Shown one piece after another: positions 1 to 64,000 of a stretch of 64,000 nt of DNA (its first letter is position 1; each line of letters starts with the position of its first letter). The notes under the pieces were generated by a model. The model was not told where the DNA came from, ran no database searches, and worked only from the letters and a program-made list of their open reading frames with translations. Position numbers and translations under genes: made by a program. Source of the stretch: Lytechinus pictus. Taxonomy: Eukaryota. The DNA lies in contig NC_087245.1 of assembly GCF_037042905.1 (NCBI RefSeq), positions 24,740,001 through 24,804,000 of the forward strand. Reading direction: 5' to 3'.

Positions 1-1025
1 TAATTTTGGACAAACAGACTCAACTTCCGTAAAATATACTTTCTCTAATATCCGTTTAGTCTGGGGCCTGGAGCGTTTAAGATTGACAGCTTTCAAATAG
101 TCTGGACATCACCAGAGAGTGAAAAGTATTCTTCCCAACTAAATAACAACATTTTTATCAAACGATGCGTATATATGCGATGCAAATTTTTGATAATTAT
201 GGTTATGTGCGAAACAGGAAGTCGACGCCCTTACCTACATGGATGGTCATCAGAGCAATATGAGGACAAAAAAAAAATGATTTGTAATCCAACATTAATA
301 GGACCGAGTAGCCATCAACACCTCAAATATTGCTAAGCGAAAACTATCAACATTACCGATTTCAAGAATTTAAATTCACGTACCAACATGACCAATATGC
401 CGATTGTTTTTGTAATTTGATTTTGGCACGATCTTCAATTTGATAATGTGAATCCGAGTATCCTTAAGGGGTTGGTTTAAGATCATAGCCTCTCTAATCT
501 TTTAGACATTTTTAGAAATAACAATTTCATAACAGTTTACTCACCGCATTATAAATTGTTTGCTTGTAGAGGATTTCTTAACCGCGTTTCAAAAATCGAT
601 AGGATTTTTTAAGAGAAAGAGAGTGTAGATTTAAAATGTTCAAGAACTCTCGTGAATAAAATCTCACTTCATTCTTTTTCCAGAATAATCACGAGTATTT
701 GCTCAGCGCTGTTTGTGAAAACATGGCGTACAGGCGGATGAGCACAAAAATGACTTATTTGAAATCGAAATCTAATACTATGACCTTAGGCTTTCATTTA
801 TTTTGTTTTCATATCAAGAACTACTATAGTTCTAATACTATACCACTATGCTATTAGTTCTACTCCTACATACTACTTTATTTACATCTCAGGATTACTT
901 GCGATAAGTTGACAAATATTTATGTAATTGATTTGAAAGAAATGTCTACAAATTAGATAAATAGTTACATAATTTTACGCAGTATGAATACAAATCTACC
1001 ACACCAAAACACATAATTATGTTAA

Positions 1026-1609
1026 AGGAGAATGAAACTCTTGGAGCAAGTTAACTTTTGTGAAAGCAGAAAAATCAAAGAATAAGATCGACAAAAGTTT
1101 GAGTAAAATAGGACTAGAAATAGAAGAGTTATGAGCATTTGAATGTCGAGATCACTAATGCTATGGAGATCCTCCCATTGGCAATGCGACCAAGATCTAT
1201 GATGTCACAGATGAACAACTCTCCCCTTTTGGACACTGAAAATATACCCCAAAACATCTCTTTTTGCTCATTCTAATCATATGACAAACGATTCATCAAT
1301 GATATAATGTTGTGAAACCTCTGTACTTGTCCTCTCATAAAGAGAACACCTCACCTTGTGACAGACTCTATAAAAGTGAGAATATAAGTGAAATATGTAC
1401 TAAAGTAATGAGGGAGTTGTACGTGTGTGACATCACAGATCTTGGTCGCATTGCCAATGGGAGGATCTACATGGCATTAGTGATATCAATATTCAAATGC
1501 TCATAACTTTCTTGTTATTCATTCAATCTTACTCAAACTTTCAACAATATGTTTCTTTGATTTTTCTCTTTGATATGGATTCAGCTGGTTTCAAGGGTTT
1601 CATTCTCCT
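1026..1609. mobile_element. Non-autonomous DNA transposon (Kolobok-like MITE), TTAA TSD
   Basis: TTAA-AGGAGAATGAAAC...GTTTCATTCTCCT-TTAA; long inner inverted repeats at about 1130-1208 and 1426-1505. Confidence 0.85.
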
Positions 1610-1767
1610 TTAAAGATACCGAGTCACATCATGGTCCTACTACATGGTCACATCAACACAAAAATACCCCTCGAATAACTGACATTCTCTTTCATGTTAT
1701 AGGCGTAATGTTCAAATTTCAAAAGAAAGCTCGAACAGTATAGTAATAATAGCTTTGCACCCTCTGG

Positions 1768-2754
1768 GGTTCCACGAGCCTAATTACATCAGGAGGGCTA
1801 AAGATATTCGTTCGACCCAACCCATTCGAATTTTTGTCAATTTGATATTGCTGATTGACAAAAATGTATGAATGTGATTCAAAATCTAACACTGATTCTA
1901 GAAATGGTAACTACTGAACTTACTTCGCCCAAATTGGGAAGATAAATAAGTGACTTGGAACTATTTTTTGACTGGCGGAATAATTAGGGCTATTTTACTG
2001 TTTCAGTTGATGAATTCGATCGATTCATAGTTATCTTCATAAATGGCGATTTATTTTTAAAATGAGCTGGCTACGGTACCCTTTCCTGGTCAGATTTGGA
2101 ATGTCAGATATATATCCTATCCATTGGTAGTAAACATTCCACCCTCTAATTTCACATTTATTTTTTATGAATTTTTCAAAAGTGCCATTTTAACACACAA
2201 GTCTATGGGGAATGTTTTACGCGCGTGACACCTGTAAGTAATATGAGAAATCCCTAGTAGTGGATGGAATACCTGGCCAAACTCTTCAGTAGCAAACAAT
2301 TTCTCACTGATATCAATATGTTTAGTCATCAAGTGGTGCAAAAAATGGATTTAATGGCTAGCAGAGCTACATCAGGTAAAGTTAGTAGGTCTGTGTAGCC
2401 TAGGAATGTATGTAGATTGGTCAATGTATAGAGTCAAGGCCTCTTTATGTTCTGATTTATCATTGTTTTGTGTTAGTGTATATCACCTACTTAGCATTAG
2501 AAAGACCTATAGAAATTGCTCATGTTAAAATTGTTCTTAGGAAGGGGGTAGGTAGAGAGGAGATAGAACTTTAAAAACTTTACTGAAGATAACTAGAGTG
2601 GTACCTTCAAGAAGGTATTTAGAAAAGGGCACAGAGTAAGGTAAGGTATCTAATAGTGCTCAGCTAAGGAGGGAGGGGGGGGGCTGCTGTGTGCTGCAAT
2701 CTTAGTATAGCCCCCTCCCTCTTTATTAAACCATGTCATTTATAAAATTATCTT

Positions 2755-2795
<41 letters not shown>

Positions 2796-4214
2796 ATGTA
2801 TATATTATACTTCTTACATCTGAGAGGCAACAGCCCTAGGAAGATTTTGAATAGGTCAAATTCAAATATAATAAAGTAGTATCTCATTCTTTTATTGTTT
2901 CCTCATCCAATCTCATGTATATTTGGTAATTATGTTTGGGGCAGTTCTGGTATCCTGATATCTACACAGAATTTACATACACCTTTATATTACAATTGAT
3001 AGGGACCTATATTGTCATTGCATTCACTGTTGGGCTCTATGCAGGTAGGATTTGTATACATCCATATATAGTGAAAATAACATGTATGGGTAACACATTA
3101 AAATGGGTCATTGCATAGAAAATAGGCATTTTCAATGCATTTCTTTGTGCTAGTGTGAGTGTACAGATATAAAAGAATAGCAAAGTAGCTATTCAAAAAA
3201 ATAAAATACATATGTCATATAATATAGGTTCCACGAGCCTAATTACATCAGGAGGGCTAAAGATATTCGTTCGACCCAACCCATTCGAATTTTTGTCAAT
3301 TTGATATTGCTGATTGACAAAAATGTATGAATGTGATTCAAAATCTAACACTGATTCTAGAAATGGTAACTACTGAACTTACTTCGCCCAAATTGGGAAG
3401 ATAAATAAGTGACTTGGAACTATTTTTTGACTGGCGGAATAATTAGGGCTATTTTACTGTTTCAGTTGATGAATTCGATCGATTCATAGTTATCTTCATA
3501 AATGGCGATTTATTTTTAAAATGAGCTGGCTACGGTACCCTTTCCTGGTCAGATTTGGAATGTCAGATATATATCCTATCCATTGGTAGTAAACATTCCA
3601 CCCTCTAATTTCACATTTATTTTTTATGAATTTTTCAAAAGTGCCATTTTAACACACAAGTCTATGGGGAATGTTTTACGCGCGTGACACCTGTAAGTAA
3701 TATGAGAAATCCCTAGTAGTGGATGGAATACCTGGCCAAACTCTTCAGTAGCAAACAATTTCTCACTGATATCAATATGTTTAGTCATCAAGTGGTGCAA
3801 AAAATGGATTTAATGGCTAGCAGAGCTACATCAGGTAAAGTTAGTAGGTCTGTGTAGCCTAGGAATGTATGTAGATTGGTCAATGTATAGAGTCAAGGCC
3901 TCTTTATGTTCTGATTTATCATTGTTTTGTGTTAGTGTATATCACCTACTTAGCATTAGAAAGACCTATAGAAATTGCTCATGTTAAAATTGTTCTTAGG
4001 AAGGGGGTAGGTAGAGAGGAGATAGAACTTTAAAAACTTTACTGAAGATAACTAGAGTGGTACCTTCAAGAAGGTATTTAGAAAAGGGCACAGAGTAAGG
4101 TAAGGTATCTAATAGTGCTCAGCTAAGGAGGGAGGGGGGGGGGCTGCTGTGTGCTGCAATCTTAGTATAGCCCCCTCCCTCTTTATTAAACCATGTCATT
4201 TATAAAATTATCTT

Positions 4215-4255
<41 letters not shown>

Positions 4256-5673
4256 ATGTATATATTATACTTCTTACATCTGAGAGGCAACAGCCCTAGG
4301 AAGATTTTGAATAGGTCAAATTCAAATATAATAAAGTAGTATCTCATTCTTTTATTGTTTCCTCATCCAATCTCATGTATATTTGGTAATTATGTTTGGG
4401 GCAGTTCTGGTATCCTGATATCTACACAGAATTTACATACACCTTTATATTACAATTGATAGGGACCTATATTGTCATTGCATTCACTGTTGGGCTCTAT
4501 GCAGGTAGGATTTGTATACATCCATATATAGTGAAAATAACATGTATGGGTAACACATTAAAATGGGTCATTGCATAGAAAATAGGCATTTTCAATGCAT
4601 TTCTTTGTGCTAGTGTGAGTGTACAGATATAAAAGAATAGCAAAGTAGCTATTCAAAAAAATAAAATACATATGTCATATAATATAGGTTCCACGAGCCT
4701 AATTACATCAGGAGGGCTAAAGATATTCGTTCGACCCAACCCATTCGAATTTTTGTCAATTTGATATTGCTGATTGACAAAAATGTATGAATGTGATTCA
4801 AAATCTAACACTGATTCTAGAAATGGTAACTACTGAACTTACTTCGCCCAAATTGGGAAGATAAATAAGTGACTTGGAACTATTTTTTGACTGGCGGAAT
4901 AATTAGGGCTATTTTACTGTTTCAGTTGATGAATTCGATCGATTCATAGTTATCTTCATAAATGGCGATTTATTTTTAAAATGAGCTGGCTACGGTACCC
5001 TTTCCTGGTCAGATTTGGAATGTCAGATATATATCCTATCCATTGGTAGTAAACATTCCACCCTCTAATTTCACATTTATTTTTTATGAATTTTTCAAAA
5101 GTGCCATTTTAACACACAAGTCTATGGGGAATGTTTTACGCGCGTGACACCTGTAAGTAATATGAGAAATCCCTAGTAGTGGATGGAATACCTGGCCAAA
5201 CTCTTCAGTAGCAAACAATTTCTCACTGATATCAATATGTTTAGTCATCAAGTGGTGCAAAAAATGGATTTAATGGCTAGCAGAGCTACATCAGGTAAAG
5301 TTAGTAGGTCTGTGTAGCCTAGGAATGTATGTAGATTGGTCAATGTATAGAGTCAAGGCCTCTTTATGTTCTGATTTATCATTGTTTTGTGTTAGTGTAT
5401 ATCACCTACTTAGCATTAGAAAGACCTATAGAAATTGCTCATGTTAAAATTGTTCTTAGGAAGGGGGTAGGTAGAGAGGAGATAGAACTTTAAAAACTTT
5501 ACTGAAGATAACTAGAGTGGTACCTTCAAGAAGGTATTTAGAAAAGGGCACAGAGTAAGGTAAGGTATCTAATAGTGCTCAGCTAAGGAGGGAGGGGGGG
5601 GGCTGCTGTGTGCTGCAATCTTAGTATAGCCCCCTCCCTCTTTATTAAACCATGTCATTTATAAAATTATCTT

Positions 5674-5714
<41 letters not shown>

Positions 5715-7134
5715 ATGTATATATTATACTTCTTACATCTGAGAGGCAACAGCCCTAGGAAGATTTTGAATAGGTCAAATTCAAATATAATAAAGTAGTA
5801 TCTCATTCTTTTATTGTTTCCTCATCCAATCTCATGTATATTTGGTAATTATGTTTGGGGCAGTTCTGGTATCCTGATATCTACACAGAATTTACATACA
5901 CCTTTATATTACAATTGATAGGGACCTATATTGTCATTGCATTCACTGTTGGGCTCTATGCAGGTAGGATTTGTATACATCCATATATAGTGAAAATAAC
6001 ATGTATGGGTAACACATTAAAATGGGTCATTGCATAGAAAATAGGCATTTTCAATGCATTTCTTTGTGCTAGTGTGAGTGTACAGATATAAAAGAATAGC
6101 AAAGTAGCTATTCAAAAAAATAAAATACATATGTCATATAATATAGGTTCCACGAGCCTAATTACATCAGGAGGGCTAAAGATATTCGTTCGACCCAACC
6201 CATTCGAATTTTTGTCAATTTGATATTGCTGATTGACAAAAATGTATGAATGTGATTCAAAATCTAACACTGATTCTAGAAATGGTAACTACTGAACTTA
6301 CTTCGCCCAAATTGGGAAGATAAATAAGTGACTTGGAACTATTTTTTGACTGGCGGAATAATTAGGGCTATTTTACTGTTTCAGTTGATGAATTCGATCG
6401 ATTCATAGTTATCTTCATAAATGGCGATTTATTTTTAAAATGAGCTGGCTACGGTACCCTTTCCTGGTCAGATTTGGAATGTCAGATATATATCCTATCC
6501 ATTGGTAGTAAACATTCCACCCTCTAATTTCACATTTATTTTTTATGAATTTTTCAAAAGTGCCATTTTAACACACAAGTCTATGGGGAATGTTTTACGC
6601 GCGTGACACCTGTAAGTAATATGAGAAATCCCTAGTAGTGGATGGAATACCTGGCCAAACTCTTCAGTAGCAAACAATTTCTCACTGATATCAATATGTT
6701 TAGTCATCAAGTGGTGCAAAAAATGGATTTAATGGCTAGCAGAGCTACATCAGGTAAAGTTAGTAGGTCTGTGTAGCCTAGGAATGTATGTAGATTGGTC
6801 AATGTATAGAGTCAAGGCCTCTTTATGTTCTGATTTATCATTGTTTTGTGTTAGTGTATATCACCTACTTAGCATTAGAAAGACCTATAGAAATTGCTCA
6901 TGTTAAAATTGTTCTTAGGAAGGGGGTAGGTAGAGAGGAGATAGAACTTTAAAAACTTTACTGAAGATAACTAGAGTGGTACCTTCAAGAAGGTATTTAG
7001 AAAAGGGCACAGAGTAAGGTAAGGTATCTAATAGTGCTCAGCTAAGGAGGGAGGGGGGGGGGGCTGCTGTGTGCTGCAATCTTAGTATAGCCCCCTCCCT
7101 CTTTATTAAACCATGTCATTTATAAAATTATCTT

Positions 7135-7175
<41 letters not shown>

Positions 7176-8071
7176 ATGTATATATTATACTTCTTACATC
7201 TGAGAGGCAACAGCCCTAGGAAGATTTTGAATAGGTCAAATTCAAATATAATAAAGTAGTATCTCATTCTTTTATTGTTTCCTCATCCAATCTCATGTAT
7301 ATTTGGTAATTATGTTTGGGGCAGTTCTGGTATCCTGATATCTACACAGAATTTACATACACCTTTATATTACAATTGATAGGGACCTATATTGTCATTG
7401 CATTCACTGTTGGGCTCTATGCAGGTAGGATTTGTATACATCCATATATAGTGAAAATAACATGTATGGGTAACACATTAAAATGGGTCATTGCATAGAA
7501 AATAGGCATTTTCAATGCATTTCTTTGTGCTAGTGTGAGTGTACAGATATAAAAGAATAGCAAAGTAGCTATTCAAAAAAATAAAATACATATGTCATAT
7601 AATATAGGTTCCACGAGCCTAATTACATCAGGAGGGCTAAAGATATTCGTTCGACCCAACCCATTCGAATTTTTGTCAATTTGATATTGCTGATTGACAA
7701 AAATGTATGAATGTGATTCAAAATCTAACACTGATTCTAGAAATGGTAACTACTGAACTTACTTCGCCCAAATTGGGAAGATAAATAAGTGACTTGGAAC
7801 TATTTTTTGACTGGCGGAATAATTAGGGCTATTTTACTGTTTCAGTTGATGAATTCGATCGATTCATAGTTATCTTCATAAATGGCGATTTATTTTTAAA
7901 ATGAGCTGGCTACGGTACCCTTTCCTGGTCAGATTTGGAATGTCAGATATATATCCTATCCATTGGTAGTAAACATTCCACCCTCTAATTTCACATTTAT
8001 TTTTTATGAATTTTTCAAAAGTGCCATTTTAACACACAAGTCTATGGGGAATGTTTTACGCGCGTGACACC
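1768..8071. repeat. Tandem array, unit 1459-1461 bp, 4 full units plus a 465-bp partial
   Basis: Units start at 1768, 3227, 4687, 6146 and 7607; length differences match a poly-G tract of 9, 10, 9 and 11 G. Confidence 0.98.
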
Positions 8072-8338
8072 CTGGGACAAGCGCCCTGCCCCTGGCTAGG
8101 TCTAATTCAAGCAAATAGTAATATTGTTTATTACCTTCATCCAATGCTTTTGAAATGGGGGGAGGGGCTTGGGAGTAATGGACTGACGTGTTTCACCCCC
8201 CCCCCCGCCATAAGAGGGAAGGGAAATAAAAAGAAAGAAAGAAAGAAAAGGGTGGAATATTTATTTTTAATCATTACAGCAAAATCTGAAAATCAAAATG
8301 GTCAATATTTGTGCTACCTCCCTTCGCTCTCTCGCAAC

Positions 8339-8369
<31 letters not shown>

Positions 8370-9984
8370 GGGGCATACACCATGGATGTGTAATGTTGGA
8401 CCCCTCATTTTTTATATTATTACGATACTATATCTGCATCCATTGCCTCGTGAATTCAGTATTATAATCTTACACCGTGAGAATTAAATAGATTTCATGT
8501 ACGCACGTGCTAAGCTGGAAGAGGGACACACGAGAAAGGTATGTTTGCATTCCTTACCACTGTAGTATCAATAACAATAGCAATGGTTTATTGTGCAAAT
8601 ACTACTCGCACGGCTCAAATAGAAGGGTAACATCCTTCAACTACTTCTAGACATGTGGAAAGACGTGTTGAACATTGTTTAACTAAATTCTTTCTTATCG
8701 TTCAACTGTAGGAATTTATTGAAAAAAGCCTATTGTATGTTTCATTGTGATAGAAAAATACAATAACCATTCGTAAAACGCAATCACACATCAAACAAGA
8801 CATTGCCATTGCATGAGTAATAATCCCCTTTTTAACACCCGTGTATATACGCAGGCTACAAGGAGGACCGGCGCTCAGCAAGAAGGGGCGGGCCCTGGGG
8901 CGACTACCCCGACCTTTTTCAAGAAGTGAAAAGGAAGGGGGAATAAGAAAGGGGTGTGGAATAAGGCATATGAAAAAGAAGGGCATTCTAACGATTTCAT
9001 TGGTTATGTAACTATAATATCCCTGGTATTCAATTGAGGGGAAAAATAATGATGTCACTGACTTTATTCGTCTTATATCCCCCTCCCATATTGGAATACC
9101 CTGGAGCTGCCCCCGAGTATTGCAAGATCGTTTAAAAAATTGTTTTCAATGGGCAAATTACCATAGCGCTTTTTTTCTTTATGATGAAATTACAACCAAT
9201 TTATGTAAATACTTCCACTTTTCGGCTTTCTAGCCACTCGTGCATGCATGGAACCGGTTTTGAAACGGCTGATTTATATGAAAGCAATTGCGAGAAATTC
9301 TAGCCGTCAGGGGGAGGGGTTCCCAGGCTCAGACTTTGATGACTCCGTGTAGAACACGTAGGATGACACCAGGCATGTCCTTACCAGGGACCAGTCAATC
9401 ATCAGACATGCTTTTTCATCCCGTACCTTGTGAAACACTCCCTTAGAAGTTCGATGGTATCTTCCTAATCTACTACCGAATGTGGGCCACCTTAAAAACC
9501 CTTGTTCATTCATAGGTATATAGATAGATATATATATAGACTGATAAATTGTATTCATTATGATAAAGTCCAATTAGCAGCCAAGGTTAAATGACACGAA
9601 TTTACACAGAGTAAATTTTCATTGTACCAGCAGATGGCAGCAGAATATGCTACAAAATAATGGTAAACAAAATAAGAAAACTCTGAAAGAAAACGTCTTA
9701 TGATAATTTCAACATAATAAATTATGTAAACGAGAGTAAATTTTGTGTATAAAATGACCAAAACTTGAACTTGATGATTTCTGTGAAAGAAAACTTATTT
9801 TTTAAACGATCTATTGGTTTAATGCCTGTTTTATCCACTGGATATAGTACTTTTAAGGGTGACATACATTTTCGTCGGTAGATTTCGAAGAGACCATCGT
9901 ACTTTAAAGGTGTGGTCTTACATGGAGCGGATGATATAAAATAGAACAACGACTGCCTGGTGATTGATTGGTCTAGTTACATAG

Positions 9985-10110
9985 GACGTGGGGGCTCAGT
10001 GGCACAGCGCCCGCCTCATGAACGGGAGGTCGTGGGTTCGAGCCCAGCCGAGTCAAACCCAAGACTGTGAAATGTAGTTTTGTTGTCAGGTGCTCATCTT
10101 TTTAGGATGG
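9985..10110 (+). mobile_element. Degenerate tRNA-derived SINE
   Basis: A-box-like GGCTCAGTGG, B-box GGTTCGAGCCC; body resembles the SINE at 17325-17551. Confidence 0.6.
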
Positions 10111-10171
10111 AGAAGGTTAAGGTGACTTAGGTCCAACTGGGAGACAAAAAAGTTAAATAATACTGATATTA

Positions 10172-10472
10172 TTGTTATCATCATCATCATCATTTATCAT
10201 TATCATCATCATCATTTATCATTATCATCATCATCATCATCATCATTTATCATTATCATCATCATCATTTATCATTATCATCATCATCATATATCATTAT
10301 CATCATCATCATTTATCATTATCATCATCATCATTTATCATTATCATCATCATCATTTATCATTATCATCATCATCATTTATCATTATCATCATCATCAT
10401 CATTTATCATTATCATCATCATCATCATCATCATTTATCATTATCATCATCATCATCATTTATCATTATCAT
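10172..10472. repeat. Compound (ATC)n microsatellite with a recurring ATTTATCATT interruption
   Basis: Read directly from the sequence. Confidence 0.97.
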
Positions 10473-11253
10473 GTTTAGCAATATGATTATTATCAGTCAT
10501 ATGTATGTAGGGGTATAATTCCGCCGGGTATAAGAGAGTTGAATTTCACTTTCAAGGCACCTATACAGCTCTCATGCTTCATTTTTATGTTTCTTTATTC
10601 ACATTCTGTGTTAATCAACAAAGCAAGAATGTGAATTAAAAAAATCATAAAAATGAATTAGGAAATTGTAATTCACTGTTATAATGGTTGAGTATACGTG
10701 ATGATAACAACGATGATGCCCGAAAAAAACATTTCTCAAATATCAATGTTATTGTTGTTATAAACGCAATGGTGTCAATGACTTATCGTAAGGTTCGTTT
10801 ACACCTTCCTATTATGAGATCAATCTTAAGTTTCTGGTTATGTCTATCGATCATATCTATATACTGATTCATCTGGGATAAAGGAGAAGATCAAATGAAA
10901 TATTTAGGATATCAGCTGAAGAGAATGATAATTACGTTGATACGTGTATAACGAAGAATCAGGAAAGATATACAAATGTTCATATCAATTGTCACTCATC
11001 TATATTGCTGTAAACAGAGGCGACCAGAAATCGGGTGAATTATGGTTGGTAGTTGCTGGTTGCGGCGCGCTGATGCGTTTCCATGGTTACGCCCTATAAA
11101 ATAAAAAAATCTAATTGTGAATTTCACTAAATTGAAGCAAAGAAAATACGAGTAAATTGATTAGAGAATTCAGGTCTTTGAAATGAGGCGTATGATTTTT
11201 TTTAGAAAATCCTTGAATAATGATCGAGAACTCAAATTGACCAAATGAACAGA

Positions 11254-11284
<31 letters not shown>

Positions 11285-12131
11285 TACTCACACATATACA
11301 CCCACAGAGACACCCTATCCTTCTCCATACCCCCCCCCCCCCTTTATCAACTCTTTCCCTCTATTCACCCTTCATCTTTTTTTCTCACCATTTCAATCTA
11401 CTTCCCCCATTCAACTCGTTACTGCTTTTCAGTACCGGTACCACACCCATCCTCCCAAACCTCAATCGATATGACATGACCTAAATAGATATCAGGAAGT
11501 TTTATAGGAAACACTTCATGCCATACTGGTTTATATTGCCCTATCATAAGCAATGCATGAAACGCAGTTGGTTTTCTTTATAATTTCCTCTCTTTTCTCC
11601 TTTTATTCTATAATATTACATTAGTTTCGTTTTTAACTAGCGCGCAAATTTTTACATCATTCCCGTTTTCAGAATCGCTTGTCGGGTAGTTTGTCGTAGA
11701 TAGATTTATGATTGGTTAATAGTAAATGGCCAATCAGTGCCCTGTATTGGCCTGTCTATTTCGTCTTCTTCTGTCGCTCGGGTGTAAAACAATGATAAAC
11801 TTAAGTGACCCTCCCCCCCCCCCCCCCGCAGAAACCCGGCGGAGAAAGTGCCACTGACATCAGAGATGTCAAAAAAAAAAAAATCATCTCCACATTTGAT
11901 GAACTGATTAGAAGTGGATAAACCAATCCTTCTGGAATCACGACTGCCCCCGATGACGGGGACCAACTCTGGCGAGCCAGGTGCCATGATGGAGTTGGTT
12001 TCGAAAGGAAGAATACCTTACTGCAGACGATAGCGGAACCTCGATTAAATTTTTAATCGTTTGAAGATAAAAACTAACAAAGCATTCTTTTCGGATTTTC
12101 TCCCTTCGATTTTCTTCCCCTTTCTTTTCTA

Positions 12132-12238
12132 TATCATTATTATTATCATTATCATTATTAGTAGTAGTAGTAGTATTATTATCATTATTATAATTATTAC
12201 TATTATTATTATTGTTGTTGTTGTTGTTATTATTATTA
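12132..12238. repeat. Compound trinucleotide microsatellite (ATT/AGT/GTT)
   Basis: Read directly from the sequence. Confidence 0.95.
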
Positions 12239-13054
12239 CCTGCTTCATTTCCCGAATAATAAACTTTTTTACTAGGCCTTATGATTTCGGTAATTATTTT
12301 CCTTGCCACGCAGGGACACTGAGTGTGCTCTGATCTGCCAGATTGATGCTGGTGATGAAGTACTATCACAACCCCCCCCCCCACACCCACACCCCCCACA
12401 CTCTTGAAAGGGGACTTGATATGAAATGTGTTGGTTTATGAGTTTATTACTGTCAGCTTGCCTTATTTTGAAAGATGGAATCGTCAATCATTACACAAAT
12501 AATGAGAATGACCTTGAAAAAAAATTGAAGGGAAAGGAATTTGTAAATTCGAATCTTTCACGATTGCAATCGAAATATCGCACTGCTAACTTAATATAGG
12601 ATTTCCAACATAGTCAGCGAACCCCCTGTGAATCCGGGCTTTACTCAGATGCCATCATAACAAACACGTACAAATTGCCACAATAATGCAACAATAATTC
12701 CATCTTGTATGGGGAGAGAGAATACAGGGTGGAAGAACATGCTGAGAGGTTTAACGAAGGAGCAAGGTCTTCCACATACTGTCAGTTGACTGTCAAGTTC
12801 AACAAAATCTCCAGAGGATTGTAAAATCAGAAATATTACTTGACGGATGCACGCGAATGTCAATTGTTAACTTTTTTTGACAGGCGTTGGACTGTTGACC
12901 AACAAAATTTGTCAAAACGTGGTCGTGTTTCATAAAAAATGTCCTTTAATGGTAAACTTTACCATCCAATGGTAAGTTGCATCCTTGAAGTTGGTTGGCT
13001 TTTTAGTTGTTTTTTTACCACGGTAGCTACCATTGGATAGCAAAGTTACCGTAA

Positions 13055-13447
13055 TAGAGTACCGAAGTGTGACGTCATCAATTTCCCCTTTTTGCATGTC
13101 AGCGTTTTTATACCATATTTTGCTAGAGCACTAGAGCATGATGACCCCTCCCCCACCCATAACCTAAATTTGGTGGGAATCGGCTCATGAGGCCCCAAGA
13201 TATGACCTCATGAATACTTAATTAACCCCATCGAAGTCTATGTATTATTGGCCTGGTTCCTAACATTTAGAACCAGTCCAATAACATTTCAATGGGGCTA
13301 ATCAAGTATTCATGAGGTCATATCTAGGCCCCCATGGACCGATACCCATTAAAATTTTGGTTGGGGGTCATCCTGCTTTACCAAAATATGGTATCAAAAA
13401 CGCTGGAATGCAAATAAAAAGTTTTTTGTCATCACTTCGGTACTCTA
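13055..13447. mobile_element. Palindromic MITE with TAG...CTA ends, nested in another MITE
   Basis: TAGAGTACCGAAGTG...CACTTCGGTACTCTA ends; inner inverted repeats at about 13180-13235 and 13288-13345. Confidence 0.75.
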
Positions 13448-15241
13448 TAGTAACTTATATGCAACGGGTTCCAGGTTTTCCGATTTTTAACAATTAATTT
13501 GAGATATTTTGTAATTTGCTATCAAGATCAACATGAGTTGAGAATCAACACTGGATAGGATGAGATTATCAGGAAAAATGATTCTCTTCTCCCTTGCTTT
13601 CTAGACGACAATTTAAGCGTCATCCAAACCCTCATCATCACCGGATAACCTAATCATTAGATGGAGTTTATGTATCTTAATTTAATTTATCTATACATTA
13701 GGCCTACATGGTGAATGGACGGTTTAAATGAAATACGCATTGATATGAACGGCTATGACATTTCAAATCACTAAATTAAAGAAAATTGAGCGTTATTTCA
13801 TGTTACCATGGTAAAGTTTAGTGTAATTTTTCTGGAGATACCTTAACAGCAGGAGGTTGACAGAATTGCATCAGAAGCCAGCCAGCAGTGGCGAAGAAGA
13901 GATGCCAAGTTATTTTGGTTATAGGCCTACTTTGTTTTTTATTCTCGACTCCAACTTAAAATGTAAAGGCCTATAATGCTGTGTAGTAATAACATTTGGA
14001 AATGCATCTCTGTATATGTCACCACCCCCCCCCCCCATTGATAATCATGGTAATACATTGTCACTATACCTGCAATTTGAGTTCTGCAAACGTCTTCAAA
14101 GTAAAATGAAATCGTTCTACTAAAACCACGAGTTCTTATTGATGGAAAATCTTGATGTTACAGTTTGTGACCGAAAAGAGAAATTTTTCTTTGAAACCCC
14201 GCCCCCTGATAGCTAGAAGATTTTGCAATTTCGCAAAATCGCGATAAATGAACGATTTTCCGAAAAATGTGTGCTGTATAGGTTTTAGCAACGAGTTTTT
14301 GGTTACGTTTGTATATTTTAGTGAAATTACTTCAGAGAGGGTAGGTACCCGTATGATTTTTCAAGATACGCCGTATCTGGCCCCCCTCAAAATGTTTGAC
14401 TCATTACGTCACTGACCCACATCCCTTATTTTAATAAGGGGGCAATAAGGGGAATAGATCGAGAGGGCAAAGGGGGGTCATGGAAAAATAACTGACTGAG
14501 GAAACGACATAGGCTTGTTCGGAATGCAAGGTCTCATTACCATTGCTACCTTAAACACCTGTTCCTCGCTTGACCTTAATCAATTATCGTTATGAACGCT
14601 TAAACTTGACACTTGACCTTGTGTATGTACCAAATGGAAAGTAAATTACCTGTCCATGCCAGGCGTTACTGCTACTTAACCATTATTATATGGTTTATAT
14701 AAACTGTTCCACTTGAAGGAATAGTCGACAGTGGCGAAATGAGCAAACGATTTTGAGAGGGGGGGGGGGGGGCTCAACGTGGCATATGTGGTAAAATTGA
14801 AAAAGTCGCGAGTGAGCGAAAAATTTGGCTTTTTAAGAATCAAATATAATTTTCTCCCCTTGCTCACGGTTCTTTATTTTGAAAGAAATACCAAGATAAT
14901 CATACAAAAAAGGTTTATTCCTCTACATACACATTATTGTAGACAACCAATCTGACAAAAATAATGTTATAAATCATCACGACCTTTATAATATCATTAT
15001 TTTTTTATCTAAGCTTCATGAAAATCATGTTTATTGTCTTTGATACTATTTATTTATTGACTTATATTCTCCCATTCAACATCACGTTCAAACTTGATAC
15101 GTTACATATTATGAAATGACACGTTAGTCTGCTATCCTGCGTGCAAAGGTCTACTCAGACTGAAAATTACAAATTTCATCAGTATCCAATAAAATAATAG
15201 TCATAGAGCAGGTTGAAACTTAGTGTTTTCCATGGTTGTGT

Positions 15242-15505
15242 GGGGGCGTCGTGGTCTAGTGGACTCCTGTCTTTCAATCTCAAGGACGTGGATTCGATTC
15301 CAAGGCATGGCGTGTTTTCCTTCAGCAAGAAATTTACCCACATTGTGCTGCACTCAACCCAGGTGAGGTAAATGGGTACCGGCAGGAAGTAATTCCTCAC
15401 AAAAAACTGGGGCACCGGAATCGGTATACTACCTTAGCCGGGGTAATATATAAGCGCCTGGAGCACATAGCAAGGGGGATGCGTGCGCTATACAAATCCT
15501 ATAGT
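15242..15505 (+). mobile_element. tRNA-derived SINE with CORE-like body
   Basis: GTGGTCTAGTGG A-box, GATTCGATTCC B-box, TCCTTCAGCAAG...CCCAGGTG...TAAATGGGTACC body. Confidence 0.8.
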
Positions 15506-16239
15506 AATTCATTTATTTATTTGTAACGGTTGTAATGCATGTAATTAATATGCAAAGAGTGTGACGATGATGTCACACCCATATTTTCTCATTTTATCCG
15601 CCTAATCTGATTAAAATGTTCTTTTCAGCCTTGAGTATCACTTTAACGGGTCACTTTGCATGCGAATCAACTCATTTACTAGCATGTTTTATTCATCCTT
15701 TGAAATGGGAAAAATATTATGAACACGGGTGAGAACCATAATACGTGCAAGCCATTAAAATGAATATAACATGTATAAGATAACTCAATGCTCCTGTCTG
15801 AAAAAAAGGGAATTTCGAACTTCACATCTCTTTCGTATTTGGAAGACTTGATTCAGTTGATAATAAGGTATGAAATGTAGATATGGTTATAAGAAGGTCA
15901 CATTGGCTGTCACGACAGCTCGGAAAGGAACCATGAGATAGTATCGAGATTCAAAATGAAACACAAGAAATAGGTTTGATCTGAGCGGAAATTCATGCTG
16001 ATGTGGAATTAAGGATGGAATAGTCACATATTTGGCGGATATAAGGAGATGATTTGGACTTAAGTTTTAGTTCCATTTGCTTGGATTGGATGACATTATC
16101 ATGCGATAGATAACACGAATCGGGATAAATGGAAAATAAATTGTATTTTGGTTTCATTTTAAAATGGAGTCTCTAAACAAAACATACGTGACAGTTTCGA
16201 ATCAATCTTCTCACCGATTCTTCCATATTTGTGAACTTA

Positions 16240-16251
16240 TGCGCATGCGCG
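16240..16251. promoter_or_regulatory. NRF1/P3A2-type palindrome TGCGCATGCGCG
   Basis: Close match to the NRF1 consensus in AT-rich DNA, about 1.5 kb upstream of the putative ATG; function unproven. Confidence 0.3.
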
Positions 16252-16872
16252 TGAAGGCGAATTATTCCAAGGTAGCAGTGCCCTTTAAAAAAATATTGCT
16301 TTCACACAGATTATTTCCGTACCATTGAATTTTATCATTTCTTGATAAAGTTATAGAACATTTTAACTTTTACTTAACCTTCACCATACAAGACTAGCTT
16401 ACTTCATATATCAATATTAAATCTAGGTCAGTTAAATCAGAGGAAATAAAATGTTGGCCGTCGATATTAATTTCTGCTCCGTTTCAGAGATTGAAATACT
16501 AAGTTTATTACCATGGCAATTTTGTCTTTTCACTTTCTCCGGCGAGATGGAAGTGTGGTGATTGTCATTTTATCATAAAAGAAAATAAAGCTGTGTAAAT
16601 GAACGATATTCAATTCTATGAGGCGACGAGATTGATGGATATTTTACGAATCGCTCTTAAGATCTTACAGCATGTACAGTGGAATGAACCACTCTGAAAG
16701 TAGTCCGTAGTGAATTTAAGTGAAGAGATGAAAATGTGTCGGTCGTGAATAGCGAGTATATAATATTGTTTGGGTAAAATTCATGGCCAGTTTTCCAAGG
16801 TGATCAATAATTCTACAGATGTGTTTTTTTAAGTGATATACTTATCCTGTTCATGAATTCAAACGCTGCTTA

Positions 16873-17047
16873 CACAGTAAAAAAAATAGCACGTTGTTTA
16901 AGCCTGTCACTCTAACAACAGGTTGTTTAAATTTTTTTGTAATTGTTTAAATTTTTTAAACAACTTGTTTAAAAAGTTTAAACAGTTGTTGTTAGAGTGA
17001 CAGGCTTAAACAACGTGCTTAAAATTTTAAACAGCGTTTTTACAGTG
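16873..17047. mobile_element. MITE with CAC...GTG ends and TA flanks; related copy at about 47349-47528
   Basis: Inverted repeat GCACGTTGTTTAAGCCTGTCACTCTAACAAC / GTTGTTAGAGTGACAGGCTTAAACAACGTGC. Confidence 0.8.
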
Positions 17048-17324
17048 TATAATGTCCCTTTTCACGTCAGAAGATTTAAAAGAAATAGCTTGTGCTTCGC
17101 TCCCTAACTATTTGTTAATTAACTATAGTCCTATTCAACAATTCATACGTTGTTTAAATATCCCTCTTTAGATCCGGTCCTTATTTTTTTTTTAGGCCAG
17201 TAGACAAATGCGAGCTTCACGCTCATTTTATTTCATCAGTGATATACTCGTGTTTATGAATCAAAACGGTACTTGAAATGCCCTTTAACGAAAAATGGAA
17301 AAAAATGAAAATCCATATTTTACT

Positions 17325-17551
17325 GTTCGTTATACTCCGAAGATTTGTTTTGCCCATTTGATCGTGGACCCGGCAGCCGCTGTGCAACGCCAGATCGACG
17401 AGGCTCTAAATCCCTTTAATTGTTGAACGCCAAACAGGGTAGCAGCAACTGCTATCTTTTCACGTCTTTTGGTCTGACGCGAACGGGGTTTGAACTCCCG
17501 ACCTCCCGGTAGTGAGACGGCCGCTCTACCAACTGAGCCAACACGCCGGTC
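17325..17551 (-). mobile_element. tRNA-derived SINE
   Basis: Minus strand TGGCTCAGTTGGTAGAGC...GAGTTCAAACCC head followed by a non-tRNA body. Confidence 0.8.
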
Positions 17552-17793
17552 AATATTTAAAAAAATCACATCGCGCTTCGCGCTCGCCTACTTTGTACAT
17601 CCTTTTTAAGCTTGCTCATTTCACTCGCTCTCAAAATCAGAAAATTATGTTTGGAGATCGACGCAAGTGGGTGTATGTGTTCACTTGTGTATCAGTCCTC
17701 CTCACTGGTGCAATGGGGGGAGGGGGGGGGCTTGGGGGTCATCCCATAAAGAGGTCGGAACTATTAAAACTTAAAAGAGCTCAAAAGTAATCT

Positions 17794-17842
17794 ATGGGAT
17801 TTGTGAACCAGCTGCTGCTTACTTCGCCCGTCTTTGCACTAG
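17794..17842 (+). CDS. Putative exon 1, start of signal peptide (MGFVNQLLLTSPVFAL)
   Basis: ATG followed by a hydrophobic run and a consensus donor AG|GTGAGT; phase 1 matches the next candidate exon. Confidence 0.5.
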
Positions 17843-20800
17843 GTGAGTGGATAGAATGTACTTTCATGTTTTCCTGAAGACTGTCTCGTCTGAGAGATGA
17901 TACGTACAGAGGGGACGACATTGTCTTGAATTCAATTTCATAAACAAAATGGTTCATTTCAAGCACCGTCTTAACATTCATTTTTGTCTGAATGTCTTGT
18001 TTGTGACTTACCCAGTGTTATCTGATTCTATGGGTGTCTAGGGTTTTGTGGGATGGTTAGTTTTCAAAATTATATTTGAGTACTGTATTTCTTGTGATGT
18101 TTCAAGAACAAATGGGGATACCAATTCTATATGGATATGTTTTGCGCATTAGAAATGTATCTATTATTATTCTGTCTGTGATGATTTTAACACATTATGA
18201 TTAAAAATTGTAAGTAAAGATTCCCAGGTAATTGTCAAAAAAGGAAAATATAAAAATCATGTTTAAAGACAAAGGGGGTTTAGCCATCGCACTAAGGTCT
18301 ACGAGAGCAGACGAGGGAAAATAGAAGACACTCCCTGGTCAGTTGCAGGAAGTTTGGCGGATGATTTAATGACAAAACCAATATAATCTGAGGATACTCA
18401 CCCGTCACTTATTGAAATTCTCACAAAAGGTTTGGAGATCGAATCAAGAAAAAACAGAAAACAGATGTGTTTGAGAACGTGTCTGCCAGAACTAAGTACC
18501 GTTGACAGGGCGTTAAGTGAGGCAAGGTAACTCTCTAGTGGTACAGTTACGTCCACGAAACCGACTCCAAACCGATCGATTGTATGTCATTGGATTTAAC
18601 GTATTAGATTTGATCGGTCTGGAGTCGGTTTTGTTGGTATGACTGTAACATGACAAAGATCAGAGGAGAGCGATAGAGGTAGGAAAAGACAAAACTTCAA
18701 AGGAGATTGAAAGTTTCCACCAGACTGGAAGAAAAATATAATGTGGTCCCCAGGAGACGTGAAATGTGATTTTACAAATCAAATATTGTCACCCGAGAAT
18801 CGTAGATATTGCATCATTCATGGCTCGTCGAAGACAGAGTGTTTTTGGCCAAGGTCACATGACAAAAATACTGAATTGTCACTGCCACCCCCCCCCCCAC
18901 TAAAATATATTTTCCTTCAGACTTTCTCCGCTTTTATACGTGTATTTTTTCTCGTTTCCTCAAGTAAGTTTATTTGACCATGTGCAAGCGTCTTTTGTTT
19001 CAAGGTTGAGTTCCATTTCATGTATACTATGTACTCACTTTTAAATGATGCATAACTCAAAATCACTGAAATTATATAACTCTGATGGAAATATCGATTT
19101 AGTGATCAATGTCATAGTCCCTGTCCTGGGGGAAAAACATGAGGAAAAATTAGTAATTTGAATTATCGGAATTGAAGTAAAAATCGGTAGTTCTATCATA
19201 TTCTTAACTCCTATATAAATGAAAGTTAATTTTAGTTCTGGTTTAGATATGAAATTTGACGTAAATTTATATAACTATATAATCAATTTATTATATTTAT
19301 TATAAAGGCCTTTTATTTTCTTCCTGTAAAATTAAAAATAAACACCTTAAAATCATAATATTCTTCTTCACTATTAAAGAAAATATAAACTCACACGAAG
19401 CACGCAGGGTTATATTTGTTGACACTGAAATGTTTCATAACATTGGCCCATACTTAGAACATGATTTAAGATAATCTGGAGTTCGGGATATGAGCCACTG
19501 AGTTCATCAATCGAATATTTAGCAGATTAAAGGATTGTGGATTATTCACGAGTGACTGATTTCAGATCATACAAAATAGATCCCCACTGGATCCACGAAC
19601 CTATAATGAGCCATGGCTGGATTAGATCATATGGGGTCAGATATTTATGTAATTATCATACTAATGATCTCAACACGCTTCACAAAGGAAGTAATTTAAT
19701 GAATTATTATCAATTTGAATTCCATAAACCTGATCAAATTCCTACGTAATTATATAACTACATATATAGTAAATTTCCGACGGTTTACAATTTCCCTTTT
19801 GTAAAAAAATATCATAGTTGGATTACCATTTGTGCTCACGCTTAATGAAATGAGAAATCAGTTTCATACCTTTCCAATCTACTTCAGCCTAATATCTAAG
19901 GCCTTATTTTAAATTCCTGTTCCAGTTTTCTTTATGCGTCATCTATAAATCTGGTAAGATATATATATTTCATGTATTATGTTTGTTGTGACGTTTTCAT
20001 TGCAGGGATTGGTGGGGGGGGGCAGGTTTCGGGGCGGGTGAGGGTGTCTTACGAAGTATTATTTTGCATTGTTGTTGCTGTTATTACTGTTTATGTCAAG
20101 TATCTACTTGGATTTGTAATTCTCTATTTTTTTGTCATGTACAGTAACTTTTGTCATTTATTTGTTCTTGACCCCATGGAAGAACGGTGTTATTATATTA
20201 ACAAAGCTGAGTGGCTTTACCCAGCCATTTCACTATACTTTTGATTTTATTAGGTACATACATTTTCGTTGTATATTGCCTTTGATATAATTGTGATATG
20301 GAAAATAAGTATACCAATACCAAAATCACGCAAGTCCCGAAACGAATACATAATGATTACTTTCATTATTTAATCTTAAGTATCTAATACCTGAACTTAT
20401 TTTCAATAGAAATTTAAAAGAATGCTATTTCTTTCGTGAAGCGCCTTAACGTAGTCGGTAATTTCGCTTCATATATACCAAATTTTATCTTTATTGTAAT
20501 CTTTTCAGAGGCAGATTGACTTGTCAGAGGAGGAGATAAATGTATATACTAACCATCAACATATAGAAGGTACGTTTATTCTTGATATAAGTATATCATT
20601 TATACAGATGTGTCATTTTCTGTATGCCAATCTCGACCTTCATCATACTTGATCTACGAGCAGATCTTGAATTTTTATATTTCTAGGACAAGTCCACATT
20701 TCAAAAGAGCGCATATTATTTTTGTAACATAGTACAATGAGAAAAAAATGGGGCAATAAATCTCCGATGCCATGATGTGCTAATATAATTTCAACTCTAT

Positions 20801-23800
20801 CATCGTTCCGACCAATCAAAATCTCTCTTAATTTGAATACATGTCAATAAAGTGACAATTACATTGAAAAACTCCGGTGTTGATTTAACACCAGCCGGGA
20901 ATCTATATTTGTCCACACCAGAGAAGTGTTAAAGAACACCAGTTTGGTTTTGGTCTAACACCAGATATGTATTTATACAACACCAATTAGTATTAAAACA
21001 GCATCGGTTTGATTCCAAACTGGCGTTATTTCAATAGTTCTCTGGTGAGGACATATATAGATTCCCGGCTGGTGTTAAATCAACACCGGAATTTTTGCAG
21101 TGTATATTTTCTTTGAAATTAGTGCTTTCTCTTGCTCGTCTCTTTTTTTTTTTTATATCCGAAGTCTTTTTGTATACAACCTCATTCGCTTTTCATATTT
21201 TCTTTTGGTCGACAAAAACACTAAATGCTGAATGGTAAATTGGTTTAAAGGAAATAGTGTTGAAATATCTATTAATGAATTTACCTTTGAAATGTTTGTG
21301 TTTGAGGTTGATGACAGATCGTGCGATGGGTAGTGACCATTGGCAAGCAACCGTCGTTTTACGCTCACTTTCCTTTCATCCTGCTAGAATCTGACACGTT
21401 TGAGCCAAGTATTATTAAAATGAGGATATAATCTATTTCTTCAATATCCTCATATGTCATTACCTGTGGCTTTGGAGAGTCCCACTGTTCTAAAAATGTT
21501 TGTATGACTAGCTCCCGTATAAACCCAAATTAGGTTATGGTCATTATTATATTGCTTTCATTCTAGTCAGACAGACTTGGCAGTCATGTCAAGTATTCGA
21601 CGAATTAAGCTAAAAATCATTTCTGTTAAATAATTAAAGGTTGACATGTACAATGCGTGTACACAGGAAAAGCACTGTTTAACCTTTTACACAACGCTGC
21701 TTACTATATGAAACTTACAATGCTTGTTTAAAGTCTTAAACAAGGTTTAATTTTCAGTATTTAATTCTCATTAAATCAAGCATGATTATTTATATTGTTA
21801 AACAAATACTGTAAGGTTCCCTATGGTCAACAATCTTGTATTCCATTTAGCATGTTTAAAACAGCTTTTTTAATGTGTATATACACTATTGTGTTTTATT
21901 ATACAACAAAGCAACCCTTGTTCCATCTATTATCAAATATTGTTACAGTTTATCAACAAGTGGAAAATTGTGTTTTTTTTTAAATAAGGAAGCTGTTTAC
22001 CCCCCCCCCCCCGCCGTTAATTTGGGCATACCCCAGAATGTGGACATTTTAGCTCAATGTATTGTTCCGCCCCTACCCCCTCTTTCCATGCGACCTGTGC
22101 CCCTGCTCGGGACACATTTTCACAGCATTACCAATATACTTCTTAGCACTGTATGGCATTAAAAAATAATTATTTCATACGATTATTTTTCTTACAGATT
22201 ATGATTTCATTTCGCCAACATTCCATAATGCTGCAATACACAAGAGAAGTTTAGACTGGTCACCAGCCCATCCCAAAATCCACGAGGTAAAATTCAACGC
22301 ATTTGGCGATGCGTTTCATTTAAAGCTTGAGAAAAACGTCTGGCTTCAACGTCGAGGATTGACCGTGGATAGGATGGGAGAGGATGGTGTGATAGAAAGA
22401 GAAAGATTAGTAAATGGAGACTGTCATTATTATGGAAAATTACTATCTCACAGCGCAGAATCGTCGGCATCAATCAGTACTTGCAAGGGCTTGGTAAGAA
22501 CAACTTTTTTTTCTTTGTAGATATAGATTTTAATTCAATACAAAATGTAAACTTAGGGAGATTGTGTCAATACGAGATAGAACATTTTTGTTTGTTTTTA
22601 TTTCTAAATATCAGTAATACTGACGTACTTATTTGCAGCTTTCACTATCAAGCTATCAAAGTAGAAACTGGTTGGATTAATATATCTATACACCGCACAA
22701 GCTGCCGTGCATATCCAAGTCCTCTGGAAGTACCTCGAGATATTAAAGGGCACATTATGCGGCTATATAGAAAAAATAACATTGCCATTATTATTATGAT
22801 TATTATACATCTTCAAGAAAATGCGCGATATTTTCTCTTAGAATCATGTAATTAATTTCAACTTTGTTAGAAAACCACTCCCAAACCCAGATTTTTAACG
22901 ATTTCAAATCAGATGTGGTTTGGACATCTGGTTTTGTTTAAATACCGCTCCGTTTAACATCTAGATTACATCCTGAACTCCCTCTTTATATACTCTATAT
23001 CCCTGTCAACCTACTTTCATCAAAATATAATTAATCATTCCTTTTGAAATTAACTTTGTCAAAATTGATGTCCGTTGGAGACGTTCGATCTGCCCTCTTT
23101 TTAACAGTTAAGTTCATCCTCTTAAAGCGAACTAAAATGACTATTTTAGTTGTAAAACTGATCTGCCTAGTCATATTTTCTAATATATTCTAGTCAGAAA
23201 TGAATGTATTCTAGTCAAATATGACTCTAAACTAGTGAAATGTGACTTAACTCTTAACATGCCAAAGTCGCATGCACGACATACTACACATAAATCCTAT
23301 ACAGAGATGTAATTTCGTTGGCACTGTTAAAATAACAGTTACACGCAGCTTTTTTTAAATACCAACCAGTTATTATGATTAGTTTGTAATTTTTTTGAAA
23401 AGTGTATATAGATAAAGTGTATTGCCCAGTCTATTTTTGAAAGTTTTCTTTTTATTTTTAATTAAGAAAATTCGTGGCAATTCAAGCAATAATTCCATTG
23501 CAGGTGAAACTTTAAACCCTTTTTGATCGTATATGCGTGAACTTTTTACATCAAAATGAGGAAGGAGAACTGAATTTGTATGATAATGTCAATGAAAGAC
23601 CTATCATGTTGAAATAAAAATGAAAATCACATTTTGCGAGACCCACCATAAAGTTATGATTTTATTTGTATTTCTGATCCTAGTGTGAGTCCTTTAAAAT
23701 CACAATGATGCAACGAAAGCAAGAGTGATAAACAAAGAAGAAACATCTGCTCCATTTTTATGAAGGAAGTGATGAAACATAAAGTCCCCAGTTTTCCATG

Positions 23801-26800
23801 TTCTCCGTTATCATTTTATAAAACGTATGATAAGGTAATTGTGAACATGCTTTTCAGATCTATGACATTGCAACCAAGTATTTTTCATTGGTGTTACAAA
23901 ATGGCAGGTTTGCATTTTTTATATATTGATATAGGCTTAGCTCCTGCTTTACCTTACATATATATGTATATCATCGTATGAATGTACCTTACATGAAAGA
24001 TTGCAGTGTACCACAGTGTGTTCACAGTGTAGAACACTATGTGAAATCACCTTCACTCTGTTAAATTTGAGCATTTCAACAGTGTTAATCACATATTCAC
24101 ATAGTCGATCATGATTGTGAACACGCTGAGAACAGTCACACTGTCGAAGTGTCCACAGTGTTACGATATCACACTATTAATTTTTCTGGCATTCTAACAG
24201 TGTGTGAATAATATTTTCACATAGTCCACTATGTGACTGAACACACTGTGCATCACACTCTGTGAGAGTCTGTATTTTTTCCAGCAGGAATGTCATGTCG
24301 ACCTGCCTTTAAAGTTTGTAAAAGAAATCCAGAAATGATGCATTTAAACTTTTATTTCCTCATTTAAGACATTTTATGAAAGACAATTTTTATCTGAAAT
24401 GTCAACCTTGGCTTCTGCAGGACATTAAATCAAATCAGACCCCCTTTACCACCAAACATCTTACTTCGAAGTAACGCATGTACAGAGGGGAATATAAAAT
24501 GTGGTTTATGGAAACTAGAATGTCGAAAGCGATCAACAATTTCCGCCGTTAGGTCCACTTTCAGATGCTTCAACGACAGAGATACGGAAATTGAGATTGT
24601 AATGTTCTCAAGTCCGAAAGTTCATGAGCATCGAAATAAATTACTTCATGACCCAGTCTCAAAAAGTACCAAAAGGGACACGTTTTATGAGAGCGATATG
24701 GAAAGAAGAGAAACAGATGAGTTTAATGTTTCTTTATTTTTTTCAGAAACAAAACTTAATCATATATGAATATCAAGTTCATCATTCCTGTCAACTTTTC
24801 AAAGAATGTTTGGATGTATATAGCAAAGACGTTTATTCCTGTATAAACGATTTCCTTGTGGATTCGTTTTTATAATAATAGATGTAAGTTAACAAAAGAA
24901 AAGTCTAACTTCCATCCCCTTCTTTCCTTCATCAACGTGAAGTATAAATCTGAATACCTAATTGCTGCAAAATATGATAAGATTACGCAGCACTTTCAAA
25001 AGTTTGTTTTCGTTATCTTGCTAGTATTTGTACCTTTGTGAATCATATTTGAGTACCCATAGAGAATCACCATTCTTCCTCTCAACTTCAGACCTCCCTA
25101 AATTATCAGTTAAAATAATAATTGATTCTCTAAATAGCGAAAATATAAATTTTGTCCACATTTTTGGAATCTTTCTTAAATATTGTAGTCTCTTTCAGAG
25201 TCGAATACACTAAATACCGTGATGTGATGAATATATGAAAATTTGAATAAGGTTTATCCGGCAGCCCCTTGCAAATCGGATGATTCAATAACACGGTTCA
25301 TTTGCATTGAACTGGTTATATGACTTTGAACTCAATTTCAGCCAAATTTACCCGAGGCTAGGTCAGAAACAAATAAATTTGCCCTCAAGACTTCTAGAAG
25401 AGGCTAAATCTATTTTTACAGAAATAAATTCATCGATTTGAAGAGGATGTGTGTCAACATGTGCTTTAAAAAGAATGCGTGGGTTTTTTTATCAAAATAA
25501 ATATTTTACAGGATTTTGAACAAAAACACTCACCCTGATTTTTTTTTCAGACTTTTAAAAACCATTCATGCCAGTTTATTCCGTTTTATTTTCTTTTTTT
25601 AGTAAGAACATTTGAAAATCTAAATATAGAGACAATCATAAAAAATAGAATAAGAACATATTAAATCTAGAAAAGAAGATATTTCGCATCAAAATTTATG
25701 GAACTACTGTGAAAAGTAAACATTTGTTGCTAATTGCGTTGCCACGATAATATTCTAATTAAAAATACGCTATATATATCCAAATAAATTAATAGCTTAT
25801 ATTTCTCCACAGATTATTGCAAATATATAAGATCTGTGAATTTTTATTCCCATGATTTCTGATTTTATCTTTTCAACGTTTGATGGTCTTCATCTCTGAG
25901 GGTATTTCCAGTATAGATGTCGATTTAATCCAGTCGACTAAATAAGGATTCAGCGCATTCTGAGATTGAACTCATTTCAAGATTGAGAAGATATAAACTT
26001 AGCTTCACCCTCAAATTGCATCCTTTCAATGAGGTTCGGTTCCATATTACCTCCCTGATCATATCCTCATCGAGAGAAAAGATTGATGTGTCTCGGATAC
26101 TGTATCGGTTTGTCATTAATTAGTGATAATTGATGCAGGTTAATAAATGGGGGTAGAGGCTGTCTCTTGTACAGGCGTATATATCCTTTGATATTACCTT
26201 TAATGATTTGTCTTTAATTCCATTAATTAAATGTCTTGTTTATCTTAATTGTTATCACTGATCAGATGGAAATAATTAGATTGCTGTCTCCAAAGGTTCT
26301 TTGAAATTCCCTCTTAAGATAAGATTCATTAGGTCTTAATTTCCGTGCTTTTAAAGCGGTCTGTTAGGAGGTTAGGCAGAGGTCAGTTAGCGATTCCGTT
26401 TTAGCAGCAGAAAACGAATCTTCATTTAAAACAAATAGTTTTATATGTCTTTGATATCGAATATACATCACTCCAGTACATTGTTCGCCATTTCTCATGT
26501 ATTATAATTGTTTGGTTTGGTTTGTTCATGGAGCTATAGCTCCATGGTTTGTTCGTGTATATGTATTGTGTGGGAATGGGCATGATGCTGGGGTTGATGA
26601 AATATCTTCGCATTCGCAATATCTTCCACAAGGCTTAATCAACAAATAAAAAGATAAATCATTCTTTATATTAAACATGAAGTATATAAGATACACCATT
26701 ATATTATTTTTGACAATATATGGGCTTATAGAGAGTGATTGTATAAAAAACACCTCATCTTCAAAAGTAACAATAATAAAGGTCTGAATAAACATATCAC

Positions 26801-29800
26801 TGATTTGTAAGATTGATCGGAGGGCTATTATCAGAAAATTCAGAAATACATTACAGAAAGTGGACGCTAAATATATTAAACTGAAAATTAAGATTCATAA
26901 CTAATAAGTACATGTCAAGTGACATCAGGGTCACGGAAGTTTGGTAAGATTTAAATTGAATCCTAAACAATATATATGCGTTTCCATCCTATCTTTTATT
27001 TGATCAGACGGGTGTTATAAGCCACGGAAATTCAGAATTCTATATCAAACCGCTTCAAGATCACCATGCAACCCGGATCAAAAGAGACTCGGATAACCGG
27101 CATGGCAGTTCGCATATCATTTACAGACGAAGATTCAGAAGATTGCAAAAGACAACACCACGAGAAGAGGAACAACCGTCTGAACAATTTTGCGCATCGG
27201 AGGATCGTAAGTAAAACAAATGATGTTCTATATCAATATATTAATGACAAAGAGCTATTCAGGGCCACGTTTTATAAAGATAAATTGGACAATTATAAAA
27301 AATAGACAATTTCTATGACAAGTTTACTATCAGCCAATCAGATTAAAGGATTTCAGTAACTGTAATTGCAAATTTGTTATTATAACGGGTTTAATGAAAC
27401 GGGCCCCTGGTCCCTAATTACAATCGAAGTGTATGAGATTTGAATCTTTTAGAGTTGGTTTTACCTCTTTTTTTGAGAGACAATGTTTACAAGGATGCGC
27501 AGGTCATTCCTGATGGAGTCATAATGCACTTTATAAGGATTTAAATTTACTCTTAATGGATTGGTTCCTAGTATCACTCCGAGAGGAGTGTGATTATGGG
27601 CTATATTATGCTGTTACATTTAGCAAGTATGATATAAAATCAAATCGTTTCAAAAAATAATTCAGTTGTATAGATAAAGATGACTGTTGCAGTAACACAA
27701 ATGTATTTGACTCTTGGTGCACCTGACTGAGCTGTCAGGCACTGGGCAAAGGGGCAAAGAGGAGGTGTGATCCTGATAGCTCAGTCACTAGAGCGGGGGT
27801 TTTGGATTCCGGTGACCCGGGTTCGATTCCCACTTGCATGGGTGCCCTTCCGTGAGGCATATATCCTCATTACCAGGTCCCTCAAAGATATGACACTAAT
27901 ATGAACAGAAAAGTCCCTTGAGGCCACTAAATATCCATAAACAGGTTCATAATATTTTAATCTTCGTAATTTTTTCAAGGTATTGTTTATGACTGTCCTA
28001 TAGCAGAATTTTCGCACTGCGGTGCAAGAAATTAAAGCCCTTTATTACAATGAGCAACCAAGAAGTCTTTGTCGAAAATTTGTGAATCCAAAGAGCAGTT
28101 TCGTCCTGGACCTGGACTCTGGATGGATAAACGACATGTTTGCGATTTTTCGTCAGCTCCGAAAAGCCCCTTTAGGTCTAAATCGAGATTTAGACCTAAA
28201 AATGGGCCACTCTGTTCATGTTTTGTAAACAGCCATAGGCTGATCGAAGGCTTTTTACCGTGTTTAAATAAAATAAATCAATCAAAATCAATGTTTTTTA
28301 AATCATGAAAAGGATGAGTAATAGGGGGTCTTCCTACATTAATAATGCAGCACAAAGCGCGAGCAGAAACATTTTGATATTGTGATCTGAAACTGGATAA
28401 TGATTTAAATAGAGAACAAGTTGAGTATTAGAATAAACATGCGCGCGCGTGTTTCATATTTAGACCTAGAATCTAGGCATTCTAAATACATCTTTAATCA
28501 TGAAAATCATGAAACTTTGATATTCCGATCTGAAAAAAGAGTCAATTACAGCTTTATATTTCAAGCACTTTGTATGAAAATTATAAGGTGGATATGGATC
28601 GCACTTTAAAAAAAGAGCTACAATTTTCATTATTATTACTTTGAGTTTTGACATAGGACCGGGACATCCTTACGACATGTCATGAAAATGATGACTATCT
28701 TCCTATTCCTCTTGCTAAGCGCGAGATGAAACAAAAGGGAAAATTTAATTATTAAATTAATATCATATTTATTCGTGCCTAATGAGGGCGCGAAATCTGA
28801 TGATATTATGGCATAAAAACTGGACATTTCACTTTTGTAATTATGAATAGGATGCATCAGTTAATATATTTTTAACCATTAATGCGAGCGCAAATCGCGA
28901 GCTAAAATTTTTGATAAACAGTCATGAAAAGGGGATTTTAAGTAGTTTGTTGTATAAACATACATAACTCGCCAATCAAAATGCCAGCGTGCAGCGCTAG
29001 CTGATACGTCTTGACAATCAGTCCTGAAAAGGGATATTTTGAAAACTTTATGGAATACACGAAAATAATAGGTACCTGATAAATCAAAATTTGCGAGCAC
29101 GCAGCGCAAGCAGCAAATGTTGATGAAATTATTCAGACCATAAATCTGACATTTTTACAGAGCACTGTTTAAAAATCAATTTGTAAATCACACAAAATAA
29201 TGAAAGTTCGATTTCTGAGGTGAAATATGTTTTGTATATTGACTTCCAAACTTGATATTTGAGCTCCATATTGAACAAGATATGTAAATCTCCTAACAGG
29301 CAATGCGAGCGCGAATCGCGAGCGAAAATTTTATATAGTGGCACGAAAGATTCTTTTTATTTTCCAAGTCTTCCCCTCATCTTATTTTATGCACTCGTCG
29401 TCCTTTTCTTCTTTTTCTCCTCTCTATTCCCTCCTTTTTTCCCTTTTCCTTCTTTCTTTCCCTTTTTTCCTTTTTTTTTTTTGCTCCGCCAATAGGGGGG
29501 GGGGGCCTCGGCCCCCCTGGATTCGCCTATGGGGACAAGGGGCGGGAAAATTTGACAAGCAAAAAAAAAAAGGTTATCATCCCAAAAGTACGGTCATCTC
29601 GTCCCAACTCGTCCCAAAATACTTGTTTTATTTCGATTTAGAATAATGTATTTCTTACCATCATAAAAGACAAAAATAGTAGGGGGATATTTGATATTGT
29701 GTCCCCCCTACTATTTTGAGTGGGGGGACACGTCCCCCTGTCCTCCCTGGGATTTCCGCCCATGGTTGCGACCGCTTACAACCGTTGCGATTCCGCGCAA

Positions 29801-32800
29801 CGTATATTGTGACCAAATGATCGTACGAGCAATTGTGAAAGCCCCTTAACTTAGGACGAACTGCTTTTCTGTAGACATTTTCAATACATTTAAATTCGTT
29901 CTGCGTGGCGGTGCGTGAAATATGTCTATACACGGAAATGAGACAAATGACATCAAATTGGGTGACAGCTCTTTTTTCTGAACTGACAAACTTTTTTACA
30001 GTTGGATTATTGAGCCTTAAGATTTTTTTTCTGATGAAGGAACCCTCGGATTAATGTCATAAATGTTTGCTTTAACCCTAAGACTTGAGGGGAGCTGGTT
30101 CTGTCCCGCCCCCTCGACATTTTTCGCGATAAATCGGCCGCGCGAATTTTTTTTCATCGTTCCGCTCTCTGACTTTTTTACTTTCATGTCTTGCCCAACT
30201 TTTAAGATCAAATTTGGGGCCCCGGGTACGCGGTTCCGAAGTAACGTAACATTTCGTAAGTGCATGCAGACCCAAAATTGCTCAAAAACGTGAATTCTTG
30301 TACAAATCCAATGCAAATTGTGTATTTAGCAAAAAATCATAGAATATGTCATTATTTCTCCTTCTACTGATTAAACTAAAATTAATTTCATCTTGTTTAT
30401 GGCCGGAATAAGGCTCCGAGAAATTTCATCGAAAAAAAATATCAAAAACATAGAAACACATAAGAAATTTAGAAAACAATAACAAAAATATGATATTGAT
30501 TTTTTAAGTTAATTTGATAAGAATTCTATAAAGAGTATTTGAATACAAAATTAACATTCAAGGGGCATTATTCAATTGGAGTAAACGTTTGAGTTTACGC
30601 ATAAATTAGCATAATTAATTAGCAATGAGATTTTTCACAGAATTTCATCTTACATTTTTTTAGAATTTATGCCATGGATTACGCACGTGCCAATTTTCGT
30701 TGCGATCGCACGATCGACGGCAGAGATCATAAGGGGGGGGGGCTGAATCAGCCTCCGTCTGCATAGGCGTCAAAATAGCCCAGTCTTTTTAGGGTTAACA
30801 CCCCCCCCCCCCCCCCTTGGACTAACGCGTGTCTTGATATATAGAATTTGAGTGTTTCGGAATAACGAACCTTATGAATAATGAACTTTCGGAATGACAA
30901 GCGTATATTCAAAGTGATCATGCTTCTAGACAATGTGTGATTCTCTTCTGTATTTTAGTAGAGTCTAAAGGGGTGCATTTTGACCAGCTAAAGGAAAGCC
31001 TCATTTCATTTACCGACGAAATACTTCCCTCCTACCCCGTCTATTTTTAGATCATTTCTGAATATAGAATCTAACATTTTGACTGGTTCTGCATCAAATT
31101 GTAGACAAAATATCGATGACAGCTCTTGCTCAGGACCAAATAATATAGGTTTTTATTCATGAAAGGCTTGTTATTTGTAGTACAATGCACTAATACGTAT
31201 TGACCTGATGTTCTTTCCATATTAAAACTATGTATCCTTAATAGTTTTTCATACTGATTCAATTCAGAAGTTTATGTCATTCAGCAGGCATTACGAAATT
31301 TATCAGATATGTCAAGAACGTAAGTTTTTTTATGAGATGTGAAAAAAAAAGAATAGAAAAGAAAGTTTTGACTCCAATTTGATTTGACATTATGTGGTCG
31401 TCGTATGTTTTCGTTATTTATGTTTTACCTGTCTGGTAGATTTATTCAAACATTTCAAGGCACAATATGACTCTTAAGTCAATGACTAAATACAACAATG
31501 ATATGTATCAGGATCTACAAAATATGCATTATCAAATTTTTCAGTTTTTAAGTTTTAAAATGAATAAAGATGATCAATTTCAGTGGGTATTTTCAGTTAA
31601 AAGAATAAATAATTTAAGAGTCAAATCACATGAAGGGGGCCCCCTTTAGCAGTTTCAGTAAGTAAGTTAATCCTCGAGGACCTTCGAATTCTGTTGCAAG
31701 TCTGTCAAAGTATAAATCCTTAGTTAAACTCCTCTAAATATAAATTTCCACTTGAATACAAATTAGACAAAAAACATCTTTTATGTGTTTTTTTTTTCGT
31801 TTCGTCATTGGTGTTTGTTTGTTAATTTCAATGCATTTTTTCTTATTTCTTTGTTTTTTATTGTTTGATTTGATTTGCCTTTTCTATATTTCAGTTTTAC
31901 AAGCTTGCTTTTATGTAGGTCCCATCATATTTCTTTGACTTGAATTAAGCTTTTACCTTATAACTCGACTGATCGTGTATTTATATTATGTTATTGTATA
32001 CTTCTCAGTTGTTTATAATTTAATAGTTATGTATTATTGTTGCTGCTTTATTTTTATGTCTAATGTCAATGAGAAATAATGAAAATAAATGAAATTAAAT
32101 TAAATATTTCCGAACTTACCTTGTGTCTCCCGTCCCAGGTGACAGATACATCTCAAACCTCCCTTCCTAAATAGTCTGCAGGTACAGACCCTTGGTTTTC
32201 GCCATTCGCATAGTGAATAATGCAGGGTCTGAAGCAGTGAGACTAGATTCACTATGTACTGTGGCTGGCTCTACGTATTTGACAAAGACAGAATCTTTGC
32301 GTCTAGTCTTTACTCTAGACCTGTTATTGGTTAAAGTGTCAAATATGAGTCCAGGAGCGGCGAGCCTGGGGAGAGGGGCGGGGGCACAGTGCACTCCCCC
32401 CCCCCCCCCCCACTTTTTGATCCACTGAAAAAGTGCCCAATTTTTACGCAAGAAAAATGCCCCCTCACGAACGTGTACCGTGCTCCTTTAATCGGAAGAG
32501 AACCCTATTTAGGTGTTACCAAGTGCCCTTTCTCGTATATGTGCCACCCCCCCCAAAAAAAAAAAAAATGCCCACTAACGGACGTGTTCTGTACCATTTT
32601 CCTTCTAAGATGTACCCGGTTTATGTGTAAGTAAGTGCCATATCTCGTATCAGTGACAAATTTTACCCACAATTTCCCCCTCACCATGCTCACGAACGTG
32701 TTCTGTGCTCACGAACGTGTTCTGTGCTCCCTTCACCTGAAAAGGACCAGTTTTATGCCGTTAGCAAGTGCCCTTTTGCCATCTTATAGGTGCCATTCTC

Positions 32801-35800
32801 GTATCAGTGCCCCCTTTTACCCAAGAAACATGCTTCTCACGAACGTGTTCTGTGCCCCATTCACATGAGAAGGACCCGTTTTATGTCTGAGTAAGTGCTC
32901 CCTTGCCTTCTTGTAAGTGCCGTTTCTCGAATCAGTGCCCCCTTTTCCCCAAGAACAGTGCCCCTCGCGAACATGTCCTGTCCCTTTCACCTGAGAAGGA
33001 TCCGTTTTATGCCGTTAGCAAGTGCCCCTTTGCCTTCTTATAGGTGCCCTTTCTCGTATCCGTGCCCCTTTTTACCTATAAGAAAAAAGCCCACCACGAA
33101 CTTCTTCTGCGCCCTTTTCTCCTGAGAAGGAGCTGTTATGTGTTGACGAGTGCCCATTTGCCTTTTCATAGGTGCCTGAAAAATCAATTTTTGTGTCCAA
33201 TGAGCGCACGGAGCGCCGTTCTGCTTCATTCTGCAATTACAAAATGAATGAAAATACTTGTAAAAGTAATCCTATGTGCCTTTCGTTAGTCATGTTAGTG
33301 GGGTTGATAAATAATTTTTTCTTTGTTTTAAGATCATGGCCGTACACACCGGGGGCAGTGCCCCCCCCCCCCAATTTTTTTTTTTAACTCACTTAATTGT
33401 ACTGCAGATTTTCACAAAATTCACCAAAAGTATGCACAAAATCCATCAATTTCACTTAACAAAATGCAAAAGCGCCTCAGTGATAAGCTCGGTCGCTTCA
33501 CTCTCTCGCTTCCGAGTTTTTCCAAAAAGCTAACGTGTGCTGCCCCCCCCCCAGCGAAAAAGTATACGGCCATGTATAAGAGAGTGTCCTTTTTTCCTTT
33601 GCCCCCCTCCCCCACTTTCAACTTCGCTCCGCCTCCACTGTATGAGTCTTTACTTGCAGACTATTTCCTAAATATGTGAGAGAAGAATCGGGGTATATTG
33701 ATTGACTCGGAGGCCCGGCTTCATGTTTGTTCTATGACCACATCAGTTGTCATCGGGTCTTTGGTGTCATCCAGACTCGAGATCTCGACCGATACTTCAT
33801 CACTGTCTTCGAGATCCATTGTCCATCGGTCCTGTAAATAATACTACGATCGGATAATATTTCGTTTTAGTCATCTCCTTCTGGCATTGTTCTGATTACA
33901 GTTGCTGGGTACATCCTGTCAAGGATGCTCATTCTGTCAAGTTCATGAACGAGGGTATCAATGTTTGCTGTCAATATGCCAATCACGTCATCATTAGCCG
34001 GACATTGACCGGTAACCATGGTAATATTGACCTGGGGGTGATGGGACTACCCTCGAGAAGCTGCTGTATTCTATACGATTCAATGAAATACCACGGAGGT
34101 CAGTGACGTAATGAGTGAAACATTTTGAGGGGCCAGACATGGCGGATGGAGCAACATTTCTATAAAAAAAAAAGATGTGAGCGAACGAAACGATGGAGCA
34201 AAAATTTCGACCTTTTTAATGCCAATTTTTTTTTTAAAGATTTTGACATAATACGCAGAAAAATATTTATCTCACTCTTTCTCTCTCCTATTATTTCTTC
34301 TTCTTTTATTTGTTGGTCGTGAAACAGTTAAAGTGATTGGTTAACATTGGTTTGACTTTTAAAAAATCTGAACTAGAAGGTCACACTTGTCACCTGTGTC
34401 TGTGATATGTTACAAAAGTGAAGCCCAGAAAAAATTGCGTTCGAAAATAATTATTTAGTGCTTCAAAAATTGAAATACAAAGTGACCGAAAACACAATCT
34501 TAATTTCATCCCATACACTTATGTGTACTATTTAGGCGTCTATAAGACGCCTATTTACAAAATCGGGGTTTGCCTTGTAGTTTTAGCTTTTCATTCTCAA
34601 TAATGGTTGTTTTCAGGGTTTATTAGTTCTAATACATGCACTTGTACACATGTCTCATCTTGGTTTGAGAATTTTTTTAATCGGCTGCTCACAAAGTTAA
34701 ACAATACCTTTAAGAGCCAACCCTCGCCCCCCCCCCCCCCCCCATCTGTACATCAGTGATGGCTATTCAAACAAGCCTTTATATCCATGATTGACCAGTT
34801 TGGTTGTCATCAGTGTGACAAAGAGGTTTTTAAAAGCTCCCAATAACCCATGAAAGAATACAATACTCCTTTTTAGGACTACTTTATATTTTATGATCCT
34901 GAAAATATACTAACCTCGCAAAAGGACTCTGTTAATACATGCATGCAAAGCTCCTCTGAATAGGAAATTTGACGAACTGCAGGAATTATATATTTTTTTA
35001 CTTTGATTTGATTCAAGTGTTTTGTCTTCTTAACGAAATACAAGGCTAATGATCTCAATGTAGATAACACATTTTTTGGTTTTACATTGTAAAATATGAT
35101 ATTGTTTGGTAAGCAAACAGACTTCCTGGTGGTGTCAATTTATTTAATTCATTAAGAATAAGTTTTGAACTGGAGCAATAGAGAAAATCGACTGAAATAA
35201 AATTATTTGTACTTTCATAACAAATATGTCGTTTTATATCGAATCTTGGAAAATATTCGTTTCAACTTCCCTTTATCAATTATTATTCCCTCTAAATGCT
35301 TTCTAATTTTAGGGATAGAGTATGCATATTTTCTAATGACAGATCCACAGCTTTAATTTTCGAACACTATAATGCGAAAGGCGACAAATGTTTAGCAATT
35401 TTAAGACCCAAAGTAAAATCACCAAGGAAGTGTGTATTTGTATCTACTTCTTTTAGTAAACCTGTTTTGACGTTCATTATGGTTAAGACATGAACGTCAT
35501 ACTCATCATATCGAGAAAACTGACAACTCTTCTTAACAGATAACAGGAAGTCGATTAACGTGGAGATTACATCGGCTGCAAGGATAAGCCAATTGTTAAC
35601 CGATTTATAGTAACATAATCCAAATGGAAGGCCGTGTAATTTACCCTAAATGACTGTTCATATTGCAGCTAAATTTATATTTGGGATGATTTTGAATAAA
35701 TTCAGCACCTTTTTTATGATGAAGTAGTTTGAGCAAAACATGTTCCTCCTAAGTGCTTTAATGATGGACACGAAATTAGTATTTCTAAACAGTCAATATC

Positions 35801-38800
35801 CCAAACTGATCGTGTGTCTAAACATTAGTGTTATTTAGGTTAAAGGGATGGTCCGGGCTGAAAGTTTTTATAGCTTAATAGATATAGTACAATTCACTGA
35901 GCAAAATGCCGACAATTTCATCAAAATCGGATAACAAATAACAAAGTTATTGAATCTTAAAGTTTAGCAATATTTTGTGAAAACGGTTGTCATGAATATT
36001 CATTAGGTGGGCTGATGATGTCACATCTCCACTTGTTCTTTTGTATTTTATTATATGAAATTAGGTTTATTCAAATTTTTTCCTCCAAGAACTAGAAAAA
36101 TTGGATTAACAACTGATTTAGTGCATTAGATATTTATTGCTGCAACTTATTTCATTATAAGGGAGACACATTATTCACACAAGTATGAAATAATGAAAAC
36201 ATTACGATTTTATGTAATAACAAAACAAAACGGAAAGTGGGGATGTGACATCATCAGCCCACCCAATGAATATTCATGATGACTGTTTTCACAAAATATT
36301 GCTAAACTTTAAACCTCAATAACTTTATTATTTGTTATCCGATTTTGATGAGATTTTCGGTATTTTGCTCAGTGAATTCTACTCTATGTATTAAGATATA
36401 AATATTTTCAGCCCGGACCATCCCTTTAACGTGAGAGGGCAGAAGACTGGTCAGTTTCCTTACAGCGATCAATATGAAACAATAGCATGTTATTAAAAAA
36501 GGAGATGAAAAAAAAGAAACTTGATCATGAACCGTACATTTTTTTGATTAAATCACACTTCCCTAAAATCCAACAAATATATATAATAACTGTCACTGGC
36601 TCATTATAAACTTGATTGGACTTGCGACTTCTCCTTCTTCTTCTCTTCTAATAAAGTACAGTCCACCGACTGGTGTATTGTCGTTAATCCAATTCCAAGT
36701 CTATTTCTGCTTTTGTGACTTAGAAAATGTTGCTAACTAGTATATCTCATTCTTACTATCACTTCAGCGGAGTCGTTGAATTCGGAGATCGGCAACCATA
36801 CAAGTGTACCATCGACAATGATGTCGTCAATGGAAGACGTTTACGTTGGTCAGAAGTACTTAGAATTCATGGTCATGATTGATAAGAGTATGGTCGAATT
36901 CCATGGCGATGACGCTATCAACTATACCATGACATTAATGAATATAGTAAGTACATGTGATATGTTTTATGAGGACCATTACCATCAAGTATTAGTTTGT
37001 TTCTAATGGACATTTCTTATTCATTTATCTGTTTATTTATTTCATTCATTTGTTTATTTATTTATTCATTTATTTTTTTTTTTTTCAATTTCTTATGGGG
37101 GGTCCCGGGCAAACTATATTTAGGTTTATAACATAATGAACAATTTTTTGACAATCGAACCATTACTTCACTTAATTTTGTCTTACATTGAATGTGAAAC
37201 TATTTTTCGTATTATATATGTTCAAAGTTTTTATATTATATCAAGCCTAATTTACAAACTTTCATTATTAATGAATACAACTCGGAAGAAACGCGCTTTA
37301 ATGTTTTTTACTAAAGGACAGACCCTGTGTTAAATAATAAAACTACAATTTTGTTTGCAGGTATCAAGAAGATTCGCAGAGCCATCATTAGGAGTTAGCA
37401 TGAGAGTAGCTATCACAAAGTTTATCATCCTAGATACTGACACTCCTATGGTAAGTGTATGAAAATATCATTTAATAGTAACTTAATTATCATTTCATTT
37501 GGGAAAGGGTATAAACAAGACACAATTTAGCGCGAGAAATGGGACCTTGCGTTCATAAACATATTAAAGTTTAACATTCACAGCAACCCTTGTAAACACT
37601 GTCTACCTATTAATGCATCAACAATCCCACACTTTTACGATCCGGTATAGAACCATGATGACACTTGCTCCTGCGACAATTGCTCCTTAAACTGTATTTC
37701 AAACCTTACCCTATTAATCCTAGAATCAACATATGATTCTTAATTTTTTTTTATAGTCTTAATGACCAGGCTAAAAGATATTTTATTGATTTCAGTTAAA
37801 CAAACAAAAAAACATTTGCATTGGCCTTTGAGGATCGAATAATGAAAAATACATCAAAAAAAGTCACGACAAAAACACCTTCGATGTAGGCATTTCATTT
37901 GATGCTCTTGATTTGTTTTGAATCGATTGTATAAAACTTGTTTCAGACGGACGCCCAAATGAAAATTATAATTGCAACATCGCCTTGTTTTCTGAACTTC
38001 CTCCCATGTGAAAGTCTATTAGGTGACTGATAGGTCATCACGCCCTCTCTCGTCTCATGAGGGTTGTATTTATACCGATGATTTGAAAGATGTTTTGTAA
38101 TGAGTCTAGACAGATTCCATGTGCTAAATTATCGGTTATTCCTCCAATGATTGATTTAATCAGGTTGAGTTAAAAGAGAATCACAGTGAGATGTTAAAAG
38201 TTTACGCCTTGATACTCATTTATTGATACTCAAACCTTATTTTATTAAACTCAAATCTTATTCTATTAAGTTCAAATTAAATAAATTTTGTGGTAAATCA
38301 CAAATCATGTATACATGTACATATAATTTCACGAATAAGGCAATGATGATTATTGCTATTAACAAAAAAAAACTATTGGCCCGTTGCTCGAAGGGTTGGG
38401 ATTAATCACAACTGGATTTTCAACCAATGTAAGAAGCACGTATTTGGGATTGACGCTTGTTTTTAAAAGTTGCTACATGTCTGTAGGGATTTTACATAAT
38501 TATGAAAGGTCAGAATCCTGTTTACAAACAAAACTTTTTACATCTGCTGACAAGGCTCTGTGAGCGCCTTGATCTATTTCGTAATTCTGTTATGAGAATA
38601 TGAAAATAAATTGCTTCTCTATATTCTTTACTTACCTCCTAATTCAAAATAGAAACATGGAATATACAATATATTTTTTTCCTCAGAGAAACATTCTTTA
38701 TATTTATTCCAGCGTGCAAAAAAGGATCGAAATAAATTATATCTAGAGAGATGGAATTATAGGATTTTATGAGAACATGATATATTTATTTTCTCATGAT

Positions 38801-41800
38801 ACAGCTTGTATAAACAATCCATTACCGGTAATCATGCTTTAAAACATGACTGAGAAATGCAGAGAGTCAAGGGAAAATATATTAAAAACTCTAATAAAGA
38901 CGATATCTCTTCAAAATCGTAAATTGCGAATGATCAACGGCATACATTTTTTTTTATAATCATCAATATTATTTTGCAATGTTGTCGCGACAAAGAATAG
39001 TGATCAAATACTGGCCAAATACTTCGCAAATAAATTATTTTATCAGATTGGGGTTTAGAGCATTCTAACGAAGAAGTTTTATCGTCTTTATGTGAGTTAA
39101 AACTTAAAGATAAATGGTTAAATAGTCACACATGGAAGCATAAAACTTCACCCAGTTCTGCCAGTTATCAATCATCTACGCTAGCTGAATTATACATTTT
39201 CACATATTCTTTTATTCTCAAAGAAAACACACAGGAGTGCAAGCCTGCGGCGTCAATCACGATAAAAGCAATCGTTTTACATTCATAATAGCATTGAGCT
39301 CTTTGAAAGCTCCAATGTGCAGATTAATTGTTGATTTCATATCAGATTACATCATTGTAGAAATGAAGTACATAGTCCCCAAGCATGCCAAACAGGCGCA
39401 ATCAGACACAAACATTTATTGTTCATCTACCCATTCGATAATTCGATATGAAGGCAGAATATTTTTAGGAGTTTCCTCTTGACAACATTTTTTTTTATTG
39501 CGAAATAAAGGACGTTTGTGGTTCAACTTTTGTTATATTTTGGATGGAGCGAACATGGAAATATGATTGATTATTGGTATAAGTGAAAAAGAATATCATG
39601 AGTTTGCTTGTCATACAGCTGTATGCAGTTTTGTCAGGCAACCAATGATTTTACGTTCTCTTTGAAGGGTTTGGTAATCCCGATTTAAGGGTAGGGTAAA
39701 AGGACATCCACCTTGCTCTGAACTCTGGCCAGGACCTCTCAGATTCTTTCTCTGACAATCCCTCCATTAAGACATCGAACTTTAAACAAGCGTTTTAATT
39801 GAGGAGAGATCTAATTAGCCTGGTAAAAGAAGATAATAATAATAATAATATAGGGTATTTATATTGCGCACATATCCACCTTGTTAGGTGCTCAAGGCGC
39901 TCCTATATTACCCGGCTAAGCTAGGCGTTGGATGGATAATAAGAACTCCACTAAACTGTACTATAGCCTCCTGAACTATCTCCGTCCTGTGCAAGTCAAT
40001 TAGAGTTTTCACCAACATAACTATTGTCATTCTTATATCACATGCTATTTTTATTACTTCAAGTATATTTCACTTTAATCAAATGGAATATTCCTTTTTG
40101 TGTTACAGGTTCAATCTATCACCGGTCATAACATCACTCTAAATGTTCAAGCTAATGGACCTCAGTTATTAGAAGAATTTTGTCGGTGGCAGGCTGGATT
40201 CAATCCTATCAATGATGCTCATCCAGAACATTGGGACATCGCTACTCTTATTACTAGGTAATATTTAAAAAACATTCCTTAAAGGAGGAAAAAATCTTTG
40301 AAACAAGCTAGCTTGTTAGCTTGTGTCAAGTGTGAAAACGGGAAAACAAAATCAAAGAATAAGATCGGTAAATACTGAGAGCAATCTAACAAACAATAAA
40401 GAAAGTTATGCTCATAATGCTTTGGAGATTCCCATATTGACAATGCGAACAAGATCTTTGATGTCACGCAATTCCATTTGGACACTCAAAATATACTCCC
40501 AAAATATTTAATTTGTAATTGTAATGATGATACAAAGTACTCTTCGTCCGTGATTTATTTTGTGAACCAGTAATTACACACCTAGCCATAAAAAGAACAC
40601 GTTATCATACGGATAGAATTAATAAAAGCGATGATTTCAATGAAATATTGCTCGTTTTGGTGACACCACACATCTTGGTCGCATTGCCAGTAGGAAGATG
40701 TAGATGTCCACTGCATTAGTAGTCTCAACATTCAGATGCTCATAATTTTCCCCATTTTATTTCTAAAACTTTCAATGACCGGTTTCAATTGATTTGTATG
40801 ATTTATATAATTCAACTGATTCCAAGGGTTTCTTATAATAATCATGAACAAGAGAGATGCATTAATACAAAGATATTAATACAAATGTTAATGATATATT
40901 GAATAAGTGATTGGATGATTGATTGATTTATTTATTTATTGATTAATAGTTTGTCGATTGGTTGGTCGATACTTTGATTAGCAATGTATAGATTAAAATA
41001 ATTGATTTATTATTCGATGTATTTCCATTACAATCTATGAAATATTTTTGTAAGCTAATTCATCATAATTATGTTTAAATTATGTTTGATTGGTCATTTT
41101 AGTGAAGTGTGATTTAACGAAGCGTTCATTCTTAATCTCATTTTCTACAGAAAAGATTTATTCAAGTTATCAGGAACCTACCGTGATACTAACCTACTTG
41201 GAAGGGCATACATCGGGACTACATGTCAACGCTCATTACAATGTTCAGTAAATCAAGATGATGGCCTTACTACAGGTTCGGTTATTGCTCATGAAACAGG
41301 ACATAAGTAAGTCTTTGTTATCATCTTAGCCGATGAACTTTATGTACTCACCTTTCGACAAAACGATTAAGGAATATTGTTCGGTTGGATATAATAGCGA
41401 TTGCCATAATTTTTTTTTTTTTTTTTTTTTTTTTGGGGGGGGGAATTCTGGGGGCGGGCTATGTTTTTTTTCCCCTATATGGTATCAATGTTGAGAATGT
41501 TGACAATATTATTATCAATCTGATGGGTATGTATATGTAGATAAAATATAAAATATTTGTTTTACCTATTATATCTTAGCAAGACTAAGGCGCTTTTTAA
41601 AATGGCTAGTTGGGCCACATAGGCGTACAAACAAAATAATAATGCGATTAGAAAAACTTTATCCCCCCAAAAAAAAAAATCACCTGGTTGCCATTTTTGT
41701 CTCGCCTGCATAGCAGAGCGAGACTATAGGCGCCGCTTTTCCGACGGCGGCGGCGGCGGCGTCAACATCAAATCTTAACCTAAGGTTAAGTTTTTGAAAT

Positions 41801-44800
41801 GACATCATAACTTAGAAAGTATATGGACCTAGTTCATGAAACTTGGACATAAGGTTTATCAAGTATTACTGAACATCCTGCCTGAGTTTCAGGTCACATG
41901 ACCAAGGTCAAAGGTCATTTAGGGTCAATGAACTTAGACCATGTTGGGAAAATTATTTTCAAAATCTTAACCGAAGGTTAAGTTTTTGAAATGACATCAT
42001 AACTTAGAAAGTATATGGACCTAGTTCATGAAACTTGGACATAAGGTTCATCAAGTATTACTAAACATCCTGCCTGAGTTTCAGGTCACATGACCAAGGT
42101 CAAAGGTCATTTAGGGTCAATGAACTTAGACCATGTTGGGAAAATTATTTTCAAAATCTTAACCGAAGGTTAAGTTTTTGAAATGACATCATAACTTAGA
42201 AAGTATATAGACCTAGTTCATGAAACTTAGGCATAAGGTTAATCAAGTATTAGTGAACATCCTGCTCGAGTTTCAGGTCACGTGACCAAGGTCAAAGGTC
42301 ATTTAGGGTCAATGAACTTTGGCCAAGTTGGGAGTATTTGTTGAATTACCATCATAACTTTGAAAATGTATGGATTTAGTTCATGAAACTTGGACATTAG
42401 GTTAATCAAGTACCACTGAATATCCTGTGCGAGTTTCAGGTCACATGACCATGGTCAATGGTCATTTAAGGTCAATGAACTTTGGCCGTGTTGGGGGTAT
42501 ATGTTAAATTACCATCCTAGCTCTGAAAGTTTATGGATCTAGTTCATAAAACGTGGACATAAGAGTAATCAAGTATCACTGAACATCCTGTACGAGTTTC
42601 AGGTCACATGACCATGGTCAAAGGTCATTAAAGGTCAATGAACTTTGGCCGTGTTGGGGGTATTTGTTGAATTACCATCCTAACTGTGAAAGTTTATGGA
42701 TCTAGTTAATAAAACTTAGGATATAAGAGTAATCAAGCATCACTGAACATCCCCTGTGAGTTTCAGGTCACAAAACCAAGTCAAAGGTCAGTTAAGGTCA
42801 ATAAACTTAGGCCATGTTGGGGTAATTGTTGAAGTGCCATCATAACTTTGAAAGTTTATGGATAGAGTGAATGAAATGTGGACATGGGTGTAGTTGACAG
42901 TCTTAAGTCTCCGTTCAAATGTCATGTATGGTCAATGAACGTGGTATTATGTCATTATATGAATGATGTTTTTGTGAATGATTATTTTATAGTAGTTTTC
43001 AAAGTTAGCACTGCTGCTATATTAAATTGCGTAATGCAGGCGAGACTGCCAGAGGCGTTCCACTTGTTGTGTAATAGCATGCACACTTCATGTCATATTT
43101 CGTTTTCTTTTTGTTTTATTCTTTTTTGCTTGTGTACACAGTTTGAATCTCCATCATGATCCTGACTATGGGTGTAATAACGGACATCATGTCATGTCAT
43201 CAGCCAGACCTGTCGGCGTGCAGTCTTTCAAGTGGTCGCTCTGCAGTGCACAGCAAATAAAAATCTTTCTTACGTAAGTTATTCGATGGTGTTTCTGCAT
43301 TTATTGATAATTCAAAACATAAAACCACAGAAATCATCATGATCATAGAATATAATATAAAACACATACAAAATGATTGATCAAATCATAAATTGTGACA
43401 TTAACATATAGATAATATACATGATTCATGTTAATACAATTAAATATAATTGAACTGCAGGGGCCAGCTATAATAAGCTAAATGCCATAAAAATAAACAG
43501 CCAGTATTGGTGAGGCTGTGGAATGAGTTTCATTCACATTATCAGAGTTATAAAAATGAAGTATCAAAATTATTAAGATATATCAAATCAATATCCAAAG
43601 GCACTTGCCAATTTTTACTTTTATTTTGTAGACTAATGAGTAAAACTGCAAAAATGAGGGTACTTTGCAGATTCATGGGGGGTCCATTTTGGAAGGTGTC
43701 GGCTGGTATTTTCTAGCAGTCATGATGTCAGTTTCTATATGATTGTAATGTACACCCACGCTTATACCATGTAACTTATCAAATCATTGGCCTGCACTAA
43801 TTTCTGACTCGGCCTTCGCTTGCTTTAAATTGAAATCAAATTCGATATTAACATTCAGATGACAATTCTAGTCCTTGCTCAGGACAAAATTTGAATCTTC
43901 TTGTCAGATCTTATTCCAATTTCTGCAACGAAAACCAGATATTATTTTAGACAGATATTTGAAACAAAATACAGACCCTTCCCTATTATTGTCCCTAACC
44001 TAAATTTAAATATGATATTTAGTTTTCTATTTTCTTTCCATGACAGTAATCGGCTATCATCTTGCCTCAATGATGCACCAAGTATTGACGATCCAGAAGT
44101 AGACTTGTTAGTTGTGGATGACCTTCCGGGTCAACGATACAGTCTCCCAGCCCAATGTCAGTTGGCCTATGGAGCTAGCTCAACCGTGTGCTCACAATCT
44201 GTAAGATTCGAATGAGAAGGGTTTTTTTATAAAAAGTATGTTAAATATGACCTTCCAAACCGAAAATTAGAAGATAGGCAGAAGAGAAGCGCTTTCTTAG
44301 CCAATGGCAATTTAGAGACATATAAATCAAATTATAAACCAATTGACAAAATTCTAATGCAAAACTTTGGAACGTTGTGGCCTAGTGGATTAGTCTCTGA
44401 CTTTGAAAGTTACTATTATTTATCAAATGCAAACGAATTTAAACGAATTCAACCAATTGTGCAAGAAAATACTTTTTGTTTTAAATTTTATTTCAAAGAT
44501 CTGTCTGCATCTACAATGTGCCACTCTTTGTTACCATACTGTATGTTTCTTTTTTTCTCAAATCATCCAAGCAGGTATGTGGAAGTCTAGGATGCCAGGA
44601 AGGTGGTTACTGTCATTATTCTGGAATCATGATCATGGAGGGAACAACCTGTCGTCCTGATAAGGTATCATTTAATTAAACAGCCAATTAAAATAAATGT
44701 TTATTAAGATCTTTGATAGTCATTAATTTAACATGTGTCATGGTAGATTCCAACTGTCTATTCAAATAATTTATTTTAGAGTGGTAAAGATATTCATAAT

Positions 44801-47800
44801 AAGCGGATACTGATAATAACATTTTATATCTCAGATAGTATTCAACAAATCAACTTAATGATCATTCTTCAAATGTATTCACGATCTTAAACAGTATCTT
44901 GCTGTATAGAAAATTAGAAAATGATATCATCTTAAGCATGTTAAGAATGGGCGTTGTGGCGTGCGCCTGTAATCCAAGCTATGTCGGGAAGTTACAAATT
45001 GATGCAGAGGTTCGAGGTTCGAGCCCTGGTCACGTCTTTCGGATGGTGAGGTTTAAGGTCGGTCCCAGATGTAAATAATCATATCTGATTGATACACGTC
45101 TGACAAAAACTCAAATACACACATGTTAAGAATAAAAACAACAATGTTTTCCATATAACCAATGTTTGAAGAAAATTGCACTTGTTTAAGGAAAGAAAAA
45201 ATGTTTAATATATTGATTTTGGCCTTTTCTCCTTGCAATATGACTTTGTTTAATGTCTCCTGTGACAATATGTTATTTCTCTGTTCCATGCATGTATGCA
45301 GTGGTGTGTAAGCGGTAAGTGTGTGGCAGTCAGCGATGGACTACCGGGCCCTGTTGACGGTGGTTGGTCGGAATGGGAACGTCACTTCAGTGAATGTTCT
45401 AGATCTTGTGGGACAGGGATTCGAGTAAGAAAGAGAAAATGCAACAACCCTACCCCCGTGTACGGAGGTCTCGCGTGTCAAGGTGAAGGGCGGGATGTTC
45501 AGCTTTGTAATATGATGGTAAGATCAAACAAAATTTATAATACGTAAATACAATGAAACTACCTAATTGTATTTTTGTTCTTAAAAATTTGACTCCGCCC
45601 CTCCTCCCCCCACCCCAAACAAAACATGTGCCGACCAACCCTAATTTCCATCCCTTTTCTACCCTTGTCAACCTTTTTAACATGAAAAAAATATATAACA
45701 ACAGGGGAATTTCTCGCTGCACTTAAATCTTAGAATATTTATACAAGAGATTTACAGTACATACAACTTTCCGGCAGAGAAAACCCCGCAATATTATTCA
45801 CAAGCTTTTTTGCAGGTATTTTTTATATGCCTTGCTCACCTATCTCTGCCAATAATGTCTTTCAAGGGTCATAGCCATGAAATAGGAGCTTGCATGGCCA
45901 TCAGAATATTCGTAAAATAACCGCACCATTTTTGCTGCTTTTTGCTTATAGAGATGATGTAAAGTAATTGGATATCTATTGTTATTTTCAGTCGTGTCAC
46001 AACGTAACATTGGATGATTATAAAAATGAGCAATGTGCTGCAACAAACGGCTTAAAATTCAACAATCAGTACTATACATGGAGAGCCTTCTTATCATCGT
46101 TGCTCAAAGGTAAATATCACATGCAGAAGACGAGCCCCCAAACCTCCCCCATATATATGTATATAAAAGGAGACAGGGTGGCGCCAAAGTGGGGAAGGGG
46201 TGACCCCCCTCCTCTCTCTTTCTCTCTCTCCACCGCGATTATTCAAGTAGTGAAGGGGGAGAAGAGGAGGAAAAGGGGAAAAAACATAAAAAGTGGAAGA
46301 AAGGGCCATGTATAAGATACTTTTCAATTGAGAAAAAATGACATCATATTTAGGTCAGCCCCTATCAAAGTAATGGTGTCGCCCTTGTGCACATACACAC
46401 ATTCCACTCCAATTCTACTTGGGCAGGGTACAAGCATTGCATCCTGATATTGTCAGCTCATTCAATTCTTGATAATCAAAATATGCAGATATTTCTTTTA
46501 TTTTGATTGTATATTGACCACCCAAAATAACTGTATATCCTCCGAATCTTGTCTTAGGGTATACGGATTCATAATATCTATATAGTGAATTTGAATAGTG
46601 GCCGGCATTTTTAAGGCAATTTGTTGGAATGTTCCCCAGGATGGAGAAAGTGCATACATTGTGTGTGGACATGCCAGGATACGTTATATAAATATAAGTA
46701 TTATTATCATTATTAGTTACCAAAACTTTATATAGGCTTTAAGATTACCCTGATATTGTCGTGACCAACTTCTTCTTAATCGCTCAGATAACAACCAGCG
46801 TGAATCATATTCTATATTCTTGACAAGACTATTGACCATTTTTTTAACTAACCAAGATTCAATGTTTTGTATGAGTCTATCACATTGAAATTAGGGTATT
46901 AATAATGATAAGATAGAAGACAATAAGATATTATGGTATCAAATTTCTCCTCAAGTTTAAATCTTTACCACTCTAACACCAACAGGTAACAATGTTTGCA
47001 AGCTTCAATGTATATCAAATGCAAACTTCTACGCCCTCCGTGAGCCAGGGATGTATGCAGACGGTACACTATGCTGGCATCATGAAATTGGAGATCAAAG
47101 ACTAACAAAAGCCTGTGTCGACGGAATTTGCAAGGTAATTCTAATGCTTAAATGCATACCGTTTGATCAAATCATTTTACGTGAAAACGACAGAATTACG
47201 GTTACGGGGAGGGGGCTGATGTTGCGTTTGACCATGGAGGTCAAAAAGCGCCTCCACGATTTGACTTTGACTTTAAGCGAAAGGTCTATTTAATTTTCAG
47301 ATAAAAGGATCCATAAATCTTTGTAATTAGATAAACCATAGTTAAAATCACTGTAAAACTCTGTGAATTTTAAGGAGTTTGCTGACGCCCGTCACTCTAA
47401 CAACTATAGTTCAAGTTTTAAGAAGTTTTGAAAAGTGTTGAATATTTTTGGAGATTTCAAACAAGTCTAAACAACAACGTCTTGTTAGAGTGATGGGTTT
47501 AAACAAGGTGCTTCCAATTTTTACAGCAGTTTTTTTTATATACAATAACGAACCTTCGGAAATACGATTGCATCATGCCAAAGTGAGCATTTTCCTCTTC
47601 CATCGTCCTCTTACTTTATAGGAGTTTGGCTGTGATGGAGTGATGGGCTCTGGGCGTATCAAAGATGTATGTAGTAAATGTGATGGCTCTGGAAGAACGT
47701 GTAAGAGACATATGGGAAGAATTAGAAACGTCGGAGCAGTGCATGGTAAGAACATGGAGGTAAAATGGTAAGATTTTTATTTGTCATTCAAAAATTTTCC

Positions 47801-50800
47801 ATCACTATAACAAAGAGGTCGGCGTCAGGATATTGTTATAGGAGAGGTGGGACAAGACAACCGAAATTGGGATGATTTCATATTTTTAAAATCCATTATT
47901 ATTAAATCGTTAGAAAATTTCTTCTGGAAAAAAGGAAAAAAGGTTCCTGCAGCAGTCTGGAGAACACATGTAATCTTACATTGCGCAAAATTACAGAAAA
48001 TTGGTATATGGACTCTGAAACCTTACAAATTACCAGTAATAAAACCCTTTTTCCCCCCTATTTAACAAAAGAAGTTGCAGAAAACATCCTGTTATAACAA
48101 TTCACAAAATGATTCTGTATTTTTTCTATGAAGTTTTTGGGGGGACAAAGTAGTCCACGATCATAATGTAATGATGTAACTATTTTTCGCGATTAGTAAA
48201 AATGACAAAAGGAAATTAATGTGTTCCTATCTAAGAATTGTATTATTGAAACTCTAAATTACTATGACGTAAATGAAATTAGTTTTGAAATCAATAAGGT
48301 TGAATGACTTTTATAATTACATTTAAAGTTATTGCTCTTTTATTGTTAATTTTTCTTTTATTGTTCATTAATGTTTGCAAATTCCAGTAGTGGTTCAATT
48401 CAATTAATTTAGTCGTTTCAATCAAAAACTTTGAAAAATGTACATTTATCATTTAAGAATCCAATTATATAGGAATTGAAGACAAAATACCCAAAACACA
48501 AGGGTAACAAAAGAAAAGAATAAGATAAACTATGACAATCAAAGAAATGAAAAATGGCGCACCTGCCGAAAACTTATTGTAGCATTAATGTGTCCAAAAA
48601 TATAAGAAATTGCTGTTTGATGGCTCAAATTCGTTCTTCTTTTTATTTCAGATTTTAAGACATTTCTTCAAATTCCAGTGAATTCGACAGGAATCAAGAT
48701 TACGAATCAGAATCTTCGATACACCCATATGTGTGAGTATTCATTTTGTTTCTCGTAGTATCAGATAGATTAGAATTACCACCATCTTTGCCATCATCAT
48801 CGTCGTCGTCGTCGTCATCACCCAGGGGCCGCGGAACCGGGGGGCTGGGGGGGCTTCAGCCCCCCCACTTTTTTCCAAAACTGTGTACAAAAACGTAAAA
48901 ATGACCATATGATTGTGATTTTTAGCATGGTCAGCCCCCCCCCCCCCACTTTTGGCTCAGCCCCCCCACTTTGAAAATCGTTCCGCGGCCCCTGTCACCT
49001 TCATAATTATCATGTCTATCCGTACCATCATCGCCTTGATCATCTTCTCTTTCATCATTACCTTCACATTTTAATTATGAATATATCTCTATTCCGCGTT
49101 ATGAACTCGTTTTATCAAGTTCATTGAAACTCGTTTGAGGCTGTCATGTTTTCAAGCACATTTTGCGTAAATAATGACATTCCTTCTTTTGCATTTAGAC
49201 AAGGTAGTATGAACCATGATTAATGCATATCGATTATAATGTTTTGGTCGCATTTGCGAACATTACTTTAGTTGATTTTTTTCGCTATTTCCTAGATTTT
49301 TTCCCTTTTTTATCATATGTTATATTTTGAAACGTTATGTGTTTATAGATAAATATGAATGCAGAAGATCATAAATCATACAAACGACTTCACTGATCAC
49401 TAAGATAGTTTTGTCCTTATTCTGCAGGGGCCGTGGAAACGGGGGGGGGGGGGCTGGGTGGAATTCAGCCCCCACTTTCTTTCCAAAACTCTGTACAAAA
49501 ACGTAAAAATTACCATCCGATTGTGATTTTGTGCATGGTCAGTCCCCCCCTTTCAAAATCGTTCCGCGGTCCCTGATCTGCCCGTCAATCCGATCTCCAT
49601 CCCGGTGTCTCCATCTCCCATCATGCTCTCTCAACTTCGTGCTCCTTACCGAACTCATCCCTTTTCCCGATTTCCAGCGGTTGAAGCCGACGGTGAGATA
49701 GTATTCCGCGGCGAGATGTTCATCCCTCCTCTGAGCCAGCGATACAGCCACAGTGGTATGGTCATCAAGTATCTAGCTGATGCCTTCCACAACAGAGAGC
49801 ACATCTGGGTACTCTCCGGTCCCACCACTGCTGTCTTGGATGTATCCGTGATCTTACTACACAATCCTAGATACCTTGGGAGTCGGGTCAAACCGGATAT
49901 TACATGGGAATACTACGCTCCTGTTTCTGAAACCGTCTTCTACTAGTAAGTCGGTCTCTTGATAGGAGGGAGTTCACGCACCGCGATGTAGAACAGATTC
50001 AAGAACATAGAAAATGTATATTGTAATGATCTTCATGACAAACAGCAACCAAGAAGTCTTTGTCGAAAATTGGTAAATCAAAACAGCAGTTTTCAACCTG
50101 GTCTCTGGACAAATACTATTTGCAATTTTTCGTCAGCTCCGAAACTTAAGACAAAAGTGCTTTTCTTGAATCCGTTTTGCGTCTCGGTGCCGCGGAAACT
50201 CCGCAATCTTGCAATGTCAAACGCGTCGGTCGCAGTATCAACGCACATATAAGATTAGTTTGTCTCAAAGCTTCTAATGTTATAAAGCCTTGTTATCATG
50301 TTGATTCAGATGATCATGGTTTTGCAGTTTTACGAAAAGAAACATGGTCCATGTGAACTTTGTATTACTATCGCTCCTAATTTTGTAAATAAATATAGTG
50401 AAATTTTCATTTTGCACTATTTCTATTATCTTGGGGCGTAGTTTGTTGACATTTACCATTTATGACTTTACATACGATTCTTTGTTGTTTAGTTGGCAGC
50501 ATGAAACTGTCAGTGGGTGCTCAGTGACGTGCGGAGGAGGGATCAAAAGCAGACGAGTCTTTTGTGTTGAGGTGAGTATTTATGATTAATAGTCAGCAAA
50601 CACGTAATATTTCACGTTTCTTTGAATTTTTGTATGGTGGTATAGTTGTACAGATAACATAGAGGTTTCTGGTTCACAAAGTTCTTAGTCCAGAAAAGAT
50701 CAGCTGGGATTGTGAAATGGCGATAAATGGATGATGAATGGATGAGAGAGAAGAGATAGAAATTTAGTAGATTACAAAAAAGATGGTTTCTATATGAAAC

Positions 50801-53800
50801 AAAATAAAATCTCAATTGAAATTGTGTGTTAAAGACGGAATGACGGAATAAGCCTTATGTTTTTCGTGCATAATATTATTCTAACAATTATGAAATAATT
50901 GCTTCTGGAAGGAAAATATGCCGACTCAAGAAATATTATTTTATTAGAGCGTTTGTGCCAAATTTTCGCCGCGGCCGCCGGAACGGCCACTGGGGTTATA
51001 TCTTGTCAACATTATTTGCTTTATTAAAATTGATTATGGGTAACTTAATATTAAATATTGAAATATTTCGACAATAACTAGAAAACGGCAAAGTCTGCAA
51101 AATTTAATGCATTGTGCTTAATAACTTTCATTAAAATAACCAAAACTTTCCTCCAGCATTTTATAATGTATGTATATTTTTTTATCTGTGCAAATAGAAT
51201 ATTGGAGGTGTAGCAGCCGAAGTCAGTGATTTATTTTGTGACCCATCTAAGAGGCCCTCAGAGCATCGTAGCTGCTCCAATCAACCCTGCCCAGTACCTA
51301 TATGGGTTGTTGGACAATGGAGTCTAGTAAGTTGATAAGATATTTATATACACTTATTTTATTTAAAAAATTATTTCAATATAAACTCTAACGTTGACCT
51401 TAAAATGGACCTTTAACCTTACCATGTGACCACCGACTGCAACATAACAGGGAAATAAAATACAGATGTCTGAAATAAAGTATAATGGGAGTCTTAAAAA
51501 TTTGCACATTTTCATTCGTAAAATGTGAGCAGTTCACTTAACCTCAATTTTGATGTCATTTTTTTTTAATTCTCGTGAAATTTCCTTTCAGAAAGAGTAT
51601 ACTATTTTATGGATAGGGTGAATACTTTCAAAGTTCTGACCATTTTTATACCGATAGATGCGCTATCATTAGCTTTGGGTTACGTAACACAAAATGGGGC
51701 GAGTTCAAGACACATGGCCTTTAAAGAGGCTGGTGGGTTGTTAATAAAACCGTAGGGCATTTAGATAACATTTACGCTTATTATAACAATGTTTTCATTA
51801 TTTTTTTTTATATCTTATCATCTTTCTGTTGTTTTTTTTTCAATGAAAGATCATAGGGACAGTCACCCGTCCCAGAAGCGGCTCAAGAGTTTAATTTGAA
51901 ATCTTTAGAATCAGTAATGAAATCATTTGTTTCTGAAAATTAATGACCTGTTTTCATTACTCGGTTATTTATTTGAATGAAATCCCCCATGACACAGAAG
52001 AACAATCTCAATAATATAATGCGTTAAGTTCTTATTTTGCCCTGGCAGTGCTCAGCGACATGTGACGTGGGAAGGAGAAAACGTGCGATGGCGTGCCTTC
52101 TGAATACAACGGGGGAACCAGTGCCTGGATTGTGCGATCCGAACCTCCAACCTGCAACCGAAGAACAGTGTGTTGAGGCACCCTGCCCCAGACCTACATT
52201 GGATGATAATGGTATTATCCTGTTCCGAGCCTTGCATGTGATTGTCATGTTATGTGTGAATGCATGCTTGCAGCTTTGAAAATAAATATTTTACAGTGTG
52301 AATAACAACTAACGCATGTATATTAAGGATCATAATGAGAGATGAATGACCATAATGTTATCTTTTATAATCAAATGAAAATCACTTTTGATAGCAGAAA
52401 CAGAGTACGGCTTCATGAGCCGAATTATAAAGAAAAAGTTCATATCTAACCTAGATGAACATCTTTTGGTAAAGGCTAATTTCTCTTACATGTGTCGTAG
52501 ATCTTGTGAGTAATAGAGCACATTGGTGATTGCTCATGCATACTGATTTAATCAGGCTTCTCTTTGAAAAGGAAAATTATGACAGAATCCGATTTAGTAG
52601 AAGATATTGGCTAATATTACAAAATTTTCAAAACCGGCCTTTCAGGTCAGTACATGATTTTGCATGTCATGCAATTTTAACAAAAAATGAATTTTGACGT
52701 GTTTTGTGTACTAATTGCATGCTGCCTATGTTTAACCAACGTACCTGCTTGATTTACTTTGTTGCTATCCAGTGACCATGTTAATACATTCTGCAAGCTC
52801 TTCAATGGACGCGAGTGACTCGATCACCCCATCAACATCCACCTCGCAGCTGACATCATATAAGACGACAGCGACGGCGACGTCGCATCATTCTATATCG
52901 CACAGCATGACACAAACAGTAGACAATGAATTGTATGCCATAGATAGTGATTCATTTACATCCGAGTCTCTTTCTTATATTAGTGTCGTCGGCATATTTT
53001 CTACAGATGCAACCAGAAATTCTGAACCACCGAATAACCCATCAACGACTAGCAGTGAGGCCGAGACAACTGTTGGAGCTACGAACATGCATGCCACTCT
53101 TTCTAGCAGTTTTCCAACCACCAGTTCAACATCCGATGGATTAAATAAGATTACATCTCAAACAGACACTCGTTCATCCCCGACTACAACCGCGGCAAGG
53201 AAATTGATATCAAAGTCACTTTATCCAAGTCTTTTAGTACCATCCTCAACTATATCCAATAGAGATGTCCCGTCCTCTTCCTCATCTCCGATATCAACCA
53301 CATCGTCATCCTTAGCGACATCATTGCCCACAACACCCATGCCCTCATCGCCGTCGCAATATCTATTGTCCCCGACATCATCATCATCATCATCGTCGTC
53401 GGGATTATTGACTGCCCACTTACCTTTAAATGAAGATTTACATGGTAACCAACTCCATGACGTAATATATTCTTCATATAGGGATGAAAATGTATTGGAT
53501 GAATCAGTTTTGCATCCCAAACTAGAAACCAACCATGCAACGCCGCCTGCATCAGTAGTGGAACCAGCATCGTCATCAGTGTCTATGCATGGAAATGTAT
53601 CTTATATCTTTTTGCGAGTCATTGTAGTTGCATGGATCGTCTTAGTTCTGCAATCGTTACCTCTCTTGGAAATACACTGAAAAGACTATAATGCATGTTC
53701 ATTGTTACGAGTATAAACCAGTTCTAGCCACCCTTGCCTAGATTTATCAAATAGAAAACTATTTATAATAGTGGAATTATATATTTATGGACTTGATTGC

Positions 53801-56800
53801 CTTGCCTTCCCTTGCCATAAGTCAGTTTATTGAAGAATAGCGATTCTACTGCATGATGCCTGTATACCATTTACCTTGAGTTTTGATGAATGAATGATTA
53901 TCACCTACCTCACACCTCTACTCTCACCAAAGCATGGCTCTTTCTCATTCCTTATCACGTATGTATATACTGTGTCATCTTCATTCTATGATTAATCTAT
54001 AATTTGTGCTGAATTTGTCGCTAACATGTAAAGATGTGTTTATGAAAATGTTAATCAAGTTTCCCTTTGAATTTCATGAAACAATTGGATATCTCCTATA
54101 TCCCCCACCCGAAGTGATGTGTTGAAAGATAACACTACCGTCTTACCCACAACGTTATACTATAAGTGATGAGGGAAAGTGATGGGGAAAATAATAAGCC
54201 ATTGAAATAGAATTTTTTTCAGGAAAAAGTACTTTTAGATAACAATCGATAAGAATAGTAAACGTGTTATTGATTTATTGCTTTCCAAAGAGTTTTCAAA
54301 ATTTTCCAAAGAAATAAATAAAAAAAAAAAAAAATGTAGTATAACTCAGAAAGCTATATAGCATTATAAAACAGTTTATTAAAAAAAAAACATACATCAG
54401 ATCATAATTAAAAACACTTTAATAACGTGGATCTAAACGTAATACTTCTGAAAATTTTCTATTAGATCGGAACTCAATGTAAATGTAGTTTCTTGCATGG
54501 TAATTAATCCTCAATAATTCTTTCTCTTTCAGTTGATATCAGATGCAATGGTATGACGAGAAGAAAGAATGGATACATTGATCAGATAAGCAGATCTACT
54601 GGTGGTGACTCGTGTACTGCTGTGATTGTAGCTCCTGTTCATAAAGATCTTATTTTCACCATTAAACAGATGTATATAGACTGTGATGCAGGTTAGTAAC
54701 CCCTTTCTTCCCCTTCAAGTACTCTAGTAAATAGGTCTGTTCTCGGCGGGGTAAGACTCAATGAAAAATAGGTGCAGAGAGTTGACAAAAATCGTTCAAT
54801 CTTAAACAGCCATTTTTTTAATTAAAATGCAACTGTGATGAAATCGGAAAAAACTGCATATATTTATTAGTAAAACATGCTATATGATTTTTAATGTTAT
54901 TGTTTATCTCTCCGGCTCCGTAATCATCGACGGGAAAATGAATTCGAGTGTGTTCAACACACGAAATATTTATCGGGATATTCGATTATAAGCTGCTATG
55001 TAAATTACATCCTTTATTGTATGTGTTAACGAATAAATGAAAACAAATTGATAGCGGTGCTGTGCCTCAGTGGATATATCTCCGTACTTTGAACCACAAG
55101 GTCCGGGATTCGAGGCCCATCAAAACACTCGAGGCTTTGGCAAGGCGTTTATCTACATGTTCCACTCTTCACCCAGGTGTAGTAAATGGGTACCCGATAT
55201 GAGAAAAAATCCTAGAATGCCCGAGCTTCCGATCAGGGTCGCCGTGCAAAAACCTGGGTAATAGTATATGCAGCGCTTAGAAACATTGTGTTAAGCTTTA
55301 TATTATTTGTTACTCTTCTTATTATTAGTAGTAGTATTGTTGTTCTTGTTGTTGTTTTGTTATCATCATTTCCCCTCTGTGTCACTGTATTGTATTGAAC
55401 AAAATTGCTGGGGTGTCTTTTCTACTTTTGAAGGGTAACTAACCAGACACACTACCAATTTTACATAAACTTGACTTTTCAGTACCTCATTTAACATGTT
55501 GTTTCTTGATCAGACTTCTTTATATTTTAGTAAATATGTGTTTATACCTGCAGTTATGCCATTACTTCATGAAGCTTATATCTCATTATATAATTTTGTA
55601 AATAGTGGAATGAGCAATAAAACACACTAAATCCTTTAAAATTCCTAAGTAAAATTATTACACTAAACTAGTTAAATTGTGTTTATTGATCAACAGCACA
55701 TTACTCAAAAACAGATGATAGCTTTTTCTTATTATAATGATATATGAAAGTCGCCTGAATAGTCTTTTATTTTGTTTCTTATATATTATTTTTCTTTAGG
55801 TGAATCATTAGAAATAAGAATAGGGGAGGAAAGAAGGAGATTTTGTGGTAAACAACACCAAGTCACTATGAAAACAGAGAGTAATGTGATAGCGATAGAA
55901 CATAAAACACATAAACAAGGACATGGATATCAACTTCTTTATCATTCAAGAAAGAGTCGACATAAAAATGGTAAGTATATTGGCAGTATTTTTTATCTTG
56001 AAACTGTTGTTTTTATGTGTAGGTTTTACTTCCCTCCGTCAGTAGTGTGAACAAGCAAAATAATCTCCTAAAAAGTGCATTATTCCTTACGTTATATTTT
56101 TCATAGAATGACCCGAAAAGAACGTTTTAAACTGTTTTACATGCAGGCAAGTTGAGATATTTGCATGCAGGAACTCCTGATATAATTATGTTTGTTAATA
56201 ATCAAATGATGCGATCGCGAAGAGTGAACTTGCCATGTAGGAAAATGGGAAGAGGATACTTATATCAGTAAGTAAATAGTACGAGAGCGAAGTGCGAGCT
56301 CAAATCTTTCGGAGATTAAGAGCCGAAACTTGGACATTTGAATTAGCTCTATTTGTATTCATGAACAAGATGTATATCTCAATTATACAAGATGTATATC
56401 TCAATTAACAAAATAACGAAAGCTCCGAGCGCGAGCAGATCCGTCCCTTTTTTTTTTCCTTTATTTTTGCACCGTCAATATGGAGAGCTGGCCGCTTCGA
56501 TTCCCCACTGATCTGCCTTCTGCCTGTACAGAGTACAGTCCTCGGTCATTTTCACAACTACAAGACACAACATTACTCGATAGCCTATTCAAACAAAAAT
56601 ACGTTATTCATTTATTCGTTTTAGTAATTCTGAGATACATTTTTTATTTTTCTTTTGCAGACTGTGATCAACTAATAACAGATAGAAAGACTATCGTTAC
56701 GAGTCCAGAGTGGCCTTCTAAGTACCCAAGTAATATGAATTGTACCTATCGGTTTATAGGGGATCCCGGTAAGAGGATTACACTCAGGGTTAAAGTATTC

Positions 56801-57547
56801 AAACTTCAAGGAAAGGAACCAAGATGTAAACATGATAAATTAGAGGTGAGGAGCTGATTTTCTTGAAAATAATTGTTGATTTATAGATTTGTTTGGAGTT
56901 TTCAATAGAATTATTTAATTGCTGTTGAGAAGAATAGTTTAATTTCAGTTGTTTCCTTTTTACATTCACTTTTCGTAAATTCCCATGTACAGGACATATA
57001 TACACTTACCCCCCCCCCCACACACACACACACACAACACACACACACCCGTACCCTCACACATACAAACACAAATTTGATTCTTCTATTTCCTCTCTTC
57101 GCTTCCCCTATCAGATATCCCCTGCATGCTATAAAGAAAAAAAAACACCTAACCTTGATGATTAGCACTTCAATCAAATGCTTTGAAAATCTGTCATTCA
57201 CTTTCAATGTCAATTTTTCAGTTTTTATTTTCCACAATTCAATCGAAAGCGATATTCTGGGAGAAAAAAACATTCAAAACAGTAAAATGCCAGGATAAAA
57301 ATAATATACATGTATCTGAAATATAAAAAATACCAAATAATCTTACTATATTAATTTTGACCATTCATTTCTCCATTTCTTATTCTTTTAGATGTTGGAT
57401 CTATTAACGGGTGAGAAGGTAGCACGATGTGGATCATCGCCTTCCAAATACAGCCTGCGATTGTCGGGATACGATGGATTAATGCGATTTATTTCAGACG
57501 AAACTGTACAGCTGGCTGGATTCAAAATAATCGTATATATCAAATAA
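17794..57547 (+). CDS. Multi-exon ADAMTS-family metalloprotease with two C-terminal CUB domains (ADAMTS13-like architecture); about 1201 aa without the mucin exon, about 1425 aa with it
   Basis: 26 exons joined at GT-AG sites with matching phases and no in-frame stops. Prodomain, HExxHxxNxxHD zinc motif, Met-turn, WSxW...CSRSCG TSR, Cys-rich, spacer and CUB motifs are recognisable. The first two exons are the least certain. Orthology not tested. Confidence 0.93.
18544..18645. mobile_element. Small Tc1/mariner-type MITE
   Basis: TA-CAGT...ACTG-TA ends; AAACCGACTCCA / TGGAGTCGGTTT inverted repeat. Confidence 0.65.
19901..19953 (+). CDS. Putative exon 2, end of signal peptide (GLILNSCSSFLYASSINL)
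   Basis: Strong donor CTG|GTAAGA, phase 0 into exon 3; the acceptor (taag) is weak and an alternative acceptor ends at 19925. Confidence 0.5.
20509..20569 (+). CDS. Exon 3, prodomain N-terminus (RQIDLSEEEINVYTNHQHIE)
   Basis: cttttcag acceptor, AAG|GTACGT donor; phase 1 joins exon 4 to give EDYDFISP. Confidence 0.75.
20862..21102. mobile_element. MITE with about 48-bp TIRs and TA flanks
   Basis: TCCGGTGTTGATTTAACACCAGCCGGGAATCTATAT and its exact reverse complement. Confidence 0.85.
22198..22493 (+). CDS. Exon 4, M12B prodomain (DYDFISP...FNAFGDAFHLKLEKN...CHYYG...ASISTCKGL)
   Basis: Typical ADAM/ADAMTS propeptide motifs; cttacag acceptor, TTG|GTAAGA donor. Confidence 0.95.
27008..27206 (+). 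CDS. Exon 5, prodomain (TGVISHGNSEFYIKPL...RIKR...HIIYRRRFRR...FCASED)
   Basis: Prodomain motifs YIxPL and HIIY; consensus splice sites, phase 0/1. Confidence 0.93.
27772..27890 (+). mobile_element. tRNA-derived SINE fragment
   Basis: TAGCTCAGTCA.TAGAGC A-box-like, GGTTCGATTCCC B-box, no acceptor-stem closure. Confidence 0.7.
30076..30794. mobile_element. piggyBac-like non-autonomous element
   Basis: TTAA-CCCTAAGACT...AGTCTTTTTAGGG-TTAA. Confidence 0.8.
32352..33640. mobile_element. hAT-like non-autonomous element with internal ~120-bp degenerate tandem repeats and a nested MITE (33335-33574)
   Basis: Perfect 8-bp TSD TATGAGTC (32344-32351, 33641-33648); CAG...CTG ends. Confidence 0.8.
34332..34709. 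mobile_element. TTAA-flanked MITE (Kolobok-like)
   Basis: TTAA-AGTGATTGGTTAAC...GTTAAACAATACCT-TTAA imperfect TIR. Confidence 0.6.
35844..36425. mobile_element. TTAA-flanked MITE with about 190-bp TIRs (Kolobok-like)
   Basis: TTAA-AGGGATGGTCCGGGCTGAAA...TTTCAGCCCGGACCATCCCT-TTAA. Confidence 0.9.
36768..36946 (+). CDS. Exon 6, start of catalytic domain (QKYLEFMVMIDKSMVEFHGDDAINYTMTLMNI)
   Basis: Reprolysin domain N-terminal motif; acttcag acceptor, GTAAGT donor, phase 1/0. Confidence 0.95.
37361..37450 (+). CDS. Exon 7, catalytic domain (VSRRFAEPSLGVSMRVAITKFIILDTDTPM)
   Basis: ADAMTS FxxPSLG motif; tttgcag acceptor, GTAAGT donor. Confidence 0.95.
40109..40257 (+). CDS. Exon 8, catalytic domain (LEEFCRWQ...DAHPEHWDIATLITR)
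   Basis: ADAMTS FCxWQ and HxDxAxLxTR motifs; phase 0/2. Confidence 0.96.
40283..40836. mobile_element. Degenerate copy of the 1026-1609 MITE family
   Basis: Shares CAATGCGA.CAAGATCT.TGATGTCAC and ATCTTGGTCGCATTGCCA blocks and terminal sequences. Confidence 0.75.
41151..41306 (+). CDS. Exon 9, catalytic domain up to AHETGH
   Basis: KDL...LGRAYIGTTC...CSVNQDDGL...VIAHETGH; phase 2/2. Confidence 0.97.
41694..43068 (+). mobile_element. Helentron-associated (HINE/DINE-1-like) element with internal tandem array
   Basis: Starts in a T-run; subterminal inverted repeats GTCTCGCCTGCAT / ATGCAGGCGAGAC; 5' hairpin; (GGC)n; 192/163-bp repeats; ends CTTGTT. Confidence 0.8.
43142..43273 (+). CDS. Exon 10, rest of zinc motif and Met-turn (NLNLHHD...HVMS...FKWSLCS)
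   Basis: Completes HETGHNLNLHHD; WSxCS motif; phase 2/2. Confidence 0.97.
44047..44200 (+). CDS. Exon 11, end of catalytic domain and start of disintegrin-like domain (CLNDAP...LPGQRYSLPAQCQLAYG)
   Basis: ADAMTS LPGxxYSxxxQC motif; phase 2/0. Confidence 0.96.
44575..44664 (+). CDS. Exon 12, disintegrin-like domain (VCGSLGC...EGTTCRPDK)
   Basis: CxxLxC...EGTxC pattern; tandem aagcag acceptor allows a start at 44572. Confidence 0.93.
44949..45121 (+). mobile_element. SINE with 7SL/Alu-like head, 12-bp TSD
   Basis: TSD CATGTTAAGAAT (44937-44948, 45122-45133); head GGGCGTTGTGGCGTGCGCCTGTAATCCAAGCTATGTCGGGA; B-box GGTTCGAGCCC; short CA tail. Confidence 0.85.
45302..45517 (+). CDS. Exon 13, central TSR (WCVSGKCV...VDGGWSEW...CSRSCGTG...CNNPTPVYGGLACQG)
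   Basis: Canonical thrombospondin type-1 repeat; phase 0/0. Confidence 0.97.
45992..46109 (+). CDS. Exon 14, Cys-rich domain (SCHNVTLDDYKNEQC...YTWRAF)
   Basis: ADAMTS Cys-rich motif; phase 0/1. Confidence 0.95.
46986..47134 (+). CDS. Exon 15, Cys-rich domain (CKLQC...DGTLC...CVDGICK)
   Basis: CxLxC, DGTxC and CVxGxC motifs; phase 1/0. Confidence 0.96.
47622..47745 (+). CDS. Exon 16, end of Cys-rich domain (FGCDGVMGSGRIKDVCSKCDGSGRTC)
   Basis: GCDxxxGS...DxCxxCxG motif; phase 0/1. Confidence 0.96.
48652..48732 (+). CDS. Exon 17, spacer domain (DFKTFLQIPVNSTGIKITNQNLRYTHM)
   Basis: Spacer IP...I.I pattern; tttcag acceptor, GTGAGT donor, phase 1/1. Confidence 0.92.
48823..48994. mobile_element. 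MITE with CAGGGGCCGCGGAAC TIRs and 5-bp TSD (hAT5-like)
   Basis: Perfect 15-bp TIR; TCACC on both sides. Confidence 0.85.
49425..49575. mobile_element. Second, more diverged copy of the same MITE
   Basis: Same TIR and body; flanks TTCTG / ATCTG. Confidence 0.8.
49678..49945 (+). CDS. Exon 18, spacer domain (...GPTTAVLDVSVIL...PDITWEYY)
   Basis: Cys-free spacer with GPT and PxIxxEY motifs; the TA|GTAAGT donor removes the apparent stop codon. Confidence 0.94.
50493..50571 (+). CDS. Exon 19, distal TSR 1, first half (YWQHETVSGCSVTCGGGIKSRRVFCVE)
   Basis: CSVTCGGG motif; phase 2/0. Confidence 0.95.
51198..51326 (+). CDS. Exon 20, end of distal TSR 1 and start of TSR 2 (CDPSKRP...CSNQPCP..WVVGQWS)
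   Basis: TSR motifs; phase 0/0. Confidence 0.95.
52049..52211 (+). CDS. Exon 21, distal TSR 2 (CSATCDVGRRKRAMAC...CVEAPCP)
   Basis: TSR motifs; donor ATG|GTATTA, phase 0/1. Confidence 0.93.
52773..53680 (+). CDS. Exon 22, Ser/Thr-rich mucin-like exon; internal phase-1 donor after 53444, or read-through to a hydrophobic C-terminus and stop at 53680
   Basis: atccag acceptor in phase with exon 21; 302 open codons, strongly S/T/P-biased; CATG|GTAACC donor; tail VSYIFLRVIVVAWIVLVLQSLPLLEIH*. Confidence 0.8.
54533..54691 (+). CDS. Exon 23, CUB1 first half (CNGMTRRKNGYI...CTAVIVAP...IDCD)
   Basis: Divergent CUB pattern; long polypyrimidine acceptor; phase 1/1. Confidence 0.85.
55054..55305 (+). 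mobile_element. tRNA-derived CORE-like SINE (related to 15242-15505)
   Basis: GATTCGAGGCC B-box-like; TTTGGCAAGGCG...CACCCAGGTGTAGTAAATGGGTACC. Confidence 0.7.
55800..55970 (+). CDS. Exon 24, CUB1 second half (ESLEI...RFCG...SNVIAIEH...GYQLLY)
   Basis: CUB C-terminal pattern; phase 1/1. Confidence 0.9.
56661..56845 (+). CDS. Exon 25, CUB2 first half (CDQLI...VTSPEWPSKYPSNMNCTYRF...CKHDKLE)
   Basis: Canonical CUB SPxxPxxYPxNxxCxY motif; phase 1/0. Confidence 0.96.
57392..57547 (+). CDS. Exon 26, terminal, CUB2 second half (RCG...MRFISDETVQLAGFKIIVYIK*)
   Basis: CUB FxSD...GF motif; TAA stop at 57545-57547. Confidence 0.93.
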   Translation: MLDLLTGEKVARCGSSPSKYSLRLSGYDGLMRFISDETVQLAGFKIIVYIK

Positions 57548-58838
57548 AATCAGGTTAAACCAAATTATTGATTCACTCGATGTATATGCCATACATCCTC
57601 ACAGTAGAACAAATGTTTTATTCTGTTTTTGTGAAAATCCTCGAAAACCCCCTCTAAATTTAGACTTGTAAGATTAACAGGGAATCTGTATTATGGTTGT
57701 CACATATTAACATGATTAATGTTTTAGCCAGCGTACGCCAACGTATAGGCTATGGCGAGCCGTTTTCTTAATCTTGGTTCTTGATGTCAAGAATTGCTTT
57801 TGTTCACGACTCAAAATAATTTAATCATATGAATAATTTGAAATTCTTGATATTTCATGTTATTGATAAAATACTTTTCTATGAAGAAATGTAATTTAAG
57901 GGAAAAATACTTCCTACCTTCGTCGACATATGCTCATTTGCTGTCTAAAACATCCAGTTGGGACCGCCCCCAAATTCTACTAGCCAGTAGAAACGATCCC
58001 GCAAGGTATTTTGGGTAATTACATTCAGGTTAAGATTAAGATTCATAGTGATCAATATCGAACCAACTATATATTTCTTAATGGTAGCCGTAAAATATTC
58101 GATCGGTTCATAATTTTGATGATATATGTTGCTCCAATGAAAAAGTTCATATTGATTAAGGTTTTCCCGCTCAATTTGAAGTTCTATCATTCAATTTTAA
58201 TATTGCACAGAGCGAATTCAAGAAAGCTTTTATCAATAGGGTCATTCAACTTTTCATTATTTGTCATTCTTGTGAGCATTTTATTAACTTTTTTGTCGGA
58301 CAACTTTTCTGGATTTTGATTGGCCAAGAAGCACAGTCCCTATGGTAACTGTCGGATAAAACAGGTTTTTTGAGCAAAAATGATCCCAGATGTAGATAGA
58401 AATTACCCTACATACTGTTAGGAAAATCTGCTCATTGGTAATTTTTCATTCATTTTCGTATAATCATAACTGGTTTTAAACTGAAGCGCATCTATATAAA
58501 CCTATTTACCTCAGCTTAAACTCGAGCTGCCATTTAATTCAATCGATCAGTGTATTCAAAGAATAATAATGCTATGTACCCATTCACCTCACATGGGTCG
58601 AGTGCAGCAATAGAGAAATTTACCTGAAAAGTGATATTGATTGAGACTTTTTTTTAAAGTTAAATGTTAAAAACTTTTTTTTTCATACAGAAAGTTCATC
58701 ATACTCAATAACATGCTATAATGAAATAATTTGCAAGAGATGTGGCCTGCTCGTAAGGGCGATCCGAGGAAATTTGGAGGGGTCGGTAATTTTCCGTTAC
58801 AAATTCATGGTGCGTGCCGGCCCGTTTTATCAAACAGT

Positions 58839-59054
58839 CATGGTTGCACGCAGGGGGGGGGGGAGAAACGTGTACATTTTTTTAAGAAACTCAAGAGCGA
58901 GGGAGCGAAGCGACTGAGCTTGTCATGGGTTTGCCTTTGCATTTTCGTAAGCGAAATTGAAGAGTTTGTGCACACTTTTGGTAAATTTAGTGAAAATTTT
59001 TAATAAAAATATGTTAGTTTTCAAAGTTTCGGGGGGGGGCTGCGTATGGCCATA
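58839..59054. mobile_element. hAT-like MITE, same family as 33335-33574 in opposite orientation
   Basis: Perfect 8-bp TSD CAAACAGT; body is the reverse complement of the nested copy. Confidence 0.8.
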
Positions 59055-59136
59055 CAAACAGTGCATCAAATTTAGTAGCAATGCAGGCATATCGAGTATC
59101 CACATTATCACGCCAATACACATGGAAAATGTCTTA

Positions 59137-59602
59137 TATGCTTTTCACACTGTATTTCCTTAACCCCAACTATCCTTAACCCCGGACTATCTTTTTTTTG
59201 CTCTCACTGTCTTTCTTAACCCCATACTATATGCTTAGCCGGGGTTAACGGCTTAACCCTGGAATATCACACAGCTCATGAATATTGATTATTTTACCAT
59301 ACAGAGTGCGAATAACGTGCAATTCGACTTCTGTGATTGGCTAATGCTATTGCCCCACTTATCCTAGCCCAGTTTCGTTTCACACTGCAATTGTGCTAGC
59401 ACCACAATAAGTTGGCTAACCCTGTTTTGGGGCAGGGCCAGATAGTACCGTACTGTTTACCGTGCTAGCCCACTTTGCTAAAACGTAGTGTGAAAACAAA
59501 GTTGGCTGAGCTTAACCCCGGGAAATTGGTGGGGCTAAGATCTCCCCTTAGCCTCAACAATTTCCCAGGGTTAAAGAAAAAAAGTGCAGTGTGAAAAGCA
59601 TA
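59137..59602. mobile_element. MITE, possibly PIF/Harbinger-like
   Basis: TATGCTTTTCACACTG / CAGTGTGAAAAGCATA TIR; internal TTAACCCC repeats. Confidence 0.7.
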
Positions 59603-59842
59603 TATTATTAGAGTAACAACCCTATTGTGCAAATTTCATACTTTGTCATTTATCAATATCACTTTTCCCGTGCGACTTGAAAACGGCACGTACGTTAAAA
59701 CAGTTTTATTCTATTTCAGATGTTTTTGTTTGATATATATTTATTGTTTCAAGCTGATGTTACTTGCTTTCAGAACGATTAAAGTTTATTTTTTCTGATA
59801 TCGATTTTTTGTGTATTTGATTTTCAAGTATATAATGCTCTC

Positions 59843-60076
59843 CAGGGGCGGATCTAGCTTTTTTCCAAGAAGGGGATTTGATCGAGACATTTGACAAGCA
59901 AAAAAGAGGGGAGGGGGGGCTTCACTACAAATGAAGGTAATTTTGGTACCGGAAAATTTGTCAAGCAAAAAAAAAAGGGTTTACTATAGAATGAAGGTAG
60001 TTTGGGGTTGGCTCCAAAATGTAGGTCATTACTTTTTTTCTCTTAGCAGCCCCTCCTCTTGTCAGATCCGCCACTG
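59843..60076. mobile_element. hAT-like MITE
   Basis: CAGGGGCGGATCT...AGATCCGCCACTG ends. Confidence 0.65.
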
Positions 60077-62454
60077 CTATCAATAAATAAATAGTTATCG
60101 TTGTTGCCGGTTTTAATGGTCTTTATAAAGTAGGCCTGCATATTGGTTTTGATGAAAATAGAAAATGAGAGAAACCTATCAACGAAAGAAAATATAATAT
60201 TGTTGTTCGGCAAGAAGCTACCTCATCGTTGTCCACTTTCTTTATAACACAACCCCCATCATCACCCTAAAAAGTTTAGCGCCATCTCTACATTTTATTA
60301 TTCTAATGTACATTTAAAAGGGCGGCACCATTCAATTTTGTTCGGGCGGCTAACACGTCTGAATGACATCTTTTCTTAACAAGATATGGTGCAACACACT
60401 GTGCGATTTCCAGTTCGATTTTGGGTGTTAGAAGCACAAGATTTCCTTTCATTGTTTCAACATTTATTAATCTGAATCAATAACAATGATCAAAGAAGAA
60501 AAATTATTTCATTTCAAAAAATTAAACTCGGTAATGATTTCAATGTTGACACCTCCAAGAACAGACCCCCCCCCCAAAAAAAAAAAGAGAGAGAGAGAGA
60601 GAGAAAGAGAAGGGAAACGGATGAGAGGAATGGAAAAGAGATAGAAAAAAGAAGAAAAATAAAGGATAAGGGAAATTAACAGAAGGTAAAGAGGAAAAGA
60701 ATGAAAAGCGAAGAAAGGGGAAGGAAAATAAAAATAGAGAGAGGATGAAACAAAGTGGAGAAGGGAATAAAAATAAAAGAAAAGGACAGGGAACTTGGGG
60801 ACACTACTTGAAAAATCAAAGGGGGCAGTATTTGACTATTCGCTCCGATCGTAGCGGCGCCCCTGGTCATAGGTGTGAAAAATATTTATTTTGTGCATGG
60901 AAGCACCTGAACATTTTAACTTATGGAAAAGCCGTTATGTCATTTTAATGCAATTTCTTGACATCAAGCACTCCATTCTTCATATCAAGAAATGCATTTT
61001 TCTTAATAACAAAATCAAGAAATCACATTATCTGTGGCTAAAATGAAGGTGAAGAGGGGGAATATACTTATTCATTGTGATGATTGACAGTGGTCACAGT
61101 CACAGTGGGTTTTAGCAGTTTATAATACATACTCAACATGCAAAAGCTTGCCGAAGGGGGGGGGGCGAATATCTGAAGCAGTTAACAATAACATGAATTT
61201 TGTACAACATTGGCCGCAAGTGGGCGGCATCATCCGGTGGAGAATGAACACTGATGAATGAAGCGGGGTGCAGGGAAGCCTTGGCATATACAAAAAAAAA
61301 GGAAAGTGAATGTGAAAAGTGGGAAAATAAAATAAAATAATAGAGCATAAGCGAATTAGAAACATGACTTTTTAGGACTATCAATTTCATTTTGGGAGGA
61401 GGGTTCGCGAGCATCCCCCAGAAACTTTTTGTTTACTTGTCTCAATTCCTGACAGGATAATGTCGACCAATGCCGGCTGCACAGAAACGTTCGCCTAACA
61501 GAGCTTTAACAGTATTTAGCCATTGTTGTAACATTAGGCATCACTGCCACATTACCGGTTGTAACAGTGCCTCTGTTAGCGCTAATGTTTCTGTGCGGTC
61601 AGTAAACGTTTGTCTGGGTAATTTTTGTTTATTTTTATTTTTTTATTCTTTTTATTTTGTATTTCTAATTTTTTTTTTTTTTTTGGGGGGGGGGGCTTGT
61701 CGCATTTTCTGAGAGATTATTTTTACCACTTTTTTTACTTCATAACCGTTCGTTTTGCTTTCTCTCTCCTTGTCAGATTTTCCAGGAGCAAAGTGGGTGC
61801 TATACGACACGTTCCCCGCCCCTCTTCCCATTTACTTACCTGTACATGGAGAGGGGCTTTTTTCGTTCTTTTTGCAACCATTTGGGAGCCCCTGAATCCG
61901 CTTATGTCTTTCCATTCCCCTTTTTTTCCTTTATATTAGGAGGCAATAACTTTTAGGCTCTGAAGGAGCAAATTTTGCGAAAAAATGCACCTGACATTTT
62001 TTCTATTTCGAGCTCTCCTTTTCGGTCCTTTAGTTTCGCTTTTATTTCTTTCTCTCCCCCCCCCCTCTCTCTCTCTCTCTCTCTTTCTTTTTTCCCTCTT
62101 TCTTTCTTTTTTTCTTTCTCTCTTCATTCTTTCTCCCTTACTTTTTTTATTCATATTCTTTTATTTATGGTCACTGTATTCTTATTACCTAATTTCCTTT
62201 CTCTTTTCTATTTTCCTTTATCATGAGTATGTTCTCTTCATTTTCCTTACTTTTTCTACTTTTTTCCCTTCTCTTCCACCTTTTTGATGGGTGCCAAGCC
62301 CCCTGCACTTCCGTGTCGGCCCATGATGCAGCACCGTTAGATGAGGTTTCATAAAACTGTTCGTATACATATGAATTATGAAGGGTGAAAGGCCAAAAAA
62401 AAATCCTAACACTACACAAACTATTACACTGTACATGAATTTAATGGTTTATTT

Positions 62455-63538
62455 CAGTCAGACCGCAGGTCCCTATGCTAATGAGCAAAAAGGCCAGATT
62501 CATCCAAATCATCTCGTGGCTGAATCCTCCTCCTTGCAAAATCTCGTGATTCGTGAGATTTTCTTTCTCTAAGAATTTACCTGTTTTAACCTCAAGTTAA
62601 ATGAAATATTATTGCACCATCAGATAGAGTAAATGTTACTCTTTCATATTGGTCATTTATTTTGTATACAATATTTTGTTAAATAAGTAAATTTCTGGCC
62701 TGAAAATGTGCCTCAAAACTGAATTGTTTTCCTCTGTTTTCTTTTGCAAATTGTGCAAAACTTTTTATTTTGAGCCTCAATGATATCTATATCACCATAA
62801 AGCTGAACATCTGTACTTTCTCACAATGCCACTCTTGATATGCAGCACCTTTTAATCGGGTCAAGATCACACTTTTCCCACCAAGGTACAAGACGAGATT
62901 TCTGAAATTTTGTACTTGCATGAAATCCAGAGTTCTGATTGGCTGGATAAGGTTCACAGAACAACAGGCGCGGGGTATTTGAGGAGATTACCACATGGGA
63001 AGTGTGACCTTCCCATGAACCCAGGCACTGGAACCGTTGGAATTTGCCAATGGGTGGTCTCTTTGACCAATCAGTGTGCAGCATTCTTGTTTTCAAGCTG
63101 CTTTATGTACTTGGCAAATGAAAAATGTGATCTTGACCCGATTAAACCAGTTCTTATTTTGAAACCTATATCATTTTAAAGCATACATATTCAGCTTTAT
63201 CATGATTTAAAAATCATTTGGGCTCAAACAAAAATAAAGTGTAAAAATAGCAGCTTTTGTCAGGTGAAAATAATTATTTTGTAGCATATTTTAGATCAAA
63301 ATTTTAACCTATATTACAAAATCTTTGAATGAATTCAAACACATGACCTGAAAGAATGATTCTTCTTCTTTACAATGATACCAAAGTTATTAAATTCGAT
63401 GCACAATTAGAGCAGCAATGACCGAATGAAAAGAGGTGTTTTGGTCCGCATCAAGCTCATTAAATATGCAAAACATCTCAAGTCATGAATATCACTTGGA
63501 TGAAAGAAGCCACTTTCTTGGGACCTGCCGACTGACTG
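62455..63538. mobile_element. Non-autonomous DNA transposon with 8-bp TSD
   Basis: CAGTCAGACCGCAGGTCCC / GGGACCTGCCGACTGACTG TIR; flanks GTTTATTT / ATTTATTT; inner inverted repeat AATCGGGTCAAGATCACA. Confidence 0.75.
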
Positions 63539-64000
63539 ATTTATTTAGACTGGTACTATCAAGATAGACATCTGTCAAATGAAACTTTTTTTGCGATGGG
63601 AAATCACACAAGATTCGTTCGTGAGGTCGTGTTAAGACTTTACGAATCATCATGTATCATATCCTTTTTGCAGTGGAGGACGTGGCGATTTCTTTACTCA
63701 GAAGAAAAGGCAAGCAACCAGTGGACCGAAGGCCTAAGTTACTCTCTAATGCTGTTGTAGATGTTCACCCTGATGAAGAATTGGTTGAAACAAAAGAGAA
63801 AAATACAACAAAACGTTAGCAAAGTTTCAATTAAAAATCAAAGAAATAACAGTTATGATTTTTTGTAACAATAGTGGGTCTAATTTTATATTCATCGAAC
63901 AAAATAAAATCGCTTTCAAAATTTTGAGAAAGTTGCATTATTTTTTTCATATCACACCGACGTATGGACATGACGGAGGAGCCTGCTCGTTTGTGAAGTC

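Follow-up and report, generated by a model that had tools for sequence, protein, structure and literature searches.

A putative 7SL-headed chimeric SINE with a Deu-type body in an intron of a sea urchin ADAMTS16-like gene

We analyzed a 64-kb stretch of Lytechinus pictus DNA, referred to throughout as the window, in which a 173-bp insert (44949..45121, + strand) lies between exact 12-bp direct repeats in an intron of an ADAMTS16-like gene. The gene spans approximately 20509-57544 on the + strand, as placed by tblastn with the L. pictus protein (1179 aa), whose domains are reprolysin, TSP1, spacer, and, at the C-terminal end, CUB. Exon matches selected by their location (between 7 and 11 for each protein) gave identities of 676/683 and 672/683 to two L. 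pictus records, 391/403 to a third Lytechinus record, and 534/630 to Strongylocentrotus purpuratus, and the exon just 3′ of the insert is 99% identical to the ADAMTS16-like protein of L. pictus. As the initial annotation of this DNA had proposed, the insert is intronic, sitting in the sense orientation between exons of this sea urchin gene, and the length and coordinates given there for the insert and its flanking repeats are correct (Table 1). For this cluster, the S. purpuratus records divide the gene among several shorter models. Within the ADAMTS gene, outside the match to the L. pictus ADAMTS16-like protein, a Ser/Thr-rich, 314-codon stop-to-stop frame (52736-53680, +) is possibly an unannotated mucin-like exon.

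Table 1 Features of the insert and its host intron, in window coordinates
Feature	Position	Strand	Basis
Host intron (GT-AG, 637 bp) in the CUB-bearing ADAMTS16-like gene	44665..45301	+	tblastn; boundaries read
Target-site duplication, left copy	44937..44948	+	exact repeat, found twice in the window
5′ Alu-domain head from 7SL (SRP) RNA with helix 3, UGU motif, and helix 4 (model positions 4-44)	44949..44992	+	Rfam RF00017
Pol III A box, 7SL type	44950..44959	+	8/10 letters as human 7SL A box (PMC7245038), by hand
tRNA-type head, 3′ part (variable loop and T-arm)	45007..45029	+	aligns to tRNA-headed SINE at 9985
Pol III B box, within T-arm	45016..45026	+	read from sequence
Deu/Nin-type conserved SINE body, start only	45029..45065	+	26/37 columns to AmnSINE1_HS Deu row
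Two-part stem-loop (predicted), a possible recognition signal from a LINE	45066..45102	+	fold
A-rich linker and short CA-type tail	45103..45121	+	read from sequence
Target-site duplication, right copy	45122..45133	+	exact repeat of left copy
Candidate pol III terminator, first downstream T4 run	45147..45150	+	sequence

The duplication had been described as perfect, and it is: on the + strand the 12-mer occurs at these two sites and nowhere else in the window. Given the composition of the flanks, an exact match of this length is expected by chance at 6.8 × 10−7 per offset and at 3.4 × 10−5 over 49 offsets. Across the window, exact 12-mer repeats with 150-250 bp spacing were found in 12 regions, mostly in or beside tandem arrays. 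An exact 12-bp duplication is of the kind left by target-primed reverse transcription, as in a SINE, and the insert is also SINE-like in size (173 bp, <1 kb) and in its mapped succession of head, body, and tail. That the duplication is undamaged suggests a recent insertion. The insert differs in composition from the intron around it (47% GC, with 10 CpG, compared with 26% GC in the intron flanks), and a sequence search recovered 1 copy of it in the window.

Other repeats were observed in the window. A tandem array at 1768-8071 comprises ~4.3 copies of a ~1460-bp unit at 99.9% identity and reflects either very recent amplification or an assembly artefact. Related 192-bp and 163-bp units form intronic tandem arrays at 41770-42885, and a GC-richer array at 32432-33176 holds 3.7 copies of a 128-bp unit. 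Dispersed palindromic pairs (16888-17047 with 47349-47534, and 1022-1613 with 40415-40832) are probably MITE-like non-autonomous DNA transposons.

The first ~43 nt of the insert had been likened by eye to the 5′ end of 7SL RNA, and the comparison with a family model bears this out. The Metazoa_SRP family of Rfam (RF00017) matched the head at 24.2 bits (E = 8.5 × 10−4, 2-kb scan), and the same match appeared in a whole-window scan over 4227 families at E = 0.027; because the gathering score of RF00017 is 70, we count the head match, obtained in the Rfam check proposed earlier, as partial. By hand count, 34 of the 41 model positions from 4 to 44 are identical, with 3 inserted letters, a longest unbroken run of identity of 13, and an end near 44992. 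Helix 3 keeps 6 of its 8 listed pairs, the other 2 being non-standard, and helix 4 keeps 3 of 3; this copy lacks helix 2, as model positions 1-3 coincide with unmatched letters of the target duplication. In the loop-loop register that we assume, the head can form 2 Watson-Crick pairs and 1 G-U pair. Three loop-loop pairs are described for the human domain (PMC4231752, PMC4238359), and the head also retains the UGU motif, described as the central SRP9/14 binding site (PMC4231752), and the G4-U23 wobble named in PMC4238359. As in SINE1 elements, then, the 5′ part of the insert is 7SL-derived by this partial RF00017 match.

Downstream of the head the likeness to 7SL stops, near 44992. Over 44990-45135, Rfam returned no SRP match and nothing other than three chance snoRNA matches, so the insert is neither a 7SL pseudogene nor built on the Alu plan with both 7SL ends. 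A 7SL retropseudogene of the P7SL type, which would be colinear throughout and carry poly(A), is accordingly rejected, and colinearity with 7SL along the full length, named at the outset as an observation that would count against a SINE, was not found. Nor did we find the combination that marks Alu, B1, Urop, and SINE1-1_EBu, namely both 7SL ends around a central deletion, a complete Alu domain, and a 7SL B box. Contamination by or transfer of a human Alu is rejected because the match covers the first 44 nt only, lies between target duplications, and sits in a sea urchin intron; the host 7SL is a simpler source of the head. A match to mir-1268 (E = 0.16) overlaps head bases and adds nothing, this family being, we assume, Alu-derived.

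By sequence, the insert contains an internal pol III promoter composed of an A and a B box, and there is no T4 run within the insert and hence no internal terminator. The two boxes are 56 nt apart, compared with 60 in human 7SL (PMC7245038). The B box that had been reported after the head is present, with the refinement that it belongs to a tRNA-type T-arm and is not 7SL-derived: a stem of 45013-45017 with 45025-45029 forms 4 of 5 pairs around a 7-nt loop. The T-arm piece gives no Rfam tRNA match, being too short for one; ARAGORN found no tRNA, and in the whole-window Rfam scan no tRNA match fell over the insert, while two other SINE heads there exceeded gathering. Letters 45030-45036, which follow the T-stem, could form a full 7-bp pairing with the start of a tRNA-headed SINE at 9985 (its first 7 letters), in the manner of an acceptor stem; we give this pairing no weight because 45030-45036 also align to the beginning of the Deu domain.

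The body following the T-arm resembles the start of the Deu domain. The alignment was counted by hand against the AmnSINE1_HS row in Fig. S4 of PMC7245038, and includes an exact 12-base run at 45033-45044, for which the chance of a shared 12-mer is 8 × 10−4 for that row and 6 × 10−3 for all rows of the figure. The Deu/Nin domain of DeuSINEs spans ~70-330 bp, with invertebrate Deu pieces of 70-120 bp (PMC4824008), and the ~37-nt piece in the insert is therefore cut short; the Deu resemblance first suggested thus holds for these ~37 nt, with the remainder of the domain absent. A scan of a 10-mer Deu motif gave 8 matches against 15 expected. Further downstream, the fold of 45061-45121 reached −11.2 kcal/mol (z = −2.22, 30/1000 shuffles as stable) and contains the predicted stem-loop; the whole 3′ part folds no better than shuffles (z = −1.19), and the stem-loop appears in that fold too. 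The final dinucleotide of the tail equals the first two letters of the target duplication, an overlap that would fit priming by the target end on the tail. BLAST within the 64-kb window found no match to the insert tail that could represent a partner LINE tail. We examined two weak colinear BLAST matches at 58384-58475 as a candidate LINE tail and discarded them. Overall, the chimeric build originally claimed for the insert could be mapped in order as a 7SL 5′ domain, a tRNA T-arm, a Deu-like block, and a stem-loop tail.

Two further SINEs in the window provide a local comparison. The first, at 9985-10472 (+), has a tRNA head (Rfam tRNA, 35.7 bits) and a body that, by eye, starts like the Meta-domain consensus and continues into a Deu-like block common to the insert, making it a possible Meta-Deu hybrid; a 300-bp ATC-type array follows it, and a target duplication was looked for and not found. 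The second, at 17547-17330 (−), is also tRNA-headed (31.8 bits), and since its next stretch is Meta-domain-consensus-like by eye, it is probably a MetaSINE like SINE2-1_SP or SINE2-2_SP. The T-arm and Deu-like block occur in the same order in the insert and the 9985 SINE, with ~45 extra bases between them in the latter. The score of the insert against the 9985 SINE was reached by 0/2000 shuffles with long-gap scoring and by 5/2000 with BLAST-like scoring, for a pairing noticed post hoc (BLAST E = 0.36) and a long-gap scheme that was picked after alignment and takes in the generic B box. With the insert body alone, 5/5000 shuffles reached the score. For the 17547 SINE, used as a control, the counts were 135/2000 and 893/2000. 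The best window-wide score of the insert body was at chance level (33/100 shuffles).

Outside the window, 5 or 6 of 11 sampled insert words were present in 18 of the 24 listed runs (8 coded studies, 3 coded organisms), a count that leaves out 6 rows with under 5 words; among the listed runs holding insert words, none was an RNA run. The insert sequence occurs in other samples, an observation that fits a repeat and a shared locus alike and gives no copy number. Pattern scans for motifs of the 3′ part in microbial collections yielded 0 and 1 loci in viral_contigs, 3 in metagenome_contigs, and 0 and 0 in genome_contigs. These 4 loci are unrelated to the insert, as three match the pattern only and look bacterial and the fourth matches an 18-mer only, and the blanks carry little weight because the collections are microbial.

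We consider it probable that the insert is a recent, near full-length chimeric SINE in which 7SL RNA took over the front end of a tRNA-headed SINE with a Deu-type body, and which would be read by pol III and copied by a LINE. The proposed mechanism is modeled on the anatomy of the insert and on Alu, whereas the modules, boundaries, duplication, and host gene are observed directly; we infer the family status, the host 7SL as donor, transcription, and the LINE partner. Template switching during reverse transcription is the most likely way in which a tRNA-headed Deu-type SINE would have exchanged the front part of its tRNA head for the initial ~46 nt of 7SL RNA. Such a route has precedents: 5S-headed DeuSINEs join a small RNA to a partial tRNA and a Deu domain and are attributed to template switching (PMC4824008, PMC4758252), and a chimeric route joining 7SL to other parts has been proposed for hagfish SINE1-1_EBu (PMC7245038). 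Pol III would then transcribe the element from a composite promoter, with the A box of 7SL and the B box of the tRNA T-arm, and would terminate at the first T run beyond the insert. The 5′ domain of the RNA may fold as the SRP Alu domain, bind SRP9/14, and carry the RNA to ribosomes that are making the LINE protein, whose reverse transcriptase would recognize the 3′ stem-loop and CA-type tail and integrate a new copy by target-primed reverse transcription, with the 12-bp duplication as the result. The partner LINE would presumably belong to a stringent, tail-recognizing clade rather than being a poly(A)-driven L1.

The length of the retained 7SL segment bears on the role of the head. A 46-nt 7SL 5′ domain is reported to be both necessary and sufficient for SRP9/14 binding and for one round of Alu retrotransposition, and to be unable to propagate because it lacks a B box (PMC11760393). 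The 7SL length retained in the insert coincides with this domain, and the tRNA fragment supplies a B box. By analogy with Alu, we put the chances that the sea urchin element binds SRP9/14 at about even. More tentatively, and with somewhat less than even confidence, we suggest that the insert represents a young, abundant, and independent sea urchin SINE1 lineage, the first such lineage beyond the vertebrates, and a minimal-Alu element occurring in nature that would combine a ~46-nt SRP9/14 domain and a tRNA B box with SRP9/14-mediated ribosome docking and a tail-recognizing LINE.

The strongest alternative, which we regard as possible if on balance doubtful, accepts a true 7SL-headed family and limits the head to a part of the promoter: it would supply the A box and have no SRP9/14 role, and the LINE-type tail would mobilize the element as in tRNA SINEs. 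The family claim is common to this and to our preferred explanation, and mechanism alone differs. In a fold of the head alone, P is 0.73-0.82 for helix 3 and 0.66-0.75 for helix 4, and the energy is unremarkable relative to shuffles (z = 0.27, 584/1000 as stable); in the fold of the whole element these helices are buried and drop to P = 0.12-0.20, which counts against the head folding unaided. Equilibrium predictions of this kind leave out co-transcriptional folding and the effect of bound protein. The absence of helix 2 and of the 3′ Alu strand is also consistent with a promoter-only head, and a young head would look intact from youth alone. However, the 7SL piece reaches ~30 nt past the A box and stops at the same point as the minimal SRP9/14-binding domain.

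It is unlikely, in our estimation, that the element is as described and already catalogued in Repbase or Dfam, in which case novelty alone would fall. The Repbase suffix _LVa presumably denotes Lytechinus variegatus. Repbase contains _LVa entries such as RTE-2_LVa (PMC5786205), so sea urchins of this genus may be curated there. Still less probable is a one-off chimeric retrocopy, produced when a LINE enzyme working on a truncated SINE RNA switched to 7SL and made a single insertion, as in U6/L1 chimeras. The one copy in the window, the lack of related loci in the microbial-collection scans, and a 7SL part below the 60 nt of SINEBase (PMC3531059) all fit such an event; yet the join yields a complete and normally spaced A and B promoter without an internal T4, and the body is ~45 nt shorter internally than the 9985 SINE, suggesting an edited master. 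Finally, a standard Deu SINE of tRNA origin, with a decayed 5′ end that happens to resemble 7SL, would account for the score under gathering, the window-wide E value, and a remainder that looks like a tRNA SINE, but is very improbable given the extent of identity to the SRP model and its longest run, both hairpins in register, the lack of a tRNA match where the two other window SINE heads exceed gathering, and a per-family E of ~6 × 10−6 (0.027/4227), which applies because SRP had been named beforehand.

SINEBase defines a SINE by a size under 1 kb with head, body, and tail and by at least 100 interspersed copies per genome, and applies a cut-off of 60% identity across no fewer than 60 nt of tRNA, 5S, or 7SL, with stated exceptions (PMC3531059). 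The insert falls short of that length, with 83% identity (34/41) to 7SL over 44 nt and a tRNA remnant of ~23 nt from another source; this lowers strict filing and not the working model. Judging from its modules, the insert would work like a SINE1 but without the retention of both 7SL ends seen in the Alu plan.

SINEs derived from 7SL are held to be very rare, with three origins, all in vertebrates (PMC7245038, PMC13023118). In 2020 the hagfish element was called the first evident SINE1 outside Euarchontoglires (PMC7245038), a 2024 account places 7SL SINEs in primates, rodents, and hagfishes (PMC10886601), and shrew moles were added in 2026, with all sharing the central 7SL deletion (PMC13023118). 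That both 7SL ends flank a near-identical central deletion in every case has been taken to mean that this arrangement is required (PMC7245038, PMC13023118). Our search of titles and abstract openings in the openly accessible literature listed no report of an invertebrate 7SL SINE. If the insert belongs to an echinoderm family with the 5′ domain only, it would add an invertebrate origin, break the both-ends pattern, and offer, in a sea urchin genus used in the laboratory, a natural test of the cell-culture finding that 46 nt suffice. Were the minimal-Alu reading true, selection in 7SL SINEs would act on the 5′ domain and not on the whole Alu domain.

Among known systems, hagfish SINE1-1_EBu resembles the insert in joining a 7SL head to parts of an older tRNA-derived SINE and, by our proposal, in having a non-L1 partner and a LINE-type tail, with target duplications of similar order (~17 bp compared with 12 here; PMC7245038). 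The hagfish element retains 96 nt from the 5′ side of 7SL together with the 3′ end, the B box of 7SL itself, and a whole Alu domain, and it has a bipartite RTE tail with AAC repeats (PMC7245038). The insert has ~44 nt of the 5′ domain, a B box from a tRNA fragment, and a Deu start. Alu, B1, and Urop share with the insert the 5′ Alu domain, the A box, helix 3 and helix 4, plus the UGU motif; they consist of 7SL minus a ~183-nt central deletion plus poly(A) and are moved by L1 (PMC13023118), whereas the insert lacks the 3′ 7SL part and a poly(A) tail and its body modules are non-7SL.

The overall plan of a pol III RNA, a partial tRNA, and a Deu domain is that of AmnSINE1, SINE3, and OS-SINE1 (PMC4824008, PMC4758252, PMC3747384). 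Those 5S-headed DeuSINEs carry 5S in place of 7SL, the tRNA remnant of the insert still gives its B box, and the Deu domain of described DeuSINEs is 70-330 bp long compared with ~37 nt in the insert. SINE2-3_SP of S. purpuratus, a sea urchin element with a Deu body and CR1Y_SP as its listed partner (PMC4824008, PMC3747384), is a plausible relative of the insert's donor; it has a tRNA head, unlike the insert, and was compared by description only. The minimal Alu constructs SA46 and AY46 contain the same 7SL 5′ segment and show SRP9/14 binding and one round of retrotransposition (PMC11760393). They are engineered, use an external promoter, and depend on poly(A) and L1 (PMC11760393), whereas the sea urchin insert would be a natural counterpart with a B box of its own.

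Follow-up and report, generated by a model that had tools for sequence, protein, structure and literature searches.

The 64,000-nucleotide stretch of Lytechinus pictus DNA analysed here (the window) carries an ADAMTS gene modelled in 24 exons, with the last TSR in exon 20 (Table 1). Pfam matches and the zinc motif HETGHNLNLHH indicate that exons 2-19 encode a propeptide, metalloprotease, disintegrin-like/Cys-rich region, TSR1, spacer and TSR2; the ADAMTS families PF01562, PF01421, PF17771, PF00090, PF19236 and PF05986 score above their cut-offs, and RIKR and RFRR motifs are present alongside HETGHNLNLHH. Exon 1, which is 76% identical to residues 1-29 of the S. purpuratus protein P0004 and runs in phase 0 into exon 2, has a hydrophobic predicted product resembling a signal peptide, and is absent from the RefSeq model P0007, which begins elsewhere. 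Because this exon lies outside the window, the TSR exon numbered 21 in a preliminary description of the locus becomes exon 20 of 24.

Judged by its sequence, the gene encodes a sea urchin member of the ADAMTS protease family that resembles ADAMTS13. The best match of P0007 among solved structures is human ADAMTS13 (PDB 6qig, E 5e-86, residues 228-825), a likeness to be read knowing that few ADAMTS have structures of such length, and the annotated names of related proteins differ (ADAMTS10-, 13- and 16-like). Two C-terminal CUB domains are described as a mark of ADAMTS13 in vertebrates (PMC4349717). Unlike human ADAMTS13, the urchin gene has only two TSRs after the spacer. When exon 20 is joined directly to exon 21, exons 21-24 encode two CUB-type domains and the product is 1196 aa long, ending TSR-TSR-CUB-CUB; Pfam CUB scores above its cut-off for residues 1068-1174 only, while tandem-CUB structures match residues 1018-1175. 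This skip form would be a secreted protease.

Table 1. Features of the ADAMTS gene and its cassette exon (window coordinates unless stated otherwise)
Feature	Position	Strand	Remarks
Exon 1, signal-peptide-like	L012:4057-4143, outside the window, ~5.9 kb upstream		tblastn with P0004
Exons 2-19	20509..51326	+	chain matches P0007 from residue 13
Exon 20, last TSR	52049..52211	+	phase-1 donor common to skip and inclusion forms (exon chain; joints from 52211)
Ten sense TGCATG elements	52233..54499	+	52233, 52261, 52661, 52716, 53088, 53586, 53629, 53692, 53850, 54494
Cassette exon, 1186 nt, own stop codon	52773..53958	+	phase-1 start; X15 and X5 contigs
S/T/P-rich Cys-free stalk, predicted disordered	52773..53401	+	44% S+T in first 223 residues
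Acidic membrane-proximal segment, conserved	53402..53560	+	27/53 identities with each of three homologues
Internal donor candidate ATG/GTAACC, in frame	53444..53445	+	contigs unbroken across 53444 in X15 and X5
GPI-type signal candidate	53570..53680	+	small-residue triplets, spacer, hydrophobic helix to end; TGA 53678-53680
Non-coding 3' part of cassette exon, 278 nt	53681..53958	+	ends at donor CAC/GTATGT
AATAAA adjoining A-run	54313..54318	+	intronic, unsupported as poly(A) signal
Exons 21-24	54533-54691, 55800-55970, 56661-56845, 57392-57547 (54533..57547)	+	spliced contigs, Pfam

An optional exon lies between exons 20 and 21. Two data sets, X15 and X5, were treated as RNA on the grounds that exons are joined in them at GT..AG while introns stay empty, and the splice evidence is that of their assembled contigs. 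Spliced contigs of two organisms from two studies contain the skip joint 52211>54533 as well as the included exon 52773-53958: X15 record 3 covers 52772-53958 with 0 differences, X5 has the joint 52211>52775 with TT between, and the joint 53958>54533, bounded by GT..AG, is found in both. At the RNA level, one ADAMTS13-like gene makes CUB-tailed and stalk-tailed RNAs via a 1186-nt cassette exon. Contig depth, a poor measure, makes inclusion the minor form in X15 (3.8 against 20.8 for skipping) and places the two forms at similar levels in X5 (54.8 and 26.9 for the inclusion joints, 52.7 for the skip joint). Raw-read runs X19 and X20, of which about 6/100 each was used, gave reads on repeats and are uninformative for the exon either way.

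The preliminary description had placed the phase-1 end of the TSR exon at 52211 and acceptors at 52773 and 54533, and the sequence bears out all three; the three in-frame products it had deduced are computed as 1196 aa (skip), 1420 aa (672-nt cassette through donor 53444) and 1275 aa (read-through). Its frame, open for 236 nt beyond 53444 to the TGA with the tail it had quoted, also holds, spliced contigs cover 53445-53680, and the switch it had proposed between a CUB-tailed form and a mucin-stalked, hydrophobic-ended form of about 1280 aa stands at 1275 aa, with both forms spliced in RNA of two organisms. What it had lacked is the donor actually used, 53958/53959 (CAC/GTATGT), and with it the architecture changes. 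Because exon 52773-53958 is spliced past its own stop onto the CUB exons, it is a stop-containing cassette exon and not the alternative last exon, ending near 54313, that had been supposed. The AATAAA is at 54313 as described, but a role in polyadenylation does not follow: it is intronic, such hexamers occur at 1.2 per kb in the window, neither X15 nor X5 has contig depth over 53959-54122, and the hexamer is not kept in a partial downstream copy of the gene. Joints that go back at 54308-54335 arise from the A-rich stretch and were rejected as poly(A) evidence. The 672-nt cassette fares no better, as no joint at 53444 is among those listed for X15 and X5 and the contigs run across it. An alternative last exon with poly(A) addition near 54313, together with a 672-nt in-frame cassette, is thus very improbable, despite the hexamer, a plausible in-frame donor at 53444 whose G-N is invariant in four sequences, and a fall in X5 depth along the exon (40, 37, 27) that would allow some earlier 3' ends; against it, the joint 53958>54533 is present in 2/2 informative data sets.

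Donor 53958 appears to be conserved in S. purpuratus, since P0009 corresponds to a 231-aa frame that starts at ATG 53934 in the non-coding 3' part of the cassette exon, shares the reading frame of the CUB exons and runs through the joint (197/231 identical), and its N-terminus matches in length and register. This frame has no signal peptide, and it was read as a sign of donor conservation, not as a product.

As read from the sequence, the inclusion precursor of 1275 aa would share the catalytic half of the skip form and continue into an S/T stalk without Cys and then a hydrophobic signal at the C-terminus, predicted as one helix at the very end, leaving the CUB exons as 3' UTR. The exon's 301-codon open frame is far longer than chance would give: when its bases were shuffled 2000 times, the open frame averaged 18 codons and never exceeded 141. 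No Pfam family was found for the exon product by Pfam search. The tail, whose conservation the preliminary description had proposed as a check, is kept: in three homologues, P0016, P0019 and P0020 (one from S. purpuratus RefSeq), the frame stays open at about 40% identity despite many indels, the stop lies within 2 residues of the same position, and the tail is similar, identity being higher over the last 92 residues (44-47 identical) than over the stalk (82-87/209). Within organism B, the indels listed include -6 and net -12 before the stop and +1, -5 and +2 after it; 0/22 variant codons listed create a stop, and the stalk variants comprise 13 non-synonymous against 9 synonymous. Full-length urchin models examined all skip the exon, whose product stands in S. 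purpuratus RefSeq as a separate 'serine-rich protein', and current annotation misses the inclusion form. Thirty candidates contained no full-length annotated protein of at least 528 aa with the tail, which is weak evidence, and no match for the exon was found in Diadema. Protein-atlas searches gave scores below 0.9 throughout and serve as leads only. Two further candidates, P0017 and P0018, were discarded as repeat-rich chance matches, and the downstream copy, copy 2, was not used as conservation evidence, being partial (12/23 window exons without a match) and having stops at places matching 49905 and 53216. Besides copy 2, no paralogous tail was found elsewhere in the genome.

The layout of the tail suggests a GPI signal. 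The best shared omega candidate is S-V-S at residue 268 of the exon product, near S1242 in whole-protein numbering, preceding a spacer and a hydrophobic end. Layouts were scored by two rules made for this analysis. Under the first, the window tail passes, as do 13/1482 background frames, and 0/3 homologues pass; under the second, which was written after the tails were seen, 4/4 tails pass, against 56/2048 background frames and 0/3 ends of CUB forms. The skip form of the window gene has no anchor-like end. The same tail might instead remain uncleaved as a single transmembrane helix with a cytoplasmic end of 2-4 residues, giving a type I protein from the same splice switch. An AlphaFold2 model predicts a single confident helix of 28 residues (272-299, pLDDT 93 at 281-290) on a disordered chain, the best 19-residue hydropathy of the window tail is 2.37, a value reached by 40/1482 background frames, and the shared omega candidates imply removal of 32-35 residues, as many as in the longest of the usual cleaved GPI signals or more, which is awkward for GPI attachment. 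A transmembrane helix is nevertheless unlikely, as none of the four tails has K/R in its last 8 residues, the end is acidic, and the homologue tails are weaker in hydropathy (1.67-1.99) while conserving the small-residue run and spacer upstream.

If made but not anchored at all, the protein would be secreted as a CUB-less protease, with its mucin tail and terminal helix serving to bind matrix or a partner. Mucin segments do occur in the secreted ADAMTS7 and ADAMTS12, the omega spacing is non-standard, and P0020 tolerates three polar changes in its tail, which lower its best hydropathy to 1.67. Such a product is nonetheless quite doubtful, because soluble proteins do not usually end in a hydrophobic stretch of about 20 residues such as these four sequences keep, and because a tandem paralogue upstream has, in the corresponding exon, a predicted GPI-type end of cleaner layout. 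That paralogue has no CUB match, and its predicted phase-1 last exon carries a putative 29-residue GPI-type signal; its tail does not align with P0016 (E 2.3), and a common origin of the two tails is therefore unsupported. Anchoring by GPI or a transmembrane helix, taken together, is probable, and for GPI itself the balance is modestly favourable.

One potential control of the choice between the forms lies in a cluster of TGCATG elements around the cassette exon, where 10 are observed against 0.6-1.0 expected, and 10 in 2321 nt compare with 9 in the remaining 34.7 kb of the gene. Not one of 2000 Markov resamples reached 10, and TGCATG is the top non-homopolymer hexamer of 4096. UGCAUG has been assigned as an Rbfox-type motif (PMC12149502). 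The conserved H-G and A-W of the tail coincide with TGCATG sites, so part of the tail conservation may be exerted at the RNA level. A genome search with the PF12414 profile found no match and has no bearing on the presence of Rbfox, which is present in urchins. An Rbfox-type protein bound to the cluster may set the choice by cell type; under the mammalian rule, sites upstream of or inside an exon favour its skipping, and as most of the sites are so placed, skipping would be favoured where Rbfox is present.

Since inclusion turns the CUB exons into 3' UTR, it raises the question of NMD, which is a real rival to a protein-coding role. In this alternative the exon is a regulated poison exon, inclusion of which leads to NMD and less secreted protease, with little or no protein made from it. 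The stop lies 278 nt before the junction, beyond the 50-55 nt distance by which poison exons are recognised, with four junctions downstream and the CUB exons still spliced on; the dense UGCAUG cluster, with two sites on conserved tail residues, and the minor share of inclusion in X15 are likewise consistent with it. However, a poison exon is expected to be free of coding constraint, and here frame and tail are conserved and inclusion contigs readily assembled: 301 open codons at 40% identity with frame-preserving indels would be needless, inclusion and skipping have similar depth in X5, and in human data decay is weaker when the stop lies in an exon >400 nt (PMC12776119). A mere poison exon is accordingly an unlikely reading, and the inclusion mRNA may in part escape NMD because its stop lies within a very long exon.

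With GPI attachment as the preferred outcome, inclusion would give a disordered stalk of about 265 residues, probably O-glycosylated, followed by a hydrophobic signal that would be cut off in the ER in exchange for a GPI anchor near S1242, such that the protease would be held above the cell surface on its stalk. The anchored form would be without the CUB domains, which are described as holding human ADAMTS13 latent (PMC8051872), and, if true, anchoring would be coupled to the loss of these domains. The fullest reading, possible though somewhat likelier to fail than to hold, is a small sea urchin clade of naturally GPI-anchored ADAMTS in which the upstream paralogue is constitutively anchored and the window gene switches, by an Rbfox-controlled, NMD-evading, stop-containing exon, between two forms, one secreted, CUB-bearing and latent, the other unlatched and held on a stalk at the surface. 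If so, an ADAMTS would perform pericellular work of the kind done by ADAMs or MT-MMPs.

Splicing selects the anchor in acetylcholinesterase (H/T/R), NCAM-120, ADAM12-L/S and ADAM28m/s, and GPI-anchored metzincins exist (MT4- and MT6-MMP). These belong to other families and mostly use alternative last exons, whereas in the urchin it is an internal exon with its own stop that converts four coding exons to UTR; the inclusion form would be a naturally occurring example of a conserved coding isoform with a stop before four exon junctions. We know of no anchored splice form of ADAMTS13. Published accounts treat ADAMTS proteases as secreted (PMC4349717), and human ADAMTS13 as naturally secreted (10.1101/2025.06.12.659386); a natural, conserved, splice-controlled anchored ADAMTS, if true, would break the secreted-only rule, and would do so in the lineage whose design comes nearest to that of ADAMTS13. 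A search of mainly open-access papers for a natural anchored ADAMTS found only an engineered one, the GPI-anchored ADAMTS13 MDTCS, reported as catalytically active on cells. Like the predicted inclusion form, it is a CUB-less ADAMTS on a GPI anchor; unlike it, it is an artificial fusion to the DAF anchor, while the urchin form is natural, alternatively spliced, and has TSRs and its own long stalk (10.1101/2025.06.12.659386). One review describes ADAMs and ADAMTSs in passing as membrane-anchored proteins, with data on no particular gene (PMC10381214). GPI proteins of the CD55/DAF type, described as folded domains followed by an O-glycosylated membrane-proximal S/T region, a 5-10 residue spacer and 15-20 hydrophobic residues, have the layout proposed for the inclusion form (PMC9997660), but they are not proteases and have no demonstrated sequence relation to it, and the urchin candidate signal is longer.

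Among echinoderm proteases, sea star EBR1 reportedly has a predicted transmembrane segment, which, if true, lessens the novelty of an anchored urchin ADAMTS. Sea urchin EBR1 is, like the product of the window gene, an echinoderm M12B protease with TSP1 and CUB domains, and acts at the cell surface; it differs in its huge TSP1/CUB repeat array, and the available portion of its description gives a signal peptide and mentions no GPI (PMC13672419). The sea urchin is a tractable embryo model in which to follow both forms of the present gene.

The RefSeq protein P0007 (XP_063960013.1, named in RefSeq as Lytechinus pictus ADAMTS16-like) is reproduced from residue 13 by a chain of 23 exons at 20509-57547. 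The RefSeq model begins at 19613 and lacks a signal peptide, and an exon upstream of the window with 76% identity to residues 1-29 of the S. purpuratus protein P0004 appears to be the true first exon, carrying the signal peptide. Its addition gives an intron 1 of about 26 kb and a skip form (TSR-CUB-CUB) of 1196 aa. Beyond the complete ADAMTS domain set, Pfam reports TSRs and CUB. The protein retains an intact zinc motif, and its best match among solved structures is ADAMTS13. Intron 8 holds a tandem array of ~190-nt units with inverted relatives in L004.

Features of the ADAMTS gene and its surroundings (bare coordinates are positions in the window, which is G000:C1:24740001-24804000; L numbers are stretches outside the window and C1 is the contig)
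Feature	Position	Phase	Remark
Putative first exon	L012:4057-4143	0 (joint with exon 2)	5.9 kb upstream of window
Cassette exon	52773-53958
Complete-looking upstream paralogue	about C1:24690500-24722700		directly upstream
End of paralogue's last TSR exon	L016:1089	1	same position as in the ADAMTS gene
Predicted last exon of paralogue	L016:2494-2720 (G000:C1:24722494-24722720)	1	first acceptor passing filter
Partial, broken second copy	L008:3371 to L010:5405		about 80 kb downstream
Tandem array	41695-42880		intron 8
Short interspersed repeats	51400-51450; 55050-55270
Simple-repeat tracts	10126-10520; L016:4325-4700; L016:6130-6540

In every CUB-containing ADAMTS model seen (P0001, P0003, P0004, P0006, P0007, P0014 and P0015), the last TSR runs directly into CUB. 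Between the last TSR and CUB exons the sequence bears out the preliminary description in its exon phases and acceptors, its open frame with the tail, and the AATAAA. The product of the intervening exon is 301 residues with no Cys and 44% S+T across residues 1-223; in 2000 shuffles of the exon the longest run of open codons was 141. RNA evidence was sought in 4 of 21 listed runs over 50400-56950, of which two were informative: X15, from organism A, and X5, from organism B, whose exons differ by 2-5%. X19 and X20 are raw reads without exon coverage. X15 and X5 are not recorded as RNA, yet their exons are joined at GT..AG and their introns are empty. The skip joint 52211>54533 is present in both, at depths of 20.8 (X15) and 52.7 (X5). 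Inclusion is represented in X15 by record 3 (1245 nt, depth 3.8), which has zero differences over 52772-53958, 28 extra letters ahead and the joint 53958>54533, the upstream joint being absent among the rows listed. In X5 the exon is found as pieces at 52775-53266, 53282-53622 and 53668-53958, entered by joint 52211>52775 (TT between, depth 54.8) and left by 53958>54533 (depth 26.9). Depth in bin 53904-54122 is 55/219 of that of the exon contig in both runs, implying no run-on beyond 53958; together with the downstream joint, this makes the exon an internal cassette of 1186 nt containing a stop. Two forms thus exist, both spliced, with inclusion minor in X15 and comparable in X5 by rough contig depth. 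Neither the alternative last exon nor the 672-nt cassette proposed earlier was seen among the joints listed in X15 and X5, in which contigs lose rare forms. The short interspersed repeats at 51400-51450 and 55050-55270, the second with a tRNA-like start and SINE-like by eye, are abundant in RNA runs, with thousands of partial reads.

The stop lies 278 nt upstream of a junction, with 4 junctions downstream, and by the 50-nt rule the inclusion mRNA would be a decay target. Stops within exons >400 nt give weaker decay in human, not urchin, data (PMC12776119), and coding constraint on the exon argues against a pure poison exon. A HMMER search with the tail against 1.84 billion representatives gave 3 matches, of which P0016 alone is real (E 6e-9, 40% identity across 305 columns), and a two-sequence profile brought in P0019 and P0020 (3 matches among 7997 scored); the profile search found no match to the exon in Diadema. 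P0020 comes from S. purpuratus (XP_030830419.1, annotated as 'serine-rich protein isoform X1'). The contig that encodes it also carries the ADAMTS in split pieces, along with isoforms X2 and X3, which are CUB-only. Identity to the homologues is 82-87/209 in the stalk and 44-47/92 in the tail region, the flanking TSR/CUB part standing well above both at 279/324, and stop positions are at most 2 residues apart. Among the rows listed, organism B indels before the stop keep the frame (-6; -7 and -5, 8 bases apart) and those after it break it (+1, -5, +2). These comparisons show that the exon is coding and conserved, as is its hydrophobic end. In the non-coding end of the exon, ATG 53934 (exon part 53934-53958) is in frame with both CUB domains across the 53958 joint, giving 231 aa; isoform X2 (P0009) is also 231 aa, with 197/231 identical and the same M-A-L start, so donor 53958 is very likely common to S. 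purpuratus.

AlphaFold2, run on a four-row alignment, predicts disorder over residues 1-271 and a single helix at 272-299. The best 19-residue hydropathy is 2.37 for the window tail, 1.99 for P0016/P0019 and 1.67 for P0020, and K/R are absent from the last 8 residues of every tail. The tail fits the GPI signal layout, as given in PMC9997660, provided that omega falls on the shared S-V-S or on the serines before it, in which case 32-35 residues would be removed, a long stretch. Homologue tails passed two home-made layout rules in 0/3 and 3/3 cases, the second rule having been written after the tails had been seen, against 13/1482 and 56/2048 background frames, respectively. A putative GPI signal is more likely than a transmembrane helix; a membrane anchor of some type on the inclusion form is probable, and GPI anchoring in particular is modestly favored.

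Urchin EBR1 is an ADAMTS-like protein acting at the surface (PMC13672419). Its counterpart in sea stars has a predicted transmembrane segment. A literature search, with most subscription journals outside its reach, found no natural anchored ADAMTS, and the sole phrase match was an engineered GPI-ADAMTS13 active on cells (10.1101/2025.06.12.659386); PMC5897022 and PMC9202947 contributed nothing further. PMC4349717 describes ADAMTS as secreted and two CUBs as specific to ADAMTS13, the latency of which is maintained by CUB-spacer binding (PMC8051872); the inclusion form would presumably be freed from CUB latency.

Sense TGCATG, the Rbfox element (PMC12149502), occurs 10 times in the skipped 2321 nt (4 upstream of the exon, 5 inside, 1 downstream) versus 9 in the remaining 34.7 kb of the gene, against 0.6 expected in the skipped segment (Markov mean 0.96, maximum 5 in 2000 resamples). 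This distribution suggests Rbfox control of the cassette exon. Two sites sit under conserved tail residues, which weakens the protein-constraint reading of those residues.

The upstream paralogue has a predicted last exon of 74 residues with a short S/T-rich stalk and a hydrophobic end, a textbook GPI-type end with a single omega candidate (N-T-A, 29 residues removed); AATAAA lies 550 nt beyond it, and 0/53 other acceptor-led frames pass the same GPI rule. No CUB match was found between its last TSR exon and exon 1 of the ADAMTS gene. The paralogue may encode a constitutively GPI-anchored ADAMTS; its predicted tail does not align with that of the cassette exon. P0013 (S. purpuratus, 1428 aa) is an old gene model merging the paralogue with the ADAMTS gene, which shows that S. 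purpuratus shares the tandem pair. The downstream copy, 85-99% identical, lacks 12/23 exons and has 2 in-frame stops, and would be either a pseudogene or a mis-assembled haplotype; it retains the cassette-exon splice sites and most TGCATG sites. The simple-repeat tracts yield long spurious open frames.
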